Below, in pieces: positions 1-48,005 of a stretch of 48,005 nucleotides of DNA. The notes beneath the pieces are model-generated. The model ran no database searches and was not told where the DNA came from. It saw only the letters and a list, made by a program, of their open reading frames with translations. The stretch lies in contig CANKHC010000001.1 of the NCBI GenBank assembly GCA_947481595.1, positions 1 through 48,005 of the forward strand, written 5' to 3'. The first letter of the stretch is position 1. Each line of letters opens with the position of its first letter. The stretch comes from Fidelibacterota bacterium (lineage in GTDB: Bacteria > Pseudomonadota > Alphaproteobacteria > Rhodospirillales > Rhodospirillaceae). A program made the position numbers and the translations under genes.

Positions 1-697
1 AATCGCCGCCTCCGTGGCGCTCGTCTTCATCGCGCAGCGGGCGTCGGTGCCCGTTGAAACCTATGTCACCAAGATCGGCGAAACCCGCGACGTCACCCTG
101 GCCGATGGCTCGGTGGTGCATCTCAATACCGACACCAAACTGACCGTGGATCTCGGCACGTATCGGCGCGACGTCATCCTCGACAAGGGCGAGGCGCTGT
201 TCGAAGTGTCCGCCGATGCCCAGCGGCCCTTCATCGTGGCCATGGGCCCCAAGCGCGTGCGCGTGGTCGGCACGGCTTTCAACGTGCTGCGCCACGAAGG
301 CCGGATTGTCGTCTCGGTTGAACACGGCAAAGTGCAGGTTTCACACCAGAATGCAGCCGATGAAGGCGTCGCCCTGTCGCCGGGCGACCGTTACATTGGC
401 AGCGAAAGCGTCGCCGCCTATCAGCTCGTCCACGTCGATCCGGCCGTCATCAGCGCCTGGCGCGACGGGCGTCTGGTATTTGACGATGCGCCGCTGTCTC
501 AGGTTGTAACTGAGCTCAATCGCTACTTTGCGCAGCCGGTTGTCGTCCCGGACGCCGACGTCCAGAACCTGCGGTTCTCGGGCATCCTCAGGATGGACGA
601 GGAATCCGCGGTCCTGCGCCGCCTCGCGGCCTTTCTGCCGATTACTGTGCAGTCCGAAACCGATCGGGTAATATTGCTGCGGGGTTCCAATAAATGA
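1..697 (+). CDS. FecR-family transmembrane sensor / anti-sigma factor, 5'-partial (cut by window start)
   Basis: The frame is open from the window edge (IAASVALVFIAQR looks like the TM helix). The periplasmic FecR-like region follows (DVTLADGSVVHLNTDTKLTV...GEALFEV...VVGTAFNV). It sits 18 nt upstream of an STN-domain TonB receptor, the usual FecR-FecA arrangement. Confidence 0.8.
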   Translation, partial: IAASVALVFIAQRASVPVETYVTKIGETRDVTLADGSVVHLNTDTKLTVDLGTYRRDVILDKGEALFEVSADAQRPFIVAMGPKRVRVVGTAFNVLRHEGRIVVSVEHGKVQVSHQNAADEGVALSPGDRYIGSESVAAYQLVHVDPAVISAWRDGRLVFDDAPLSQVVTELNRYFAQPVVVPDADVQNLRFSGILRMDEESAVLRRLAAFLPITVQSETDRVILLRGSNK

Positions 698-715
698 CCT
701 TGCAGCGCGGGGGCG

Positions 716-3175
716 ATGGGGCGAACGGCCTGCTCAGCATGGACGGCGGCTTTGTATGTGGGCTGCGGCTTAGCCATTGCCGCCGGCCCGCGCGCGCTTG
801 CCTCGCCAGCCCCAGCCTCCGCCGCCGCTGAGGCGCACCTCTACAACATCCCGGCGCAGTCCTTAAGCGCCGCCCTCCTGTCCTTCGCCACCCAAGCCGA
901 CATCTCCATCGGCCTTGCCAGCGTCTCCCTCACCAACCGCGTCAGCCGCCCGCTCGCCGGCACCGAAACCGTCGAAAGTGCTTTGCGCCGCCTGCTCGCC
1001 GGGACGGGACTGAGTTTCGAGAGGATCGATGCTGCGACCTGGCGCATCTTCGAGGCGCAGAGCATCCCCTCATCCGCGCCGCCGGTCCGCGAAGCCTTGG
1101 TGCCACTAACCTTGCCGGCGCTCGAAGAGATCACCGTCACGGCGGCCAAGCGCGCGCTGTCCCTGCAGACCACGGCGATCTCGGTGGCCGCCGTCACCGG
1201 CACCACCGCCATGAATTACGGGTTGCGGTCCTCGCGCGACGTGACGTCGTTGGTCGCGGGGCTTGCCACCACCAACCAGGCACCGGGCAAAAACAAATTC
1301 ATCGTGCGCGGATTGTCGGACGGCCCGTTCACCGGCAACACCCAGTCCACGGTCGGCGTCTACATCGACGAGACCCGCGCCATCTTCAACGCCCCCGATC
1401 CCAATCTCGCGCTGGTGGACATCGACCGCGTCGAGGTCATTCGCGGACCCCAATCGACGCTGTATGGTGCCGGCTCGATCGGCGGCCTCGTGCGCCTCAT
1501 CACCCGTCAGCCCGTCTTCGGCGTAACGCAGCTCGAAGCCGCCACCGACGGCAGCGCCTCGGGCCGGTCAGGCGCATCGGGGGCATTCGCCGCCGTCGCC
1601 AATGTGCCCATGCTCGGCGACCGCATGGCAATGCGCGCGGTGGCCTATGCGCGTCACGACGGCGGCTACATCAACGACACTTTGCGCGGCGCGCGCCATA
1701 TCAACCAAAGCGACACCTCCGGCGGTCGTGCCGTCGCGCGCCTGGCTCTGTCGCAAGAATGGACGCTGCGCGCCGGCGTGCTCTATCAAAAGACCGACAA
1801 CGACGACACGCAGTATGCCGACGCGTCCATGCCGCGCTACGCGCGCGCGACATTCCACGCCGAGCCTTCGAACAGCTCCTTCTTCGAGGGCAATATCGCG
1901 GTCGAAGGCGAACTCAGTTGGGCCGATCTGATCTCCTCCACGGCCTGGATCGACCACCACGCCAACGCCACCTACGATGCCTCGCAAGCGCTGCCGGTGC
2001 TGCTCATGGAGCCGCCGCAGCCCACCGCCTTCACCCAGATCAACCGCTACGAAACCTTCAGCCACGAAACACGCCTGGTCTCCCTGCCGGGCGGGCGCTG
2101 GCAGTGGCTGGGCGGGATCTTTGTCTCTCACCGCAATAACACTTCAGACTTGGCCCTCACGCGCCTCGACCGCACGCCCCGCTTTATCTTCTATTCCAAG
2201 AACCGCGCCGATCGCGGCACTGAACTCGCCGGCTTCGGCGAGGCGACCTATACGTTCGCCTCGCGCATAGCACTCACCGCCGGCTTGCGCTCCTACCGCA
2301 GCACCGAGCGCACCTCAGCCAACAACGCCGAGCTGATCGACGTCGGCCCGGCTCAGGCTTTCGGCGAGAACCAGAAGACTGGCGTGACGCCTAAGGTCGG
2401 CATCTCCTATCAGCTCAATTCCAGCCAGCTGCTGTACGCCCAGATGACCCAAGGCTTCCGCATGGGCGGCATCAACATCGCCGCGGCCATTGCGCCGCGC
2501 GTGACCTCCGGCGGACGGCCGCTGACGGTCTCCAACTTCGACTCAGACCGCTTGTGGAATTTCGAGATCGGCTCCAAGAACGTCGTGCTGGGCGAGCACG
2601 CCACACTGAATGGCACGATCTTCTACCAGCATTGGGAAAATGCCCAAGCCGACTTGATCCGCCCCAGCGGCATCTTCTTTACCGCCAACGTCGGCGACGT
2701 GCGAAATTTCGGTTTTGAAGCCGATCTGACCTATGTCCCACTGCCGCACGTCCAGGTGATCGCCAACGTCTCCTGGAACCGGCCCAAGCTTTCGACCACC
2801 GCCGGTGCGCTGGCGGGCTCGGTGATCAACGGCTTGCCGGCGCCGCCGCAGCTGTCGGGGACCGTCGCTGCGCAATACGAAGTTCCGTTGGCCGGCGACA
2901 ACACCGCCGTCTTCAATCTCAAGTACGGCTTCGTCGGCAAGGCGCGTCTTGCGCGCGGTGTCATGGCGAATGCCGCCGTGTCCGCTTATCACGTCATCGA
3001 TCTGCGGGCCGCGCTGCAGCGTCCGCACTGGAAATTCTCGGCCTATGTCGAGAACGTCACCGACAACGCCACCAACGCCTATGCTTTTGGTAATCCCTTT
3101 TCGCTGAGCCAGGTCCCCCAGAAGATCCCCATGCGTCCGCGCACCTTCGGTGCCACGGTCGCTTGGGCGTATTAG
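716..3175 (+). CDS. TonB-dependent receptor with N-terminal STN signalling domain (FecA-like transducer)
   Basis: Signal peptide, then an STN motif (YNIPAQSLSAALLSFATQADISIG...ALRRLLAGTGLSF). Plug motifs follow (FIVRGLSD, IDRVEVIRGPQSTLYGAGSIGG). Long beta-barrel with a C-terminal aromatic residue (...ATVAWAY). ATG at 716. Confidence 0.9.
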   Translation: MGRTACSAWTAALYVGCGLAIAAGPRALASPAPASAAAEAHLYNIPAQSLSAALLSFATQADISIGLASVSLTNRVSRPLAGTETVESALRRLLAGTGLSFERIDAATWRIFEAQSIPSSAPPVREALVPLTLPALEEITVTAAKRALSLQTTAISVAAVTGTTAMNYGLRSSRDVTSLVAGLATTNQAPGKNKFIVRGLSDGPFTGNTQSTVGVYIDETRAIFNAPDPNLALVDIDRVEVIRGPQSTLYGAGSIGGLVRLITRQPVFGVTQLEAATDGSASGRSGASGAFAAVANVPMLGDRMAMRAVAYARHDGGYINDTLRGARHINQSDTSGGRAVARLALSQEWTLRAGVLYQKTDNDDTQYADASMPRYARATFHAEPSNSSFFEGNIAVEGELSWADLISSTAWIDHHANATYDASQALPVLLMEPPQPTAFTQINRYETFSHETRLVSLPGGRWQWLGGIFVSHRNNTSDLALTRLDRTPRFIFYSKNRADRGTELAGFGEATYTFASRIALTAGLRSYRSTERTSANNAELIDVGPAQAFGENQKTGVTPKVGISYQLNSSQLLYAQMTQGFRMGGINIAAAIAPRVTSGGRPLTVSNFDSDRLWNFEIGSKNVVLGEHATLNGTIFYQHWENAQADLIRPSGIFFTANVGDVRNFGFEADLTYVPLPHVQVIANVSWNRPKLSTTAGALAGSVINGLPAPPQLSGTVAAQYEVPLAGDNTAVFNLKYGFVGKARLARGVMANAAVSAYHVIDLRAALQRPHWKFSAYVENVTDNATNAYAFGNPFSLSQVPQKIPMRPRTFGATVAWAY

Positions 3176-3181
3176 CGGGAC

Positions 3182-3601
3182 TTACGGACCGGCTTTGGGC
3201 GGCGACGTCACGCGCTTCGATAAGTCGATCACGCGGTCGGCCAGCTGGTTGATCCAGAACTGCAGCAACGGATCGGCGTCCTCCAGCTTCTTCTTGAAGA
3301 CATCCTGGCTGATCACCAGAACCTCGCAATCCTCGCCGGCGCGGGCACTGGCGGTGCGTTTGGAATCGGCCATGAGGGCGAGTTCGCCGAACATCTTACC
3401 CTTGCTCAGCGTGGTCAGCACCACGGTCTGTCCGGCCTTGTTGCGCGAGACGATCTCGACTTCGCCGCGCAGGATGACAAAAGCATCGCGCGCGTGCTGG
3501 CCTTCCTCGAAAATCAGCACGCCTTTCACAAAAGGCCGGCGATCGAGAACCTTGTTGAGGCCTCGTTCGCCGAGAGAAAAATCGATGCCCTTTTTTGTCA
3601 C
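3182..3601 (-). CDS. Single-domain cyclic-nucleotide-binding (cNMP/Crp-like effector domain) protein
   Basis: FEEGQHARDAFVILRGEVEIV...KGKMFGELALM...RTASARA is the classic cNMP-binding beta-roll with the FGE and RTA motifs. No HTH output domain (139 aa). Confidence 0.8.
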   Translation of the reverse strand: MTKKGIDFSLGERGLNKVLDRRPFVKGVLIFEEGQHARDAFVILRGEVEIVSRNKAGQTVVLTTLSKGKMFGELALMADSKRTASARAGEDCEVLVISQDVFKKKLEDADPLLQFWINQLADRVIDLSKRVTSPPKAGP

Positions 3602-3672
3602 GTCAAACTCCGCGCGAACTTTCGCAGAGTCTCACGCCATCCGCCCTTGCGCAAGTCTAGGGGCGGAGAGCA

Positions 3673-5325
3673 TCAGTCGGCGAGCGCGCAAACGGCGCTC
3701 ATATCGCTGATCACGCCCGAGCGCCGGTTGTTGACCAGGTGCTGCAGGATGCCGGTGAACGTGCCTTCCAGCCTGAGGTCGTAGTGGAACATCGCCGCGT
3801 CGGGGTGCAAACCAATGGCGGCTTCGACGGCAGCGATCGGCAGGGCGATCTGGCCGTGGGCGGGAAGGACCGATGTGGTGAACCCGCCAAGCGACCGCCC
3901 ATCACGCGCATCGAGCAGCCGCAGGCTTGCAGGCGCGGCAGCGTTCCCAGAGTTCACCAGCACAACGGTGCTGGGATAGTTGCTGTCCAGCAGCGAGGAA
4001 TGCACGTTAGCCAGCGTGCGGCGGCTTGCCGGCGGAGCGCTGTCGCAGGTCGAGAGGTTGGTCAGCGTGCCGTCGAGGCTGCGGAACAGCGCATGCTGGA
4101 AGGTCCCCTCCATATCGGTCTCGATGCTGAGGGTGTAGGACGCCGGGCGCGCCAAGCCCGCACCGGCGGCTTCTTCGATCGTGCCGATGGAAAACTGCGG
4201 CGCGGCGCCGGGCGCGATCGCCGGGCTGGTCCAGGCCGCCACTTGCTTGCCGGTGCCGCCGTCGAACAGCTTCACGGTCACGCGCGCCGCCTCCGATCCG
4301 CCGTTGAAGAAGCGCAGGAACGACAGCGAGTCTGTTCCTGCCGCGAAAACCGCGCCGGCGTTGATGACGGCGGCGGGGGCTTCGGTCTTCGAAACCTCGC
4401 CAGGTCCGCGCAGAACCTGGCCCACGTTCTGGAAGGTGTTGTTGATCAGTTCGGCTGCCGTAGAGGTGAAGTTGTAGATGCCGGTGCTGTTGGCGGCGGT
4501 GTTGACCAGCGTGCTGTTCTTCACCGTCAAGCGGCTGGGGGCGTGCAAACTGCCTTCGGCCCCGAAGGCGACCATCGTCGTATTGCTGGTCTTCGACCCT
4601 TGCGTGATGACCAGGCCGTCGAGCACCGCCTCACCGCCGTTAGGCAGATCGACGGCATAGCTCGGCGTACCGTTGACGCCGTCATCCAATATCGTATCGG
4701 TGATCTCGGTCTTCTTCGCGCGGCTCTTGATGTCGTGGCCGGCGCGCGTGCCGGCGAAGGTGCTATCGCTGATGATCAGGCGCGCGATGACGTTGGCGTA
4801 AACGCCGTGCGTATACCCATCCCCCGCGCCGTTGCCGGAAAAGACCGAGCGGCGGATGGTCAAGGTCGCTGTGTCGCTGGAATTGGTCAGGATGCCGTTC
4901 TGATTGTCATTGAACGTGCAGTCTTCGACCGTCAACTGCCCGGCCTGGTGGCGGATGCCGGCGGCGTTGTTGCCATCGCTCTTGGAAATCTCCGCACCGT
5001 CGAACGTCAGCCCGCGCACCGTGACGTCGGTGTTGGTGATCAGAAAACCTTTGCGGTTGGCGAGCGGCGTGGTCGCCCGCAGGATCACACCTGCGCCGGC
5101 AGCCTCAATGGTCACCGACGCATTCACTGTTGCGGTGTCGTTCAGATAAATCCCGGGATCGACAATGATGCGGTCGCCGGCCTTGGCGGCATTGACCGCG
5201 GCGGCAAGGGTCTTGGTGCCACGCAAGGCGCCGACGCGAATCTCGGCGGCCGATGCCTGCACCGATAAGAGCACTGCACTCGTCAGAGCCGCTACGCGCC
5301 AGATCGCCGTGGAAACCGACATCAC
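3673..5325 (-). CDS. Secreted right-handed parallel beta-helix repeat protein with two tandem C-terminal domains
   Basis: Sec signal (MMSVSTAIWRVAALTSAVLLSVQASAAE). Repeated N/G/T-rich coils typical of the pectin-lyase fold (NDNQNGIL, FSGNGAGDGYTHGVYAN, ISDSTFAGT). The C-terminal ~220 aa form two related ~100-aa units, each ending in Cys. Confidence 0.7.
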   Translation of the reverse strand: MMSVSTAIWRVAALTSAVLLSVQASAAEIRVGALRGTKTLAAAVNAAKAGDRIIVDPGIYLNDTATVNASVTIEAAGAGVILRATTPLANRKGFLITNTDVTVRGLTFDGAEISKSDGNNAAGIRHQAGQLTVEDCTFNDNQNGILTNSSDTATLTIRRSVFSGNGAGDGYTHGVYANVIARLIISDSTFAGTRAGHDIKSRAKKTEITDTILDDGVNGTPSYAVDLPNGGEAVLDGLVITQGSKTSNTTMVAFGAEGSLHAPSRLTVKNSTLVNTAANSTGIYNFTSTAAELINNTFQNVGQVLRGPGEVSKTEAPAAVINAGAVFAAGTDSLSFLRFFNGGSEAARVTVKLFDGGTGKQVAAWTSPAIAPGAAPQFSIGTIEEAAGAGLARPASYTLSIETDMEGTFQHALFRSLDGTLTNLSTCDSAPPASRRTLANVHSSLLDSNYPSTVVLVNSGNAAAPASLRLLDARDGRSLGGFTTSVLPAHGQIALPIAAVEAAIGLHPDAAMFHYDLRLEGTFTGILQHLVNNRRSGVISDMSAVCALAD

Positions 5326-5360
5326 ATCAACCCAACGATCTCACGCATCTTCCCGCGCCG

Positions 5361-5388
5361 CCGGTCGAAGCCGTGTGGCTTCGACCGG
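5361..5388 (-). terminator. Perfect 12-bp stem hairpin downstream of the XRE gene (no clear U-tract)
   Basis: CCGGTCGAAGCC-GTGT-GGCTTCGACCGG lies between the XRE stop (5448) and the next gene start (5325). Confidence 0.4.
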
Positions 5389-5447
5389 GTGGATCAAATC
5401 ATCTTCGCGCGCGGTTTTCTAGAACGCCGCTTTTTTACGAAGCCCGC

Positions 5448-5816
5448 TTACGACGCAGGTCCGCGTTCAGCGCGGCGAAAATGCTCGCCCAGCTTGCGCG
5501 GAGAGTTGCTCGCGGTTTCCTCATCCATGTCGTCGTAGAAATACGACACAGGACATTCGAGCACGCGGCTCAAATCCCACAAGCGGCTGGCACCGATGCG
5601 GTTTGCACCGCGTTCGTATTTCTGCACTTGCTGGAAGGTGACGCCGAGTGCGACGCCAAGTTGTTCCTGGCTCATGCTCAGCGCCATGCGGCGGTGTTTG
5701 ACGCGGTTGCCGACATAGACGTCAACGGGATTGGGTTTACCCGACGGCATACGGCCGCGGACCGAACGGTGGGGCATACGGTTGTCGCTTTCTTTCATAT
5801 CGTGAACAAATTCCAT
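5448..5816 (-). CDS. XRE-family helix-turn-helix transcriptional regulator
   Basis: VGNRVKHRRMALSMSQEQLGVALGVTFQQVQKYERGANRIGASRLWDLSRVL is a canonical Cro/C1 HTH. ATG at 5816 is preceded by AGAGGA. The track ORF starts one codon earlier at TTG. Confidence 0.85.
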   Translation of the reverse strand: MEFVHDMKESDNRMPHRSVRGRMPSGKPNPVDVYVGNRVKHRRMALSMSQEQLGVALGVTFQQVQKYERGANRIGASRLWDLSRVLECPVSYFYDDMDEETASNSPRKLGEHFRRAERGPAS

Positions 5817-6090
5817 CAAAGGGATCCTCTTGAAACGGCGGCATTAGAACGCCTCTGATGATCAGTTATGCAAAACACGGGCCACCCGTAACACGCCTAC
5901 AACCGGCGTATTCCGCGCAGGTCCTGTAAGAAAACCTAGAAATACCCGCAAAGACTGTCGCGCTGCCTTACAACGAAAGGCAGCGAAGGGTCCGGCGCAC
6001 ACTTATTGCCCGCACGCAAAAATTGTGCCGTGGAACAATATCGGCGCACGCCGATTGTGATTCCGTCTCCCGCAAAAACGGAATCCAAAC

Positions 6091-6330
6091 ATGGCGAAGA
6101 TCATCTACGAAGTTGTCGAGCACGACGGTGGCTGGGCTTACCGCGCCAGCGGCGCCTACTCCGAAACCTACCGCACGCGTGAGCAGGCGCGCGCCGCCGC
6201 CGAACAGGCCGCTGCGCGCCAGAGGCTCGGCGGCATGACCACCGGCATCACATGGGAAGACCGCGACGGTGAGTGGCACCAGGAAGTCGCCAAGGGCGAC
6301 GACCGGCCAGATACCGAAGTTGCCGGCTGA
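6091..6330 (+). CDS. Small DUF2188-like protein
   Basis: YEVVEHDGGWAYRASG...TYRTREQARAAAEQAA resembles the DUF2188 core (V.PH.dGWa.k..g....f.T..eA...A). 79 aa, ATG start. Confidence 0.6.
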   Translation: MAKIIYEVVEHDGGWAYRASGAYSETYRTREQARAAAEQAAARQRLGGMTTGITWEDRDGEWHQEVAKGDDRPDTEVAG

Positions 6331-6374
6331 CGCCGGACGAATCGCGGGCTAAAAAATCCGCGCCAATAAAGAAG

Positions 6375-6403
6375 GGGCCTCCGGCGGATTGCCGAAGGCC
6401 CCT
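6375..6403. terminator. Hairpin between convergent genes (possible bidirectional terminator)
   Basis: GGGGCC...GGCCCC outer stem with an inner CGGC/GCCG stem, followed by TGATCTTT. It lies between stops at 6330 (+) and 6422 (-). Confidence 0.4.
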
Positions 6404-6421
6404 GATCTTTAGAGTATTTCG

Positions 6422-6793
6422 CTATTTCTGGTTGGAGTCGTTCTGGCTGGACTTGTTGCGGTTCTGACGATTCTGCTCATCTGAATCGCTCTGGTTAGCG
6501 CCCTGCTGCGATTGGTTCTTTGAGCCCTGCTGGTTCTGCTGGCTGTCCTGATCATCGCGGTCGGACTGATTGCCCTGCTGCTTTTGATTCTGGCCCTGCT
6601 GACCCTGCTGCGCGCGGTTCTGTGAACCCTGTTGGTTCTGCTGGCTGTCTTGATCGTCGCGATCGTTGCGGTCGGACTGATTGCCCTGCTGCTTCTGGCC
6701 CTGCTGACCCTGTTGGTTCTGCTGGCGATTCTGGTTTTGGTCGCCTTTCTGCTGGCTTTGGTCGCCCTGTTGCGTGCGATTTTCGTTGGCCAC
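6422..6793 (-). CDS. Q/N/D-rich low-complexity hydrophilic repeat protein (hydrophilin-like, probably disordered)
   Basis: GTG start at 6793 is preceded by AAGGAG about 8 nt upstream. An exact GGAAC-N17-CGTT motif lies about 65-90 nt upstream. The protein is almost entirely Q, N, D, G, S, R and K, with two ~33-aa repeats (QQGQQGQ.QKQQGNQSDR.DDQDSQQNQQGS). Confidence 0.6.
   Translation of the reverse strand: MANENRTQQGDQSQQKGDQNQNRQQNQQGQQGQKQQGNQSDRNDRDDQDSQQNQQGSQNRAQQGQQGQNQKQQGNQSDRDDQDSQQNQQGSKNQSQQGANQSDSDEQNRQNRNKSSQNDSNQK
6525..6712. repeat. Two imperfect ~85-100 nt direct repeats inside the Q-rich CDS
   Basis: Unit 1 is about 6525-6607 and unit 2 about 6627-6712. Both share CCCTG(C/T)TGGTTCTGCTGGCTGTC(C/T)TGATC...GCGGTCGGACTGATTGCCCTGCTGCTT...CTGGCCCTGCTGACCCTG, with two 6-nt indels that keep the reading frame. 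Confidence 0.7.
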
Positions 6794-6857
6794 TGGATGC
6801 GCTCCTTGATTTTAATGCTGCGCACGGAATGAGGAATTCATGCGTGCGGATTCAGAC

Positions 6858-6883
6858 AACGGGATTTTCCAGGCCAGGGTTCC
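6858..6883 (-). promoter_or_regulatory. Candidate EcfG-type (general stress response ECF sigma) promoter: GGAAC-N17-CGTT
   Basis: The minus strand reads TTTTTTTGGAAC-CCTGGCCTGGAAAATCC-CGTTGTC. The plus strand has GTTCC at 6879-6883 and AACG at 6858-6861. It is correctly oriented about 65 nt upstream of the Q-rich CDS start. Confidence 0.55.
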
Positions 6884-6931
6884 AAAAAAAGTGAAGCGGA
6901 TGGAAAAGTCCGTCTCTGCGTTGCTCTGGCG

Positions 6932-7921
6932 ATGAACCCTGACGTTTCGCTCATACATGTGAATGACACCGTGCCGGGACTTGCGCGCAAGCGTAATGGA
7001 TCGGGTTTCATTTATCTCGACACCAAGGGCCGTCGCGTAAACGCCGCGGCGACGCTCGCACGCATCCGTGCGCTGGCGATCCCGCCGGCCTGGCGTCATG
7101 TCTGGATCAGCACCAGTGCGCGCGCTCATTTGCAAGCCACCGGCCGTGATGCACGCGGGCGCAAACAATTCCGCTATCACGCGGCGTTCCGTGCGGCGCA
7201 AGACGAGCACAAGTTCGCCCACCTCGCGGCCTTCGCGGACGTGCTGCCGAAGATTCGCCGTGCGGTCGCGCGCGATCTGCGCCTCCCCGGCCTGCCGCGC
7301 GCGAAGGTATTGGCGACGGTCGTGCATCTGCTCGAGACCACTTTGATCCGTGTCGGCAACGCCGACTACGCCCGCGCCAATAAAAGCTTCGGCCTCACGA
7401 CATTGCGTGACGCCCATGTCGCGGTGAACGGCAGCGCGCTCAAATTTCATTTCAAGGGAAAGAGCGGCAAGGTCTGGCGTCTGGCCGTCACCGACCGGCG
7501 TGTCGCGAAAACCGTGCGGGCCTGCCAGGAGTTGCCCGGCCAGCATCTCTTTCAATACCGCGACGACGATGGCGTGCGCCACGCCATCAGCTCAAACGAC
7601 GTCAACGCTTACTTGCGCGCGGTCAGCGGACGCGACATCACCGCCAAGGAATTCCGCACCTGGGCGGGAACGGTTCTGTGTGCCGCTGCGCTCAAGGCAG
7701 GCGCGCCGCCGGCCAGCGAAGCCGCCGCCAATCGCACGATCAAAGCCGCGGTGGCCGCCGTCGCCGAACGCCTCGGCAATACCGTGGCGATCTGCCGAAA
7801 ATGCTACGTGCACCCGGCAGTGATCGACGCTTACAGCGCCAGCCGGCGCCTTCCCCGCCGCCGCATCCCGGGCCTGCGCGCCGACGAGGCCGCGGTCCTC
7901 ACCCTTCTGCGCGCCGCGTAG
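6932..7921 (+). CDS. DNA topoisomerase IB (bacterial/poxvirus type)
   Basis: The N-terminus (GFIYLDTKGRRV...IRALAIPPAWRHVWIS...HLQATGRDARGRKQFRYH) and the catalytic-Tyr region (ICRKCYVHP) match bacterial TopIB. Length is 329 aa. Confidence 0.9.
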   Translation: MNPDVSLIHVNDTVPGLARKRNGSGFIYLDTKGRRVNAAATLARIRALAIPPAWRHVWISTSARAHLQATGRDARGRKQFRYHAAFRAAQDEHKFAHLAAFADVLPKIRRAVARDLRLPGLPRAKVLATVVHLLETTLIRVGNADYARANKSFGLTTLRDAHVAVNGSALKFHFKGKSGKVWRLAVTDRRVAKTVRACQELPGQHLFQYRDDDGVRHAISSNDVNAYLRAVSGRDITAKEFRTWAGTVLCAAALKAGAPPASEAAANRTIKAAVAAVAERLGNTVAICRKCYVHPAVIDAYSASRRLPRRRIPGLRADEAAVLTLLRAA

Positions 7922-7972
7922 CCCTCCACATTCTTGTGATCACGTTTTGTACGTGACAATGTCCGGCCAAAT

Positions 7973-7987
7973 GTTCTACATTTGTTC
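7973..7987 (+). promoter_or_regulatory. Candidate alphaproteobacterial LexA (SOS) box GTTC-N7-GTTC
   Basis: aaatGTTCtacatttGTTCtgt lies in an AT-rich 101-nt spacer, 36 nt upstream of the DUF763 ATG (8023). It overlaps a TTCTGT-A-ACAGAA palindrome (7985-7997). Confidence 0.5.
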
Positions 7988-8022
7988 TGTAACAGAATCT
8001 CATGATTTCAATAGGTTGTTAC

Positions 8023-9270
8023 ATGACACCCCCATCTTTCGGGCGCGCCGGCAGCGCTGATTTGCCCCTTCACGGCGGCTTTGTCCCCAAGTGGCTGGCC
8101 GAGCGCATGGCCAGGCTGGGCGGGGTCATGACCCAGGCCATCATCCACCACTACGGCCGCGACGAGTTCCTGCGCCGGCTTTCCCACCCCTTCTGGTTCC
8201 AGTCCTTCGGCGCCGTCATGGGCATGGACTGGCACTCCTCGGGCATCACCACATCCGTCATCGGCGCGCTCAAACGCGGACTGGCGCCGCTCAAGGACGA
8301 ACTCGGCCTGCATGTCTGCGGCGGGCGCGGCAGTCATTCGCGCAGCACGCCGGCTGAACTCATCACCCTCGGCGAGCGCAAGGGCCTCGACGGCGCCGGC
8401 CTCGCGCGCACCAGCCGCTTGGTGGCCAAAGTCGACAGCGCCGCCGTGCAGGACGGCTTCCAGCTTTATATCCACGGCTTCATCGTCACCGATGACGGTA
8501 AATGGTGTGTCGTCCAGCAGGGCATGAACGCCGACGCGCGCCAGGCGCGGCGCTATCACTGGCTCAGCGAAGGCATCCGCGATTTTGTTGATCAGCCGCA
8601 CCAAGCCATCGAAGGCCGCGCGGGTGCCGACATCCTCAACCTCACCGATGCCCGCGCGGCCGTCTCGCGCGCGCGGCAATTGGAACTGCTTACCAGCGAA
8701 GGCCCCGACCGCATCGTTGCCGAGATCGCACTGATCGATAAACACGGCGCCCAGCAGCCGACCCTGCCGCACCTCATGCTGCCCGATCATCACGACGTGC
8801 ATGCGGGCGACGTGGTGCTGCGCCGCCTGCACGCCAACCTTGCTGCTGCGGCGGAGCAAGGCCCAAAAGATTTCGCCGATCTTCTGCTGGTGCCCGGCGT
8901 GGGCCCGCGCACGGTGCGTGCGTTGTCGCTCGTCACCGAAGTGCTGCACGGCGCCCCCTGCCGCTTCTCCGATCCCGCGCGCTTCTCACTGGCGCATGGC
9001 GGCAAGGACGGCCATCCGTACCCCGTGCCGGTGAAGATCATGGACGAAACCATCCGCGTGTTGAAGACCGCCGTGCGCAAAGCCAAACTCGGGCGCGAAG
9101 AAGTCCTGGCCGCGCTAAAACGTCTCGACGATCAGGCCCGCGCCCTCGAAGCGCACGCCAGCGGCCCATCGTTCGAAGCTTTCATCGCCACGGAGCGCGC
9201 GCAATCACATCTTTATGGTGGACGGACGGTAACGGGATGGGCCGCGCCGCCCTTAGCCCGCAGCGCTTAA
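8023..9270 (+). CDS. DUF763-family protein with a C-terminal helix-hairpin-helix-like motif
   Basis: GSADLPLHGGFVPKWLAERMARLG...FWFQSFGAVMGMDWHSSGITTSV is the conserved DUF763 N-terminus as I recall it. LLLVPGVGPRTVRAL (about 8881-8925) is HhH-like. The start was moved to the ATG at 8023 (MTPPSFGR...). Confidence 0.8.
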   Translation: MTPPSFGRAGSADLPLHGGFVPKWLAERMARLGGVMTQAIIHHYGRDEFLRRLSHPFWFQSFGAVMGMDWHSSGITTSVIGALKRGLAPLKDELGLHVCGGRGSHSRSTPAELITLGERKGLDGAGLARTSRLVAKVDSAAVQDGFQLYIHGFIVTDDGKWCVVQQGMNADARQARRYHWLSEGIRDFVDQPHQAIEGRAGADILNLTDARAAVSRARQLELLTSEGPDRIVAEIALIDKHGAQQPTLPHLMLPDHHDVHAGDVVLRRLHANLAAAAEQGPKDFADLLLVPGVGPRTVRALSLVTEVLHGAPCRFSDPARFSLAHGGKDGHPYPVPVKIMDETIRVLKTAVRKAKLGREEVLAALKRLDDQARALEAHASGPSFEAFIATERAQSHLYGGRTVTGWAAPPLARSA

Positions 9271-10470
9271 CGCCGCATCCGACGTCATCAAGTGATGCAG
9301 GGCCGGCCCAAAGCGCAAAGGATCGAACAGCGCTGCCCAGGGATTGTCGCGGCCTTCGATCATGTCGCGGATGATCATGGCGCCCACTGTCGCATGGGTG
9401 AATCCGACACCGCTGTCGCCGTCCACGATATAGACATTCGAGTCCGGCGCACTGCGTCCCAACAGACCAAGGTTGTCGCGGGTTTCCTTCAGGCCGCCGA
9501 TCCAGCGCGCACGCATCTCGCCTACCAGCGGAAACCGCGCCCGCGTCCATGACTCCAGGCGCGCGAAGCGCCGCTCGGCATCGGCCGGCGCGCCTGTATC
9601 TTGGTCCTCACCGCCGACAATCAGCACATCGCGTTCCGTGCCCGGTGTGATCCGCACATAGTGATAAGGTTCGTCGAGGTCCCAGCTCACGGCGTCTTCG
9701 GCGCTGCCCTTGGGAATCTCCCCGGCGATCACATAGCTGCGCACACTGCGCTCCACATTGGCGGCGGGCGCGAAACCTAGTCCCGATCGCGTTGCCAGGA
9801 TCACCGCTTTGCGGGCGTGGATGCGCTGTCCACCTTTGCTCGTCAGCGTGACGCCGGCGTCGTCTTCATGGGCGTGTGCGATTTCCGCCGCGTGAAACAT
9901 GCCGCCGTCGCGCGCGATGCAGGCCGCAAGGCCCTGGGTATATTTCACCGGATCCAGCCGCGCCTGGCCGGGAAAGCGCAAGGCGACACCGTCGATCACG
10001 CGCGGGAAGGGGGCTCCCGCCCACTCGACGCCGGTGAGGCCCGCCTGACAGGCCGCGGCTTTCTCAGCAGCCAACACACCTACGTCACTGCGCGTGCCCA
10101 CCAGATAGCCGTCGATCTCGGCATAATCGCAGGTGATGCTTTCATCGGCTTGCGTGCGCCCGATCAGATCCAGCGCCGCGAGATAGGCGCGCGCCACCAG
10201 CCGCGTCTTGGCCGGGCCCAGCGTCTTGACCAAATTGCGCCAGCCCTCATCCACCGCCGTCGCAATATGCGCCGTCGAGCGCGCGGTCATGCCGCCGCCG
10301 GCACCTTTTTTATCGATCACATGCACATGATAGCCGCAGCGCGTGAGCAGATAGGCGCTGGTCAGGCCGGCCACCCCGGCGCCCACCACGGCGATCTCAG
10401 CCGTAAGGTCGCCCGTCAGCGCCGGGAAAACTGATGCCGCCTGGTCCTGCCAAAGAGGAGTGTTGTCCAT
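9253..10470 (-). CDS. FAD-dependent oxidoreductase (DAO/GMC-like Rossmann N-terminus)
   Basis: AEIAVVGAGVAGLTSAYLLTRCGYHVHVIDKK is the GxGxxG-x17-D dinucleotide-binding fold. 405 aa. Its 3' end overlaps the convergent DUF763 gene by 18 nt. Confidence 0.85.
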   Translation of the reverse strand: MDNTPLWQDQAASVFPALTGDLTAEIAVVGAGVAGLTSAYLLTRCGYHVHVIDKKGAGGGMTARSTAHIATAVDEGWRNLVKTLGPAKTRLVARAYLAALDLIGRTQADESITCDYAEIDGYLVGTRSDVGVLAAEKAAACQAGLTGVEWAGAPFPRVIDGVALRFPGQARLDPVKYTQGLAACIARDGGMFHAAEIAHAHEDDAGVTLTSKGGQRIHARKAVILATRSGLGFAPAANVERSVRSYVIAGEIPKGSAEDAVSWDLDEPYHYVRITPGTERDVLIVGGEDQDTGAPADAERRFARLESWTRARFPLVGEMRARWIGGLKETRDNLGLLGRSAPDSNVYIVDGDSGVGFTHATVGAMIIRDMIEGRDNPWAALFDPLRFGPALHHLMTSDAALSAAG

Positions 10471-10495
10471 AAGGGCACTAACGCCGGAAGGGGCC

Positions 10496-11422
10496 CTAAG
10501 TTCGGCGCGCCTGCAACTCTGATGCGAACTTCAAGCGGTACGCCTCCTGGCAGCGCGCCGCCGCCATCAGCCGCATCACCGCACCCTCGGCCAACGATTG
10601 CGCCCGCACGGTATTCCGCCGCGCCAGCGGCGCGATCACGTCATCCAGCCAGGCCCGCGTCTCGGCCGGGTCACGCGCCGCCTGCACCGCAAAAACCTTG
10701 CGCGCCTTCGCCGGCACTTTCAAACGGGTGAGGGCGCGCATCATGGTCGGCGCGCGTTCGTCATTGAGCAGCGCGGTGATCCCCAACGCTCCGGCCGCAT
10801 GAAAAGCGTATTGGCGGTGCGCGCCCATGGCGTTGAGCAAATTCTCCTGCGCCATGGCTTCCGGGATGATGGCGCCCAGGTCGGCGCGGATGGCGAAGTG
10901 ATGCGCCAGGTGTTCGAGCATCTCGCTGTGCGTGGCCTTCTCCTCGCCGCGTCCCATTTCTTCCCAGAAGGCGCGCGCCATGGCGACCTTCACCCGCGCC
11001 GGCATGCGCACTTGGCTGAGCGCCAGCAAGTCAGGCACCGCGGCCTCTGCGCCGATCTCTTGTTGCAGCACCCAGCGTACCTGTTCGCTGTCGGCGCGTT
11101 CCGCCAACCAGTCAAAGAATGCTGCGGCCTGTTCACCTGCGCCGGACGCTACACTTTCGAACCACGCCACCAGGTCCTCAGGATCGGCAGGATTTTCAGA
11201 AAGGTATGTCTGCGCTTCCTGGCGCATCGCCTCCAGGAAGGCCACTTCCATGCGGTGAAAGCGCAAAGCATTGCCGGGCTCGAACAAGACAATACCGGGA
11301 TTGGCCGGCGTAAAGCGTTCCTGGTTAAAGCGCGCCAGGGTCTTATGAAATTCACCCTCCGAGCCGGCAAAAAACGGCTCCCCCTGTAACCTTGGGCGTG
11401 GTGCTGGTGTGAAGTGCATCAT
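10496..11422 (-). CDS. Iron-containing redox enzyme family protein (heme-oxygenase-like fold, putative di-iron)
   Basis: All-helical composition. FWEEMGRGEEKATHSEMLEHLAHHF resembles the (D/E)E.G.G....H ligand helix of the heme-oxygenase-like di-iron (HDO / Haem_oxygenas_2) group. It lies 25 nt upstream of the FAD oxidoreductase on the same strand. Confidence 0.65.
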   Translation of the reverse strand: MMHFTPAPRPRLQGEPFFAGSEGEFHKTLARFNQERFTPANPGIVLFEPGNALRFHRMEVAFLEAMRQEAQTYLSENPADPEDLVAWFESVASGAGEQAAAFFDWLAERADSEQVRWVLQQEIGAEAAVPDLLALSQVRMPARVKVAMARAFWEEMGRGEEKATHSEMLEHLAHHFAIRADLGAIIPEAMAQENLLNAMGAHRQYAFHAAGALGITALLNDERAPTMMRALTRLKVPAKARKVFAVQAARDPAETRAWLDDVIAPLARRNTVRAQSLAEGAVMRLMAAARCQEAYRLKFASELQARRT

Positions 11423-11503
11423 GGAGGACCCTGTGATGGGGCCAAAACGGCGAAGACCGCCAAGAGTTGTTGCGCGGTGCGAATATATTTCCCGCGCGGC
11501 GTC

Positions 11504-11950
11504 CTAGAAGTTAATGGTCACCGCAAGATTTTCCTGATAGCCGCCGATCCGCCCGCGCTGGCCGGCGCGGATGCAGCCATAAATCGGCACCGAGACATTG
11601 GTGTCGGGCGGCGGTGCGGCCTCGCGGTAGATCTGGCTGCCGCCGGTGCCGTCGCCCCAGACGATGCTGCAGGCCGCATCCATATACAGATTGTATTCCA
11701 ACACCTCAGCCCCCATGCGCATCGTGCGTGTAGTCAGGCTGCCGCCGCCGCCGTGATCGAGGCTGATGGAGATCGGCGTACTGATCGTGCAGCTATAGGC
11801 CACGACGCCGTTGGCGCGCGCGTCCGCCGTCGCGAAAGGATTGTAAGTGCCAAAGCGCACCGGCGTGACATCGATCCGGCATTGGTTGACGTCCACGGCC
11901 CGGGCCTCACCGCCGATCAACAGCATCATCAAGAACACTAAGGCGTGCAT
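11504..11950 (-). CDS. Spore-coat-U (SCPU) domain fimbrial subunit, distal gene of the pilus operon (possible tip subunit)
   Basis: Signal peptide MHALVFLMMLLIGGEARA. SCPU pattern: C.IDV.PV.FG.Y...A...A.G.V..SCT, L.YNLY.D, GG.Y.ENL.VTINF C-terminus. The ATG at 11948-11950 overlaps the usher stop by 13 nt. The upstream extension in the track has no signal peptide. Confidence 0.75.
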   Translation of the reverse strand: MHALVFLMMLLIGGEARAVDVNQCRIDVTPVRFGTYNPFATADARANGVVAYSCTISTPISISLDHGGGGSLTTRTMRMGAEVLEYNLYMDAACSIVWGDGTGGSQIYREAAPPPDTNVSVPIYGCIRAGQRGRIGGYQENLAVTINF

Positions 11951-14259
11951 GACACCACACCCATGTCGACAAAGCGCTCGGGCGCCTTTGGGATCTGCAT
12001 TGCAAAACGGCACGGTGTTCCCTCGAAAAGGATTTCCGCCGGCCATATGCCGGGCGGCAGGTTCTCGAGATAGAATGCGCCATCGGTGCCAATTGGCGAA
12101 GTTTGCACCGCGCCGTTCACCGTCACGGCCAACTCGCCGAAAGCCGGGACCTCTGTTTCGCCGCCGCGCAACAGCTGCGCCTTGCCCTGGAAAGCTTGCA
12201 GTTTCTTCACCGCGAACGTGACCACCGCGCCGCCGCGGTAAGACGGCGCCACCGTACGCTCGGTTTCCTCGACGGCGTAGTCCAGCGGGATGTCCTGCGG
12301 CTCGATGCCCAGCTGATTGCCGTAGTAACTCAGCAAACTCGGCACCAAGAGATTGCCGCGCGCGTCGGTCTTGCCGATGTCCTGGTGCGAAACGTAACCC
12401 GTCACCCCAGCCACATCGGGCACGCGGATCAGCCCGTAAGCGTCCTGAACCGGGCGCGTCGCATAAACATTGCCGCCAATATAGGTAAGGGCACCCGCTG
12501 CGGTGAGCGTAACATTGGTGTCGCCTTCGATGTGCGTGGCATCGACTTCGTACAACCCAAAGCGCCCCTGATACTGCACGTCGGCGATGCTCACGGCGCG
12601 GCTGCCGAACGCAGCCTGCGCCAGGTAGGCAAAGCCTTCGCCCAGTGGCCGCGACTTCTGCAGCTGCACCGCCGCCGTCGAACCGGTGTTGTCGTGACTG
12701 GCCGATACGGTCGCCGCCGTGTCGCCGAACAGTGGCATGGTCAGCGCCGCAAACACACCGCTGCTCGCACGGTTGCCTGCGGCTTTGTTGTGAGTCAGCG
12801 ACAGCGACAGATTGAAGCGGTCGAACAACCGCACGGCACTTGTCAGGTTGAGCTGACGGTTGGCACCGGCGTCGCGGTAGTCCTGCTGATAATAGTTCAG
12901 CGTCACATCGAAAACGCCAAAGCGCGTCGCCGCGAAACCGCTGTACTGATACACCGCGCGGTCATCGCCGCGGTCGAGACCCACGGTGGCGTAGTGCGGA
13001 CTGTTGTACGTGAAGGCACCGCCCACGCTGAAGCGCAGCGACTGGTAGACATACTGCGCCGACGCCGCCGCGCCCGGCGTATCACCCTGACGGCTGCCGG
13101 CGGCGAACAAGCCCAGCGCGCCAAACGGCAACGTCCACGTCACCTCCGGTCCGCCGGCGATTTTGTCTTTGGTCGCGGTGACAAACCCGCCGACGGTCAG
13201 CGTGTCCGTTAAGCCATAACGATGCCGCCCCACGAACGCCGGACCGCCGTAGTCGCCGAAACGGCTCTGCGTGAACTGCCGCTCAAAACCCGCCGTATAG
13301 CTGAAGTCGTGCAAGCCCCGCCGCAGCACGCGCGTGTCGAGGTAGTAAGGCGCCCCCAACTCCTGCGTCAGGCCGAAGGCATTGCGGATCACCACGCGCG
13401 TCGCGCCCGCGCCGGAAATCGCCGGCAGGTTCTGCAGATTGAAAGGCCCCGGCGGTATGTCGAGGCTGCGCACCAAGAGCCCGTTCACATAAACGTCCGC
13501 CGTCGACGGCGTGTTGACGACGCCGGCAAAGCGCTGCCCGGGGAAGGGCGTGAAGTAGGGATTGATCGCGAAATTCTTGGCATAGCTGATGCCGGCGATC
13601 TGGCTCGCTCCGCCCAGCACACCGCCATCTGCGATCGTGTCGCCGATCACCGTGCGCGTCAGCTTCCGCCGGCTGTCGATGGTCAGGTTGCTGTTGAGGC
13701 GCTGAAAGGCACCGTTGCGGTTGATCGAGAACGTATTGTCGAAAAATCCCGGTCCGACGCTCACACCCTGTTCGCTGAGCAGGGAAAACGTCTCGCCGTT
13801 TTCGCTGGTCAGCGCGTAGTTGAGGAATCCCGTATCGTTCCTGATGTACTCGATCTTCTCCGGCGCGTTCGCCAGGTCGATCATGGTCGGCGCCAGCAGC
13901 ACCGGATCGACCGTCAGGCTGAGGGCCAGGTTCTCCTCGTCGTAAAACACTTTCACGCGCGCGCCCAAGGCATCGCTCGCCACATACAACGCCCCGCCGA
14001 TCTCCTGCTGCGCACCGGGCACTTCAACCAGCCCCGCATCGAGCAGACTCTGCACCAGGATGAACAGCCGCTCGCTCTTGAACGTGACGCGCGCCGGGTC
14101 CTTGGCCACGCCGTTCACCGTCAGATCGAGCAAGGCCTGTGTGGCCGTCGCAGCGGTCTCCCCACCGTATACGGGGTTAACGGATATCGGCATGCAAAGC
14201 GCGCAGACGGCGCAAACGGCTATGCGCCCGAGGAAGGACTTGCGTCGCGGGAAAGTCAT
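11938..14259 (-). CDS. Fimbrial outer-membrane usher protein (CsuD-like)
   Basis: 773 aa, signal peptide, beta-rich composition. It sits between the chaperone and a pilin gene. The plug and C-terminal domain layout is typical of ushers in SCPU operons. Confidence 0.85.
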   Translation of the reverse strand: MTFPRRKSFLGRIAVCAVCALCMPISVNPVYGGETAATATQALLDLTVNGVAKDPARVTFKSERLFILVQSLLDAGLVEVPGAQQEIGGALYVASDALGARVKVFYDEENLALSLTVDPVLLAPTMIDLANAPEKIEYIRNDTGFLNYALTSENGETFSLLSEQGVSVGPGFFDNTFSINRNGAFQRLNSNLTIDSRRKLTRTVIGDTIADGGVLGGASQIAGISYAKNFAINPYFTPFPGQRFAGVVNTPSTADVYVNGLLVRSLDIPPGPFNLQNLPAISGAGATRVVIRNAFGLTQELGAPYYLDTRVLRRGLHDFSYTAGFERQFTQSRFGDYGGPAFVGRHRYGLTDTLTVGGFVTATKDKIAGGPEVTWTLPFGALGLFAAGSRQGDTPGAAASAQYVYQSLRFSVGGAFTYNSPHYATVGLDRGDDRAVYQYSGFAATRFGVFDVTLNYYQQDYRDAGANRQLNLTSAVRLFDRFNLSLSLTHNKAAGNRASSGVFAALTMPLFGDTAATVSASHDNTGSTAAVQLQKSRPLGEGFAYLAQAAFGSRAVSIADVQYQGRFGLYEVDATHIEGDTNVTLTAAGALTYIGGNVYATRPVQDAYGLIRVPDVAGVTGYVSHQDIGKTDARGNLLVPSLLSYYGNQLGIEPQDIPLDYAVEETERTVAPSYRGGAVVTFAVKKLQAFQGKAQLLRGGETEVPAFGELAVTVNGAVQTSPIGTDGAFYLENLPPGIWPAEILFEGTPCRFAMQIPKAPERFVDMGVVSCTP

Positions 14260-14289
14260 GGGTTGCGTGGGGAGGTGCCTCAGGCTGCT

Positions 14290-15087
14290 TCAAGGCTTCG
14301 GCGTCGCCGTGGTCTCCGTCTTGCGGGTATCGAGAAACACCACCGCGCCGTCGCCGCAAACACCGGCGGGCATGCTCACGCGCGCTTCGCCGACTGTAGT
14401 ATCGGTCACCGCCTTGATGGCGATCGCATCGGCTTGGCGGCAACGGGCACCACCGAGGGCCACTTCATAGCGCCGCTTTCCGCCGGCCAGCACGTACCAG
14501 CCTTTCTGCGAAACGTCGAAGGCTTGCGCACCCTTGCCGGTGCCGCTGACATCCACATGCTGCAGCACAAAGCGGCTGGTGCCGCCGTTGGCCACGGCGA
14601 AACTGAGCTTGCCGTTCTCCACCTTGGCATCTTCGATCACTACTTTGGGCGCACCGGCGCTCGCGGAGACGAAGATCGGCAAGGTCATGTTGGTGAGCAC
14701 CTGGATCTGCAGCGCGGCTTCGCCTTTGGCCGCTTGCGGCAGCTCGTTGATCACCAGGCGATAGCTTTTCTCACCACCCGACGCCGGGCGCTCCGCACCC
14801 AAGCGGATTTTCTTGATGCCGCGCGGCGGCAACTCAAGCAGCGCCGGAAAGACGATCAGGTCCTTGGTCGGCGTGAGCTCGGTGCGTCCGTCTTCGGTTT
14901 CGGTCCAGACAAAGGCGTTGATCTCGAAGCGCGCCGGCGTGTCGCTTTCGTTGGCGAGGCTGACGAGCTCCGAGGCATTGCCCGGGCGCAAATTGATGGT
15001 CGTCGGCGTCACCGACACCGGCGTGGCTGCCGCGGGTAAGCTTGAGAAGAGCAGGGCGGTCAGGAAAAGGGAAATACGCATGCGCAT
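14290..15087 (-). CDS. Periplasmic pilus chaperone (PapD/CsuC-like)
   Basis: MRMRISLFLTALLFSSLPAAATPVSVTPT.INL...FEINAFVW...LIVFPALLELPPRGIKKIRLG is the PapD-like Ig fold. ATG at 15085-15087 is preceded by GGAGGA. The 92-codon upstream extension in the track is compositionally non-coding. Confidence 0.85.
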   Translation of the reverse strand: MRMRISLFLTALLFSSLPAAATPVSVTPTTINLRPGNASELVSLANESDTPARFEINAFVWTETEDGRTELTPTKDLIVFPALLELPPRGIKKIRLGAERPASGGEKSYRLVINELPQAAKGEAALQIQVLTNMTLPIFVSASAGAPKVVIEDAKVENGKLSFAVANGGTSRFVLQHVDVSGTGKGAQAFDVSQKGWYVLAGGKRRYEVALGGARCRQADAIAIKAVTDTTVGEARVSMPAGVCGDGAVVFLDTRKTETTATPKP

Positions 15088-15224
15088 GAGCTTCCTCCAG
15101 GGAGGCTTCTCAAGTGTAAAACGGCGAATATTCATCAATGTTCCCAAGCAGGTGGCAAAGCCAAAAGAAATGGGCAGGAACCCTAGGGGTTCCTGCCCTG
15201 CAGAAAGGCTTAGAACGACACGTG

Positions 15225-15752
15225 TTAGAACGAAACCGTGATGGTGATGGTGTCGTTGTAGCTGCCGGTCGCCGGGTTCTGGCCCGCCGGGATGCGGCCG
15301 TAAGCCGTCAGCGTCACGGGCGCGCCGGTCGAGGTGATCGGCTGGGTGTTGGTGGCGTTCCACAGCGTGGCATAGCCGTTGTCGCTATAGACGTCGTAAC
15401 CCAGGTAGTTGGTGCCGTTGTTCAACGCGCGGGTCCCGGCGGAGGGAACGCGGTTGTTGTTGTTGCCCTGGTTCAGGCTGACCACGGCATTGGTGCCGTT
15501 GGAGCAGGTCACCTGGATCGAGCCGGTCGCGGTGGACGCGGCGGTCGCGGCGTAGGTACCGAAGGAGAGGTTGGCGCCGCCGACGGTGCAGACACCGCCG
15601 ATGTTCGCCGATACCGACATCGTCGCGGTCGCCGTCGCCGCCTCTGTCTTGTTCATCGGCAGAGCGGTGACGAGCAAGCCAGCTACGCCGGCCGCGGCGA
15701 GAGAAGCGCCGCTGCAACGTGCGGCATAAGCGCGAAGTGTTTCGAGTTTCAT
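15225..15752 (-). CDS. SCPU-domain major fimbrial subunit (CsuA/B-like)
   Basis: Signal peptide, then MSVSANIGGVCTVGGANLSFGTYAA...IQVTCSNGTNAVVSLNQG...YDVYSD...GSYNDTITITVSF. These are the canonical SCPU Cys pair and C-terminal strand. Confidence 0.85.
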   Translation of the reverse strand: MKLETLRAYAARCSGASLAAAGVAGLLVTALPMNKTEAATATATMSVSANIGGVCTVGGANLSFGTYAATAASTATGSIQVTCSNGTNAVVSLNQGNNNNRVPSAGTRALNNGTNYLGYDVYSDNGYATLWNATNTQPITSTGAPVTLTAYGRIPAGQNPATGSYNDTITITVSF

Positions 15753-15947
15753 TCCAGTCCCTTTCGAGTTCGTTTTGTACGTGCGAAGCGGCCGACTTTC
15801 AGTCGAGCGAAGCACGCAACGTTTATCCGTGCGTTAAGCGCGCGGACATTGAACGCGAAGTACTTAATGAAAACAAAACGGCGAACGAGAGGCAGATGTC
15901 ATGAACAGTTTGTAAGTCACGCTATGCGTGCGTGCGTGTCGCGACGA

Positions 15948-15966
15948 TGTGAAAGCGCATTTCACA
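15948..15966. promoter_or_regulatory. Perfect 7-bp inverted repeat TGTGAAA-N5-TTTCACA upstream of the major pilin gene
   Basis: Read directly from the sequence. It lies in the comparatively AT-rich 251-nt spacer between the 16004 stop and the 15752 start. It could be a transcription-factor operator or an RNA hairpin. Confidence 0.3.
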
Positions 15967-16003
15967 CGCGCAGCGTTTGCGCGCTCGGGTTGAGACCCAA
16001 GTG

Positions 16004-16471
16004 TCAGTAATCGATGACGACGCCGAGGACGTTGGGTGCGTTCGCGCCGCTGGAATTGCAAATCATCACGCTGTTGTCGCGTGCGCGCGATGCGCAAACA
16101 TCGGGGGCTTCTTCGCTGCGCGCGGCCTCATCGCCGTCGGTCCGCAGTTTGATGCGCATCGACGAGGGCCCGGTGCAGACCAACGTGACCGCCGTGCAGT
16201 TTGAAAGCGTTTCACCCGGAGGTTTTTGCGCGACCATTTTTTCGCCGCCGACATGGCGGGTTTGCTGTGCGGAACCCGTGGCGCTCTCAGGCGATGCCGC
16301 ACTGGCGGTCTTGACTTCGATGCTGCCGGCCACCGAAACATAGGCGCTGACCGTCATGATCCCGCGCACGTCGGTGGCCCACGCTTTGGAAGCAATGACC
16401 CCGCCGGCACAGATCGCTGCGGCGGCAATCCCCACCGCCGCGCAAGCGGCAAACCTTCTAGACCACCCCAT
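16004..16471 (-). CDS. Secreted hypothetical protein, possibly a divergent SCPU-like minor subunit
   Basis: Signal-like N-terminus (FAACAAVGIAAAAICAGGVIASKAWA). There is a loose SCPU pattern (NCTAVTLVCTGPSSMRIKL...GVVIDY). It heads the pilus gene array. The assignment is weak. Confidence 0.4.
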   Translation of the reverse strand: MGWSRRFAACAAVGIAAAAICAGGVIASKAWATDVRGIMTVSAYVSVAGSIEVKTASAASPESATGSAQQTRHVGGEKMVAQKPPGETLSNCTAVTLVCTGPSSMRIKLRTDGDEAARSEEAPDVCASRARDNSVMICNSSGANAPNVLGVVIDY

Positions 16472-16630
16472 ATCTTCCCCTGGGCAAAAGCCTTCTGCAT
16501 CACCCTGAATGAAGTATCGACTGTTACGTGCGTTCTTAATAGTTGATTTTGCGTTTTCCGCTCCTGCGCGAAACGGGCATAATCATTTTACACCCTAAGG
16601 GAGAGCAATGCGGCATAGGACACGCATTGA

Positions 16631-17437
16631 AACGCATCCCTGTGCACCGCCGCCCCATTTTGGCCCGTCTTGGGCAAAAAGCAGAATTTGCTCGAGAAAA
16701 TCACTGTCCCCGGTATCAACCCCACGCACTTCATGGCCAGCGCCCTCGACGACTACGCTTTTGGCTACTCCACCGTTTCCTGGGGCATCACATATAATAA
16801 GCAAACCACGAAGGGTCCGCGCTCCTGGCGCGACTTCTGGGACACAAGCACCTTCAAGGGCCGGCGCGCGATCTTTGGGCCCTCCATCGCCCGCCATCCC
16901 GAATATGCCCTGATGGCCGACGGGCTAACGCTGAAGGACGTCTACCCGCTCACCGACGCCAAGATCGACCGCGCTTTCGCCAAGCTGCGCGCCTTGGCGC
17001 CCGCCGTCACCGTTTGGTACCAGACCGCCGTGCAGTGCGAGCAGCTTCTGCTCGACAAGCAAATCGACATGGCCGAGTTCTTCAACGGCCGCGCCTTCTA
17101 TCTCCAGGACCAAGGCGTGCCGATCGAATACCTCTGGGACGAAGCGGTGATGAACATCCCGATGTTCGTCATGGCCAAAGGCGCGCCCAACCGCGACAAC
17201 GCGCTGGCGTTCCTGTCCTACATCGCCCGGCCCGAACCTCAGGCCGCCTTCGCCCGGATCATCAACTATGGGCCGACCAACACGCAGGCGCTGGACTTGA
17301 TCAAGGACGACAAGATTCTCTCCCGCCTGCCGACCTTCGAGCCCAACATGAAGAAGCAGATCGTGCTCGACGCCAATTGGTGGGGCGAGAACGAAAGCCG
17401 CCTGGCCCCGCGCTGGAGCCAGTTGATGGCGGGTTAA
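16631..17437 (+). pseudogene. 5'-truncated periplasmic solute-binding protein gene (PotD/PotF-like family 1 SBP)
   Basis: The translated product aligns by eye to SBPs only from about residue 95 onward (LLEKI.VPGINP...YSTVSWGITYNK...PRSWRDFWD...KGR). There is no signal peptide and no ATG. The frame opens right after a TGA at 16628-16630, and TTG at 16670 is the only start. The intact ATPase and two permease genes follow. Confidence 0.5.
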
Positions 17438-17488
17438 ATAAAGCCGCCCATTGTGTTTACAGGGCAGGGGCGCAATTCTAGCCCTCGC

Positions 17489-18523
17489 ATGTCTGCCCCC
17501 CTTTCCGGTCCGGCACTCGCCGCCCGCCATCTCGTCAAACGTTTTGGAACCGTCGCCGCCGTCGACGATGTCTCCTTTGACGTGCCGGGTGGGGCGTTCC
17601 TCTCGCTGTTGGGTCCCAGCGGCTCCGGCAAGACCACCGTCCTGCGTCTGCTCGGCGGCTTCGAGCGGCCGGACGCCGGCCACATTGATATCGGCGGCGC
17701 CGACATCACCCGGCTTCCGCCCTTCAAGCGCGACATCGGTATGGTCTTCCAGCGCTATGCGCTGTTCCCCCATATGAGTGTCGCCGACAACGTTGCCTTT
17801 CCCCTCAAGCAGCGCGGCCAGGACAACCCCGCACGCGTCGATGAGATGCTGGAAGCTGTTGGCTTGCCTGGCCTGGGCGCGCGCTTCCCGCACCAGCTCT
17901 CCGGCGGCCAACAGCAGCGCGTGGCCCTCGCACGTGCGCTGATCTTCCGCCCGCGCATTCTCTTGATGGACGAGCCGCTCGCCGCCCTCGACAAACATTT
18001 GCGCGAACGCCTGCAGGCGGAGATCCGCGCGCTGCAGCAGCGCCTTCGCATCACCACGATCTACGTCACCCATGACCAATCCGAAGCCTTCGTGATGTCA
18101 GACCTGGTCGCCGTGATGAATGCGGGGAAAATTGAGCAGATCGGTCCGCCGCGCACACTCTATGATTCCCCGCGCACTGCCTTCGTCGCCCAGTTTGTCG
18201 GCGACTCAAACCTCTTCACCGGCACACCCGCTGGTCCAGGCGCCTTGAAACTCAGCAGCGGCGAAGTCCTGCGCGCGGCGGACACGGTCAACGCTCCGCG
18301 TACGCTGATCGTGCGTCCCGAACGCATCACGCTGGGTGCCAGCGGTGGCAACACCCTACGCGGCGTTGTCACTGAGGTGCGCTTCCTTGGCGAGGCCACC
18401 GTCACCCGCGTGCGGGCCGCCGGCCAGGACGTCACCGTGCGCACGCCAGGTGCCCCGACGCTCAGCCCCGGCGCCGAAGTGACCCTGGCTTTCGACATCG
18501 CCGACACCGTGGCCTTGCCATGA
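17489..18523 (+). CDS. ABC transporter ATP-binding protein (PotA-like, with C-terminal TOBE-like domain)
   Basis: Walker [10 protein letters not shown], signature [15 protein letters not shown], Walker B ILLMDEPL, and H-loop YVTHDQ. Confidence 0.9.
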
Positions 18524-19332
18524 AGAGCCGCGCGCCGCTGCTGCTGATCCCCGCGCTGCTGCTCATCGGCGTGCTCTACTTCATCCCGCTCTTGCGCCTG
18601 ATGGGTCTCAGCTTCGGCGAGAGCGGCTTCTCCTTCGCCGCCTATCAGGAGCTTTTCTCAGCCTGGGCCTACGGCGGCATCCTCTGGCGCACCTTCCGCA
18701 TCGGCGCCTTCGTGGTGCTGGTCACCTTGGCCTTGGGCTATCCCATCGCCTATGTGCTGGCTTTCTCCAGCCCGCGCGTGCGCGCGCTCATCTCACTCCT
18801 CGTCCTCTTGCCCTTCTGGACCAGCGTCTTGGTGCGTACCTTCGCCTGGATCTACCTCTTACGGGACGGTGGTGTGGTCAGTTCCGCCTTGGGCCTGTTC
18901 GGCGATCAGTCGGTGCGCGTGCTCTACAACGACATCGGCGTGGTCATCGGCATGAGCAACACGTTGCTGCCGTTCATGGTCTTCCCAATCTTCGTTGCCC
19001 TTTCCGCCCAGGACCGCTCCTTACGCGAAGCCGCCGCCAGCCTCGGCGCCACGCCGGCCGCGGTCTTTCGCCGCGTTACGTTGCCGCTCAGCCGCAACGG
19101 CATCTTCGCCGGTGCCTTGCTGGTCTTCGCGTCTGCCGTGGGCTTCTTCATCACGCCGGCCTTGCTCGGCGGCGGGCGTGTGCTGATGGCCGCCACCTTC
19201 GTCACCCAGCAGGTCGAGGAATTCCTCAACTGGCCCCTCGCTGCCGCCGCCTCGCTGATCCTGTTCGCCGTCGTTGCCGTGCTGGTGGCCCTCTATCGCC
19301 GCATCCCGGGGGCAGATCATGTTACGGGCTGA
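18520..19332 (+). CDS. ABC transporter permease (PotB-like)
   Basis: Six predicted TM segments and an EAA-like loop (REAAASLGATPAAVFRRVTLPL). Its ATG overlaps the ATPase stop (ATGA). Confidence 0.9.
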   Translation: MKSRAPLLLIPALLLIGVLYFIPLLRLMGLSFGESGFSFAAYQELFSAWAYGGILWRTFRIGAFVVLVTLALGYPIAYVLAFSSPRVRALISLLVLLPFWTSVLVRTFAWIYLLRDGGVVSSALGLFGDQSVRVLYNDIGVVIGMSNTLLPFMVFPIFVALSAQDRSLREAAASLGATPAAVFRRVTLPLSRNGIFAGALLVFASAVGFFITPALLGGGRVLMAATFVTQQVEEFLNWPLAAAASLILFAVVAVLVALYRRIPGADHVTG

Positions 19333-20110
19333 ACACGGTTGGGTGAGTTACACCTTCCGCGCCGTCGCGGCGCTGGGCTTGGTTTTTCTCCTCGCGCCGC
19401 TGGCGATGATGTTTCCGCTCTCGCTCGAACCCGGCACCATGCTGCGGTTCCCGCCGGTGGGCGCCTCGACCCACTGGTACGCCGACTATCTCGGCAACCG
19501 CGCATGGCTCGCCTCAACGCTGCTCAGTTTCCAGATCGCGCTGGGCGCGGCGCTGATCGCCACTATCGCCGGCACGCTCGCCGCTGTGGGCCTCGCGCGC
19601 ATGGAAGCGCGCTGGCGCGGCCTCGTCACACTTATATTGATGAGCCCCATCTTCCTGCCGACTGTGGTGATCGCCGTGGCGGTCTACGGCGTTTACGCTT
19701 CCTTTCGCCTGGTCGGCACCCCGCTAGGCCTGGTGGCGGCGCACGCTGTTCTCACAATCCCCTTCGTGCTGCTCAACGTCTCCGCGGCCCTTGCCGCAGC
19801 ACCCAAGGTTCTCGAAGAAGCCGCCATGAGTCTTGGTGCCAGCCCTATCGCCACCTTCCGCCAGGTCACCATGCCGCTCATCGGCAAAGGCATCGCCGCC
19901 GGCGCGGTGTTCTCCTTCCTGGTGTCCTTCGATGAGGTGGTGATCGCCAAGTTCCTCGCCGGCTCCGGCGCGGTCACCCTGCCCAAACGCATGCTCGACG
20001 GCATCTTTTACGAGATGACGCCGATGCTGGCTGCCATCTCGGTCCTGCTCGTGCTCATGAATGTGGCCTTGGCCCTCATCGGCCTGGCCCTCGCGCGGCC
20101 GCGCGCCTGA
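19319..20110 (+). CDS. ABC transporter permease (PotC-like)
   Basis: TM-rich, with the EAA loop EEAAMSLGASPIATFRQVTMPL. The start was set to the ATG at 19319, overlapping the previous gene by 14 nt. Confidence 0.85.
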   Translation: MLRAEHGWVSYTFRAVAALGLVFLLAPLAMMFPLSLEPGTMLRFPPVGASTHWYADYLGNRAWLASTLLSFQIALGAALIATIAGTLAAVGLARMEARWRGLVTLILMSPIFLPTVVIAVAVYGVYASFRLVGTPLGLVAAHAVLTIPFVLLNVSAALAAAPKVLEEAAMSLGASPIATFRQVTMPLIGKGIAAGAVFSFLVSFDEVVIAKFLAGSGAVTLPKRMLDGIFYEMTPMLAAISVLLVLMNVALALIGLALARPRA

Positions 20111-20113
20111 AGG

Positions 20114-20311
20114 CTACTTCTTCTTTGCCGACTTCTTCTTGGGTACCTTCTTGCCCTTGGCGCGCGCCTCCGACAGGCCGATGGCGATGGCCTGCTTGCG
20201 GCTTTTCACCTTGCCGCCTTTGCCGCCGGGCCCGCTCTTGAGCGTGCCCTTCTTGCGCTTATGCATCGCGCGCTCAACATCCTTGGAAGCGCTCTCGGAA
20301 TACTTTGCCAT
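20114..20311 (-). CDS. Small lysine-rich basic protein (KSRKQAIAIGLSEA family, DUF6496-like)
   Basis: MAKYSESASKDVERAMHKRKKGTLKSGPGGKGGKVKSRKQAIAIGLSEARAKGKKVPKKK matches a small conserved family as I recall it. ATG at 20309-20311 has GGAGG 7 nt upstream. An exact GGAAC-N16-CGTT motif lies upstream. Confidence 0.7.
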   Translation of the reverse strand: MAKYSESASKDVERAMHKRKKGTLKSGPGGKGGKVKSRKQAIAIGLSEARAKGKKVPKKKSAKKK

Positions 20312-20340
20312 GTTCAAACCTCCGTTGCCGCCTCAGCGGT

Positions 20341-20365
20341 AACGGGAGGTCCATAACAAGGTTCC
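20341..20365 (-). promoter_or_regulatory. Candidate EcfG-type promoter: GGAAC-N16-CGTT
   Basis: The minus strand reads GGAAC-CTTGTTATGGACCTCC-CGTT. The plus strand has GTTCC at 20361-20365 and AACG at 20341-20344. It starts immediately after the upstream TBDR stop and ends about 30 nt before the K-rich protein ATG. Confidence 0.55.
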
Positions 20366-22351
20366 TTAGAAGTCGACCGCCAAGGACAGCTCGAAGCGCC
20401 GCCCATCAAGCGACTGTAGCCGGCCCGTATCGCTCGGCGTCAGCACATAGGCGTTCGTCAAATTGAACGTCTGCAGGCGCGCGGTGACATTGCGTCCCGC
20501 GACCATCGTGGTGTAGCGCGCACCGGCATCGATCACCACCGCAGACGGCAGCCGGATGGTCGCCGTGGCGTCGCGGGCCGACGTGCTTTCGACCTTGGCG
20601 TCGAACGCCAGGCCTTCCAGGAAGTGCGGCCGGTACTGCACGTTGACGCGCACGAGGCCTGGCACCGGGCCCACGGCTGTGCTCGTCCCCGTTGTCGCCT
20701 GCACCTTCGGGTCGATGAACGTTCCGCCGGCGACGATGGTCAGTTCATCTGTGATATTGCCGGCCAGCGAGATTTCAGCGCCCTTGTTGCTGGTGGTGCC
20801 CAGCTGGCGGTAGAAGTTGGCGGCATCCAAGCCGAAGTAGGGCTTCTCGATCTTGAACACCCCGGCCACCAACGTGAGGCGCGGGGTCACCAGATAGCGC
20901 ACGCCGGCATCGAGCTGTTTGGTCAACTGCGCCGGCACCACTTCGTCGCGGTTGGCGGCGTTCAAGGGCGCGCTGCCGATCTCTTCGAAGCCGCGCGTGA
21001 AGCTGCCATAGACCACGAACTTCGTGGAAAGATAGCCGGCCGCGGCGACGTTATAGAGCCAAGGCCGGCTCTTGCCCGAAAGCACGGGTGCTGCCGGTGC
21101 GGCAACGGTGCGGTGATAAAAAGTCTTCTGCAGCCCGAGGCTGAGCTGTCCGACGCCCGCCCACACACCGTCATAGCCGAGTGCCGGCGTCGCTTGCTCG
21201 GCCTTCACGACGGTGCCTTGGCGCAGGTTGAACGCAGGCTTGGCGATCTGCGGCACCGACCAGATCGAGCCTGGACCGATCACGATCGTATCGGCGCCGC
21301 CCGAGGCGCTGCTGCGGTCGCGCGCTTTGAAGCTCGCATAAAAGGTATTGCGCAAGACCTCCGTGTCGAAGCGCTGCGCGAAGCGCACTTCACCCGATGT
21401 GGATCCGAACCGCGCCGGCGGGACAGCGGAGACGGCATAGGTGCCTTGTCCCAAGCTGTTGGTGTCGCGCAGCAACGGGTCGTAGTTGACCGGCGAGTGC
21501 GCCGTGGATCGGAACACGCCGGCATCGATCGACCAGCCGCCTTCGGGCGCATAGCGCGTCGTGAAGCCGTAGTTGCCGGACTTGAAGGCGTAGTCGGCCC
21601 AGGACTGCGGATCCGCATCGACGGGGCGATAGCGCGGATAACCGGAATTGCCGATGAGGACGTGCAGCGTGTCGGCGCGTTCCTCGTGGTCGGTGTAGCT
21701 CCAGAACGGTGTGACCACGAGCGCGTCATTCGGCTGCCAGCGCGCCAGCGCGCCCGCACTCCATTCCCACGAGCGCTCCGATATCCGATAACTGTTGTTG
21801 CGCGCATAACCGACGCCGCCGCCGATGCTGAGCACGTCGCCGCCGACGGGTGCTTGGAAATCCGCTTCCGCATAAGCCTGGTCGTAGCTGCCATATCCCA
21901 GCAGCACGCCACCGGCCGTTTCATCGCCTGGAATGCGCAAGTGATAGTCGATCACGCCGGTGGGTGCCGGAAACGGATAGCCTTGCGCAGCGATGCCGAC
22001 ATGCACCGACGAGCCGCGCACCACGCGCGTGTTCAGCCGCGCCTGCTGTGCCTGATCATAATAGAGTCCGTCGATACGCAGATTGCCGGCCTGCATCGGA
22101 CTAAAGCCGCGGGCACTGCCCGACGAATAAAGCCCGATCTCTTCGCGCCCAACCGAGGTGCCGAACGCATCGCTCGCTTCGGCGACGGCATTCTCCTTCG
22201 CGCGCTGCGCACTTGCGCTTTCGGCATAGGACAAAAATGCAACAGCAGCGATGCATTGCACAAAAATTGGCCTCAGGTGCCGCGTGGCATTTTTGCATCG
22301 CTTGTTTGGAAACAACCGGACTTGGGCTAGCGAACGGACAACGCTCATCAA
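20366..22351 (-). CDS. TonB-dependent receptor
   Basis: Signal peptide (AAVAFLSYAESASAQ) and a plug-like region (FGTSVGREEIGLYSSGSARGFSP...LRIDGLYY). Long beta-rich barrel ending ...FELSLAVDF. Confidence 0.8.
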   Translation of the reverse strand: MMSVVRSLAQVRLFPNKRCKNATRHLRPIFVQCIAAVAFLSYAESASAQRAKENAVAEASDAFGTSVGREEIGLYSSGSARGFSPMQAGNLRIDGLYYDQAQQARLNTRVVRGSSVHVGIAAQGYPFPAPTGVIDYHLRIPGDETAGGVLLGYGSYDQAYAEADFQAPVGGDVLSIGGGVGYARNNSYRISERSWEWSAGALARWQPNDALVVTPFWSYTDHEERADTLHVLIGNSGYPRYRPVDADPQSWADYAFKSGNYGFTTRYAPEGGWSIDAGVFRSTAHSPVNYDPLLRDTNSLGQGTYAVSAVPPARFGSTSGEVRFAQRFDTEVLRNTFYASFKARDRSSASGGADTIVIGPGSIWSVPQIAKPAFNLRQGTVVKAEQATPALGYDGVWAGVGQLSLGLQKTFYHRTVAAPAAPVLSGKSRPWLYNVAAAGYLSTKFVVYGSFTRGFEEIGSAPLNAANRDEVVPAQLTKQLDAGVRYLVTPRLTLVAGVFKIEKPYFGLDAANFYRQLGTTSNKGAEISLAGNITDELTIVAGGTFIDPKVQATTGTSTAVGPVPGLVRVNVQYRPHFLEGLAFDAKVESTSARDATATIRLPSAVVIDAGARYTTMVAGRNVTARLQTFNLTNAYVLTPSDTGRLQSLDGRRFELSLAVDF

Positions 22352-22697
22352 TACCTCTTTATTTTGTCCGTACCTTCAGGGCATGGTGCGAACGCATTTG
22401 ACGTGCCGGATGAACGACAAATCGTTGTGCTGTGCGGTGTGAATGTCATCCCCGGCCTCGGGGGTATACAGGCCCGGCCTGCAAAACACGTAGGCGGATC
22501 GTTACTTGGTTACTATACCGGCCTGTTATGGCATTCCCGCTAATTCATGACTTTGTCGCGTGTATTCCTGACGTTAAATCTACTCGCGAGCCAATTCACC
22601 GGTGCGCTCGCGGGAGTGAAGCGCCGGTGTTTACCCTGCCATCGCGCAGGTTTTTCGTTTCAACCGCTTGTTTGACCACCACCATAAGGGGGGGAAC

Positions 22698-25637
22698 ATG
22701 ACTACATCGATCAGCCGCGCCCGCGGCTTCTTCAAAATTGCGACGCTTTCAACCGTCAGCGCCGTTGCGCTTGCGGTCGGCGCTTCACAGGTTGTCTTCG
22801 CGCAGGACCAATCCGCGCAGGGCGATCTCCAGGAAGTCGTTGTCACCGGTACGCGCATTATTCGCGACGGCTATCAGGCGCCGACACCGCTCACGGTTGT
22901 CACCGCTGAAGCGCTCGCCGCCGGCACCGCCACGGCCAACGTCGCCGACACGCTCAACACCATGCCGGTGTTCGCCAACAGCACCTCCCCCTCCAGCGCG
23001 TCGAACGGCGTCTCAGGCGGTACGCAAGGTCTGAACGTGCTCAACCTGCGCGGCATGGGCGGCACCCGCACCCTGACGCTGCTCGATGGCCAGCGTTCGG
23101 TGCCCGCCCTGTTCAGCGGCGAAGTCGACGTCAACAACTTCCCGCAGCAGCTCATCTCGCGCGTCGACACCGTCACCGGTGGCGGCTCGGCTGTGTACGG
23201 CTCGGACGCCATCGCCGGCGTCGTCAACTTCATCCTCGACAAGCAGTTCACGGGCATCAAAGGCGAAGTCTCGGCCGGTGAAACCAGCTACGGCGACGAC
23301 CAGAACTACAAGGTCTCGCTCGCCGGTGGCTTCGGCTTCGGCGGCGACCGCGGCCACGTGCTGTTGTCGGCGGAAATGGCCGATCGCGACGGCATCACGC
23401 CGGGCGACGGTGGCCGCAAGTGGAACAACAAGGGTTGGGGTATCATGACCAACCCGGCCTACGGCACGGGCGCTGGCCAATCGACCACGGTTCCGGAACA
23501 GCTGGTTCTCGAGAAGATCTCGCTCAGCAACGCCACCCATGGCGGCATCATCATCTCCGGTCCGCTCAAGGGCATCGCCTTCGGCAACGGCGGCACGCCT
23601 TATGCCTTCAACTACGGTCCGCTGACTCTGGATCCGTGGATGCAGGGCGGCGACTGGCAGTCGACCGAAATCCGCCACGACCGTTCGGGCACGCTCGAGC
23701 CGTCGAACCTGCGCCACAACGCCTTCCTGCGTGTGGCCTATGACGTCACCGACACCATGAATGTCTACGCTCAGGCGTCATGGGGCGACAACATCACCTA
23801 TACCTCCACCTGGCCCCCGTTCCAGGCCGGCAACGGCATGACGATCCTGTCGGGCAACCCGTTCATCCCCGCCTCGGTACAGGCGCAGATGACGGCCGCG
23901 GGCGTCACGCAGTTCCGCATCGGCAGCATGAATTACGACATGCCGAACGTCGGCAACCGCGCCAAGCGCAACACCACCCGCTACGTGGTCGGTATCGATG
24001 GCCGCTTCGATGCCATGGAAACCAGCTGGTCGTGGAACGCCTACTACCAGCGCGGCCAAACCCGCGCGGCGACGGACGTCGAGAACGTGATGAACATCAC
24101 GCGCTGGACGGCAGCGTCTGACGCGGTCACCGTGACCTCGGCGAACGTCGGCACTTCGGGCCTGCGCATCGGCTCGATCGCCTGCCGTTCGACGCTCACC
24201 AACCCGACCAACGGCTGCTCGCCGTGGAACAACCTGGGTGTTGGCGTCAACGACGCAGCCGGCCTGAAGTACATCACCGGCCTCAGCCACGTGAACCAGG
24301 TCATCAAGCAGAACGTGTTCGCCGCGTCCGTCACCGGCGAGCCGCTCTCGACCTGGGCTGGTCCGGTCTCCGTCGCCCTCTCGCTCGAACACCGCAGCGA
24401 AAGCGCCGTTGGTAAGCCCGATCCGGCCCCCGGCACCTACGGCACCTGGTTCGCCGGCAACTTCTCCAACTTCGCCGGTAAGAACCACGTCACCGAAGGT
24501 GCCGCGGAAACCGTCGTTCCGCTGGCCAAGGACGAAGAATGGGCCCGCGCGCTCGACGTCAACGCCGCCGTTCGCGTCACCGACTACAAGCTGTCGGGCA
24601 TCGTCGTCACCTGGAAGGGCGGCGCGGTCTACACGCCGATCGACGACATCAAGTTCCGCGGTACGGTGTCGCGCGACATCCGTGCGCCTAACTTCAACGA
24701 ACTGTTCGCCGTCAGCAATTCGGGCTTCCGTTCGGCCTTCGACCCCTTCACCAACACCACCCCTCAGTTCTTCGGCGAGAACAAGGGTAACCTGAACCTG
24801 CAACCCGAAAAGGCCACCACCACCGAATTCGGCGTCGTCCTGTCGCCGCAGTTCGCTTCGGGCCTGACCTTGTCGGTCGACTACTGGCACATCAAGTTGA
24901 AGGAAGCCATCGGTTCGGCGGGCGACAATCAGGTGCTCCTGTATTGCTTTCAGGGTCGCCAGGATTTCTGCTCGGCCGTCTTCCGTGATCCGCCGGCCGC
25001 CGGTCAAACGGTCGGTGTCATCAACAAGCTGACGCAGCAGCCGTTCAACCTGGCTTCGCAGCTCAAGGCCGGTATCGACGTCGAAGGCAGCTACTCCATG
25101 GATGTCGACTCGCTGGTCTCCGGTTGGGGCGGTAATCTGACCCTGCGCAGCCAGTGGACCTTCTACACCAAGAGCCAAACGGACGAAGGCCTCGGCGCCG
25201 GTCCGTACAGCACCCTTGGCAACGAAGGCCAGTTGTTCACCGGTCCGCCGCGTTGGCGTCAGGCGACGACGATCGGCTACGCGCTCGATAAGCTCCGCTC
25301 CTCGCTCACCTTCCGTGCGCAGAGCAAGGGCCAGATCGACAACCGCTACATCACTTGCACCACCGGTTGCCCGACCTCTGGCTCTGTCGCCAAGACGATC
25401 AACAGCAACTACATCCCGGGCACGTTCTACATCGACGCGTCGGTTTCCTATCTCTGGAACGTCGGCGACGCCGAAGTGGAAACTTTCTTCAACGTGCGTA
25501 ACCTGATGAACAAGGATCCGGGCGTTGTGCCGCAAGGCCCGACCGACTTCACCTACACCTATCCGCTGTCGAAGGGCTCCGTTGGCTTCGACATGCTGGG
25601 TCGCGTGCTGCGTGCCGGTGTTCGCTTTAAGATGTAA
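22698..25637 (+). CDS. TonB-dependent receptor (large, ~980 aa class)
   Basis: AAGGGGGGG RBS plus ATG at 22698 and a signal peptide. TonB box-like EVVVTGTR. Plug motifs are LNVLNLRGMGGTRTLTLLDGQR and VDTVTGGGSAVYGSDAIAGVVNFIL. Long barrel. Confidence 0.9.
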   Translation: MTTSISRARGFFKIATLSTVSAVALAVGASQVVFAQDQSAQGDLQEVVVTGTRIIRDGYQAPTPLTVVTAEALAAGTATANVADTLNTMPVFANSTSPSSASNGVSGGTQGLNVLNLRGMGGTRTLTLLDGQRSVPALFSGEVDVNNFPQQLISRVDTVTGGGSAVYGSDAIAGVVNFILDKQFTGIKGEVSAGETSYGDDQNYKVSLAGGFGFGGDRGHVLLSAEMADRDGITPGDGGRKWNNKGWGIMTNPAYGTGAGQSTTVPEQLVLEKISLSNATHGGIIISGPLKGIAFGNGGTPYAFNYGPLTLDPWMQGGDWQSTEIRHDRSGTLEPSNLRHNAFLRVAYDVTDTMNVYAQASWGDNITYTSTWPPFQAGNGMTILSGNPFIPASVQAQMTAAGVTQFRIGSMNYDMPNVGNRAKRNTTRYVVGIDGRFDAMETSWSWNAYYQRGQTRAATDVENVMNITRWTAASDAVTVTSANVGTSGLRIGSIACRSTLTNPTNGCSPWNNLGVGVNDAAGLKYITGLSHVNQVIKQNVFAASVTGEPLSTWAGPVSVALSLEHRSESAVGKPDPAPGTYGTWFAGNFSNFAGKNHVTEGAAETVVPLAKDEEWARALDVNAAVRVTDYKLSGIVVTWKGGAVYTPIDDIKFRGTVSRDIRAPNFNELFAVSNSGFRSAFDPFTNTTPQFFGENKGNLNLQPEKATTTEFGVVLSPQFASGLTLSVDYWHIKLKEAIGSAGDNQVLLYCFQGRQDFCSAVFRDPPAAGQTVGVINKLTQQPFNLASQLKAGIDVEGSYSMDVDSLVSGWGGNLTLRSQWTFYTKSQTDEGLGAGPYSTLGNEGQLFTGPPRWRQATTIGYALDKLRSSLTFRAQSKGQIDNRYITCTTGCPTSGSVAKTINSNYIPGTFYIDASVSYLWNVGDAEVETFFNVRNLMNKDPGVVPQGPTDFTYTYPLSKGSVGFDMLGRVLRAGVRFKM

Positions 25638-25670
25638 GCTGGACATCAGCGACTTAAGCTATGCCTAAAC

Positions 25671-25706
25671 GAGAGGGGGAACTTCAATTCCCCCTCTCTT
25701 CTTTTC
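25671..25706 (+). terminator. Rho-independent terminator after the TBDR gene
   Basis: GAGAGGGGGAA-CTTCAA-TTCCCCCTCTC is an 11-bp perfect stem, followed by TTCTTTTC. Confidence 0.65.
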
Positions 25707-25782
25707 ACGGCCCGGCGGTCTTAAAATGGCCTCATACCGTTGCCACATTGCTCCATCATCAAGAGCCCGAGGGAGGATACCG

Positions 25783-26271
25783 ATGAAGCTCAAAGCCCTT
25801 TGTGTTTCCACCGCGCTGATTTTCACAAGCAGTGTTGCCGGCGCCGCGGTCACACCGCCCAACCCCAAAGACCTCACCCAAGGCCATTGGGAACTCAACC
25901 TCGCCAAGTCCAAGTTCTGCAATAAGCCGCCGCAAAAAGGCGGACGCTGGATCTTCGATGCCGGCTGGGGCTTGATCGTGTTCGAGCAATCCGGCGTCAA
26001 TCCCGAAGGCAAGCCGACCAGCGGCCGCTATGTCGGCCGCTACGACGGCGACAAGTGGCCCGACATCGCCACGGGGCCGGCGCGCGAAGCCATCGTCTGG
26101 AAACAAGTCAACCCGAGCCGCGTCGAGTTCGCCCACTACGACAAGCAGGACAAGGTCACGTCGGAATATGTGCGCACCGTCACCGCCGACGGCCAACAGA
26201 TGACTCAGCACGCAAAATTCGTCGGACGTGAGTGCGAAGAAGACCAGGTCTTCGACCGCGTCAAAGATTGA
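25783..26271 (+). CDS. Small secreted protein of unknown function, paralog A
   Basis: GAGGGAGGA RBS and signal peptide MKLKALCVSTALIFTSSVAGAA. It shares PPNPKD..QG.W.L.L.KSKFC...IFDAGWGLIV...RYDG.K.P...W......EF.HYDK.DK.TS.Y.R.VTADGQQMTQ...FVG.EC....VFDR with the next gene. Confidence 0.7.
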   Translation: MKLKALCVSTALIFTSSVAGAAVTPPNPKDLTQGHWELNLAKSKFCNKPPQKGGRWIFDAGWGLIVFEQSGVNPEGKPTSGRYVGRYDGDKWPDIATGPAREAIVWKQVNPSRVEFAHYDKQDKVTSEYVRTVTADGQQMTQHAKFVGRECEEDQVFDRVKD

Positions 26272-26306
26272 CACCGTAAAAGAACGCAAAAGAACAGGAG
26301 AATCAT

Positions 26307-26804
26307 ATGAAACTCATCACTGCGACACTCGCCGCGGCTTTCGCGCTCTCGGCCACCACGGCCATGGCCGCGATTGATCCGCCGAACCCGAAGGACTGGA
26401 TTCAGGGCAAGTGGCGGCTCAGTCTGACCAAATCGAAATTTTGCGGCGCGGCGTCGAAAGCCGAAGATCGCCACATCTTCGACGCCGGCTGGGGATTGAT
26501 CGTCACCGAATGGGGCGGCGAAACGGCTGACGGCAAGCCCATCGTCAACCGGTATGTCGCGCGCTACGACGGCGGCAAGTATCCCGCTAACGTTACGCGG
26601 CCAGACACGCCGACCTCCGAGTCGATCTCGTGGAAGCTGGTCGACAACCGCCATCTTGAATTTGTCCACTACGACAAGAAAGACAAGATCACCTCGACCT
26701 ACACCCGCGAAGTCACCGCCGACGGCCAGCAGATGACCCAGGTGAACACCTTCGTTGGGCAGGAGTGCAAAGACATCAAGGTCTTCGACCGCCTGGCCAA
26801 CTAG
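26307..26804 (+). CDS. Small secreted protein of unknown function, paralog B
   Basis: CAGGAG RBS and signal peptide MKLITATLAAAFALSATTAMAA. By eye, roughly half its residues are identical to paralog A, including both Cys residues. Confidence 0.7.
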   Translation: MKLITATLAAAFALSATTAMAAIDPPNPKDWIQGKWRLSLTKSKFCGAASKAEDRHIFDAGWGLIVTEWGGETADGKPIVNRYVARYDGGKYPANVTRPDTPTSESISWKLVDNRHLEFVHYDKKDKITSTYTREVTADGQQMTQVNTFVGQECKDIKVFDRLAN

Positions 26805-26826
26805 CCGTAGTTCGGCTGCGCACAGC

Positions 26827-26870
26827 TTCGGCGCCGTGGGGCAAAGTCCTCACGGCGCCGAATGCGTTTT
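26827..26870 (+). terminator. Rho-independent terminator after paralog B
   Basis: TTCGGCGCCGTG-(12 nt)-CACGGCGCCGAA is a 12-bp perfect stem, followed by TGCGTTTT. Confidence 0.6.
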
Positions 26871-27530
26871 CAGGGATATGCCGTTTCGGTATCCCCAAGG
26901 TATTCCGGGAGCCATGCGGAATTGCTCTGTGACCTCTTCAGGGTCTAGCTTTTTTGTATGGCTTTGAGGCCGGTTTTGTTACGCCTTCTGCCTCGCCATG
27001 CCGGGCCAGAGTTTCCCACAACTAACTGATAAATATAACGAATATACCCCTCAGGCGACGCCCATTTTGCCCTCGAAACCGTCGCCGCGCCGCGCCTGGC
27101 CTCTATCGGCCACCGAACAGTTTTTTTAGAAGGGCCGCGGCCGCACTGCACAACCGGCCCAGGTCCGGACACCGGCGGCATTTATCTATAATATCAATAT
27201 CTTAACAAGACAAACCCGGAGCAGCGCGCGATGATATGCCCGTCGTGCTTGGCATCCAAAAAATAATTGTATTTCTATAGCTGCGCTGCCGGAGCTACTT
27301 AAATATGACACGACCGTGTTGCGGCCAGATCTTGCGGAGGTGGCCTTATCGCGGCTGGGATTGCGCCTAAGGGAGTTGGGAGCCGCGCTCGCGTCACCGG
27401 CTCATGAATGTCCGGTTCGCCGGACGCCTTTCAGTCCTTTTGCGGCGCCGCCAGCCCCCACATCACAAGACCACGGCTGCGGATGGTCAACGGCGCGGCA
27501 TACTATGCCGCACACTAAGGGAGAGAAGAG

Positions 27531-28661
27531 ATGTCACTTCGCAAAATTCTCATCGGCGGCTTGTCCTTCGCAGGCCTGGCCTTGGCTTCCACCAGCGCCT
27601 CCGCCGAAACCCGCGGCTACGCCATCGCGCAGTTCATGACCGCGACCTACGCCAACCCCGGCAATTGTCCGCAGGGCGGCAACGGCACGCCGACCGACCT
27701 CAAGGTGCGCATCCTGATGAAAGATCACGGGATGACCAAAGACCAGGCGCTCAAGGCCATCGAAGACGGCGACAAGATGCCCGACGGCAAGCGCATCGAC
27801 TTCCTGCGCCGTGGCACCATCAACGGCAAGCCCGCCGACATCTCCAACTTCCCGTACTCGGCGCCGGACTCCAAGATCGAGACCAACGTCGGCAAGCTCG
27901 GCCCGGGCTTCAATCTCGACGGCAAAGTCGACGCCGACGACTTCGAAGATCCCGACACGCATGAGAAGGGCATCGACAACCAGCTCATCCGCGCGCTGGG
28001 CTGCTTCGCGGTCTATGACATCCGCCGCCCCGTGCGCCCCTATCTCGAAGACATCACCTGGGACACCAACATGGACGCCATGGGCGCATGGCTGATGTCG
28101 GTCACCGGCGACGACCTGTCGAAGGACGGTCCGGTGAAGATCACCTTCGACCGCGCACTCAATCACCTGCTGCGCGACGCCCACGGCGGTGCCGCGTCTG
28201 ATGTGACCTTCATGGTCGATCCAAACCCGCGCTCGCACAGCGAGTTCCAGGGCCGCATCAAGGATGGCTATCTCGAAATCACACAGCACGGCGATTTCAC
28301 CATGCTCTCGGAAGCGCCGTTCCACCCGATCATTCAGTTTTCCAACACGCACCTGAAACTGAAGATGGGCGCGGACCGCAAGCTGACCGGCTACCTCGGC
28401 GGCTATGAGCCGTGGATGAACTACTACACCTTCTTGGCCATCCGCGGCGAAGGCACCGGCCAGGTCGATCTGCCCGGCTCCTATTACGCCATCAAGCGCA
28501 TGGCCGATGGTGTGCCGGATCCGAAAACCGGCGAGATGACCGCGATCTCGAATGCCTATTGGCTCGAGGCGGTGCCGGCTTTCCATGCGCTGTCCGACGG
28601 TCAGATCGCCGGCGCTAAGGGCAGCAAGGACCGCGATACGGAAGTCGCGAAAGCGCGCTAA
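27531..28661 (+). CDS. Secreted protein of unknown function (first gene of the exported cluster)
   Basis: AAGGGAGAG RBS plus ATG, and a Sec signal (MSLRKILIGGLSFAGLALASTSASAE). Normal coding composition. I recognise no family motif. Confidence 0.7.
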   Translation: MSLRKILIGGLSFAGLALASTSASAETRGYAIAQFMTATYANPGNCPQGGNGTPTDLKVRILMKDHGMTKDQALKAIEDGDKMPDGKRIDFLRRGTINGKPADISNFPYSAPDSKIETNVGKLGPGFNLDGKVDADDFEDPDTHEKGIDNQLIRALGCFAVYDIRRPVRPYLEDITWDTNMDAMGAWLMSVTGDDLSKDGPVKITFDRALNHLLRDAHGGAASDVTFMVDPNPRSHSEFQGRIKDGYLEITQHGDFTMLSEAPFHPIIQFSNTHLKLKMGADRKLTGYLGGYEPWMNYYTFLAIRGEGTGQVDLPGSYYAIKRMADGVPDPKTGEMTAISNAYWLEAVPAFHALSDGQIAGAKGSKDRDTEVAKAR

Positions 28662-28701
28662 TCGCGCGGCTCGCGATCGAATTGAATTGGAGCTTTGTAA
28701 A

Positions 28702-30366
28702 ATGCGTCGTTTCCTAAAACTTTCTACGGTACTCGCCGGTGTCGCTTGCGGCGCAATGCTGCTCTCTGCCGCGCCGATGTCGCAGGCTGTGGCCGCCGAA
28801 GAACTCACCTTCGTGCGCATCACGCCCGAGCAGTACCAGCGCACGATCCACGACATCTTCGGCAACAGCATCAAGCTCGATGCCAACGCCGTCGAAACCG
28901 GCTTCCGCGACCAGGGCCTCCTGGCTGTCGGCGCGCGCAAGCTCGCCATGACCTCGGCCGGCCTCGAGCAGTTCGAGCAGTTGGCCCAGCAGGTCGCCTT
29001 CCAGGTCGTCGATCCCAGCCGCAACGCCACCCTCGTGCATTGCCAGCCCAAGGCCAAGGACGCGGCGGATGATGCCTGTTCCGGCCAGTTCCTCGACCGC
29101 GTCGGCTTGCTTGTGCTGCGCCGTCCGCTGAAGGACCAAGAGCGCAAGGAATATCTCGCGACGGCCAACGCCGCCGCCACCAAACTCAAGAACTTCAACG
29201 CCGGCGTTGCCGCGGCCCTCGTGCAGATGCTGGTCAATCCGGAATTCCTCTTCCGCATCGAACGCTCCGAGCCCGATCCCAAAGCCGCCGGCAAGCAGCG
29301 CCTCGACAGCTATTCGATCGCATCCCGTTTGTCGTTCTTCATCTGGGATTCGACGCCGGACTCAGAACTGCTCGAAGCTGCGCGCACCGACAAGCTGCAG
29401 ACCGCCAAGGGTCTCTCGCAGCAGGTCGACCGCATGCTGAATTCGCCGCGCGCGGAAAATGGCCTGCGCGCCTTCTTCTCCGACATGCTGGGCTTCGACG
29501 GCTTCGCGACGCTGGTGAAGGACACGAACCTCTTCCCGAAGTTCACCAAGAATGCCGAAGACGAAGCGCGTGAGCAGACCCTGCGCACGCTCGTCGACCA
29601 GCTCCTGGAGCGCAACGGCGATTACCGCGATCTGTTCACTACCCGCGAAACTTTCTTGACGCCGTCGCTGGCCGCCCTTTACGGCGTGCCGCTGCCGCGC
29701 TCGCAGGAAATGGGCGGTGCGACGCCGTGGGTGGCTTACAAGTTCCCCGAAAACGACAACCACGTCGGCATCCTGACGCACGCGAGCTTCCTCGCCCTGC
29801 ATTCGCATCCCGGCAAGACCTCGCCGACGGTGCGCGGCAAGGCGTTGCGCGAAAACATCCTCTGCCAGAAGGTCCCGGCGCCTCCGGGCAACGTCGACTT
29901 CACGCTGATTCAGGACATCCACAACCCGAACCTGAAGACCGTGCGTCAGCGGCTCTTGGCCCACTCCACCAGCCCGGCCTGCGCCGGCTGCCACAAGATC
30001 ACCGACCCGATCGGTCTGTCGTTTGAGCACTTTGACTCGGTCGCCGAATACCGTCCCAACGAGAATGGCGCGGACATCGACGTCACCGGCTCGCTCAACG
30101 GCAAGGATTTCGACGGCGTGACCCAGCTCGCCGGCCTGCTGCGCAACGAACCGGCGGTCACATCCTGCCTGGTCAACCGCGTGTTCTCCTACGGCACCGC
30201 GCGCGTGCCCACCACCGACGAGCGCAAGTGGCTCACCAGCATGCAGACCGATCTCACCAAAAAGGGCGTGAAGTGGCGCGAAGTCGTGCGCGGCATCGCC
30301 ACCAACCCCGATTTCTACACCGTGACGACTGCGGCCCCTGAACAGAAATCCGCCCAGGCCAACTAG
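28702..30366 (+). CDS. DUF1592/DUF1588/DUF1585-type exported protein with a CxxCH motif
   Basis: Sec signal (MRRFLKLSTVLAGVACGAMLLSAAPMSQAVA). FVRITPEQYQRTIHDIFG, SRLSFFIWDSTPDSELL and CAGCHKITDPIGLSFEHFD match the PSD/PSCyt-type domain set usually paired with DUF1552. The start was set to the ATG at 28702, because the 50-codon extension in the track overlaps the previous gene. Confidence 0.75.
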   Translation: MRRFLKLSTVLAGVACGAMLLSAAPMSQAVAAEELTFVRITPEQYQRTIHDIFGNSIKLDANAVETGFRDQGLLAVGARKLAMTSAGLEQFEQLAQQVAFQVVDPSRNATLVHCQPKAKDAADDACSGQFLDRVGLLVLRRPLKDQERKEYLATANAAATKLKNFNAGVAAALVQMLVNPEFLFRIERSEPDPKAAGKQRLDSYSIASRLSFFIWDSTPDSELLEAARTDKLQTAKGLSQQVDRMLNSPRAENGLRAFFSDMLGFDGFATLVKDTNLFPKFTKNAEDEAREQTLRTLVDQLLERNGDYRDLFTTRETFLTPSLAALYGVPLPRSQEMGGATPWVAYKFPENDNHVGILTHASFLALHSHPGKTSPTVRGKALRENILCQKVPAPPGNVDFTLIQDIHNPNLKTVRQRLLAHSTSPACAGCHKITDPIGLSFEHFDSVAEYRPNENGADIDVTGSLNGKDFDGVTQLAGLLRNEPAVTSCLVNRVFSYGTARVPTTDERKWLTSMQTDLTKKGVKWREVVRGIATNPDFYTVTTAAPEQKSAQAN

Positions 30367-30404
30367 GGCTTGCGCAAGACAACGCTATTAACGGAGGTAC
30401 TGAC

Positions 30405-31754
30405 ATGAGTGCGATGGAAAGACTGAGCCGGCGTAATGTTCTGCGCGGCATGCTGGGCGGTGCAGCGATCACCGTCGGCCTCCCCATTCTCGAATGCCAT
30501 CTCACCGGCAACGGCGACGCGCTCGCCGCCACCGGCCAGGGCCTGCCGCCGTGCTTCGGCACCTGGTTCTGGGGCTTGGGCCTCTCGCAGGGTCACTGGG
30601 AGCCGAAGGAGACCGGCGACAAGTACGTCATGCGCGATCACCTGAAGTGCCTCGCCCCGATCAAGGAGAAGATCAACATCTACTCCGGCATGCAGATCTT
30701 CCTCGACGGCAAGATCAACCAGAACCACTACTCGGGCGCCCAGGGCCAGGCCACCGGCATGGTCTCCAAGACCGGCTCCGAGTACTCGACCAGCATCGAC
30801 ACCATGGTCGGCGACTTCATCGGCCGCGGCACGCGCTTCAAGTCGCTCGAAGCCGGCCTCGACGGCGACCGCAAGTCGACCTGGTCGGCGCGCGGTCAGA
30901 ACGGCCTCAACCCGGCGGAAATCTCGCCGGTGGCTCTCTACACCCGCATCTTTGGCTCGTCCTTCGTCGACCCGAACGCCGCCAACTTCACCCCGGACCC
31001 GAACACCATGGTCCGCCACAGCGTGCTGTCGTCGGTTTCGGACTATCGTGACTCGCTGATGAAGGAAGTCTCGGCCGCCGACCGCCAGCGCCTGGATGAA
31101 TACTTCACCTCGGTGCGCGACCTCGAAACCAAACTCGCCGTCGAACTCGAAAAGCCCATGGCGCTGCCGGGCTGCAAAGTGCCGGATTCCTTCAGCGAAG
31201 AAGACGTCGGCTCCTTGCTCGATCAGGCCAAGCAGAACCACCGCCTGTTCGCCAAGCTCATGACCAACGCCATGTCGTGCGGTCAGACCCGCATCTTCAA
31301 CCTGTCCATGGGCCAGGGCCTGGGCTCGCTGCGCAAAGCCGGCGAGATCCTCACCTACCACTCACTGACGCACGAAGAAGCGGTCGATCCGGTTGCGGGC
31401 GTTCAGCTCAAGTGCCATGCGATCGCCGAAAGCCTGATGGACAGCTTCCGCGAACTCGTCCAGCAGCTCGACTCGATCAAGGAAGGCGACAAGACCCTGC
31501 TCGATCGCACTCTCGTGTTCGCCTTCACCGATCACGGCCAGGCGCGCACGCACTCGATGCAGAAGTACCCGATCTTCACCGCTGGTTCGGGCGGTGGACG
31601 CATGAAGACCGGCATGCACATCAATGCCGAAGGCGACGCCGCGACCCGCGTCGGCTTCACCCTGATGCGCGCGCTGGGCATGCCGCTTGGCAGCTGGGGT
31701 ACGGAATCCAACAAGGCGACCAAGCCGTTCAACGAACTGCTGATCGAAGCCTAA
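30405..31754 (+). CDS. DUF1552-family protein with twin-arginine-like signal (copy A)
   Basis: ACGGAGG RBS. SRRNVLRGMLGGAAITVGLPILE is Tat-like. YHSLTHEEA fits the H..SH-type motif of DUF1552. It immediately follows a DUF1592-type gene, the usual pairing. Confidence 0.8.
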   Translation: MSAMERLSRRNVLRGMLGGAAITVGLPILECHLTGNGDALAATGQGLPPCFGTWFWGLGLSQGHWEPKETGDKYVMRDHLKCLAPIKEKINIYSGMQIFLDGKINQNHYSGAQGQATGMVSKTGSEYSTSIDTMVGDFIGRGTRFKSLEAGLDGDRKSTWSARGQNGLNPAEISPVALYTRIFGSSFVDPNAANFTPDPNTMVRHSVLSSVSDYRDSLMKEVSAADRQRLDEYFTSVRDLETKLAVELEKPMALPGCKVPDSFSEEDVGSLLDQAKQNHRLFAKLMTNAMSCGQTRIFNLSMGQGLGSLRKAGEILTYHSLTHEEAVDPVAGVQLKCHAIAESLMDSFRELVQQLDSIKEGDKTLLDRTLVFAFTDHGQARTHSMQKYPIFTAGSGGGRMKTGMHINAEGDAATRVGFTLMRALGMPLGSWGTESNKATKPFNELLIEA

Positions 31755-31778
31755 GTCTCTAGACGGAGGAAAAGCTCA

Positions 31779-33098
31779 ATGAAGAACACCAAGAAGACTC
31801 TGATCGCCGCGGCCGCGTTGACCGCCTTTGGCTTTTCCTCCGCTTACGCCGCGCAAGCGGTGATCCCCTCCGCGCCCGCCGGTGTCACGCTGGTCGAAGT
31901 GGTGCGCGAACTTCCCCTGTCGCAGCCCGAGTTCCTCTGGATGCGCCCGGGCGATGCCAACGGCCGCACGCTCTTCGTCTCCGCCGCCGATACCGCCGGC
32001 GTGTCGAAGTGCAACGCCGAATGCGCCAAGGAATGGATCCCGCTCGCGGTCCTTCCCGGCGCCAAGGGCTTCGGCGATTGGTCCGTCATCAAGCGTGCTG
32101 ATGGTGCTTCGCAGTGGGCCTACAAGACCCTTCCGCTTTACACCTGGGTCAAAGAAGAAGTCCCCGGCGACGTCGCCACCACGGTTGGCGTGACGGAAGT
32201 CGCCAACTCCAAGCTTGCCGAAAACGCCGTCAGGTTGGGCACGCTGACCCCGCCGGACGGATGGACGGTGGCGCGTTTTGAGCCGACCATGGCTGCCGCC
32301 ACACCCGATGGCGTGGACATGCGCATGATCCCTGGCGCACAAGGCATGGGCCTGACCGATTACGCCGGCATGACGATCTATGCCTATGATGGCGACGCTA
32401 AGAAGGACGGCCAGGTCTGCTCGTCTTCGGGCTGCAACATCACCTGGATCCCGGTCACCGCGCCGGCGCTGGCCGCCAACGTCGGCGAGTTCACGCTGGT
32501 TGCCCGCACCGACGGCACCAAGCAGTGGGCTTTCCAGAAGAAGCCCTTGTACCGCTACAAGGGCGACAAGCTGCCGGGCGATGCCAACGGCATCGGCGCC
32601 GACAAGAAGTTCACCGCCGCGGTGATGATGAGCAACTTCCGCCCCGAGGGTGTCGCGGTGGCCTTCCATGAAGGCTACGGCCAGGCGCTGACCATCAACG
32701 GCCAGGCGCTCTATACCGGCAACGCCTACGAAGCGCGCTGGGGCGGCCGTAACCTGCGCGACAACTACCGCAATGCCTACTACCGCGGCAAAAAACTCGG
32801 CGGCAACACCTGCCTGAGCGCCGAGTGCCTTGCCCGCTGGAAGCCTTTCGTCGCGCCCGCGAACGCCGTCGCCAACGGCTTCTGGGAAGTGATCAGCCGC
32901 GAAGACGGCACGAAGCAGTGGGCTTACAAGGGCTACGCGCTCTACACCTTTACCGGCGATAAGCCCGGTCAGATCAACGGCAGTGACACTTACGACATCG
33001 CCAACGACGGCGATGACGCCGACACCATCAAGCGCGCCTCGCTCTTGGTGGAAGTCAACGGCCGCGCCGGCGTGTACTGGCACATCGCGAAGCCCTAA
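31779..33098 (+). CDS. Secreted three-module repeat protein, COG4315 / PF03640-like (Yx[FWY]xxD and Cys-pair motifs), copy 1
   Basis: Sec signal. Three modules each carry C-x3/4-C-x3-W-x-P (CNAECAKEWIP, CSSSGCNITWIP, CLSAECLARWKP). Each is followed by DG..QWA(Y/F).....LY.(W/Y/F)..(E/D) (LYTWVKEEVPGD, LYRYKGDKLPGD, LYTFTGDKPG). Confidence 0.7.
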   Translation: MKNTKKTLIAAAALTAFGFSSAYAAQAVIPSAPAGVTLVEVVRELPLSQPEFLWMRPGDANGRTLFVSAADTAGVSKCNAECAKEWIPLAVLPGAKGFGDWSVIKRADGASQWAYKTLPLYTWVKEEVPGDVATTVGVTEVANSKLAENAVRLGTLTPPDGWTVARFEPTMAAATPDGVDMRMIPGAQGMGLTDYAGMTIYAYDGDAKKDGQVCSSSGCNITWIPVTAPALAANVGEFTLVARTDGTKQWAFQKKPLYRYKGDKLPGDANGIGADKKFTAAVMMSNFRPEGVAVAFHEGYGQALTINGQALYTGNAYEARWGGRNLRDNYRNAYYRGKKLGGNTCLSAECLARWKPFVAPANAVANGFWEVISREDGTKQWAYKGYALYTFTGDKPGQINGSDTYDIANDGDDADTIKRASLLVEVNGRAGVYWHIAKP

Positions 33099-33148
33099 CG
33101 GGTTTCGCGGGCGCCAACACCGGCGGCCCACGGGAGGGGATCCGTCGC

Positions 33149-34105
33149 ATGAAGGACCTGCACCAGCTTAAGATTTTTCTGAAGGTCGCCGAAGTCGGCT
33201 CCGTCAGTAAAGCTTCGGCGCAACTACGCATCGCGCAACCGGCCTTGAGCCGCCAAATCCGTCTACTTGAGGAAGAAGCCGGCGCGACCTTGTTCATGCG
33301 CCAGTGGCGCGGCATGAAGCTCACCGCCGCCGGCGTCGAGCTGCGCCGCACCATCTCCGGCGCTGTGCGCGACCTCGACCAGGCGCTCGCCAACATCCGC
33401 TCGCTCTCCAAGACTCCCTCCGGCCATGTGCGCATCGGCCTGGTCTCGACCGTCAGCGGCGCCATGACCGGGCGCATCGCCAAGCGCGTGGCCGCCGAGT
33501 TCCCCGGCATCACGCTGGCCATCACCGACGGTTTCTCGCTGCATCTGGTGGAATGGCTGCACCGCGGCGATCTCGACCTCGCCATCATCTGCGGCACGGT
33601 CATGGACCTGCACATGCAGGCCGATGAACTCATCGTCGACGAACTGGTCGTCATCGGCGGGCCGCATAGCTCGCTGGACCCCAACCGTCCGGTGTCGGTC
33701 AAAGAACTCATCACCATGCCGCTGGTGCTGCCCAGCAATCCGAATGGCATGCGCCGCATCGTCGAAAACGCCGCCGCCAAGATGCGCGCCAAGCTCGACA
33801 TCCGCTTCGAAGGTGATTCGCTCAGCGTGCTGAATGAGCTCACCGCCGCAGGCGTCGGCCACGCCGTCGTGCCGCTGTCGTCCTTCCTCTACGAGCAGAA
33901 GGAACGCGGCATGAAGCTCAAATACGCCCCGATCATCCGCCCCAAGCTCACCAAGCAGCTGATCCTCGCGCGGCCCTCCGAAGGCGAGCTCTCGCCCTCG
34001 GCCACGCGCGTGCACCGCCTCATCCGCGAGGAATTCGCTGCCGCCGTGCGTACCGGCGGGCTCGAGGGTGCCCACCTGCTGTTCGATCTCAGGAAATCGG
34101 CCTAG
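33149..34105 (+). CDS. LysR-family transcriptional regulator, co-directional inside the cluster
   Basis: MKDLHQLKIFLKVAEVGSVSKASAQLRIAQPALSRQIRLLEEEAGATLFMR is a canonical LysR winged HTH. A substrate-binding domain follows. GGGAGGGGA RBS. Confidence 0.9.
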   Translation: MKDLHQLKIFLKVAEVGSVSKASAQLRIAQPALSRQIRLLEEEAGATLFMRQWRGMKLTAAGVELRRTISGAVRDLDQALANIRSLSKTPSGHVRIGLVSTVSGAMTGRIAKRVAAEFPGITLAITDGFSLHLVEWLHRGDLDLAIICGTVMDLHMQADELIVDELVVIGGPHSSLDPNRPVSVKELITMPLVLPSNPNGMRRIVENAAAKMRAKLDIRFEGDSLSVLNELTAAGVGHAVVPLSSFLYEQKERGMKLKYAPIIRPKLTKQLILARPSEGELSPSATRVHRLIREEFAAAVRTGGLEGAHLLFDLRKSA

Positions 34106-34121
34106 TCATAAAGAGGTTGCC

Positions 34122-35414
34122 ATGCGTCTCATTGCCGCCGCCGTCGTACTCCTCAGCGCTTCATCCGCTCTGGCCGCGCCGCAGACGGTGCCGCAGGGCG
34201 TGACGCTGGTCGAAGTGGTGCGCGAGCTCTCTTCCTCGCAGCCTGAATTCCTTTGGATGCGCCCCGGCGACCCCGACGGCCGCACGCTCTTCACATACGC
34301 GAAAGACGCTCCCGGCGTTTCCAACTGCACCGGCGCTTGCGCTCAGGAATGGATCCCCTTCGCCGTCAACGGCAAGGCTTTCGGCGACTGGACGGCGATC
34401 AAACGTGCCGACGGCGCCCAGCAATGGGCCTACCGTGGCCAACCGCTTTACACCTGGGTGAAAGAAGAAGTCCCCGGCGACGTCGCCACGACTGTTGGCG
34501 TGAAAGAGGTCTTCAACTCCAAGCTCGCCGAAAACGCCCGCAAGCTGAACGAACTCGAACCTCCAGCCGACTGGAAAATTGCGCGCTTCAACGCCGCCGG
34601 CACCCGCAGCGTCCCGGACGGTGTCGACATCCGCAGTGTCGCCGGCGCCCAAGGCATCATCCTCACTGACTTCGCCGGCCTCACGCTTTACGCCTACGAC
34701 GGCGACGCCAAGAAGGACGGCCAACGCTGCTCGTCTTCGGGCTGCAACGTCACCTGGATCCCGGTCACTGCCCCCGCACTCGCCGCCAACGTCGGCGATT
34801 TCACGCTGGTGTCCCGCAACGACGGCACCCAGCAGTGGGCCTGGCAGAAGAAGCCGCTCTACCGCTTCAAGGACGACAAACTGCCCGGCGACGTGCACGG
34901 CGTGGGCATCGACAAGAAATGGGCCGTCGCCCAGCTCTCCGACGATTTCCGCCCCGCCGGCGTCGACATCGCCTTCCACGAAGGCTACGGCGACGCGCTG
35001 ACCGTGAACGGCATGACCCTCTACACCGGCATCGCATATGAAAAACGTTGGGGCGGGCGGAACCTGCGCGACAACTACCGCAACGCCTATTACCGCGGCA
35101 AAAAACTCGCCGGCAACACGTGTCTCACCAGCGATTGCCTCACCCGCTGGAAGCCCTTCGCCGCCCCCGCCGCCGCCGTCGCCAGCGGTTTCTGGGAGCC
35201 CATCGCCCGCGAAGACGGCACCAAGCAGTGGTCCTACAAAGGCTATGCACTTTACACCTACACCGGCGACAAGGTCGCAGGCGAGATGAACGGCAACGAC
35301 GCCTACGACATCGCCGACTACAACGACGTGTCCGACGAAGCCTACAAACGCAATTCGCTGCTGGTCGAAGTCAACGGCGTCAACAGCGTCTACTGGCACA
35401 TCGCCAAGCCATAA
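34122..35414 (+). CDS. Secreted three-module COG4315 / PF03640-like repeat protein, copy 2
   Basis: Sec signal MRLIAAAVVLLSASSALAA. Same architecture as copy 1 (CTGACAQEWIP, CSSSGCNVTWIP, CLTSDCLTRWKP) and the same C-terminus VYWHIAKP. Confidence 0.7.
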   Translation: MRLIAAAVVLLSASSALAAPQTVPQGVTLVEVVRELSSSQPEFLWMRPGDPDGRTLFTYAKDAPGVSNCTGACAQEWIPFAVNGKAFGDWTAIKRADGAQQWAYRGQPLYTWVKEEVPGDVATTVGVKEVFNSKLAENARKLNELEPPADWKIARFNAAGTRSVPDGVDIRSVAGAQGIILTDFAGLTLYAYDGDAKKDGQRCSSSGCNVTWIPVTAPALAANVGDFTLVSRNDGTQQWAWQKKPLYRFKDDKLPGDVHGVGIDKKWAVAQLSDDFRPAGVDIAFHEGYGDALTVNGMTLYTGIAYEKRWGGRNLRDNYRNAYYRGKKLAGNTCLTSDCLTRWKPFAAPAAAVASGFWEPIAREDGTKQWSYKGYALYTYTGDKVAGEMNGNDAYDIADYNDVSDEAYKRNSLLVEVNGVNSVYWHIAKP

Positions 35415-35440
35415 CGCCGGCGGCCTGGAGGAGGAGGGAG

Positions 35441-36787
35441 ATGGCAGTGAGCAAACGTCTGAATCGGCGCACGGTCCTGCGCGGGATGCTCGGTGGTGCT
35501 GCGGTCACCGTCGGCCTGCCGATCCTCGAATGCCATCTGACCTCGAACGGTGCGGCGCTTGCCGCCACCGGCAACGCGCTGCCCCCCTGCTTCGGTACCT
35601 GGTACTGGGGCCTCGGTTTGATTCAGGGCCTCTGGGAGCCTAAGGAAACCGGGCCAAACTACAGCTTGCGCGAACACCTCAAGGTGCTCGAGCCGGTCAA
35701 AGACAAGATCAACCTGTTCAGCGGCATGCAGGTCTTCCTCGACGGCAAGGTCAACCAGAACCACTATTCCGGCGCCCAAGGCCAGGCCACCGGCATGGTC
35801 TCGAAGAACGGCAGCGACTACTCCTCCAGCATCGACACCCTGATCGGCCAGCACATCGGCCGCGGCACACGCTTCCGCTCCATCGAAGTGGGCAACAACG
35901 GCGACCGCCGCGCCACCTGGAGTGCCCGCGGCTTCAACGGCATGAACCCCGCCGAGATCTCGCCCATGGCGGTCTACCGGCGCATCTTCGGACCCGAATT
36001 CAAAGATCCCAACGCCGCCGACTTCACGCCCGATGTGAATGTCATGGTGCGCCAGAGCGTGCTTTCGGCCATCTCCGAACACCGCAATGCTCTGATGGGC
36101 GAGGTCTCCGCCGCCGACCGCCAGCGCCTCGATGAATACTTCACCTCCGTGCGCGACATCGAGAACAAGCTGGCCGTCGAACTCCAGCGCCCGGCCGCGC
36201 TGCCCGGCTGCCGCGTCCCCGAAGCGCTGGTCGAAGAAGAGGTCGGCGACCTGCTCGATCAGGTCAAAACCAACCACCGCCTGTTCGCCCGCCTGCTCGC
36301 TGGCGCCATGTCTTGCGGCCAGACCCGCGTCGTCAACTTCGCCATGGGCAACGGCACCGGCAACACCATCCGCCGCAACGGCGAGATCGTCAGCTATCAC
36401 TCCCTCACGCACGAAGAGGCGGTCGACCCCGCCCTGGGCTATCAGGTCAAGTGCAAGGCGCTGGCGGAAGAAATGATGGGCTGCTTCCGCGAGCTGGTGC
36501 AGCTCTTGGATGGCGTGAAGGAAGGCGACGGCACGCTGCTCGACCGCACGCTTCTCTATGCTTTCACCGACCACGGTGAGGCCCGCACCCACTCCCTGCA
36601 GAAATACCCCATCCTCACCGCCGGCTCAGGCGGCGGCCGCATGAAGACCGGCTATCACATCAATGCCGAAGGCGACGCCGCCACGCGCGTCGGCTTCACC
36701 CTCCAGCGCGCGCTTGGCATGCCCGTGGGCAGCTGGGGTACTGAATCCAACACGGCCACCAAGCCGTTCAGCGAAATCCTCGTCTAA
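35441..36787 (+). CDS. DUF1552-family protein with twin-arginine-like signal (copy B)
   Basis: GGAGGAGGAGGGAG RBS plus ATG at 35441. NRRTVLRGMLGGAAVTVGLPILE. It is colinear with copy A over the full length, with roughly three quarters of residues identical by eye. The 131-codon extension in the track is an R-rich out-of-frame overlap with the previous gene. Confidence 0.8.
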   Translation: MAVSKRLNRRTVLRGMLGGAAVTVGLPILECHLTSNGAALAATGNALPPCFGTWYWGLGLIQGLWEPKETGPNYSLREHLKVLEPVKDKINLFSGMQVFLDGKVNQNHYSGAQGQATGMVSKNGSDYSSSIDTLIGQHIGRGTRFRSIEVGNNGDRRATWSARGFNGMNPAEISPMAVYRRIFGPEFKDPNAADFTPDVNVMVRQSVLSAISEHRNALMGEVSAADRQRLDEYFTSVRDIENKLAVELQRPAALPGCRVPEALVEEEVGDLLDQVKTNHRLFARLLAGAMSCGQTRVVNFAMGNGTGNTIRRNGEIVSYHSLTHEEAVDPALGYQVKCKALAEEMMGCFRELVQLLDGVKEGDGTLLDRTLLYAFTDHGEARTHSLQKYPILTAGSGGGRMKTGYHINAEGDAATRVGFTLQRALGMPVGSWGTESNTATKPFSEILV

Positions 36788-36797
36788 GGACCTTGTT

Positions 36798-38105
36798 ATG
36801 AAAAAAGCGTTTCTGTCCGCTGCCGTTCTGCTCTCCGCCGGCACTGCCTTCGCCGCCGACGCGCCGACAGCCACCACGCCCAAAGGCCTCACCCTGATCA
36901 ACGTCGAGCGCGAGCTCGAGTTTTCGCAGCCGGAGTCCCTCTGGATCCGTCCTGGCGATGCCGATGGCCGCACGCTTTTCTTCTCCGACGCCGACGCGCC
37001 TGGCGTTTCCAACTGCACCGCCGCCTGTGCCAAGGAATGGATTCCTGTGGCCGTGCCCGCCGGCGCCAAGCCCACCGGCGATTGGTCGATCATCAAGCGC
37101 GCCGACGGCGTGCAGCAGTGGGCTTACAATTCGCGACCGGTCTACACCTGGGTCAAGGAAGAACGTCCCGGCGACGTCGCCACGGGTGTGGCCGTCGATG
37201 CCGTCTTCAATTCCAAGCTCGCCCAGAAAGTCATCGCCTTCAGCGACCTGCGTCCGCCCAAGGGCTGGAACGTCGTGCGCTTCGAACCTTCGATCAAAAC
37301 CAAGGCGCCCGACGGCATTGATGCCCGGGTCAACGTCTACGCCGAAGGCGTGACGCTCACCGATTTCGACGGCCTGACGCTGTACGCCTTCGACGGCGAT
37401 GCCAAGAAAGACGGCCAAGTCTGCTCCTCCTCGAGCTGCACCACCCCGTGGATGCCGGTCTCCGCACCGTCGCTGGCCGCCAATGTCGGTGACTTCTCCA
37501 TCGCGCTCCGCGCCGACGGCAGCCGCCAGTGGGCCTTTAAGAAAAAGCCCCTCTACCGCTTCAAGGCCGATCTACTTCCGGGGGACACCAAAGGCCGCGG
37601 CGTCGACAAGAAATTCGCGGTAGCACTTCTCACCGAAACCTTCCGCCCCGCCGGCGTCACCATCACGCCGCTCAACGGCTACGGCTCCATGCTGACGATC
37701 AACGGCCAGGCGCTTTACACCGGCGTTGCTTACGAAGCGCGCTGGGGCGGGCGCAACCTGCGCGACGGCTACCGCAACATGTACTACAAGGGCAAACAGA
37801 TGGGCGGCCAGACCTGCGTCTCGGCGGCGTGCCTCGCGCTGTGGCAGCCCTTCCGTCCGGGCCCGGATGCCCAATCCAACGGTTACTGGGAAGTCATCAG
37901 CCGCGATGATGGCACCAAGCAGTGGGCCTACAAGGGCTACGCACTCTACACCTACACCGGCGACAAAGCCCCCGGCGACTTCAACGGCAACGACACCTAC
38001 GACAGTTTCATCAGCGACGGTGTGGATGAGAAATTCCAGCAAGCCGCCTGGCTTGTGGAAATGAACGGCCGCGCGGGCGTCTACTGGCACATCGCCAAGC
38101 CGTAA
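36798..38105 (+). CDS. Secreted three-module COG4315 / PF03640-like repeat protein, copy 3
   Basis: Sec signal MKKAFLSAAVLLSAGTAFA. Motifs CTAACAKEWIP, CSSSSCTTPWMP and CVSAACLALWQP. C-terminus VYWHIAKP. Confidence 0.7.
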   Translation: MKKAFLSAAVLLSAGTAFAADAPTATTPKGLTLINVERELEFSQPESLWIRPGDADGRTLFFSDADAPGVSNCTAACAKEWIPVAVPAGAKPTGDWSIIKRADGVQQWAYNSRPVYTWVKEERPGDVATGVAVDAVFNSKLAQKVIAFSDLRPPKGWNVVRFEPSIKTKAPDGIDARVNVYAEGVTLTDFDGLTLYAFDGDAKKDGQVCSSSSCTTPWMPVSAPSLAANVGDFSIALRADGSRQWAFKKKPLYRFKADLLPGDTKGRGVDKKFAVALLTETFRPAGVTITPLNGYGSMLTINGQALYTGVAYEARWGGRNLRDGYRNMYYKGKQMGGQTCVSAACLALWQPFRPGPDAQSNGYWEVISRDDGTKQWAYKGYALYTYTGDKAPGDFNGNDTYDSFISDGVDEKFQQAAWLVEMNGRAGVYWHIAKP

Positions 38106-38123
38106 TTTGCCAAGCCGTAATTT

Positions 38124-39050
38124 CTACGGCGTGCGCATGCTGTCTACAAAGGCCTGGGCGGGGCCGGACTTGAACGCCAGCGCCTCCGCCACCGTACGCA
38201 TTTCGGCGGGCAGTGGGTACATGTGCTGATATTGCAGCGCTTGGCGCATGATCAGGCGCAGCCGCGTCATGATGTCGAGCGTGGCGGCGGGGTCGAATTG
38301 CGGCTCATAGATCGGCGGCTGATCGCCGCGCTGGAATTCCACCGATATGCTGCTGCGCGGTGTGGTCACCGGAGCACGCGCGCGTCCGCCCCAGTGGAAC
38401 AACGCTTGCGTCCATCCCAGAACGCCGCCAGCGGCACTCGGCAGCGCGCGCACGTCCTGCAGCGTGATCGGTGACTCCTGCTCGCGCGCCGTGCCGTAAT
38501 ACACTTCGCGGTCTGCCGGCACGACGTACATACAGCCGTTCTGCGGTGTCGCTTCGGTCAACGGCAGCCATACCGTCAGCGATTTGGGACTGCGGTCGGG
38601 CAACAACGACTTGTGCCCCATGTCGCGATGGGGCGACCAGCCTGCGCCCTCGCGCTTGCCGTTCACGTGCCAGGCCCAGAAGGCCGGTTGCATGCGGTAC
38701 TGTTCACCCAGCACCGCCTGCAACAGCCCGCGCAGCCGCGCGAACATCAACCAAGCTTCGTCGTACATGAACAGGAACACCGGCGGGAATCCAGCAGCGT
38801 CCAACGCCGCGACGCCCGCCGCGAGCTTGGCGACATCGATGCCCCAGTCCTGCGGCGGTAACTGGAAATAGCCTTCGCGCACGAGATCGGCGCGCACGCT
38901 GTCTACAACGTCGGCGCGGAACGCGATCGGCGTCACCGCGGCAGCCGCCAGGCGCGCATCGCCGATGTGAAGCTTGGGCGCGATCCCGAGCCAAAGCCCG
39001 GCATCGCTTAACTGCGCCAACTGCTTGGCCACGTCATGAGCTGTCGTCAT
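38124..39050 (-). CDS. Phytanoyl-CoA dioxygenase (PhyH)-like Fe(II)/2-oxoglutarate oxygenase
   Basis: AGGAGG RBS plus ATG at 39048-39050. WSPHRDMG (HxD) ...LTVWLPLTEATPQNGCMYVVPAD... ALFHWGG fits the PhyH facial-triad layout. Confidence 0.6.
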   Translation of the reverse strand: MTTAHDVAKQLAQLSDAGLWLGIAPKLHIGDARLAAAAVTPIAFRADVVDSVRADLVREGYFQLPPQDWGIDVAKLAAGVAALDAAGFPPVFLFMYDEAWLMFARLRGLLQAVLGEQYRMQPAFWAWHVNGKREGAGWSPHRDMGHKSLLPDRSPKSLTVWLPLTEATPQNGCMYVVPADREVYYGTAREQESPITLQDVRALPSAAGGVLGWTQALFHWGGRARAPVTTPRSSISVEFQRGDQPPIYEPQFDPAATLDIMTRLRLIMRQALQYQHMYPLPAEMRTVAEALAFKSGPAQAFVDSMRTP

Positions 39051-39200
39051 GGCCTCCTTATGCCACGGCGACCCCGGCGGGGCGACTCGCCCGCATCCAG
39101 ATCCCACTACAATCTTTACGTGCCCCCTCCGCAACGCTAGTATGGTTTCGACGCCCAACATAAAGGCACAGAAAGTCCCTTTATTACAAAGACTTGGGCT

Positions 39201-41111
39201 ATGGCTGACAGTGCGGGCAGGGGACCGGTGTCACGGGGAATCGCCACATATAAGTATTGGCTCGCAGCCGGCGCGGCCCTCCTGGTGGAGGGTGCGGCCC
39301 GCGCCGCCGTGATTGAAGACCTGACCCAGCTCTCGATCGAGGAACTGGCCAACATCGAAGTCACCTCGGTCTCGAAAAAAGCCGAACCCCTCAGTGCCGC
39401 CCCCGCGGCCATTTATGTCATCACCGGCGACGACATCCGCCGCTCCGGCGTCACCTCCGTGCCGGAGGCGCTGCGCCTCGCCCCCAATCTCGAGGTCGCG
39501 CGCCTGGACGCGCTCAGCCACACCATCTCGGCGCGCGGCTTCAATTCCACCGAAGCCTCCAACAAACTCCTCGTCCTGGTCGATGGACGCAGCGTCTATT
39601 CCCCGCTGCATTCCGGCGTCCTCTGGGACGCTCAGGACATGATGCTCGAGGACATCGAGCGCATCGAAGTCATCGGCGGACCAGGCGGCACACTATGGGG
39701 TGCCAACGCCGTCAACGGCGTCATCAACATCATCAGCAAGCCGGCCTCGGCCACCCACGGCGGCCTCATCACCGGCAACTACGGCACCATCGACGACACC
39801 ATCGCCGGCCGCTTTGGCGGCCAGGCCGGCGGCGTGGACTACCGCCTCTACGCCAAAGCCTTTCAGCGCGACCACAGCCGCAACCCCGACGGCACCAATC
39901 ACATCGATGCATGGGATCATGTTCAGGGCGGCTTCAATTTCGGCTACGGCGACGACACCAACCAGTTCACCTTGCACGGCGATGCCTACACCGGCTCCTT
40001 GGACGCAGCGGTCGGCGACGAAACCTCGGGCAAGAACGCGGTCTTCACCTGGTCACGCGCCATCGGCACGTCGCTGCCGATCAGGGTCCAGGCCTATTAC
40101 GACCGCACCCACCGTAATCAGTCCGTCCTGACCGAGACCGTCAAAACCGCCGACATCGAAGTCCAGCATGGCTTCGACATCGGCACGCAAAATCAGATTA
40201 TCTGGGGCGGCGGCTACCGCAGTGTGCACGACACCTACGACGTGCCGCCGCCGTTCGGCGTGGTCACCAAATCGGCGCACCGCCAGCTCGCCAATGCCTT
40301 CGTTCAGGATGAACTCACCCTCAGTCCCACCTTCAAGGCCACCGCCGGCATCAAGATCGAACACCACACCGCCACGGGTTTTGAATTCCTCCCCAACCTG
40401 CGGCTTTCATGGCGCCCGTCAGAGACCATGCTGTGGTGGGCTGCCGCCAGCCAGGCCGTGCGCACGCCGTCGCGCCTCGACCGCGAGCTCGTGGCGCTGC
40501 CGATCCTGATTCCGGCGCCGAATTTCGATTCCGAGACGCTCACCGCCTACGAGCTCGGTTACCGCGGCGAACTCGCGCCGAGCTTCACGCTGTCGATCTC
40601 AACCTTCTACAATGAATACGACGGCCTGCGCACGACCAGCCTCCTGCCGCCGGGTGCCGGCGCGCTCGCGCAGTTGCAGAACGGCATGGACGGCCACACC
40701 TACGGCGCCGAGATCTGGGGCCAGTACGCACTCACCGAATTTTGGCGCCTCTCGGGCGGGTTGATGATCCTGCGCAAGCGCCTGGGCTTCAAACCGGGCG
40801 TGATCGACGCTTCCAACATGCAAGCCGCCGGCAACGACCCCGGCCATCAGGTCCAACTGCGTTCGATCATGACCCCGCTGCCCGAACTCGAATTCGACGT
40901 CGGCCTGCGCGTCATCGGCGAGCTGCGTTCGGCCGGCATCCCCAGCTACACCGAGATCGACGCCCGCGTCGGCCTGCACATCAGCGAGCACCTCGATTTC
41001 AACGTCACCGCTTTCAATCTGGTGAACAAGGTGCATCCCGAAGGCGGTCCAGTGAACACGCGCCGCCTCATCCGGCGCAGCGTGAATGCCGGTTTTGCCT
41101 ATAGATTCTAA
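39201..41111 (+). CDS. TonB-dependent receptor (~630 aa class)
   Basis: LSIEELANIEVTSVSKKAEPLSAAPAAIYVITGDDIRRSGVTSVPEALRLAPNLEV is the plug. IERIEVIGGPGGTLWGANAVNGVINII is also present. The barrel ends ...NAGFAYRF. Confidence 0.85.
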   Translation: MADSAGRGPVSRGIATYKYWLAAGAALLVEGAARAAVIEDLTQLSIEELANIEVTSVSKKAEPLSAAPAAIYVITGDDIRRSGVTSVPEALRLAPNLEVARLDALSHTISARGFNSTEASNKLLVLVDGRSVYSPLHSGVLWDAQDMMLEDIERIEVIGGPGGTLWGANAVNGVINIISKPASATHGGLITGNYGTIDDTIAGRFGGQAGGVDYRLYAKAFQRDHSRNPDGTNHIDAWDHVQGGFNFGYGDDTNQFTLHGDAYTGSLDAAVGDETSGKNAVFTWSRAIGTSLPIRVQAYYDRTHRNQSVLTETVKTADIEVQHGFDIGTQNQIIWGGGYRSVHDTYDVPPPFGVVTKSAHRQLANAFVQDELTLSPTFKATAGIKIEHHTATGFEFLPNLRLSWRPSETMLWWAAASQAVRTPSRLDRELVALPILIPAPNFDSETLTAYELGYRGELAPSFTLSISTFYNEYDGLRTTSLLPPGAGALAQLQNGMDGHTYGAEIWGQYALTEFWRLSGGLMILRKRLGFKPGVIDASNMQAAGNDPGHQVQLRSIMTPLPELEFDVGLRVIGELRSAGIPSYTEIDARVGLHISEHLDFNVTAFNLVNKVHPEGGPVNTRRLIRRSVNAGFAYRF

Positions 41112-41120
41112 TCCTCTGAT

Positions 41121-42992
41121 TTAGCCGATCGGCTTGCCGTCCTGTGCGCGGATGGCGATCAGGCTGGGGCGCGGCGGCACGCCCTCCTTGAAATCCGGCC
41201 AGCGCGTGACGGGATCGACAAAGTTCGATTTGCCGTCGTCGCCCGGGTGCTGCACCGAACAGAACAACGTCGTGCCGTCTGGGGTAAATGTCGGACCCGT
41301 CAGCTCGCCGCCGATGGGGCAGCGGAAGAACGCCTTGGTCAGCGCGCGGCCCTGGCCAACAACATCCGTGGCCCAAAGGCCGTCGGCGAAGCCGAAGTCA
41401 TTGGAACCGTCCGTCGAGATCCAAACCCGGCCTTTGGGATCGACGGTGAAGTTATCGGGGTTGGTCAGCCAGCCAGCCGCCGACACACCGCTGTGATACT
41501 GCGCTTTGGTGCCCGGCTCGGCGGGATCGCCCGCGAGCAACAGGATCTGCCAGCGCGCCGTCGCGGCGGCATGATCGCCGTCCGCAGGCACCATCTCCAT
41601 GATGTGGCCCCAGCGGTTCTTGGCGCGCGGGTTGGCGGCGTCGACTTTCTCGTCGCCCCGACGCGCATTCTTGGTCAGCGCCACGAAAACGGTGTTGGTC
41701 ACGCGGTTGACCTCAATGTCCTCCGGCCGGTCCATGGCCGTGGCTCCCAGCAACGCAGCCGCGCGGCGCGTATCGATCAGCACATCGGCTTGGTTGGCAA
41801 ATCCGTTGGCGGCCGTCAGCGGGCCGGTGCCCCACACCAGCGGCAGCCAGGTCACACTCTGATCGTCGTTGAACCGCGCGGCGAACAATGTGCCGTCGTC
41901 GAGCAGACCCCAGTTGCGTTTGCGGTCGCTGCGATCGACCGTACCGCGGCTGACGAATTTATAGACGTGCTGGAAATATTCATCGTCGCCCAAGTAGACC
42001 ACGACGCGGCCGTCTGCGTTCAGCACGCAGCCGGCCCCTTCATGCTTTAGCCGCCCGAGTGCTGTGCGTTTTGCCGGGCGCGCCTTCGGGTCATAAGGAT
42101 CGATCTCCACCACCCAGCCAAAACGGTTGGGCTCATGGGGCTCCTGGGCGACACTGAAGCGCGCGTAATGCAGATGCCAGCCGTGGAAGAGGTCGTTACC
42201 TAAGCCGTACAGCAGATGGTTGGCGGCTTCTTTTGTGCTGCGAGGATCGCCGCCGAAGTAGTAGTGGAAGTTCTCCTCGCCGGTTAGCACAGTGCCCCAG
42301 GGCGTCTCGCCTCCGGCGCAATTGCCCAGCGTTCCTAACGCGAGCACGCCCTTGGGATCGTCGCGCGTCATCATCCGCGCATGGCCCATCGCAGGTCCGG
42401 CAATGTCCATTTCGGTGGAAGCGGTGATGCGCCGGTTGTAGCCGCTCTTGGCAACCACAGCCCACAGGCCGTCCTTCAATTCCACTTCGACGATGGTATG
42501 ACCGTGCGCGGCCATCTCCACGTCCATCAATTCTTTCGTCTGGTCGTTCACCTTGCGGCTGGTGAAGCCCGGGAACATCAGCTGGTTGCGCGCCGACTCG
42601 TGATTGACGCAAAGCAAACCATGGGTCGAAGAGTTCGAGCCTTCGGGCAGGGGCTTGAAGGCGATGAAGTCGTTGTCGTAGCCGAACTGCAGAGCCTGCG
42701 CCGCACCGCTCTGCGCCGCGACGTTCCACGCTGGCGCGCCGTCGACGATGGCGTCGCCCCAGCGCAGCAGGATCTGCAGGTTATGTCCCGGCGCAACGGC
42801 ATGGGTGTTGTCGAGGCCGTGCGGCACTTCGCTAAAGGTCAGGCTCGACGTACCCGCATCGGCCGGCGTCTTTTCCTGAGCTGGCGCCTCGCGCGGCAAA
42901 TTGAGCGCGCCGGCCCCGGCAGCGCCCAGGCCGGCCGCGATGACGGCACGGCGCGAGGCGGTCGGTTTTTGAGGCGGTTTGGCTTGGGTCAT
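41121..42992 (-). CDS. phoX: PhoX-family (DUF839) alkaline phosphatase with Tat signal
   Basis: SRRAVIAAGLGAAGAGAL is a Tat motif. LRWGD, GYDNDF, LCVNHE, GNCAGGETPWGTVLTGEEN and PDNFTVDPKGRVWISTDG are characteristic PhoX beta-propeller blocks. Confidence 0.8.
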   Translation of the reverse strand: MTQAKPPQKPTASRRAVIAAGLGAAGAGALNLPREAPAQEKTPADAGTSSLTFSEVPHGLDNTHAVAPGHNLQILLRWGDAIVDGAPAWNVAAQSGAAQALQFGYDNDFIAFKPLPEGSNSSTHGLLCVNHESARNQLMFPGFTSRKVNDQTKELMDVEMAAHGHTIVEVELKDGLWAVVAKSGYNRRITASTEMDIAGPAMGHARMMTRDDPKGVLALGTLGNCAGGETPWGTVLTGEENFHYYFGGDPRSTKEAANHLLYGLGNDLFHGWHLHYARFSVAQEPHEPNRFGWVVEIDPYDPKARPAKRTALGRLKHEGAGCVLNADGRVVVYLGDDEYFQHVYKFVSRGTVDRSDRKRNWGLLDDGTLFAARFNDDQSVTWLPLVWGTGPLTAANGFANQADVLIDTRRAAALLGATAMDRPEDIEVNRVTNTVFVALTKNARRGDEKVDAANPRAKNRWGHIMEMVPADGDHAAATARWQILLLAGDPAEPGTKAQYHSGVSAAGWLTNPDNFTVDPKGRVWISTDGSNDFGFADGLWATDVVGQGRALTKAFFRCPIGGELTGPTFTPDGTTLFCSVQHPGDDGKSNFVDPVTRWPDFKEGVPPRPSLIAIRAQDGKPIG

Positions 42993-43183
42993 GGCGAGGT
43001 CATTTGGTAAAGCGTGATGGTCCCCTGCGGCATGAAGTTTTGAAGAAAGCCCGATAGCCGCATCTCATCTGCGGCTCATAGTCTATGGGGGTTTGTCGTC
43101 CGCCGTCACCGACATTTCATAGGCAGCGGCGTTGGCCTGTCCTAAAATCAACGGCAGTTGGGACCGATTTGCGGGCGGGTAGA

Positions 43184-44743
43184 ATGACAGGCTTGGTGAC
43201 GTCGCGCCGCGCGCTCCTCCAAGGCGCGGCCCTTTGGGGTGCCGCCGCCGCTGCGGCCCCCTTCACGCGCGTCCTCGGCCAAACCTCCTTCAGCAACGAT
43301 CCCTTTCAACTTGGCGTCGCCAGCGGTGACCCCGTTGCCGACGGCTTTGTCATCTGGACACGCATCGCTCCCGATCCCTTCAACCCTGAAGCCCTTCCGC
43401 CGGCGGCTTTGCGCGTCGGCTGGGAAGTCGCCGAAGATGAGGGCATGCGCAAGATCGTCAAAAAGGGCGAGTCCTGGGCCCGCGCCGAGATGGCCCATGC
43501 CGTCCACATCGACGTGCGCGGCCTCGCGCCGCAGCGGCCCTACTACTACCGCTTCCACTGCGACGGTGCGGTCAGCCGCACCGGGCGCGGCATGACCATG
43601 CCTAAACCAGGGAGCAAGGTCGACCGCCTGAAGTTCGCCTTCACCTCCTGCGCCCACTACGAACAAGGTTACTTCTCGACCTATCGCGACATGGCCGCAC
43701 AGGATCCGGCCTTCATTCTCCATCTCGGCGACTACATCTACGAAGTCGCGGTGGCCACACCGGTGCGCCGCCATCCGACCACCGCGCCGCCCATGACCCT
43801 CGATCAGTACCGGGTCTTTCACGCCGCCTACAAATTGGATCCCGATCTCCAGGCCGCGCACGCCCAGACCTCCTGGTTCTTCACTTGGGACGACCACGAG
43901 GTCGCCAACGACTATTCGCGCATCGAGTCCCGCGCCACACCGCCCGAGGCTTTCGCCGCGCGCAAGCTCGCCGCCTACAAAGCCTATTACGAACACATGC
44001 CTCTGCGTCCCGCTGCAGCCCTCACCGATGGCGCGATGACCATGTACCAGCGCGTTCAGTTCGGCGACCTGGCCGAGTTCAACATCACCGATGCGCGCCA
44101 ATACCGCGATCCCTTGCCCTGCCGCACACCGGATTTCCGCGGCGGACGCGACCTCCTCGAAACCGAATGCGCCGAATTCTTCGACCCCGCGCGCACAATG
44201 CTCGGCAAAGCGCAGGAAGCCTGGCTGCAAAAGGGTTTCGCCAGGTCGGGCGCGCGCTGGAATGTGCTGGCGCACTCCCTGATGTTCGCCGACTTCGACC
44301 AGCGTCTGGGCGACGGCTGGGGCACCTTCACCGACAGCTGGAGCGGCTATCAGGCCGCGCGCGGGCGCCTGATGGACCTCGTCGCTGCGCGCAAAGCGCG
44401 GAACGTCATCACGCTCGCCGGCGACATCCATTCGTTCTTCGCCACTGAAATCAAGCAGGACCGCATCAATCCCACCGCGCCGGTGCTGATGACCGAGTTT
44501 GTCACCTCGTCGGTGACGTCCGTGGTCGGCGATCCCGAGAAGTTTGATGAGGCGTTGGTGGAAAATCCGCACATGAAGTTCTGCGATGCACGCAAACGCG
44601 GTTATGTCCTGTGCGACCTCAGCAAGGACGTCTGGCGCGCCGACATGCGTGCCGCCGATAATATCCGCGAGCGCGAAACGCTTTACCGCACCCTAGCGTC
44701 CTTCGCCGTCGAGAACGGCAAACCCGGCCCGCAGGCAGCCTGA
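43184..44743 (+). CDS. phoD: PhoD-family alkaline phosphatase / phosphodiesterase with Tat signal
   Basis: SRRALLQGAALWG is a Tat motif. PFQLGVASGDPVADGFVIWTRI, YYYRF, FAFTSCAHYEQGYF, ILHLGDYIYE, FTWDDHEVANDY and LAGDIHSF are the PhoD metallophosphatase motifs. Confidence 0.9.
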   Translation: MTGLVTSRRALLQGAALWGAAAAAAPFTRVLGQTSFSNDPFQLGVASGDPVADGFVIWTRIAPDPFNPEALPPAALRVGWEVAEDEGMRKIVKKGESWARAEMAHAVHIDVRGLAPQRPYYYRFHCDGAVSRTGRGMTMPKPGSKVDRLKFAFTSCAHYEQGYFSTYRDMAAQDPAFILHLGDYIYEVAVATPVRRHPTTAPPMTLDQYRVFHAAYKLDPDLQAAHAQTSWFFTWDDHEVANDYSRIESRATPPEAFAARKLAAYKAYYEHMPLRPAAALTDGAMTMYQRVQFGDLAEFNITDARQYRDPLPCRTPDFRGGRDLLETECAEFFDPARTMLGKAQEAWLQKGFARSGARWNVLAHSLMFADFDQRLGDGWGTFTDSWSGYQAARGRLMDLVAARKARNVITLAGDIHSFFATEIKQDRINPTAPVLMTEFVTSSVTSVVGDPEKFDEALVENPHMKFCDARKRGYVLCDLSKDVWRADMRAADNIRERETLYRTLASFAVENGKPGPQAA

Positions 44744-44751
44744 AAAGAAGA

Positions 44752-44775
44752 GGGGCGGACCTTGCGGTCCGCCCC
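44752..44775. terminator. Bidirectional hairpin terminator between convergent phoD and TBDR genes
   Basis: GGGGCGGACC-TTGC-GGTCCGCCCC is a perfect 10-bp stem. It is flanked by A-rich sequence upstream (GAAAAGAAGA) and followed by TAAAC. Confidence 0.6.
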
Positions 44776-44801
44776 TAAACATTCAGAGAAGAAAATCTCT
44801 C

Positions 44802-47294
44802 TTAGAAAGCCAGGTGGATCGAGCCCTGGACGGTGCGCGGCGATGCGATGTTGTAGGTCGGCGCGCCGCTGAAGCCGGGGATCGCCGCGTTGGAGGTCAC
44901 GCGGGTCGAGATCGAACCCAGGTAGTGGCGGTCCATCAGGTTGGTGACGTTGAGCTGCAGGTAGGTATCGGGCAGGTTCACCAGGTTCTCCAGGTTATAA
45001 CGCACGTTGGCGTCGATCACCGTGTAGTCCGCCGCCTTTTCGTCGTTGACGTCGGTGGCCCAGCGGTCGCCGGTGTACTTGCCCTGCAGGCCGAAGGTGA
45101 AGTCGCCGATTTCGTATTCGGCACGTAACGCAAAGGTCCAATCCGGGGTTTCCACCAGCCGCTTGCCCGCGGTCGGCGTCGTGGTGCCGGCGGTGAACAC
45201 GATGTTGTTCAGCACCTTGCTGTGGGTATAGCTGACAGAGCTGTAGATGTTCAGGCCGTCCATCGGTTTGAACCCGACTTCGCCGTCGACACCCCAGATG
45301 TGCACGGCGCCGACGTTGCGGTCGACGCTGACCAAGAGGATGGGATCGTAGGAGGTCACGATGCGGTTCTTGAAGTCGGTCTTCCACACCGAGGTCGACA
45401 GCATCAGGTCCGGCGTCTGATAGCGGTAGCCGATGTCATAAGCGCGCGTCGTTTCCGGCGCGAGGCTGTTGGTGATATCGACGGCGGTATACAGGTTGTC
45501 GGTACGCAGCCCCGACAGGCCTTCGGCGAAGCTGGCATAGATCATGTGCTCTTCGCCGAACGGCTTGGCCGAGATGCCGATGTTCGGCAGGATCTTGTCG
45601 TACTTCACCGTCTTGGCGAACGGCGGCAGGTACGCCGTCGTCGAGGCGCCCGGTTGGCCGGTGCCGGGAGCGGGGAAGGTGACGAAGCCCGTCGTCGCAT
45701 TCGGCGCACTCGGGGTCTGCGTCGTGCAGTAGGCCGTGTTCGGCAGCTGCGTATAGCAGTATTGGTTCAGGTCGCGGCTGAAGAACGGCGCGCGCAAGCC
45801 CGCCGACACACGCACGATGTCGTCGACAAACGCACCTTCATAGTTGAGGGCGACCTGCTGCAGCTTGGCGATCGAGTAACGGTCGCGGAAGCGCAAGGGC
45901 GTGCCATCGGCCGACAACACCAGGCCGGGGCCACCCGTCACGCCCGGGAAGTAGGAAGTCGGCGCGTGCGTGGTGGCATCGAGCCTGTTGTACTCACCCG
46001 TCTGGCGGTGCTTGCCGTAATCCAGCGTGTAAGCCACGCGGAAAGCGTGGTTTTCAAATGGACGATAGATCAAGGACGCGGTCACGCCATAACGATTCGT
46101 GTTGGTGACCGACGGGCCCCAGATACGAATGCCGTCCAGCACGTCGCCGTCGCCGTTCAGATCGGCACCGGCGGCTTGCGTCGTCGTGGTGCCGCCGCCG
46201 CGCAGGCGGCCGGTGAACTCGTCGATCACCGTCGCGGCCGTACCGCCCGTGGCCAGCACATACTGATAGCTCGGGTCGACGGTCAGTTTCAGGTTGTCGG
46301 TGATGGTAAAGGCCGACTGGGCGCGGATGTTGCCGGTGTTGGACGGGTTGACGCGCTGGGACTGCAGGTTCGTGCAGCTCGCCGTCGAGGTGACGTCGTT
46401 GGCGTTGCCGGCATTGTCGTTGTCACGCACGCCGGCGGTCGGCGCGTCGGTGCCGCAGGTCTCGAAGTAGTCGAACTTCCAGCCGAACTGCGACAGCTCA
46501 GCGCGGTTGACCGAGCGGTAGGCGTTGTTGCGGTTGCGGTTGTAGTGGAAGCCGATCTTGATGAAGTCTGAGTCGCCGAACTCCTGCACGACCTTGCCGT
46601 TGAACTGCCACTTCTCGAGCGTGCCCGGGCCCTTGAACTTGTCGTACTTCTGATAGGACACCGCCAGGACCGACTTCGTGCCCCACGGGCCGATGGCACC
46701 GGGCTCGACCATCGCGAAGACGCGCTTATAGTCGAAGCTGCCGTAGGAGCCGACGAGCGTGCCGCGGAAGGTGTCGGACGGATCGATTGAGACGATGTTG
46801 ATGGTGCCGCCGGTGGCCGAGGCGGTCGGGCTGTCGACGTCGGTCGTGCCCTGGTTGACCGTGGTCTTGCCGATGAATTCCGCGTCGAGCAGCTGGTTGG
46901 TGAACAGCGCGTAGTTGCCGGTGTCGTTCAGCGGCACGCCGTCGAAGGTCACCGAGATGCGGTTGCCGTCGAAGCTGTGCAGGCGGATGTTGCCGCCCGA
47001 GGAGCCGTAGGGGTCGTTGTTGGTGAAGCTCACACCCGGCAGCAGGTTGATCGACTGCACGATCGACTGGCCGGCTTGCTGTGTTTCAAGGAACTCGGCG
47101 GTCACCGAGGAGCGTGCCTTGGCGATCTGTTCGGCGGCGATCAGGCCGGCGACGGTGTCTTGAATGCGGTTGGCCGAGACGACCAGCTCTTCCAACTGCA
47201 CGCTGCCGGTGGATTGCGCGACTGCCGCGCCCGCACACACCAGCGACATCGCCAGCGCGCTCGTCGTCGTCGTCAAAACAGATTTCATACGCAT
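44802..47294 (-). CDS. TonB-dependent receptor
   Basis: Signal peptide MRMKSVLTTTTSALAMSLVCAGAAVAQ and TonB box-like LEELVVSANR. Plug motifs are LLPGVSFTNNDPYGSSGGNIRLHSFDGNRISVTFDGVPLND. The barrel ends ...GSIHLAF. Confidence 0.9.
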   Translation of the reverse strand: MRMKSVLTTTTSALAMSLVCAGAAVAQSTGSVQLEELVVSANRIQDTVAGLIAAEQIAKARSSVTAEFLETQQAGQSIVQSINLLPGVSFTNNDPYGSSGGNIRLHSFDGNRISVTFDGVPLNDTGNYALFTNQLLDAEFIGKTTVNQGTTDVDSPTASATGGTINIVSIDPSDTFRGTLVGSYGSFDYKRVFAMVEPGAIGPWGTKSVLAVSYQKYDKFKGPGTLEKWQFNGKVVQEFGDSDFIKIGFHYNRNRNNAYRSVNRAELSQFGWKFDYFETCGTDAPTAGVRDNDNAGNANDVTSTASCTNLQSQRVNPSNTGNIRAQSAFTITDNLKLTVDPSYQYVLATGGTAATVIDEFTGRLRGGGTTTTQAAGADLNGDGDVLDGIRIWGPSVTNTNRYGVTASLIYRPFENHAFRVAYTLDYGKHRQTGEYNRLDATTHAPTSYFPGVTGGPGLVLSADGTPLRFRDRYSIAKLQQVALNYEGAFVDDIVRVSAGLRAPFFSRDLNQYCYTQLPNTAYCTTQTPSAPNATTGFVTFPAPGTGQPGASTTAYLPPFAKTVKYDKILPNIGISAKPFGEEHMIYASFAEGLSGLRTDNLYTAVDITNSLAPETTRAYDIGYRYQTPDLMLSTSVWKTDFKNRIVTSYDPILLVSVDRNVGAVHIWGVDGEVGFKPMDGLNIYSSVSYTHSKVLNNIVFTAGTTTPTAGKRLVETPDWTFALRAEYEIGDFTFGLQGKYTGDRWATDVNDEKAADYTVIDANVRYNLENLVNLPDTYLQLNVTNLMDRHYLGSISTRVTSNAAIPGFSGAPTYNIASPRTVQGSIHLAF

Positions 47295-47436
47295 CGCCCA
47301 CTCTCCTTATGAAATGCCCCACTTGAAAATTCCCAGGCACGAAAATGCCGTCGCAGGCAAAGCACCTGGACGGACACAGACGTGGACCCGCTGCAGCTTT
47401 GATTCCCCTAGAACCCCATCAGCGTAGTCATGCTGC

Positions 47437-47454
47437 ATTGCAGCACGATGACTG
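47437..47454 (-). promoter_or_regulatory. Weak Pho-box-like direct repeat upstream of the TBDR
   Basis: The minus strand reads CAGTCAT-CGTG-CTGCAAT against the E. coli-type CTGTCAT-N4-CTGTCAT consensus (11/14 matches). It lies about 145-160 nt upstream of the TBDR start, in a comparatively AT-rich spacer. Confidence 0.25.
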
Positions 47455-47521
47455 CACTGTAAAAGGAATCGCAAAGATTTGTAAATCTACCGCGTCGAAA
47501 TTTTGAATCTTTTGTGACGCC

Positions 47522-48005
47522 CTAAGGGACGGGCGGCGGCGGCAGTTTCAGGGCCTCGCGCACGGCCGGCCAGGGCACCAACTTGAAGTTCTGGTTGGCC
47601 TTGGCTTGGCCGTCAAAATTAAAGCCATCCTGGATCGCGAGCAAACCTCCTGGAAAAGCGGGGCCAAGGTTGGCGGCTGTAGCATCCAGACCATCGGTTT
47701 CGCCGGTGCCGTCAATGGCTCCATCACCCACCACAAAGGCCCCACGGAAGGTGTGGGGTTGGGCGCGGTCATAGACGTTATAGGAGTGCGATCCCTGGCT
47801 GGAGACGATCAGGTAGCCGGCACCATTTCCTTCATCCAGCAGCGCGATCCCTTCCGCATCGGCGGTGAGATGCCCCTTGGCCACCGTATCGATGCTGGAG
47901 CGCGCATCGCCGTCACCCGGTTCGGCGCCGTAAGACCACACGCCCACATCCTCTTCGTCGATGAACAACCGCCCGTTCGCAGCGTCCGCGACACAACCCT
48001 CGGCC
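47522..48005 (-). CDS. Beta-propeller 3-phytase, 5'-partial (continues beyond window end)
   Basis: The frame is open to the window edge. ...LFIDEEDVGVW...AEGIAL...GYLIVSSQGSHSYNVYDR...GETDGLD...LLAIQDGFNFDGQAKANQNFKLVPW closely parallels the Bacillus PhyC C-terminus (QKANQNFKMVPW). Confidence 0.85.
   Translation of the reverse strand, partial: AEGCVADAANGRLFIDEEDVGVWSYGAEPGDGDARSSIDTVAKGHLTADAEGIALLDEGNGAGYLIVSSQGSHSYNVYDRAQPHTFRGAFVVGDGAIDGTGETDGLDATAANLGPAFPGGLLAIQDGFNFDGQAKANQNFKLVPWPAVREALKLPPPPVP

Follow-up and report, generated by a model that had tools for sequence, protein, structure and literature searches.

A probable LexA operator precedes a DUF763 gene next to a bacterial type IB topoisomerase gene in an uncultured alphaproteobacterium

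The LexA operator of Alphaproteobacteria is the direct repeat GTTC-N7-GTTC (GAAC-N7-GAAC on the other strand), and the corresponding SOS regulon in Rhodobacter, Sinorhizobium and Caulobacter comprises lexA, recA, uvrA, imuA-imuB-dnaE2 and dinB (PMC3323433). The window analysed here, a 48,005-nucleotide stretch of DNA from the metagenome-assembled genome (MAG) of an alphaproteobacterium, carries a repeat of this type in front of a gene of the uncharacterised family DUF763. Like the described operators, this site has the exact core and a 7-nt AT-rich spacer and lies over a candidate promoter; in contrast to the genes of the described regulon, DUF763 is not a reported member, and its box is patchy, being found at 22 of 79 loci. 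In some SOS operons, such as E. coli dinB-yafNOP and the imuA-imuB-dnaE2 cassette, a translesion polymerase is encoded together with accessory genes. DUF763 resembles such accessory genes in Sphingomonas and Stakelama, where it rides with the translesion polymerase, but it is unrelated to YafN/O/P, ImuA and ImuB, and in the window it stands alone behind its own operator. The gene upstream of it encodes a type IB topoisomerase (TopIB) that shares with the Deinococcus radiodurans enzyme (2F4Q/3M4A) both Pfam domains and the catalytic Arg-Lys-Arg-Asn-Tyr set. The window protein is an ordinary TopIB, unusual just in its adjacency to DUF763, which is confined to its own species cluster. Literature searches with DUF763, PF05559, COG1415 and TopIB plus LexA turned up no earlier mention of a link and no report of DUF763 as an SOS gene.

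The spacer between topIB and DUF763 is 101 nt long, with a GC content of 39.6% against 63% for the genome. It contains the exact repeat on the forward strand at positions 7973–7987 (GTTCTACATTTGTTC, with TACATTT between the two GTTC half-sites; extended form AATGTTCTACATTTGTTCTGT), ending 36 nt before the DUF763 ATG at 8023. The original prediction was built on this short AT-rich spacer and its box, and each of these features is present. A consensus scan gave a sigma-70-like promoter candidate on the same strand at 7953–7982, consisting of a −35 hexamer GTGACA (7953–7958), an 18-nt spacer and a −10 hexamer TACATT (7977–7982); the scan returned two sites against 0.3 expected in shuffles, using a consensus of the E. 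coli type, from which alphaproteobacterial promoters differ. The −10-like hexamer sits within the N7 spacer of the box, and a −10 element inside a LexA box is the usual geometry of repression by occlusion. Immediately past the topIB stop codon, a palindrome read from the sequence (TCACG-N7-CGTGA, 7940–7956) overlaps the −35-like hexamer and may serve as a second operator or as a weak terminator stem. Between the two genes, the consensus scan gave no canonical terminator. The box is the sole exact match to GTTC-N7-GTTC in the window, where shuffling gives an expectation of 1.74, so that on its own it is not significant, in agreement with the caution that came with the prediction that about one chance match to an 8-nt motif is expected and that the box alone is not decisive. 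It gains significance only through genome-wide and comparative tests.

The host MAG is 85% complete, and its 2.84-Mb genome contains 51 exact boxes, most of them inside genes. AT-rich boxes of the TGTTCT type mark six targets, lying 29–45 nt upstream of the start codon or across it. These are imuA-imuB (ImuA_translesion, 2e-10; IMS), mmcB (PF06319, 1.7e-45), a radical-SAM gene of the PA0069 family (NF033668, 7e-160), nrdJ, a gene for a 32-aa membrane peptide, and DUF763. We then built a LexA matrix from 13 other sites, leaving out the DUF763 box, and ran the matrix scan that had been proposed as a check. The extended 21-nt DUF763 box scored 24.4 bits and ranked fifth of about 5.7 million positions genome-wide, beside the boxes of imuA-imuB, mmcB and the PA0069-family radical-SAM gene, and below this top group the scores drop cleanly from 20.8 to 17.8 bits. 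A regex search of the MAG found none of lexA, recA and uvrA, and a Pfam search of it with LexA_DNA_bind gave just a sub-threshold LexA-like match, whereas each of the five congeners searched has LexA. We attribute the missing genes to the 85% completeness of the assembly; congeners were therefore used, and the repressor is deduced from them. An exact box precedes lexA in all five congeners and in two genomes of the same order, and the congener lexA operators read AATGTTCTACTTTAGTTC, almost identical to the DUF763 box.

The box is also kept at related loci. The sister population L106/L107, in which DUF763 is 88% and TopIB 78% identical, retains the palindrome, the −35 element and the box; the surrounding spacer has diverged, as has the sequence beyond the box. 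In the congener G004, an exact box precedes DUF763 in a different context, downstream of an AlkB-like gene. Among 79 other DUF763 loci, out of roughly 600 in Alphaproteobacteria, 18 have an exact box within 250 nt upstream of the gene; these 18 belong to Sphingomonas, Allosphingosinicella, Caulobacteraceae, Sinorhizobium/Ensifer, Rhizobium, Aliirhizobium, Acidocella, Terripilifer and MAGs. Four further loci have a box before dinB of a dinB-DUF763 operon. Cultured strains with a box include Sphingomonas oligophenolica JCM 12082, Rhizobium deserti SPY-1 and Ensifer sp. LCM 4579. Control upstream regions from the same loci were boxed in 5 of 353 cases, all of them dinB or alkB-like partners, and unrelated controls in 0 of 348 (Fisher p ~1e-14 for 18/79 against 0/348). 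The other 57 loci (72%), including all those of Mesorhizobium, Microvirga and Bradyrhizobium, have no box, so that LexA control would be patchy rather than family-wide. Applied to these other taxa, the genus-trained matrix gave 6 of 79 loci at or above 12 bits against 0 of 353 controls; because it is too specific to the genus's own spacer, the exact core was used as a taxon-neutral measure.

The DUF763 gene (8023–9270, forward strand) encodes 415 aa and matches PF05559 at 1.4e-123 (412.6 bits against a cut-off of 35.5) over the whole profile, positions 1–319 of 319. We placed its start at ATG 8023 rather than ATG 8002, since homologues start at the former and the upstream ATG is out of frame in the sister population. 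The family comprises 3650 matching cluster representatives, and a family search gave at least 8000 scored candidates, all at E ≤ 0.001, the best 120 of those scored having about 70% identity. Sphingomonas relatives and rhizobia are about 70% identical, and the most distant aligned relatives 35–45%. Invariant residues in the family alignment are G100, D138, Q166, R176, R177 and P332, and many His, Asp and Ser residues are near-invariant. It occurs widely among archaea (PMC554113). For DUF763 and PF05559, no mention was found in the literature beyond one 2005 domain-census paper, and for COG1415 none. In genome G073, an open frame of 1243 aa that includes DUF763 was considered as a fusion and treated as a high-GC artefact, because a second domain is absent and a long opposite-strand ORF overlaps it.

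An AlphaFold2 model of DUF763 (pLDDT 78, pTM 0.80) was compared with known folds by Foldseek, a comparison with nuclease and glycosylase folds having been proposed as a check; neither fold was found. The best Foldseek matches were at E 0.25 and TM 0.13 in the PDB and at E 0.11 in BFVD, none of them meaningful; a PDB sequence search returned no match and an NCBIfam search nothing meaningful. On these searches, DUF763 has no recognisable catalytic fold, and no structural relative, solved or predicted, was found in the PDB or BFVD. The helix-hairpin-helix (HhH)-like segment that had been pointed out in the protein is present at residues 287–301 (LLLVPGVGPRTVRAL; 8881–8925, forward strand). Its match to Pfam HHH is sub-threshold (E 0.021, 15.1 bits against a cut-off of 24); it is kept across the family as GVGPxTxRALAL, and the model, with mostly high confidence, places helices at 284–288 and 295–309 around a loop. 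The segment recalls HhH-GPD glycosylases (Nth, MutY, AlkA) in its hairpin motif L-PGVG-x-x-T-x-x-A-L, followed after about 25 residues by a near-invariant Asp-Pro. However, DUF763 gave no HhH-GPD match in Pfam, Foldseek paired it with none of the glycosylase structures of the PDB library, and an hhalign comparison with the host genome's own MutY aligns just 26 columns, those of the HhH, at a probability of 8%; membership in the HhH-GPD superfamily was ruled out on these results.

The recurrent neighbours of DUF763 encode an AlkB-like 2OG-Fe(II) dioxygenase, DinB (Pol IV) and Ku. Among 80 loci, an AlkB-like gene lies within 4 kb at 21, mostly 20–80 nt away on the same strand; at four, dinB adjoins DUF763 so closely that stop and start codons overlap, and at seven Ku is nearby. 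Sphingomonas and Stakelama have a LexA-boxed dinB-DUF763-alkB-like operon in which stop and start codons overlap. Together with the HhH element, these repair-gene neighbours make a DNA-related role for DUF763 plausible.

The topIB gene named in the prediction (6932–7921, forward strand) is intact. Its 329-aa product matches Topoisom_I (PF01028, 2.7e-35) and Top1B_N_bact (PF21338, 4e-24). In an alignment with D. radiodurans TopIB (2F4Q; E 1.5e-62), the columns taken as the catalytic pentad, which is Arg-Lys-Arg-Asn/His-Tyr in enzymes of this type, are occupied by Arg140, the Lys of FKGKSG, the Arg of EFRTW, the Asn of LGNT and Tyr292, and from its sequence the enzyme is apparently intact and active. 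No LexA-type box lies upstream of the window topIB, even with one mismatch allowed, and none is found at the TopIB genes of six congeners. The uncultured host is an organism of freshwater metagenomes, and a search for RNA runs of it returned none. The TopIB-DUF763 arrangement is present in two independent ENA assemblies and in eight metagenome runs from two studies, and is therefore not an assembly artefact.

Beyond this species cluster the two genes are separate. The adjacency is kept only in the sister population, and the expectation that it would be enriched across genomes was not borne out, with no TopIB gene within 4 kb of DUF763 at any of 80 loci elsewhere. In G004, the sole congener with both genes, the two are found on separate contigs and DUF763 is still boxed; where both occur on one contig, they are at least 50 kb apart. 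Comparison of the window neighbours with congener TopIB loci showed no conserved synteny and no sign of a DUF763 insertion or deletion. At the genome level, TopIB is present in 43 of 50 DUF763-bearing genomes. In a class-wide sample, which is underpowered and lineage-confounded, it occurs in 3/3 of them against 20/247 (8%), and in Rhizobiaceae in 16/17 against 94/184 (p = 3e-4). Ku, an unrelated accessory repair gene used as a control, is likewise present in 16 of the 17, and the one exception is the same genome; the co-occurrence is thus to be put down to lineage, genome size or a common set of repair genes, and the proposed specific association falls away. The difference is not significant in Sphingomonadaceae (4/4 against a background of 67%, p = 0.2) or in the genus sample (2/2, p = 0.07). 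Conversely, 94 of the 110 TopIB-bearing genomes in the Rhizobiaceae sample and 98 of the 102 in the Sphingomonadaceae sample have no DUF763. Among control genomes, Sulfolobus has DUF763 and gives no match to the bacterial-type TopIB model, and Deinococcus has TopIB without DUF763.

The site and its conservation make it very probable that LexA uses this box as an operator, and hence probable that DUF763 is damage-inducible. The explanation that we consider likely is that a functional LexA operator covers the DUF763 −10 element, that the gene encodes an inducible DNA-binding repair or tolerance protein, and that topIB is independent. Binding by LexA, induction by damage and whatever biochemical activity DUF763 has are our inferences. 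In undamaged cells, LexA would occlude the DUF763 promoter; upon DNA damage, RecA-stimulated self-cleavage of LexA would derepress DUF763 along with imuA-imuB, mmcB and the PA0069-type radical-SAM gene. The protein would bind DNA via its HhH element, and the invariant Asp, Gln and Arg-Arg, along with near-invariant His, Ser and Lys, make it probable that it is an enzyme. It would act in damage repair or tolerance. Its recurrent gene neighbours, an AlkB-like 2OG-Fe(II) dioxygenase, DinB and Ku, make lesions of the alkylation or base-damage kind its likeliest target. The topIB gene would be an intact, independently regulated neighbour, in a juxtaposition confined to its own species cluster.

The original prediction had cast DUF763 as a damage-inducible partner or processing factor of TopIB. 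Its inducible half stands as probable on the computed evidence for the LexA box; the partnership does not, given 0/80 adjacent loci, the split in G004, boxless TopIB genes and the identical Ku control. A functional pair, in which damage-inducible DUF763 handles TopIB-DNA adducts or intermediates as a bacterial analogue of the Tdp1 type, would account for the same-strand adjacency without an intervening terminator, for its retention in a diverged sister population and for the near-universal TopIB of DUF763-bearing genomes (43/50, 3/3, 16/17, 2/2). It is nonetheless highly improbable in view of genes lying on different contigs or at least 50 kb apart elsewhere, the same 16/17 for Ku with no significance in Sphingomonadaceae or the genus, the many TopIB-bearing genomes that have no DUF763, Sulfolobus and Deinococcus with one gene each, and the TopIB genes without a LexA box. 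Topoisomerase and DUF763 genes appear to adjoin here by local accident, not as partners.

A fortuitous box in an AT-rich promoter, leaving DUF763 outside LexA regulation here, would fit a core expected 1.7 times per window by chance, the 51 exact cores genome-wide that fall mostly inside genes, the failure to find lexA in the 85%-complete assembly and the 72% of other DUF763 loci that are boxless. We regard it as very unlikely, since a 21-nt site scored by a matrix that excludes it ranks fifth of about 5.7 million in a group otherwise made up of SOS genes, is kept in the sister population and G004, and has exact counterparts at 18/79 DUF763 loci against 0/348 controls. DUF763 could also be SOS-controlled in some Alphaproteobacteria and serve a role other than DNA repair, acting on RNA or nucleotides or as a recruited archaeal-type housekeeping protein. 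AlkB-family enzymes repair RNA as well, and SOS regulons hold non-repair genes, here the boxed nrdJ and small membrane peptide; no nuclease or glycosylase fold was found, and because the family is widespread in archaea (PMC554113) its core function could lie outside classical repair. Against this reading, which we hold to be unlikely, stand the links of DUF763 to DinB, Ku and AlkB-like proteins, DNA-specific functions that recur in differing orders, and the conserved HhH element. On balance, DUF763 is probably a DNA-repair factor.

For bacterial TopIB, the window locus does not illuminate the physiological role: its adjacency to DUF763 is a local matter, and the co-occurrence across genomes is non-specific. 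DUF763 is, on sequence grounds, a predicted new and unpublished member of the SOS regulon. Its family ranks among the larger orphan families that are strongly conserved, and the literature hardly mentions it. The conserved LexA operator provides regulatory evidence, independent of gene neighbourhood, that ties the family to the DNA-damage response, and with AlkB-like, DinB and Ku proteins as partners, the substrates to be considered come down to a testable set. We tentatively suggest, as a possibility somewhat short of even, that DUF763 is a hitherto overlooked DNA-repair enzyme whose fold is not represented in the PDB, conserved from archaea to bacteria, repeatedly placed under LexA control in Alphaproteobacteria and working with AlkB-like proteins, DinB and, in some lineages, Ku on alkylation-type, abasic or blocked-end lesions. 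If so, the boxed stand-alone gene of the window would be a clean example of the SOS regulation of DUF763.

The source MAG is a freshwater genome of 2.84 Mb in 220 contigs (63% GC, ~85% complete), and its contig C1 is the window. On the + strand, 6932–7921 is topIB, a gene for a bacterial type IB topoisomerase of 329 aa (Pfam Topoisom_I 2.7e-35, Top1B_N_bact 4e-24). In an alignment with the Deinococcus radiodurans enzyme (2F4Q; 1.5e-62), the catalytic columns hold Arg, Lys, Arg, Asn and Tyr. topIB is followed by a 101-nt spacer (39.6% GC) and the DUF763 gene (8023–9270, + strand, 415 aa), whose product matches PF05559 over the whole profile (1.4e-123). The start was assigned to the ATG at 8023, because homologues start at the equivalent position and the upstream ATG is out of frame in a sister population. 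The GTTC-N7-GTTC box GTTCTACATTTGTTC occupies 7973–7987, 36 nt 5’ of this ATG, and the helix-hairpin-helix (HhH)-like segment LLLVPGVGPRTVRAL spans DUF763 residues 287–301. Re-examination of the sequence confirmed all elements of the observation behind the original prediction. The topIB-spacer-DUF763 arrangement is no chimera, since two independent ENA assemblies show it, as do eight metagenome runs belonging to two studies. Directly 3’ of the topIB stop, a palindrome (TCACG-N7-CGTGA, 7940–7956) overlaps the −35-like hexamer of the candidate DUF763 promoter. The sister population (L106/L107) has kept this palindrome, which may serve as a terminator stem or bind a second regulator.

Exact cores were counted in the whole MAG, giving 51, of which a few have the extended AT-rich form TGTTCT...TTGTTCT. 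These lie directly 5’ of imuA-imuB (ImuA_translesion 2e-10; IMS family), an mmcB-like gene (PF06319, 1.7e-45), a PA0069-family radical-SAM gene (NF033668, 7e-160), nrdJ, a 32-aa hydrophobic peptide with two boxes, and DUF763. The Caulobacter LexA regulon includes imuAB and mmcB, and PA0069 is a LexA-regulon member in Pseudomonas aeruginosa. The genome was then scanned, as the original prediction had proposed, with a LexA matrix built from 13 sites (five from the MAG and eight lexA operators of relatives), leaving out the DUF763 site. The DUF763 box scored 24.4 bits and ranked fifth in the genome, within a top-scoring group clearly set apart from all other sites (scores drop from 20.8 to 17.8 bits). 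Whole-genome search of the 85%-complete MAG found no lexA, recA or uvrA, though the genome has at least six LexA-type operators; these genes are presumably missing owing to assembly gaps. In all five congeners searched, lexA is present with an exact box upstream, reading AATGTTCTACTTTAGTTC, almost the same as the DUF763 site.

The class II ribonucleotide reductase gene nrdJ is preceded at 29 nt by the box GTTCTGTTTTGGTTC (L111:2337–2351, corresponding to MAG contig C116:9536–9550), which scored 22.9 bits as a site outside the matrix training set; ribonucleotide reductase may be SOS-regulated in the source organism. Elsewhere, two exact boxes, GTTCCGCATTTGTTC and GAACATAATATGAAC, lie 13 nt apart and are followed by the 32-aa hydrophobic ORF MSASHFLKETSALLGIFVTLYLWSLLALALQS (L112:1085–1247, contig C38:14084–14246), which resembles the small, SOS-induced membrane inhibitors of cell division of the SidA type.

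The box was also found at DUF763 in other genomes. In the sister population, where DUF763 and TopIB are 88% and 78% identical to those of the window, the spacer has diverged except for the −35-like GTGACA and the box. The congener G004 carries DUF763 elsewhere in its genome, behind an AlkB-like gene, with an exact box between the AlkB-like stop and the DUF763 ATG. Other species provided 79 usable DUF763 loci, and 18 of these have an exact box within 250 nt upstream; their sources are Sphingomonas, Allosphingosinicella, Caulobacteraceae, Sinorhizobium/Ensifer, Rhizobium, Aliirhizobium, Acidocella, Terripilifer and several MAGs. Four further loci have the box 5’ of dinB in dinB-DUF763 operons. 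The control set, 353 regions upstream of other genes at these loci, yielded five boxes, all of which belong to these dinB genes and to a single divergent alkB-like partner, leaving 0/348 for unrelated regions (Fisher p ~1e-14 for DUF763 versus controls). A non-functional box is thus quite unlikely: the single exact match in the window, against 1.74 in shuffles, is at chance level, bearing out the earlier caution that the box alone is not decisive, but the genome-wide, genus and cross-genome tests together place it above chance.

The commonest DUF763 neighbour is an AlkB-like 2OG-Fe(II) dioxygenase (PF13532; 21/80 loci), seen in Mesorhizobium, Bradyrhizobium, Sphingomonas and G004, mostly 20–80 nt off on the same strand and in an order that varies by group. 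DinB (IMS, IMS_C, IMS_HHH) is encoded immediately 5’ of DUF763 in four of the 80, with overlapping stop and start. Ku occurs in seven, mostly within ~2 kb, four of them Mesorhizobium, and was seen in genome searches too. At least one of the three is near DUF763 in 24/80 loci, versus none for TopIB. In Stakelama and Sphingomonas (L028:2847–5811, L037:2853–5811), a dinB-DUF763-alkB-like operon with overlapping stop/start codons has a LexA box before dinB. In several Mesorhizobium genomes (L017, L019, L021, L060), Ku lies ~2 kb upstream of DUF763 with an AlkB-like gene between, which gives the impression of a small island of accessory DNA-repair genes.

The original prediction had cast DUF763 as a partner or processing factor of TopIB, and co-occurrence of the two is indeed high. 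TopIB was found in 43/50 DUF763-bearing genomes; in an even class-wide sample it was present in 3/3 genomes with DUF763 versus 20/247 without, and in a Rhizobiaceae sample in 16/17 versus 94/184 (p = 3e-4). This association is unspecific, however: the control gene Ku scored the same 16/17 in Rhizobiaceae, with the identical exception genome; Rhizobiaceae genomes bearing DUF763 have a median of ~6 Mb, while the 20 listed TopIB-lacking genomes are all ≤5.4 Mb; and in Sphingomonadaceae TopIB is common anyway (102/151), making the 4/4 overlap with DUF763 unremarkable (p = 0.2). What lies behind the co-occurrence is therefore lineage, genome size and an accessory repair toolkit common to these genomes.

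The genomic arrangement likewise speaks against the proposed partnership. No TopIB homologue lies within 4 kb of DUF763 in any of 80 loci, G004 has the two genes on different contigs, and no LexA box was found upstream of topIB in the MAG or six congeners. No synteny around TopIB is common to the window and congeners. Within the genus, TopIB occurs in 7/25 genomes and DUF763 in 2/25, and DUF763 is missing from most TopIB-bearing genomes; among control genomes, Sulfolobus has DUF763 and no match to the bacterial-type TopIB model, and Deinococcus has TopIB without DUF763. A functional partnership is accordingly very improbable, and the adjacency is a juxtaposition confined to the source species cluster.

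The DUF763 family is widespread in archaea (PMC554113). The best 120 homologues of the window protein are ~70% identical, all 8000 scored candidates fall at E ≤ 0.001, and among 3650 cluster representatives the most distant aligned relatives are 35–45% identical. Residues G100, D138, Q166, R176, R177 and P332 are invariant, and H17, D69, W70, S72, S73, T76, T77, H151, H179, H193, K328 and D329 nearly so, a pattern that, judged from the alignment, looks enzymatic; any catalytic activity is putative. Comparison with PDB sequences gave no match. A confident AlphaFold2 model (pLDDT 78, pTM 0.80) predicts an N-terminal α/β domain and a helical C-terminal part with an HhH stretch, the hairpin being a sub-threshold Pfam HHH match. 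The structure comparison suggested earlier gave no meaningful Foldseek match in PDB (best E 0.25, TM 0.13) or BFVD (best E 0.11). Assignment as an HhH-GPD glycosylase was rejected, since in profile comparison the alignment to the HhH of the MAG’s own MutY covers just 26 columns. In a literature search, ‘DUF763’ and ‘PF05559’ were named only in a 2005 domain census, and ‘COG1415’ was not found.

A consensus scan placed a −10-like TACATT (7977–7982) within the box and paired it with GTGACA at −35; by this E. coli-type consensus only, the geometry is the usual one for repression by occlusion. We infer that LexA would bind 7973–7987 and block the DUF763 promoter, and that DNA damage would lead to LexA cleavage and derepression of DUF763 as well as of imuAB, mmcB and the PA0069-type gene. 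The DUF763 protein may bind DNA via its HhH element and work in repair or tolerance, its target probably being alkylation or base-damage intermediates, because its partners are AlkB-like, DinB and Ku. We consider LexA control and a repair or tolerance role for DUF763 likely. The operator type and TopIB are already known; what is new is the inclusion of DUF763 in the alphaproteobacterial LexA regulon, in a dinB/alkB-like/Ku context. The analysis removes a misleading lead on TopIB function, and the SOS assignment offers a concrete, testable entry point to an ancient orphan family whose fold is new.

Follow-up and report, generated by a model that had tools for sequence, protein, structure and literature searches.

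Gene content of the locus

The window, by which we mean the whole 48,005-nucleotide stretch of DNA analysed here, carries eight co-directional genes at positions 27531 to 38105 of the + strand (Table 1), separated from G1 to G8 in order by gaps of 40, 38, 24, 50, 16, 26 and 10 nt. The sequence-only reading had described eight genes lying 10 to 50 nt apart, and the layout was the same when re-derived. The stored gene calls of the source metagenome contig give the identical eight lengths, a second independent assembly (L088) has the same eight-gene layout, and a third (L089) matches as far as its contig end, which falls within G2. Judged by eye, the N-termini of G1, G2, G4, G6 and G8 look Sec-type and those of G3 (SRRNVL) and G7 (NRRTVL) twin-arginine-type, which agrees with the proposal that all seven non-regulatory products are exported.

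Table 1. Features of the locus, with positions in the window
Feature	Position	Strand	Description
Plug-less outer-membrane barrel protein	20366-22348	-	660 aa; syntenic accessory gene
TonB-dependent receptor	22698-25637	+	979 aa; source gene call also 979 aa
sm1	25783-26271	+	162 aa; small secreted protein, no family
sm2	26307-26804	+	165 aa; small secreted protein, sm1 paralogue
Terminator-like hairpin	26827-26862	+	15-bp stem then T-rich tail, after sm2
Conserved upstream block	27236-27276	+	Candidate LysR operator/promoter; palindrome and 12-mer
Palindrome ATGCC-N10-GGCAT	27236-27255	+	Common to the window and locus L005
12-mer AATTGTATTTCT	27265-27276	+	Upstream of G1
G1	27531-28661	+	376 aa; secreted, new family, opens the conserved cassette
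G2	28702-30366	+	554 aa; DUF1592-type, PSD5-PSD4-PSCyt3-PSD2, single CxxCH haem c motif
G3	30405-31754	+	449 aa; Tat-type DUF1552, copy A; presumed catalytic subunit
G4	31779-33098	+	439 aa; PF03640 protein 1; fourth cassette gene
LysR (G5)	33149-34105	+	318 aa; LysR-type, in line; dedicated regulator of the cassette
G6	34122-35414	+	430 aa; PF03640 protein 2
G7	35441-36787	+	448 aa; Tat-type DUF1552, copy B
G8	36798-38105	+	435 aa; PF03640 protein 3

Profile searches upheld the family calls made earlier, and every Pfam call stands. G2 exceeds the gathering cut-offs of PSD4 (123.9 bits), PSCyt3 (94.3), PSD5 (52.7) and PSD2 (37.4), has an additional sub-threshold match to PSD3, and carries its haem motif, CAGCH, at residues 427-431. 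G3 and G7, which are 74% identical, match the DUF1552/HXXSHH profile with 147.5 and 162.1 bits. The PF03640 profile recognises G4, G6 and G8 at 136-151 bits; G4 is built of three units of ~130 aa with a Cys pair in each, and G6 is its paralogue (71% identical). G5 matches HTH_1 and LysR_substrate. No Pfam or NCBIfam family was found for G1 or for sm1, the latter 53% identical to sm2. The receptor has Plug and TonB_dep_Rec_b-barrel domains. The 660-aa barrel protein matches TIGR01783 at positions 421-649 only and resembles just the C-terminal barrel of TonB-dependent receptors, and a domain search found no Plug domain in it.

The region before G1, previously taken for a 725-nt non-coding leader, is indeed intergenic (726 nt) but is not a mere leader, as it holds both a hairpin and a conserved candidate promoter/operator block; it has no Rfam match. 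The hairpin suggests that receptor-sm1-sm2 and the genes from G1 onwards form separate transcription units. The 12-mer AATTGTATTTCT is found exactly once, upstream of G1, in 7/7 relative loci (L001, L002, L003, L005, L006, L007 and L009), which are distinct and make up the alphaproteobacterial clade carrying a LysR orthologue, and 79 other loci lack it. The LysR orthologues are 93% identical and in line in L005, 77% identical and downstream on the opposite strand in L002 and L009, and 74% identical and divergent, upstream, in L006. Their presence at the cassettes of relatives bears out the description of a private, in-line LysR as a dedicated regulator.

A conserved four-gene cassette

The conserved unit consists of four genes, G1-G2-G3-G4, and not of eight. 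G2, G3 and G4 follow G1 in the same order in 65 of the 73 testable G1 copies from other genomes (MAGs), a count that rises to 68 once two frameshifts and a single spacing case are tolerated. By MAG label the 80 loci comprise 43 from Acidobacteriota, 13 from Gammaproteobacteria, 11 from Rhodospirillaceae, 5 from Steroidobacteraceae, 5 from Marinimicrobia and 3 others, and the cassette order is kept in at least four bacterial phyla (labels Acidobacteriota, Alpha- and Gammaproteobacteria, and Marinimicrobia). In a reverse test, two independently picked G3 homologues were both found within the same cassette. The coupling of a DUF1592-type/DUF1552 pair to a PF03640 protein and an unknown secreted protein, which the sequence-only reading had singled out, thus recurs across genomes and is not fortuitous. 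The literature we searched held no description of this gene coupling, no publication on the cassette and no cultured host.

The G2 and G3 proteins of the cassettes are distinct orthologous subfamilies, sharing 45-82% identity with those of the window, whereas generic paralogues from the same genomes reach 26-34%. For G2 the values are 45-76% among cassette orthologues and 29-34% for generic family members of the same genomes; for G3 they are 63-65% among Acidobacteriota orthologues and 26% for generic DUF1552 proteins. All cassette orthologues retain these motifs, CxxCH in G2 (65/65) and RR in G3 (65/65). Three Cys pairs are present in 52/65 G4 orthologues, pairs two and three being invariant.

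LysR, G6, G7 and G8 are a clade-specific addition. A relative whose G1 is 77% identical has the three repeat genes but lacks the second DUF1552 gene. In L005 the first repeat gene is the G4 orthologue, the second and third are the orthologues of G6 (71% identity) and G8 (74%), and G7 is missing at the equivalent place. Copy number varies most for the PF03640 gene, as expected if it encodes a specificity or binding component.

Clustering at 50% leaves 865 representatives of the G1 family. The AlphaFold2 model of G1 (pLDDT 81.6, pTM 0.80) returned zero fold matches in the PDB at E<=1e-3. Natural fusions join G1 to G2 (P0258, P0264) and to PF03640 (P0242, P0263, P0296, P0303, P0310, P0383; the linker sequence was read in P0242 and P0296), and the downstream signal peptide is missing from every one of them. 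A two-gene G1+PF03640 variant occurs in L079. That G1 occurs fused to G2 and to G4 speaks for a physical complex, and the products of the cassette probably make up a single protein complex in the periplasm.

The predicted fold of G3

Modeling places G3, at the level of fold only, in the alkaline-phosphatase superfamily, so its fold need not be counted as unknown. All 13 of the 13 Foldseek matches of the G3 model (pLDDT 70.5) at E<=1e-3 are sulfatases or other members of this superfamily, with a best E of 2e-6 and a probability of 1.0 but a TM of only 0.33-0.37. They include steroid sulfatase 1P49, choline sulfatase 6FNY, arylsulfatase A, phosphonate monoester hydrolase, LtaS and cofactor-independent phosphoglycerate mutase. 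A TDHG motif, preceded by a strand in G3 and found in 62/62 G3 family members, resembles the metal-binding DHG of the superfamily. Unlike these hydrolases, to which it has no sequence-level similarity, G3 comes with Tat export and a seemingly obligate haem c partner. It contains no formylglycine motif ([CS]xPxR), and no acidic pair was seen after the first strand, so that canonical alkaline-phosphatase-superfamily chemistry is not assured. G3, a Tat substrate, also has three invariant, far-apart cysteines, which could instead mean a redox cofactor.

Receptor and neighbourhood

The receptor, sm1 and sm2 are, on sequence evidence, syntenic parts of the proteobacterial version of the cassette, in line with the suggested link to TonB-dependent uptake. 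Receptor orthologues are 60-81% identical in Rhodospirillaceae and Steroidobacteraceae loci and 41-46% identical in further Rhodospirillaceae-labelled and in Marinimicrobia-labelled loci, always at most 10 kb from the cassette; the Acidobacteriota and Pseudohongiella versions lack the receptor. Orthologues of sm1 (50-74%) follow the receptor in L002, L003, L005, L006, L007, L009, L015, L039 and L004/L011. Orthologues of the barrel protein adjoin the cassette in L005 and L004/L011 (60-65% identical), and others lie directly upstream of G1 in L077 and L080-L083 (33-35%). Other neighbours vary (PQQ dehydrogenases, a Baeyer-Villiger monooxygenase-esterase fusion, aldehyde dehydrogenase, an MFS transporter, PhoX/PhoD) and name no single substrate. 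The MFS transporter, an inner-membrane protein, adjoins the cassette in L002 and L004.

Discussion

PSCyt3/DUF1592-type and DUF1552 domains were first described in Rhodopirellula baltica, and the closest known systems are the pairs that they form in Planctomycetes, Verrucomicrobia and Acidobacteria. G2, G3 and G7 fit the Pfam definitions, and the cassette shares with generic pairs the usual adjacent order, the CxxCH on G2 and the twin-arginine N-terminus of G3. However, its pair belongs to a distinct subfamily, with G1, fused in some genomes, and a PF03640 protein of three units on its flanks. G2 is short, lacking the N-terminal Cytochrome_CBB3 or CBM domains of other PSCyt3 members, and the eponymous motif of G3 reads HSLTHE, not HxxSHH. 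Receptor-centred nutrient utilisation is known from polysaccharide utilisation loci and from the CUT loci of Xanthomonas, where a receptor gene likewise stands in synteny with a dedicated regulator and with proteins for periplasmic processing. In contrast, glycoside hydrolases, SusD and other known degradative enzymes are missing here, and most cassette-bearing lineages have no receptor. DUF1501 proteins are sulfatase-like. Their pairs with PSCyt1/PSCyt2 (DUF1549/DUF1553) proteins also combine a large exported CxxCH protein with a Tat-type protein, but they belong to different Pfam families, have no described G1 or PF03640 partners that we could find in the literature, and are equally uncharacterised (PMC5615132; literature search).

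We tentatively propose, with somewhat less than even confidence, that the locus encodes a TonB-fed, LysR-controlled periplasmic enzyme complex combining a catalytic subunit of alkaline-phosphatase fold with a haem c partner. G1, G2, G3 and G4 would be subunits of this single complex. G3, Tat-exported and alkaline-phosphatase/sulfatase-like in fold, would cleave or transfer a phosphate, sulfate or similar ester group of the substrate, and G2, as its obligate haem c partner, may provide electron transfer or a redox-linked step. The new fold of G1 and the triple PF03640 unit of G4 would serve as substrate-binding or scaffold subunits, perhaps standing in for the carbohydrate-binding/lectin modules fused to other PSCyt proteins; carbohydrate-binding modules are found on other PSCyt3/DUF1592 proteins (PMC5615132; PMC6004670). 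In the alphaproteobacterial lineage, the syntenic receptor would carry the substrate across the outer membrane with the two small secreted proteins and the plug-less barrel protein as helpers, and the dedicated LysR would control expression via the conserved upstream element. The extra repeat-DUF1552-repeat paralogues may widen specificity or capacity.

That the genes are fortuitous neighbours, unrelated exported proteins or an assembly artefact might be suspected because the window derives from a metagenome contig, but we reject this as having next to no probability: the L088 and L089 assemblies, the gene order across phyla and the fusion proteins all speak against it. Another reading is a phosphate-starvation module, with G3 as a phosphoesterase or phosphodiesterase freeing phosphate from a receptor-imported organophosphorus compound in a Pho-type response with PhoX and PhoD. 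These two are Tat-exported metallo-phosphatases; they share Tat export with G3, whose modelled fold would also fit, and in the window and its closest relative PhoX, PhoD, a PhyH-like dioxygenase and more TonB-dependent receptors lie just downstream. The sequence-only reading had pointed to nearby phosphate-scavenging genes, a link that proved specific to this lineage. The PhoX/PhoD neighbourhood was not seen in any other lineage, the flanks in Rhodospirillaceae, Steroidobacteraceae, Acidobacteriota and Pseudohongiella being unrelated, and no Pho box stands above chance. With a LysR and not PhoB as dedicated regulator and the haem partner left unexplained, we consider a phosphate module unlikely.

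We also regard metal or cofactor acquisition as improbable. The receptor would then import a chelate (iron, copper, lanthanide or PQQ), and of the periplasmic proteins haem c G2 would release or reduce the metal, while the Cys-pair PF03640 proteins and G1 would act as chaperones. Receptor synteny, the Cys pairs and the haem c partner fit this, as do the PQQ dehydrogenases (Ca- or lanthanide-dependent) that lie beside the cassette in 25/80 loci and in L086 and L091. Yet the most conserved subunit, the alkaline-phosphatase-fold enzyme, has no obvious metal-handling role, and no receptor lies next to most cassettes (Acidobacteriota, Pseudohongiella). Inner-membrane metal transporters and FecIR- or Fur-type elements do not recur alongside the cassette, the ABC transporter near it in the window recurs in the closest relative only, and LysR regulators are typical of catabolic operons. 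By analogy with the Sox system, the cassette might conceivably run a carrier-based oxidative pathway, although the chance of this seems small. G2 would oxidatively load a small sulfur or phosphorus species, inorganic or organic, onto a SoxYZ-like G1-G4 carrier via the G4 Cys pairs, and sulfatase-like G3 would hydrolyse the oxidised group off it. The cast matches: a periplasmic haem c protein, a Tat-exported protein of hydrolase fold and a Cys-bearing protein with a sometimes-fused partner, just as SoxY and SoxZ can occur fused; the two invariant Cys pairs and the variable PF03640 copy number would also suit a carrier. However, profile searches detected no homology in the cassette to any Sox protein, including SoxXA, SoxB and SoxYZ, and sulfur-metabolism genes do not recur nearby. 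For C-x3-4-C pairs in a periplasmic protein exported by Sec, structural disulfides are the simplest reading, and small inorganic ions need no TonB-dependent receptor.

Apart from the proposal of a periplasmic enzyme complex, the cassette offers a compact way into what the very large families of DUF1592/DUF1552 gene pairs do.

Conservation of a four-gene cassette

Scanning a single genome from each GTDB species returned 129 relatives of G1, the secreted protein without a family that opens the gene cluster of the window, and the best 80 of these 129, all of them MAGs, were used for comparison. Their labels were Acidobacteriota (43, mostly Vicinamibacterales), Gammaproteobacteria (13; Pseudohongiella, OM182 and others), Rhodospirillaceae (11), Steroidobacteraceae (5), Marinimicrobia (5) and others (3), and some of the labels (Marinimicrobia, Acidimicrobiia) are possibly binning errors. 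No cultured host of the cassette was identified among these best 80 of 129 relatives, and looking up the clusters of ten divergent G1 representatives gave no organism names either.

ORFs were called in the relative loci and matched against the proteins of the window, and 73 copies of G1 had enough downstream DNA for the comparison. In 65 of the 73, orthologues of G2 (DUF1592-type), G3 (DUF1552) and G4 (PF03640 repeat protein) follow G1 in this order; allowing for a wider spacing in one copy and for frameshifted G2 genes in two brings the count to 68. In the reverse test, two G3 homologues taken from the G3 search both lay within the same four-gene cassette. Hence, the neighbourhood is conserved rather than fortuitous, as the sequence-only reading required. 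Cassette-type G2 and G3 proteins are 45 to 76% and 46 to 82% identical to those of the window, respectively; for generic DUF1592-type/DUF1552 pairs of the same genomes the values are 29 to 34% (G2) and 26% (G3). These identities set the G2 and G3 proteins of the cassettes apart as an orthologous group of their own. Of the subunits, G3 is conserved best; the protein of the alphaproteobacterial contig shares 63 to 65% identity with those of Acidobacteriota.

A Rhodospirillaceae MAG with complete cassettes on other contigs carries a two-gene variant in locus L079, where the gene of a 459-aa PF03640 protein directly follows G1, overlapping it by 4 nt, and G2 and G3 are missing. The Steroidobacteraceae contig DASYEW010000047.1 contains two complete cassettes (L011 and L015) about 14.6 kb apart, each with its own TonB-dependent receptor; close by, it also encodes a protein of the penicillin amidase family and an MFS transporter.

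The eight-gene cluster and its products

In the window, the cassette is followed by G5 (LysR), G6, G7 and G8, all on the plus strand. According to the ORF listing and inspection of the start codons, the gaps are 40, 38, 24, 50, 16, 26 and 10 nt, and every gene has a plausible ribosome-binding site at its start. The eight product lengths are the same in the gene calls of the ENA metagenome contig ERZ27277814:k141_6707902 (219,968 bp), from which the window comes, and a third independent assembly (L089) agrees up to its end inside G2. The second (L088) has the same layout, so the cluster is not an assembly artefact, and the close co-directional packing of eight genes first read from the sequence holds. 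All family calls made there were likewise confirmed by Pfam HMMs: PSD/PSCyt3 for G2, DUF1552 for G3 and G7, PF03640 for G4, G6 and G8, and LysR for G5. The seven nonregulatory products also appear to have the Sec or twin-arginine N termini that had been claimed. Signal peptides were assigned by eye, with Sec-type signals lacking a lipobox in G1, G2, G4, G6 and G8 and twin-arginine motifs in G3 (SRRNVLRG) and G7 (NRRTVLRG); the RR motif is present in 65/65 G3 orthologues, and the Pfam TAT_signal match is weak (E 0.19).

G2 matches, in order, PF07637 (52.7 bits; cut-off, 34.2), PF07631 (123.9; 23.3), PF07627 (94.3; 27) and PF07624 (37.4; 25.8), and this PSD5-PSD4-PSCyt3-PSD2 arrangement makes it a DUF1592-type planctomycete cytochrome protein at the Pfam level; PSD3 scored 18 bits, under the cut-off. 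Its single CxxCH haem c attachment motif (CAGCH, residues 427 to 431, PSCyt3 region) is found in all 65 cassette G2 orthologues and is invariant in alignment A4.

The repeat proteins G4, G6 and G8 match PF03640 with 136 to 151 bits, above the gathering score, with 4 to 5 repeats each. They consist of three units of ~130 aa, each with a C-x3-4-C pair and then QWAYK..PLY[TR][FWY]..D, and three Cys pairs occur in 52/65 G4 orthologues. They share the repeats and the Y-x-[FWY]-x-x-D motif with PF03640/Lipoprotein_15 but, unlike the family name, lack a lipobox: no cysteine stands at the ends of their signals (AYA-A, ALA-A and AFA-A), which hence are of the signal peptidase I type by inspection. The SCO0930 lipoprotein equivalog scored 117 to 138 bits against them, under its cut-off of 275. 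Each of G4, G6 and G8 has its own orthologue among the three repeat genes of L005, the closest relative (77% identity in G1), with 71, 71 and 74% identity, so the triplication is older than the split of the two lineages. G7 is 74% identical to G3 and has no counterpart in L005. From these comparisons, the LysR-G6-G7-G8 tail is specific to the clade and expands the G3/G4 part of the cassette.

Table: Coordinates of features in the window and in related loci
Feature	Location	Strand	Remarks
Unrelated content	2-15384		FecR and STN-domain TonB-dependent receptor, cNMP-binding protein, beta-helix/NosD-like protein, topoisomerase IB beside DUF763, FAD oxidoreductase, iron-containing redox enzyme (Haem_oxygenas_2), chaperone-usher pilus pair
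Low-GC stretch	5001-7000		GC content down to 0.58-0.60
DUF6496 gene	20114-20311	-	65 aa; between ABC transporter and plug-less barrel gene; position kept in the 77%-identity relative
Outer-membrane barrel protein	20366-22348		660 aa; TIGR01783 positions 421-649 only (siderophore-receptor C-terminal barrel)
TonB-dependent receptor	22698-25637		979 aa
Small secreted paralogues sm1/sm2	25783-26804		162 and 165 aa
Candidate LysR operator or promoter	27236-27276
Palindrome GCGGCATA-C-TATGCCGC	27493-27511		20-38 nt before the start codon of G1
Gene cluster G1-G8	27531-38105	+
Phosphate-scavenging neighbourhood	38124-47306		PhyH-like dioxygenase (-), TOL_0244-family TonB-dependent receptor, PhoX (-), PhoD (+), another receptor (-)
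G1 and PF03640 protein	L079, 9923-12459
PQQ dehydrogenase downstream of G4	L022, L024, L025, L026, L029, L032, L037; about 15.3-17.9 kb
PQQ dehydrogenase just upstream of G1	L061, L063-L066, L068		Pseudohongiella/OM182
Monooxygenase-hydrolase fusion	L061, L063-L066, L068; about 17.5-20 kb		862 aa

The DUF1552 protein G3 has a predicted alkaline-phosphatase fold

PF07586 (HXXSHH) matches G3 and G7 with 147.5 and 162.1 bits (cut-off, 30). The literal H-x-x-S-H-H is absent from both, which read HSLTHE, and HxxTH[ED] occurs in 52/62 cassette-type DUF1552 members; the cassette subfamily hence departs from its name-giving motif. Single-sequence and profile searches against PDB sequences gave nothing meaningful for G3 and no sequence-detectable solved structure for G2 and G4. 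A model of G3 built from 62 homologues has moderate confidence (pLDDT, 70.5; pTM, 0.77), and all 13 of its Foldseek matches at an E-value of ≤1e−3 belong to the alkaline-phosphatase superfamily, with TM scores of 0.33 to 0.37 for this moderate model. The significant matches are steroid sulfatase, choline sulfatase and 3LXQ, an uncharacterised member of the superfamily; weaker E-values were obtained for arylsulfatase A, cofactor-independent phosphoglycerate mutase, phosphonate monoester hydrolase and LtaS.

TDHG after the strand at residues 369 to 374 of G3 is invariant in 62/62 family members and resembles the metal-binding DHG of the alkaline-phosphatase superfamily. Other invariant residues are D101, H108, H319, H323 and H383, with no acidic pair after the first strand, and three widely spaced cysteines (C257, C292 and C337). 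G3 is like type I sulfatases in fold but, unlike them, lacks the C/S-x-P-x-R formylglycine signature, which is absent from G7 as well; [CS]xPxR, counted at any position in the sequence, was seen in only 5/62 family members. The Sulfatase Pfam gave no match even at an E-value of ≤5. The modelled fold is therefore best described as that of a sulfatase/phosphatase-like hydrolase that is not a type I sulfatase.

G1 is a new family with fusions to its partners

The G1 family comprises 812 matches in a word-indexed search and 865 representatives at 50% clustering and an E-value of ≤1e−3, of which 564 have an E-value of ≤1e−10. G1 matched no Pfam or NCBIfam family; at a Pfam E-value of ≤5 there was solely a chance-level LSM match, and the JGI label 'snRNP-like' of G1 homologues probably stems from such an LSM-type match. 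In its alignment, 48 positions do not vary, among them those of two cysteines and of many charged residues. The model of G1 from 75 homologues is confident (pLDDT, 81.6; pTM, 0.80). Foldseek found nothing in the PDB at an E-value of ≤1e−3 (best E-value, 0.11; TM score, <0.2), and single-sequence and family-profile searches against PDB sequences gave no meaningful match. G1 defines a new protein family of at least 865 clusters at 50% identity, and its confident model has no counterpart among PDB structures. Small beta-barrels (PknI sensor, bradavidin and lipocalin) were not accepted as its fold because the query TM score was <0.2. It was considered that G1 and sm1 and sm2, two small secreted paralogues, might bind a hydrophobic substrate in the manner of lipocalins; DUF1302/DUF1329 and YceI genes lie near the cassette in some loci. 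The idea was dropped for want of significant structural or profile support. In hhalign, the G1 profile was unrelated to sm1/sm2, a small Pseudohongiella protein, G2, G3 and G4.

Pfam searches of the G1 family representatives revealed G1 fused to PSD3-PSD5-PSD4-PSCyt3-PSD2 (P0258, 933 aa; P0264, 963 aa) and to PF03640 repeats (P0242, P0263, P0296, P0303, P0310 and P0383), and the latter join partners that are not adjacent in the cassette. In P0258, P0264, P0242 and P0296, a short hydrophilic linker joins the G1 domain to the mature N terminus of the G2- or G4-like part and there is no second signal peptide; hence, these are true fusions and not read-through gene calls. At the level of sequence, Rosetta-stone fusions link G1 with G2 and with G4, and we infer that the four cassette products assemble in the periplasm.

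A dedicated LysR regulator and the upstream region

G5 is a LysR-type transcriptional regulator (HTH_1, 70.4 bits; LysR_substrate, 110.3 bits) with no NCBIfam equivalog at cut-off and hence no named LysR subtype. Its orthologues adjoin the cassette in L005 (93%, in line), L002 and L009 (77%, opposite strand, downstream) and L006 (74%, divergent, upstream), and other LysR genes near the cassette are merely ~30% identical. The private regulator proposed for the cluster has thus proved to be a dedicated one, with a shuffled position.

The window and all seven distinct relative loci of its clade (L001, L002, L003, L005, L006, L007 and L009) have exactly one copy of the 12-mer AATTGTATTTCT, at 141 to 266 nt upstream of G1, and the other 79 loci have none; in the window and L005 it is preceded by the palindrome ATGCC-N10-GGCAT. 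The tabulated stretch is a candidate LysR operator or promoter, where we infer binding. Rfam had zero matches in the whole window, and so the 726-nt region upstream of G1 is no known riboswitch; within this region, only a block of ~90 nt is conserved with the closest relative, and a sigma-70 consensus scan gave 0 sites. The palindrome listed in the table is not conserved in L005 and could be a small 5′-UTR hairpin or a second operator half-site.

Receptor genes and variable neighbours

Orthologues of the 979-aa receptor lie within 10 kb of the cassette in 13 loci (41 to 81% identity), and two further loci have more distant receptors; all 15 are labelled Proteobacteria or Marinimicrobia. Identity is 60 to 81% in Rhodospirillaceae and Steroidobacteraceae loci and 41 to 46% in further Rhodospirillaceae- and Marinimicrobia-labelled loci. 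In the receptor-bearing relatives the receptor is followed by sm1 and sm2, which are 53% identical to each other and share a G-x-W-x-L-x-L-x-K-S-K-F motif and a conserved Cys pair; no protein family was found for them, and hhalign aligned them with a possibly related 158-aa protein beside the cassette in Pseudohongiella loci at a probability of 53% over 47 columns. The barrel protein, encoded on the minus strand, lacks a Plug domain and matches no Pfam family above threshold; several proteobacterial lineages have its gene in synteny with the cassette. By synteny, the receptor, sm1/sm2 and barrel genes appear to belong to the proteobacterial version of the cassette. Strong terminator-like hairpins after the receptor gene and after sm2 indicate that transcription of the receptor genes is probably separate from that of the G1 operon.

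Elsewhere, other genes adjoin the cassette. PQQ dehydrogenases (PF01011) are near it in 25 of the best 80 of 129 loci, as a raw locus count, and also in L086 and L091. They lie directly downstream of G4 in seven Acidobacteriota loci, six of them labelled Vicinamibacterales, and there is none beside the cassette in the window. Six Pseudohongiella/OM182 loci encode, downstream of the cassette, a fusion protein in which a Baeyer-Villiger-type flavin monooxygenase is joined to an Abhydrolase_3 alpha/beta-hydrolase. Other recurrent neighbours are DUF1302, DUF1329, multi-haem cytochromes, aldehyde dehydrogenase and a ProP-like MFS transporter.

Proposed mechanism and significance

We hypothesize that the cassette encodes a multi-subunit periplasmic enzyme in which G3, presumably exported by the Tat pathway and with a predicted alkaline-phosphatase fold, would be the catalytic subunit and G2 its haem c partner. 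G1 and G4 may serve as subunits for substrate binding or scaffolding, a role suggested by the varying copy number of PF03640 proteins, the G1-G4 and G1-G2 fusions and the carbohydrate-binding modules that are fused to other PSCyt proteins in an equivalent role (PMC5615132; PMC6004670). In this lineage, the substrate would enter via the syntenic TonB-dependent receptor, and the dedicated LysR would switch the operon. The variable gene context suggests a possible catabolic route, with periplasmic cleavage of an ester and subsequent oxidation of the alcohol set free; the genes for alcohol/aldehyde oxidation and the MFS transporter by the cassette in other lineages fit this route. Very probably, the cassette is a functional unit that has been conserved and encodes a complex; the mechanism as a whole, with the roles as proposed, is tentative and in our view falls somewhat short of probable.

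Chance juxtaposition is excluded by the conserved gene order, and three functional alternatives have to be weighed. The cassette could serve the acquisition of a metal or cofactor. Of the TonB-dependent uptake genes that the sequence-only reading had pointed to nearby, the receptor is syntenic in the proteobacterial versions; in the Acidobacteriota and Pseudohongiella loci, no receptor adjoins the cassette and the flanks vary. The cassette could also encode a phosphoesterase of the Pho regulon. The phosphate-scavenging genes noted in the vicinity are indeed present downstream (the TOL_0244-family receptor scores 714.7 bits against a cut-off of 645), but this neighbourhood is common only to L005, to the limits of that locus (PhyH and PhoX), and a Pho-box search gave three matches with three mismatches each, which is chance level.

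A Sox-like mechanism would have G1 and the PF03640 protein act as a carrier; however, Pfam and NCBIfam detected no homology to SoxXA, SoxB or SoxYZ among the eight proteins. Such a carrier, or else a new cofactor involving the G3 cysteines, is part of a more specific proposal that strikes us as unlikely, namely, that G1 to G4 are an unrecognised four-subunit periplasmic enzyme in which alkaline-phosphatase-fold and obligate haem c subunits perform redox-coupled ester or heteroatom chemistry and G1 has a new fold.

Returning to the periplasmic enzyme with G3 as its catalytic subunit, its G2/G3 pair falls within the PSCyt3/DUF1592-DUF1552 class of gene pairs, which is known but uncharacterised. 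The full-text literature searched contained no functional study of the DUF, PSCyt, PF03640 and COG4315 families, and no four-gene cassette, G1 family, fusions, LysR with cis-element or receptor linkage; no description was found there that would assign the combination to an already characterised pathway.

The families of PSCyt-type cytochrome-like proteins and of their DUF1552/DUF1501 partners have expanded in Planctomycetes, Verrucomicrobia and Acidobacteria to an extent that few other gene families reach, and PSCyt-DUF1552/DUF1501 pairs dominate planctomycete, verrucomicrobial and acidobacterial genomes. The cassette is a compact, single-copy-like version of the PSCyt-DUF1552 pair, strongly constrained and with two fixed extra partners. 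It offers handles on the function of the pair, namely, fusions that hint at a complex and a proteobacterial LysR with a cis-element and a linked receptor, and this function may be approached via heterologous expression, complex reconstitution and inducer screening. If true, the four-subunit enzyme would show the general mechanism of hundreds of PSCyt-DUF1552 and PSCyt-DUF1501 pairs.
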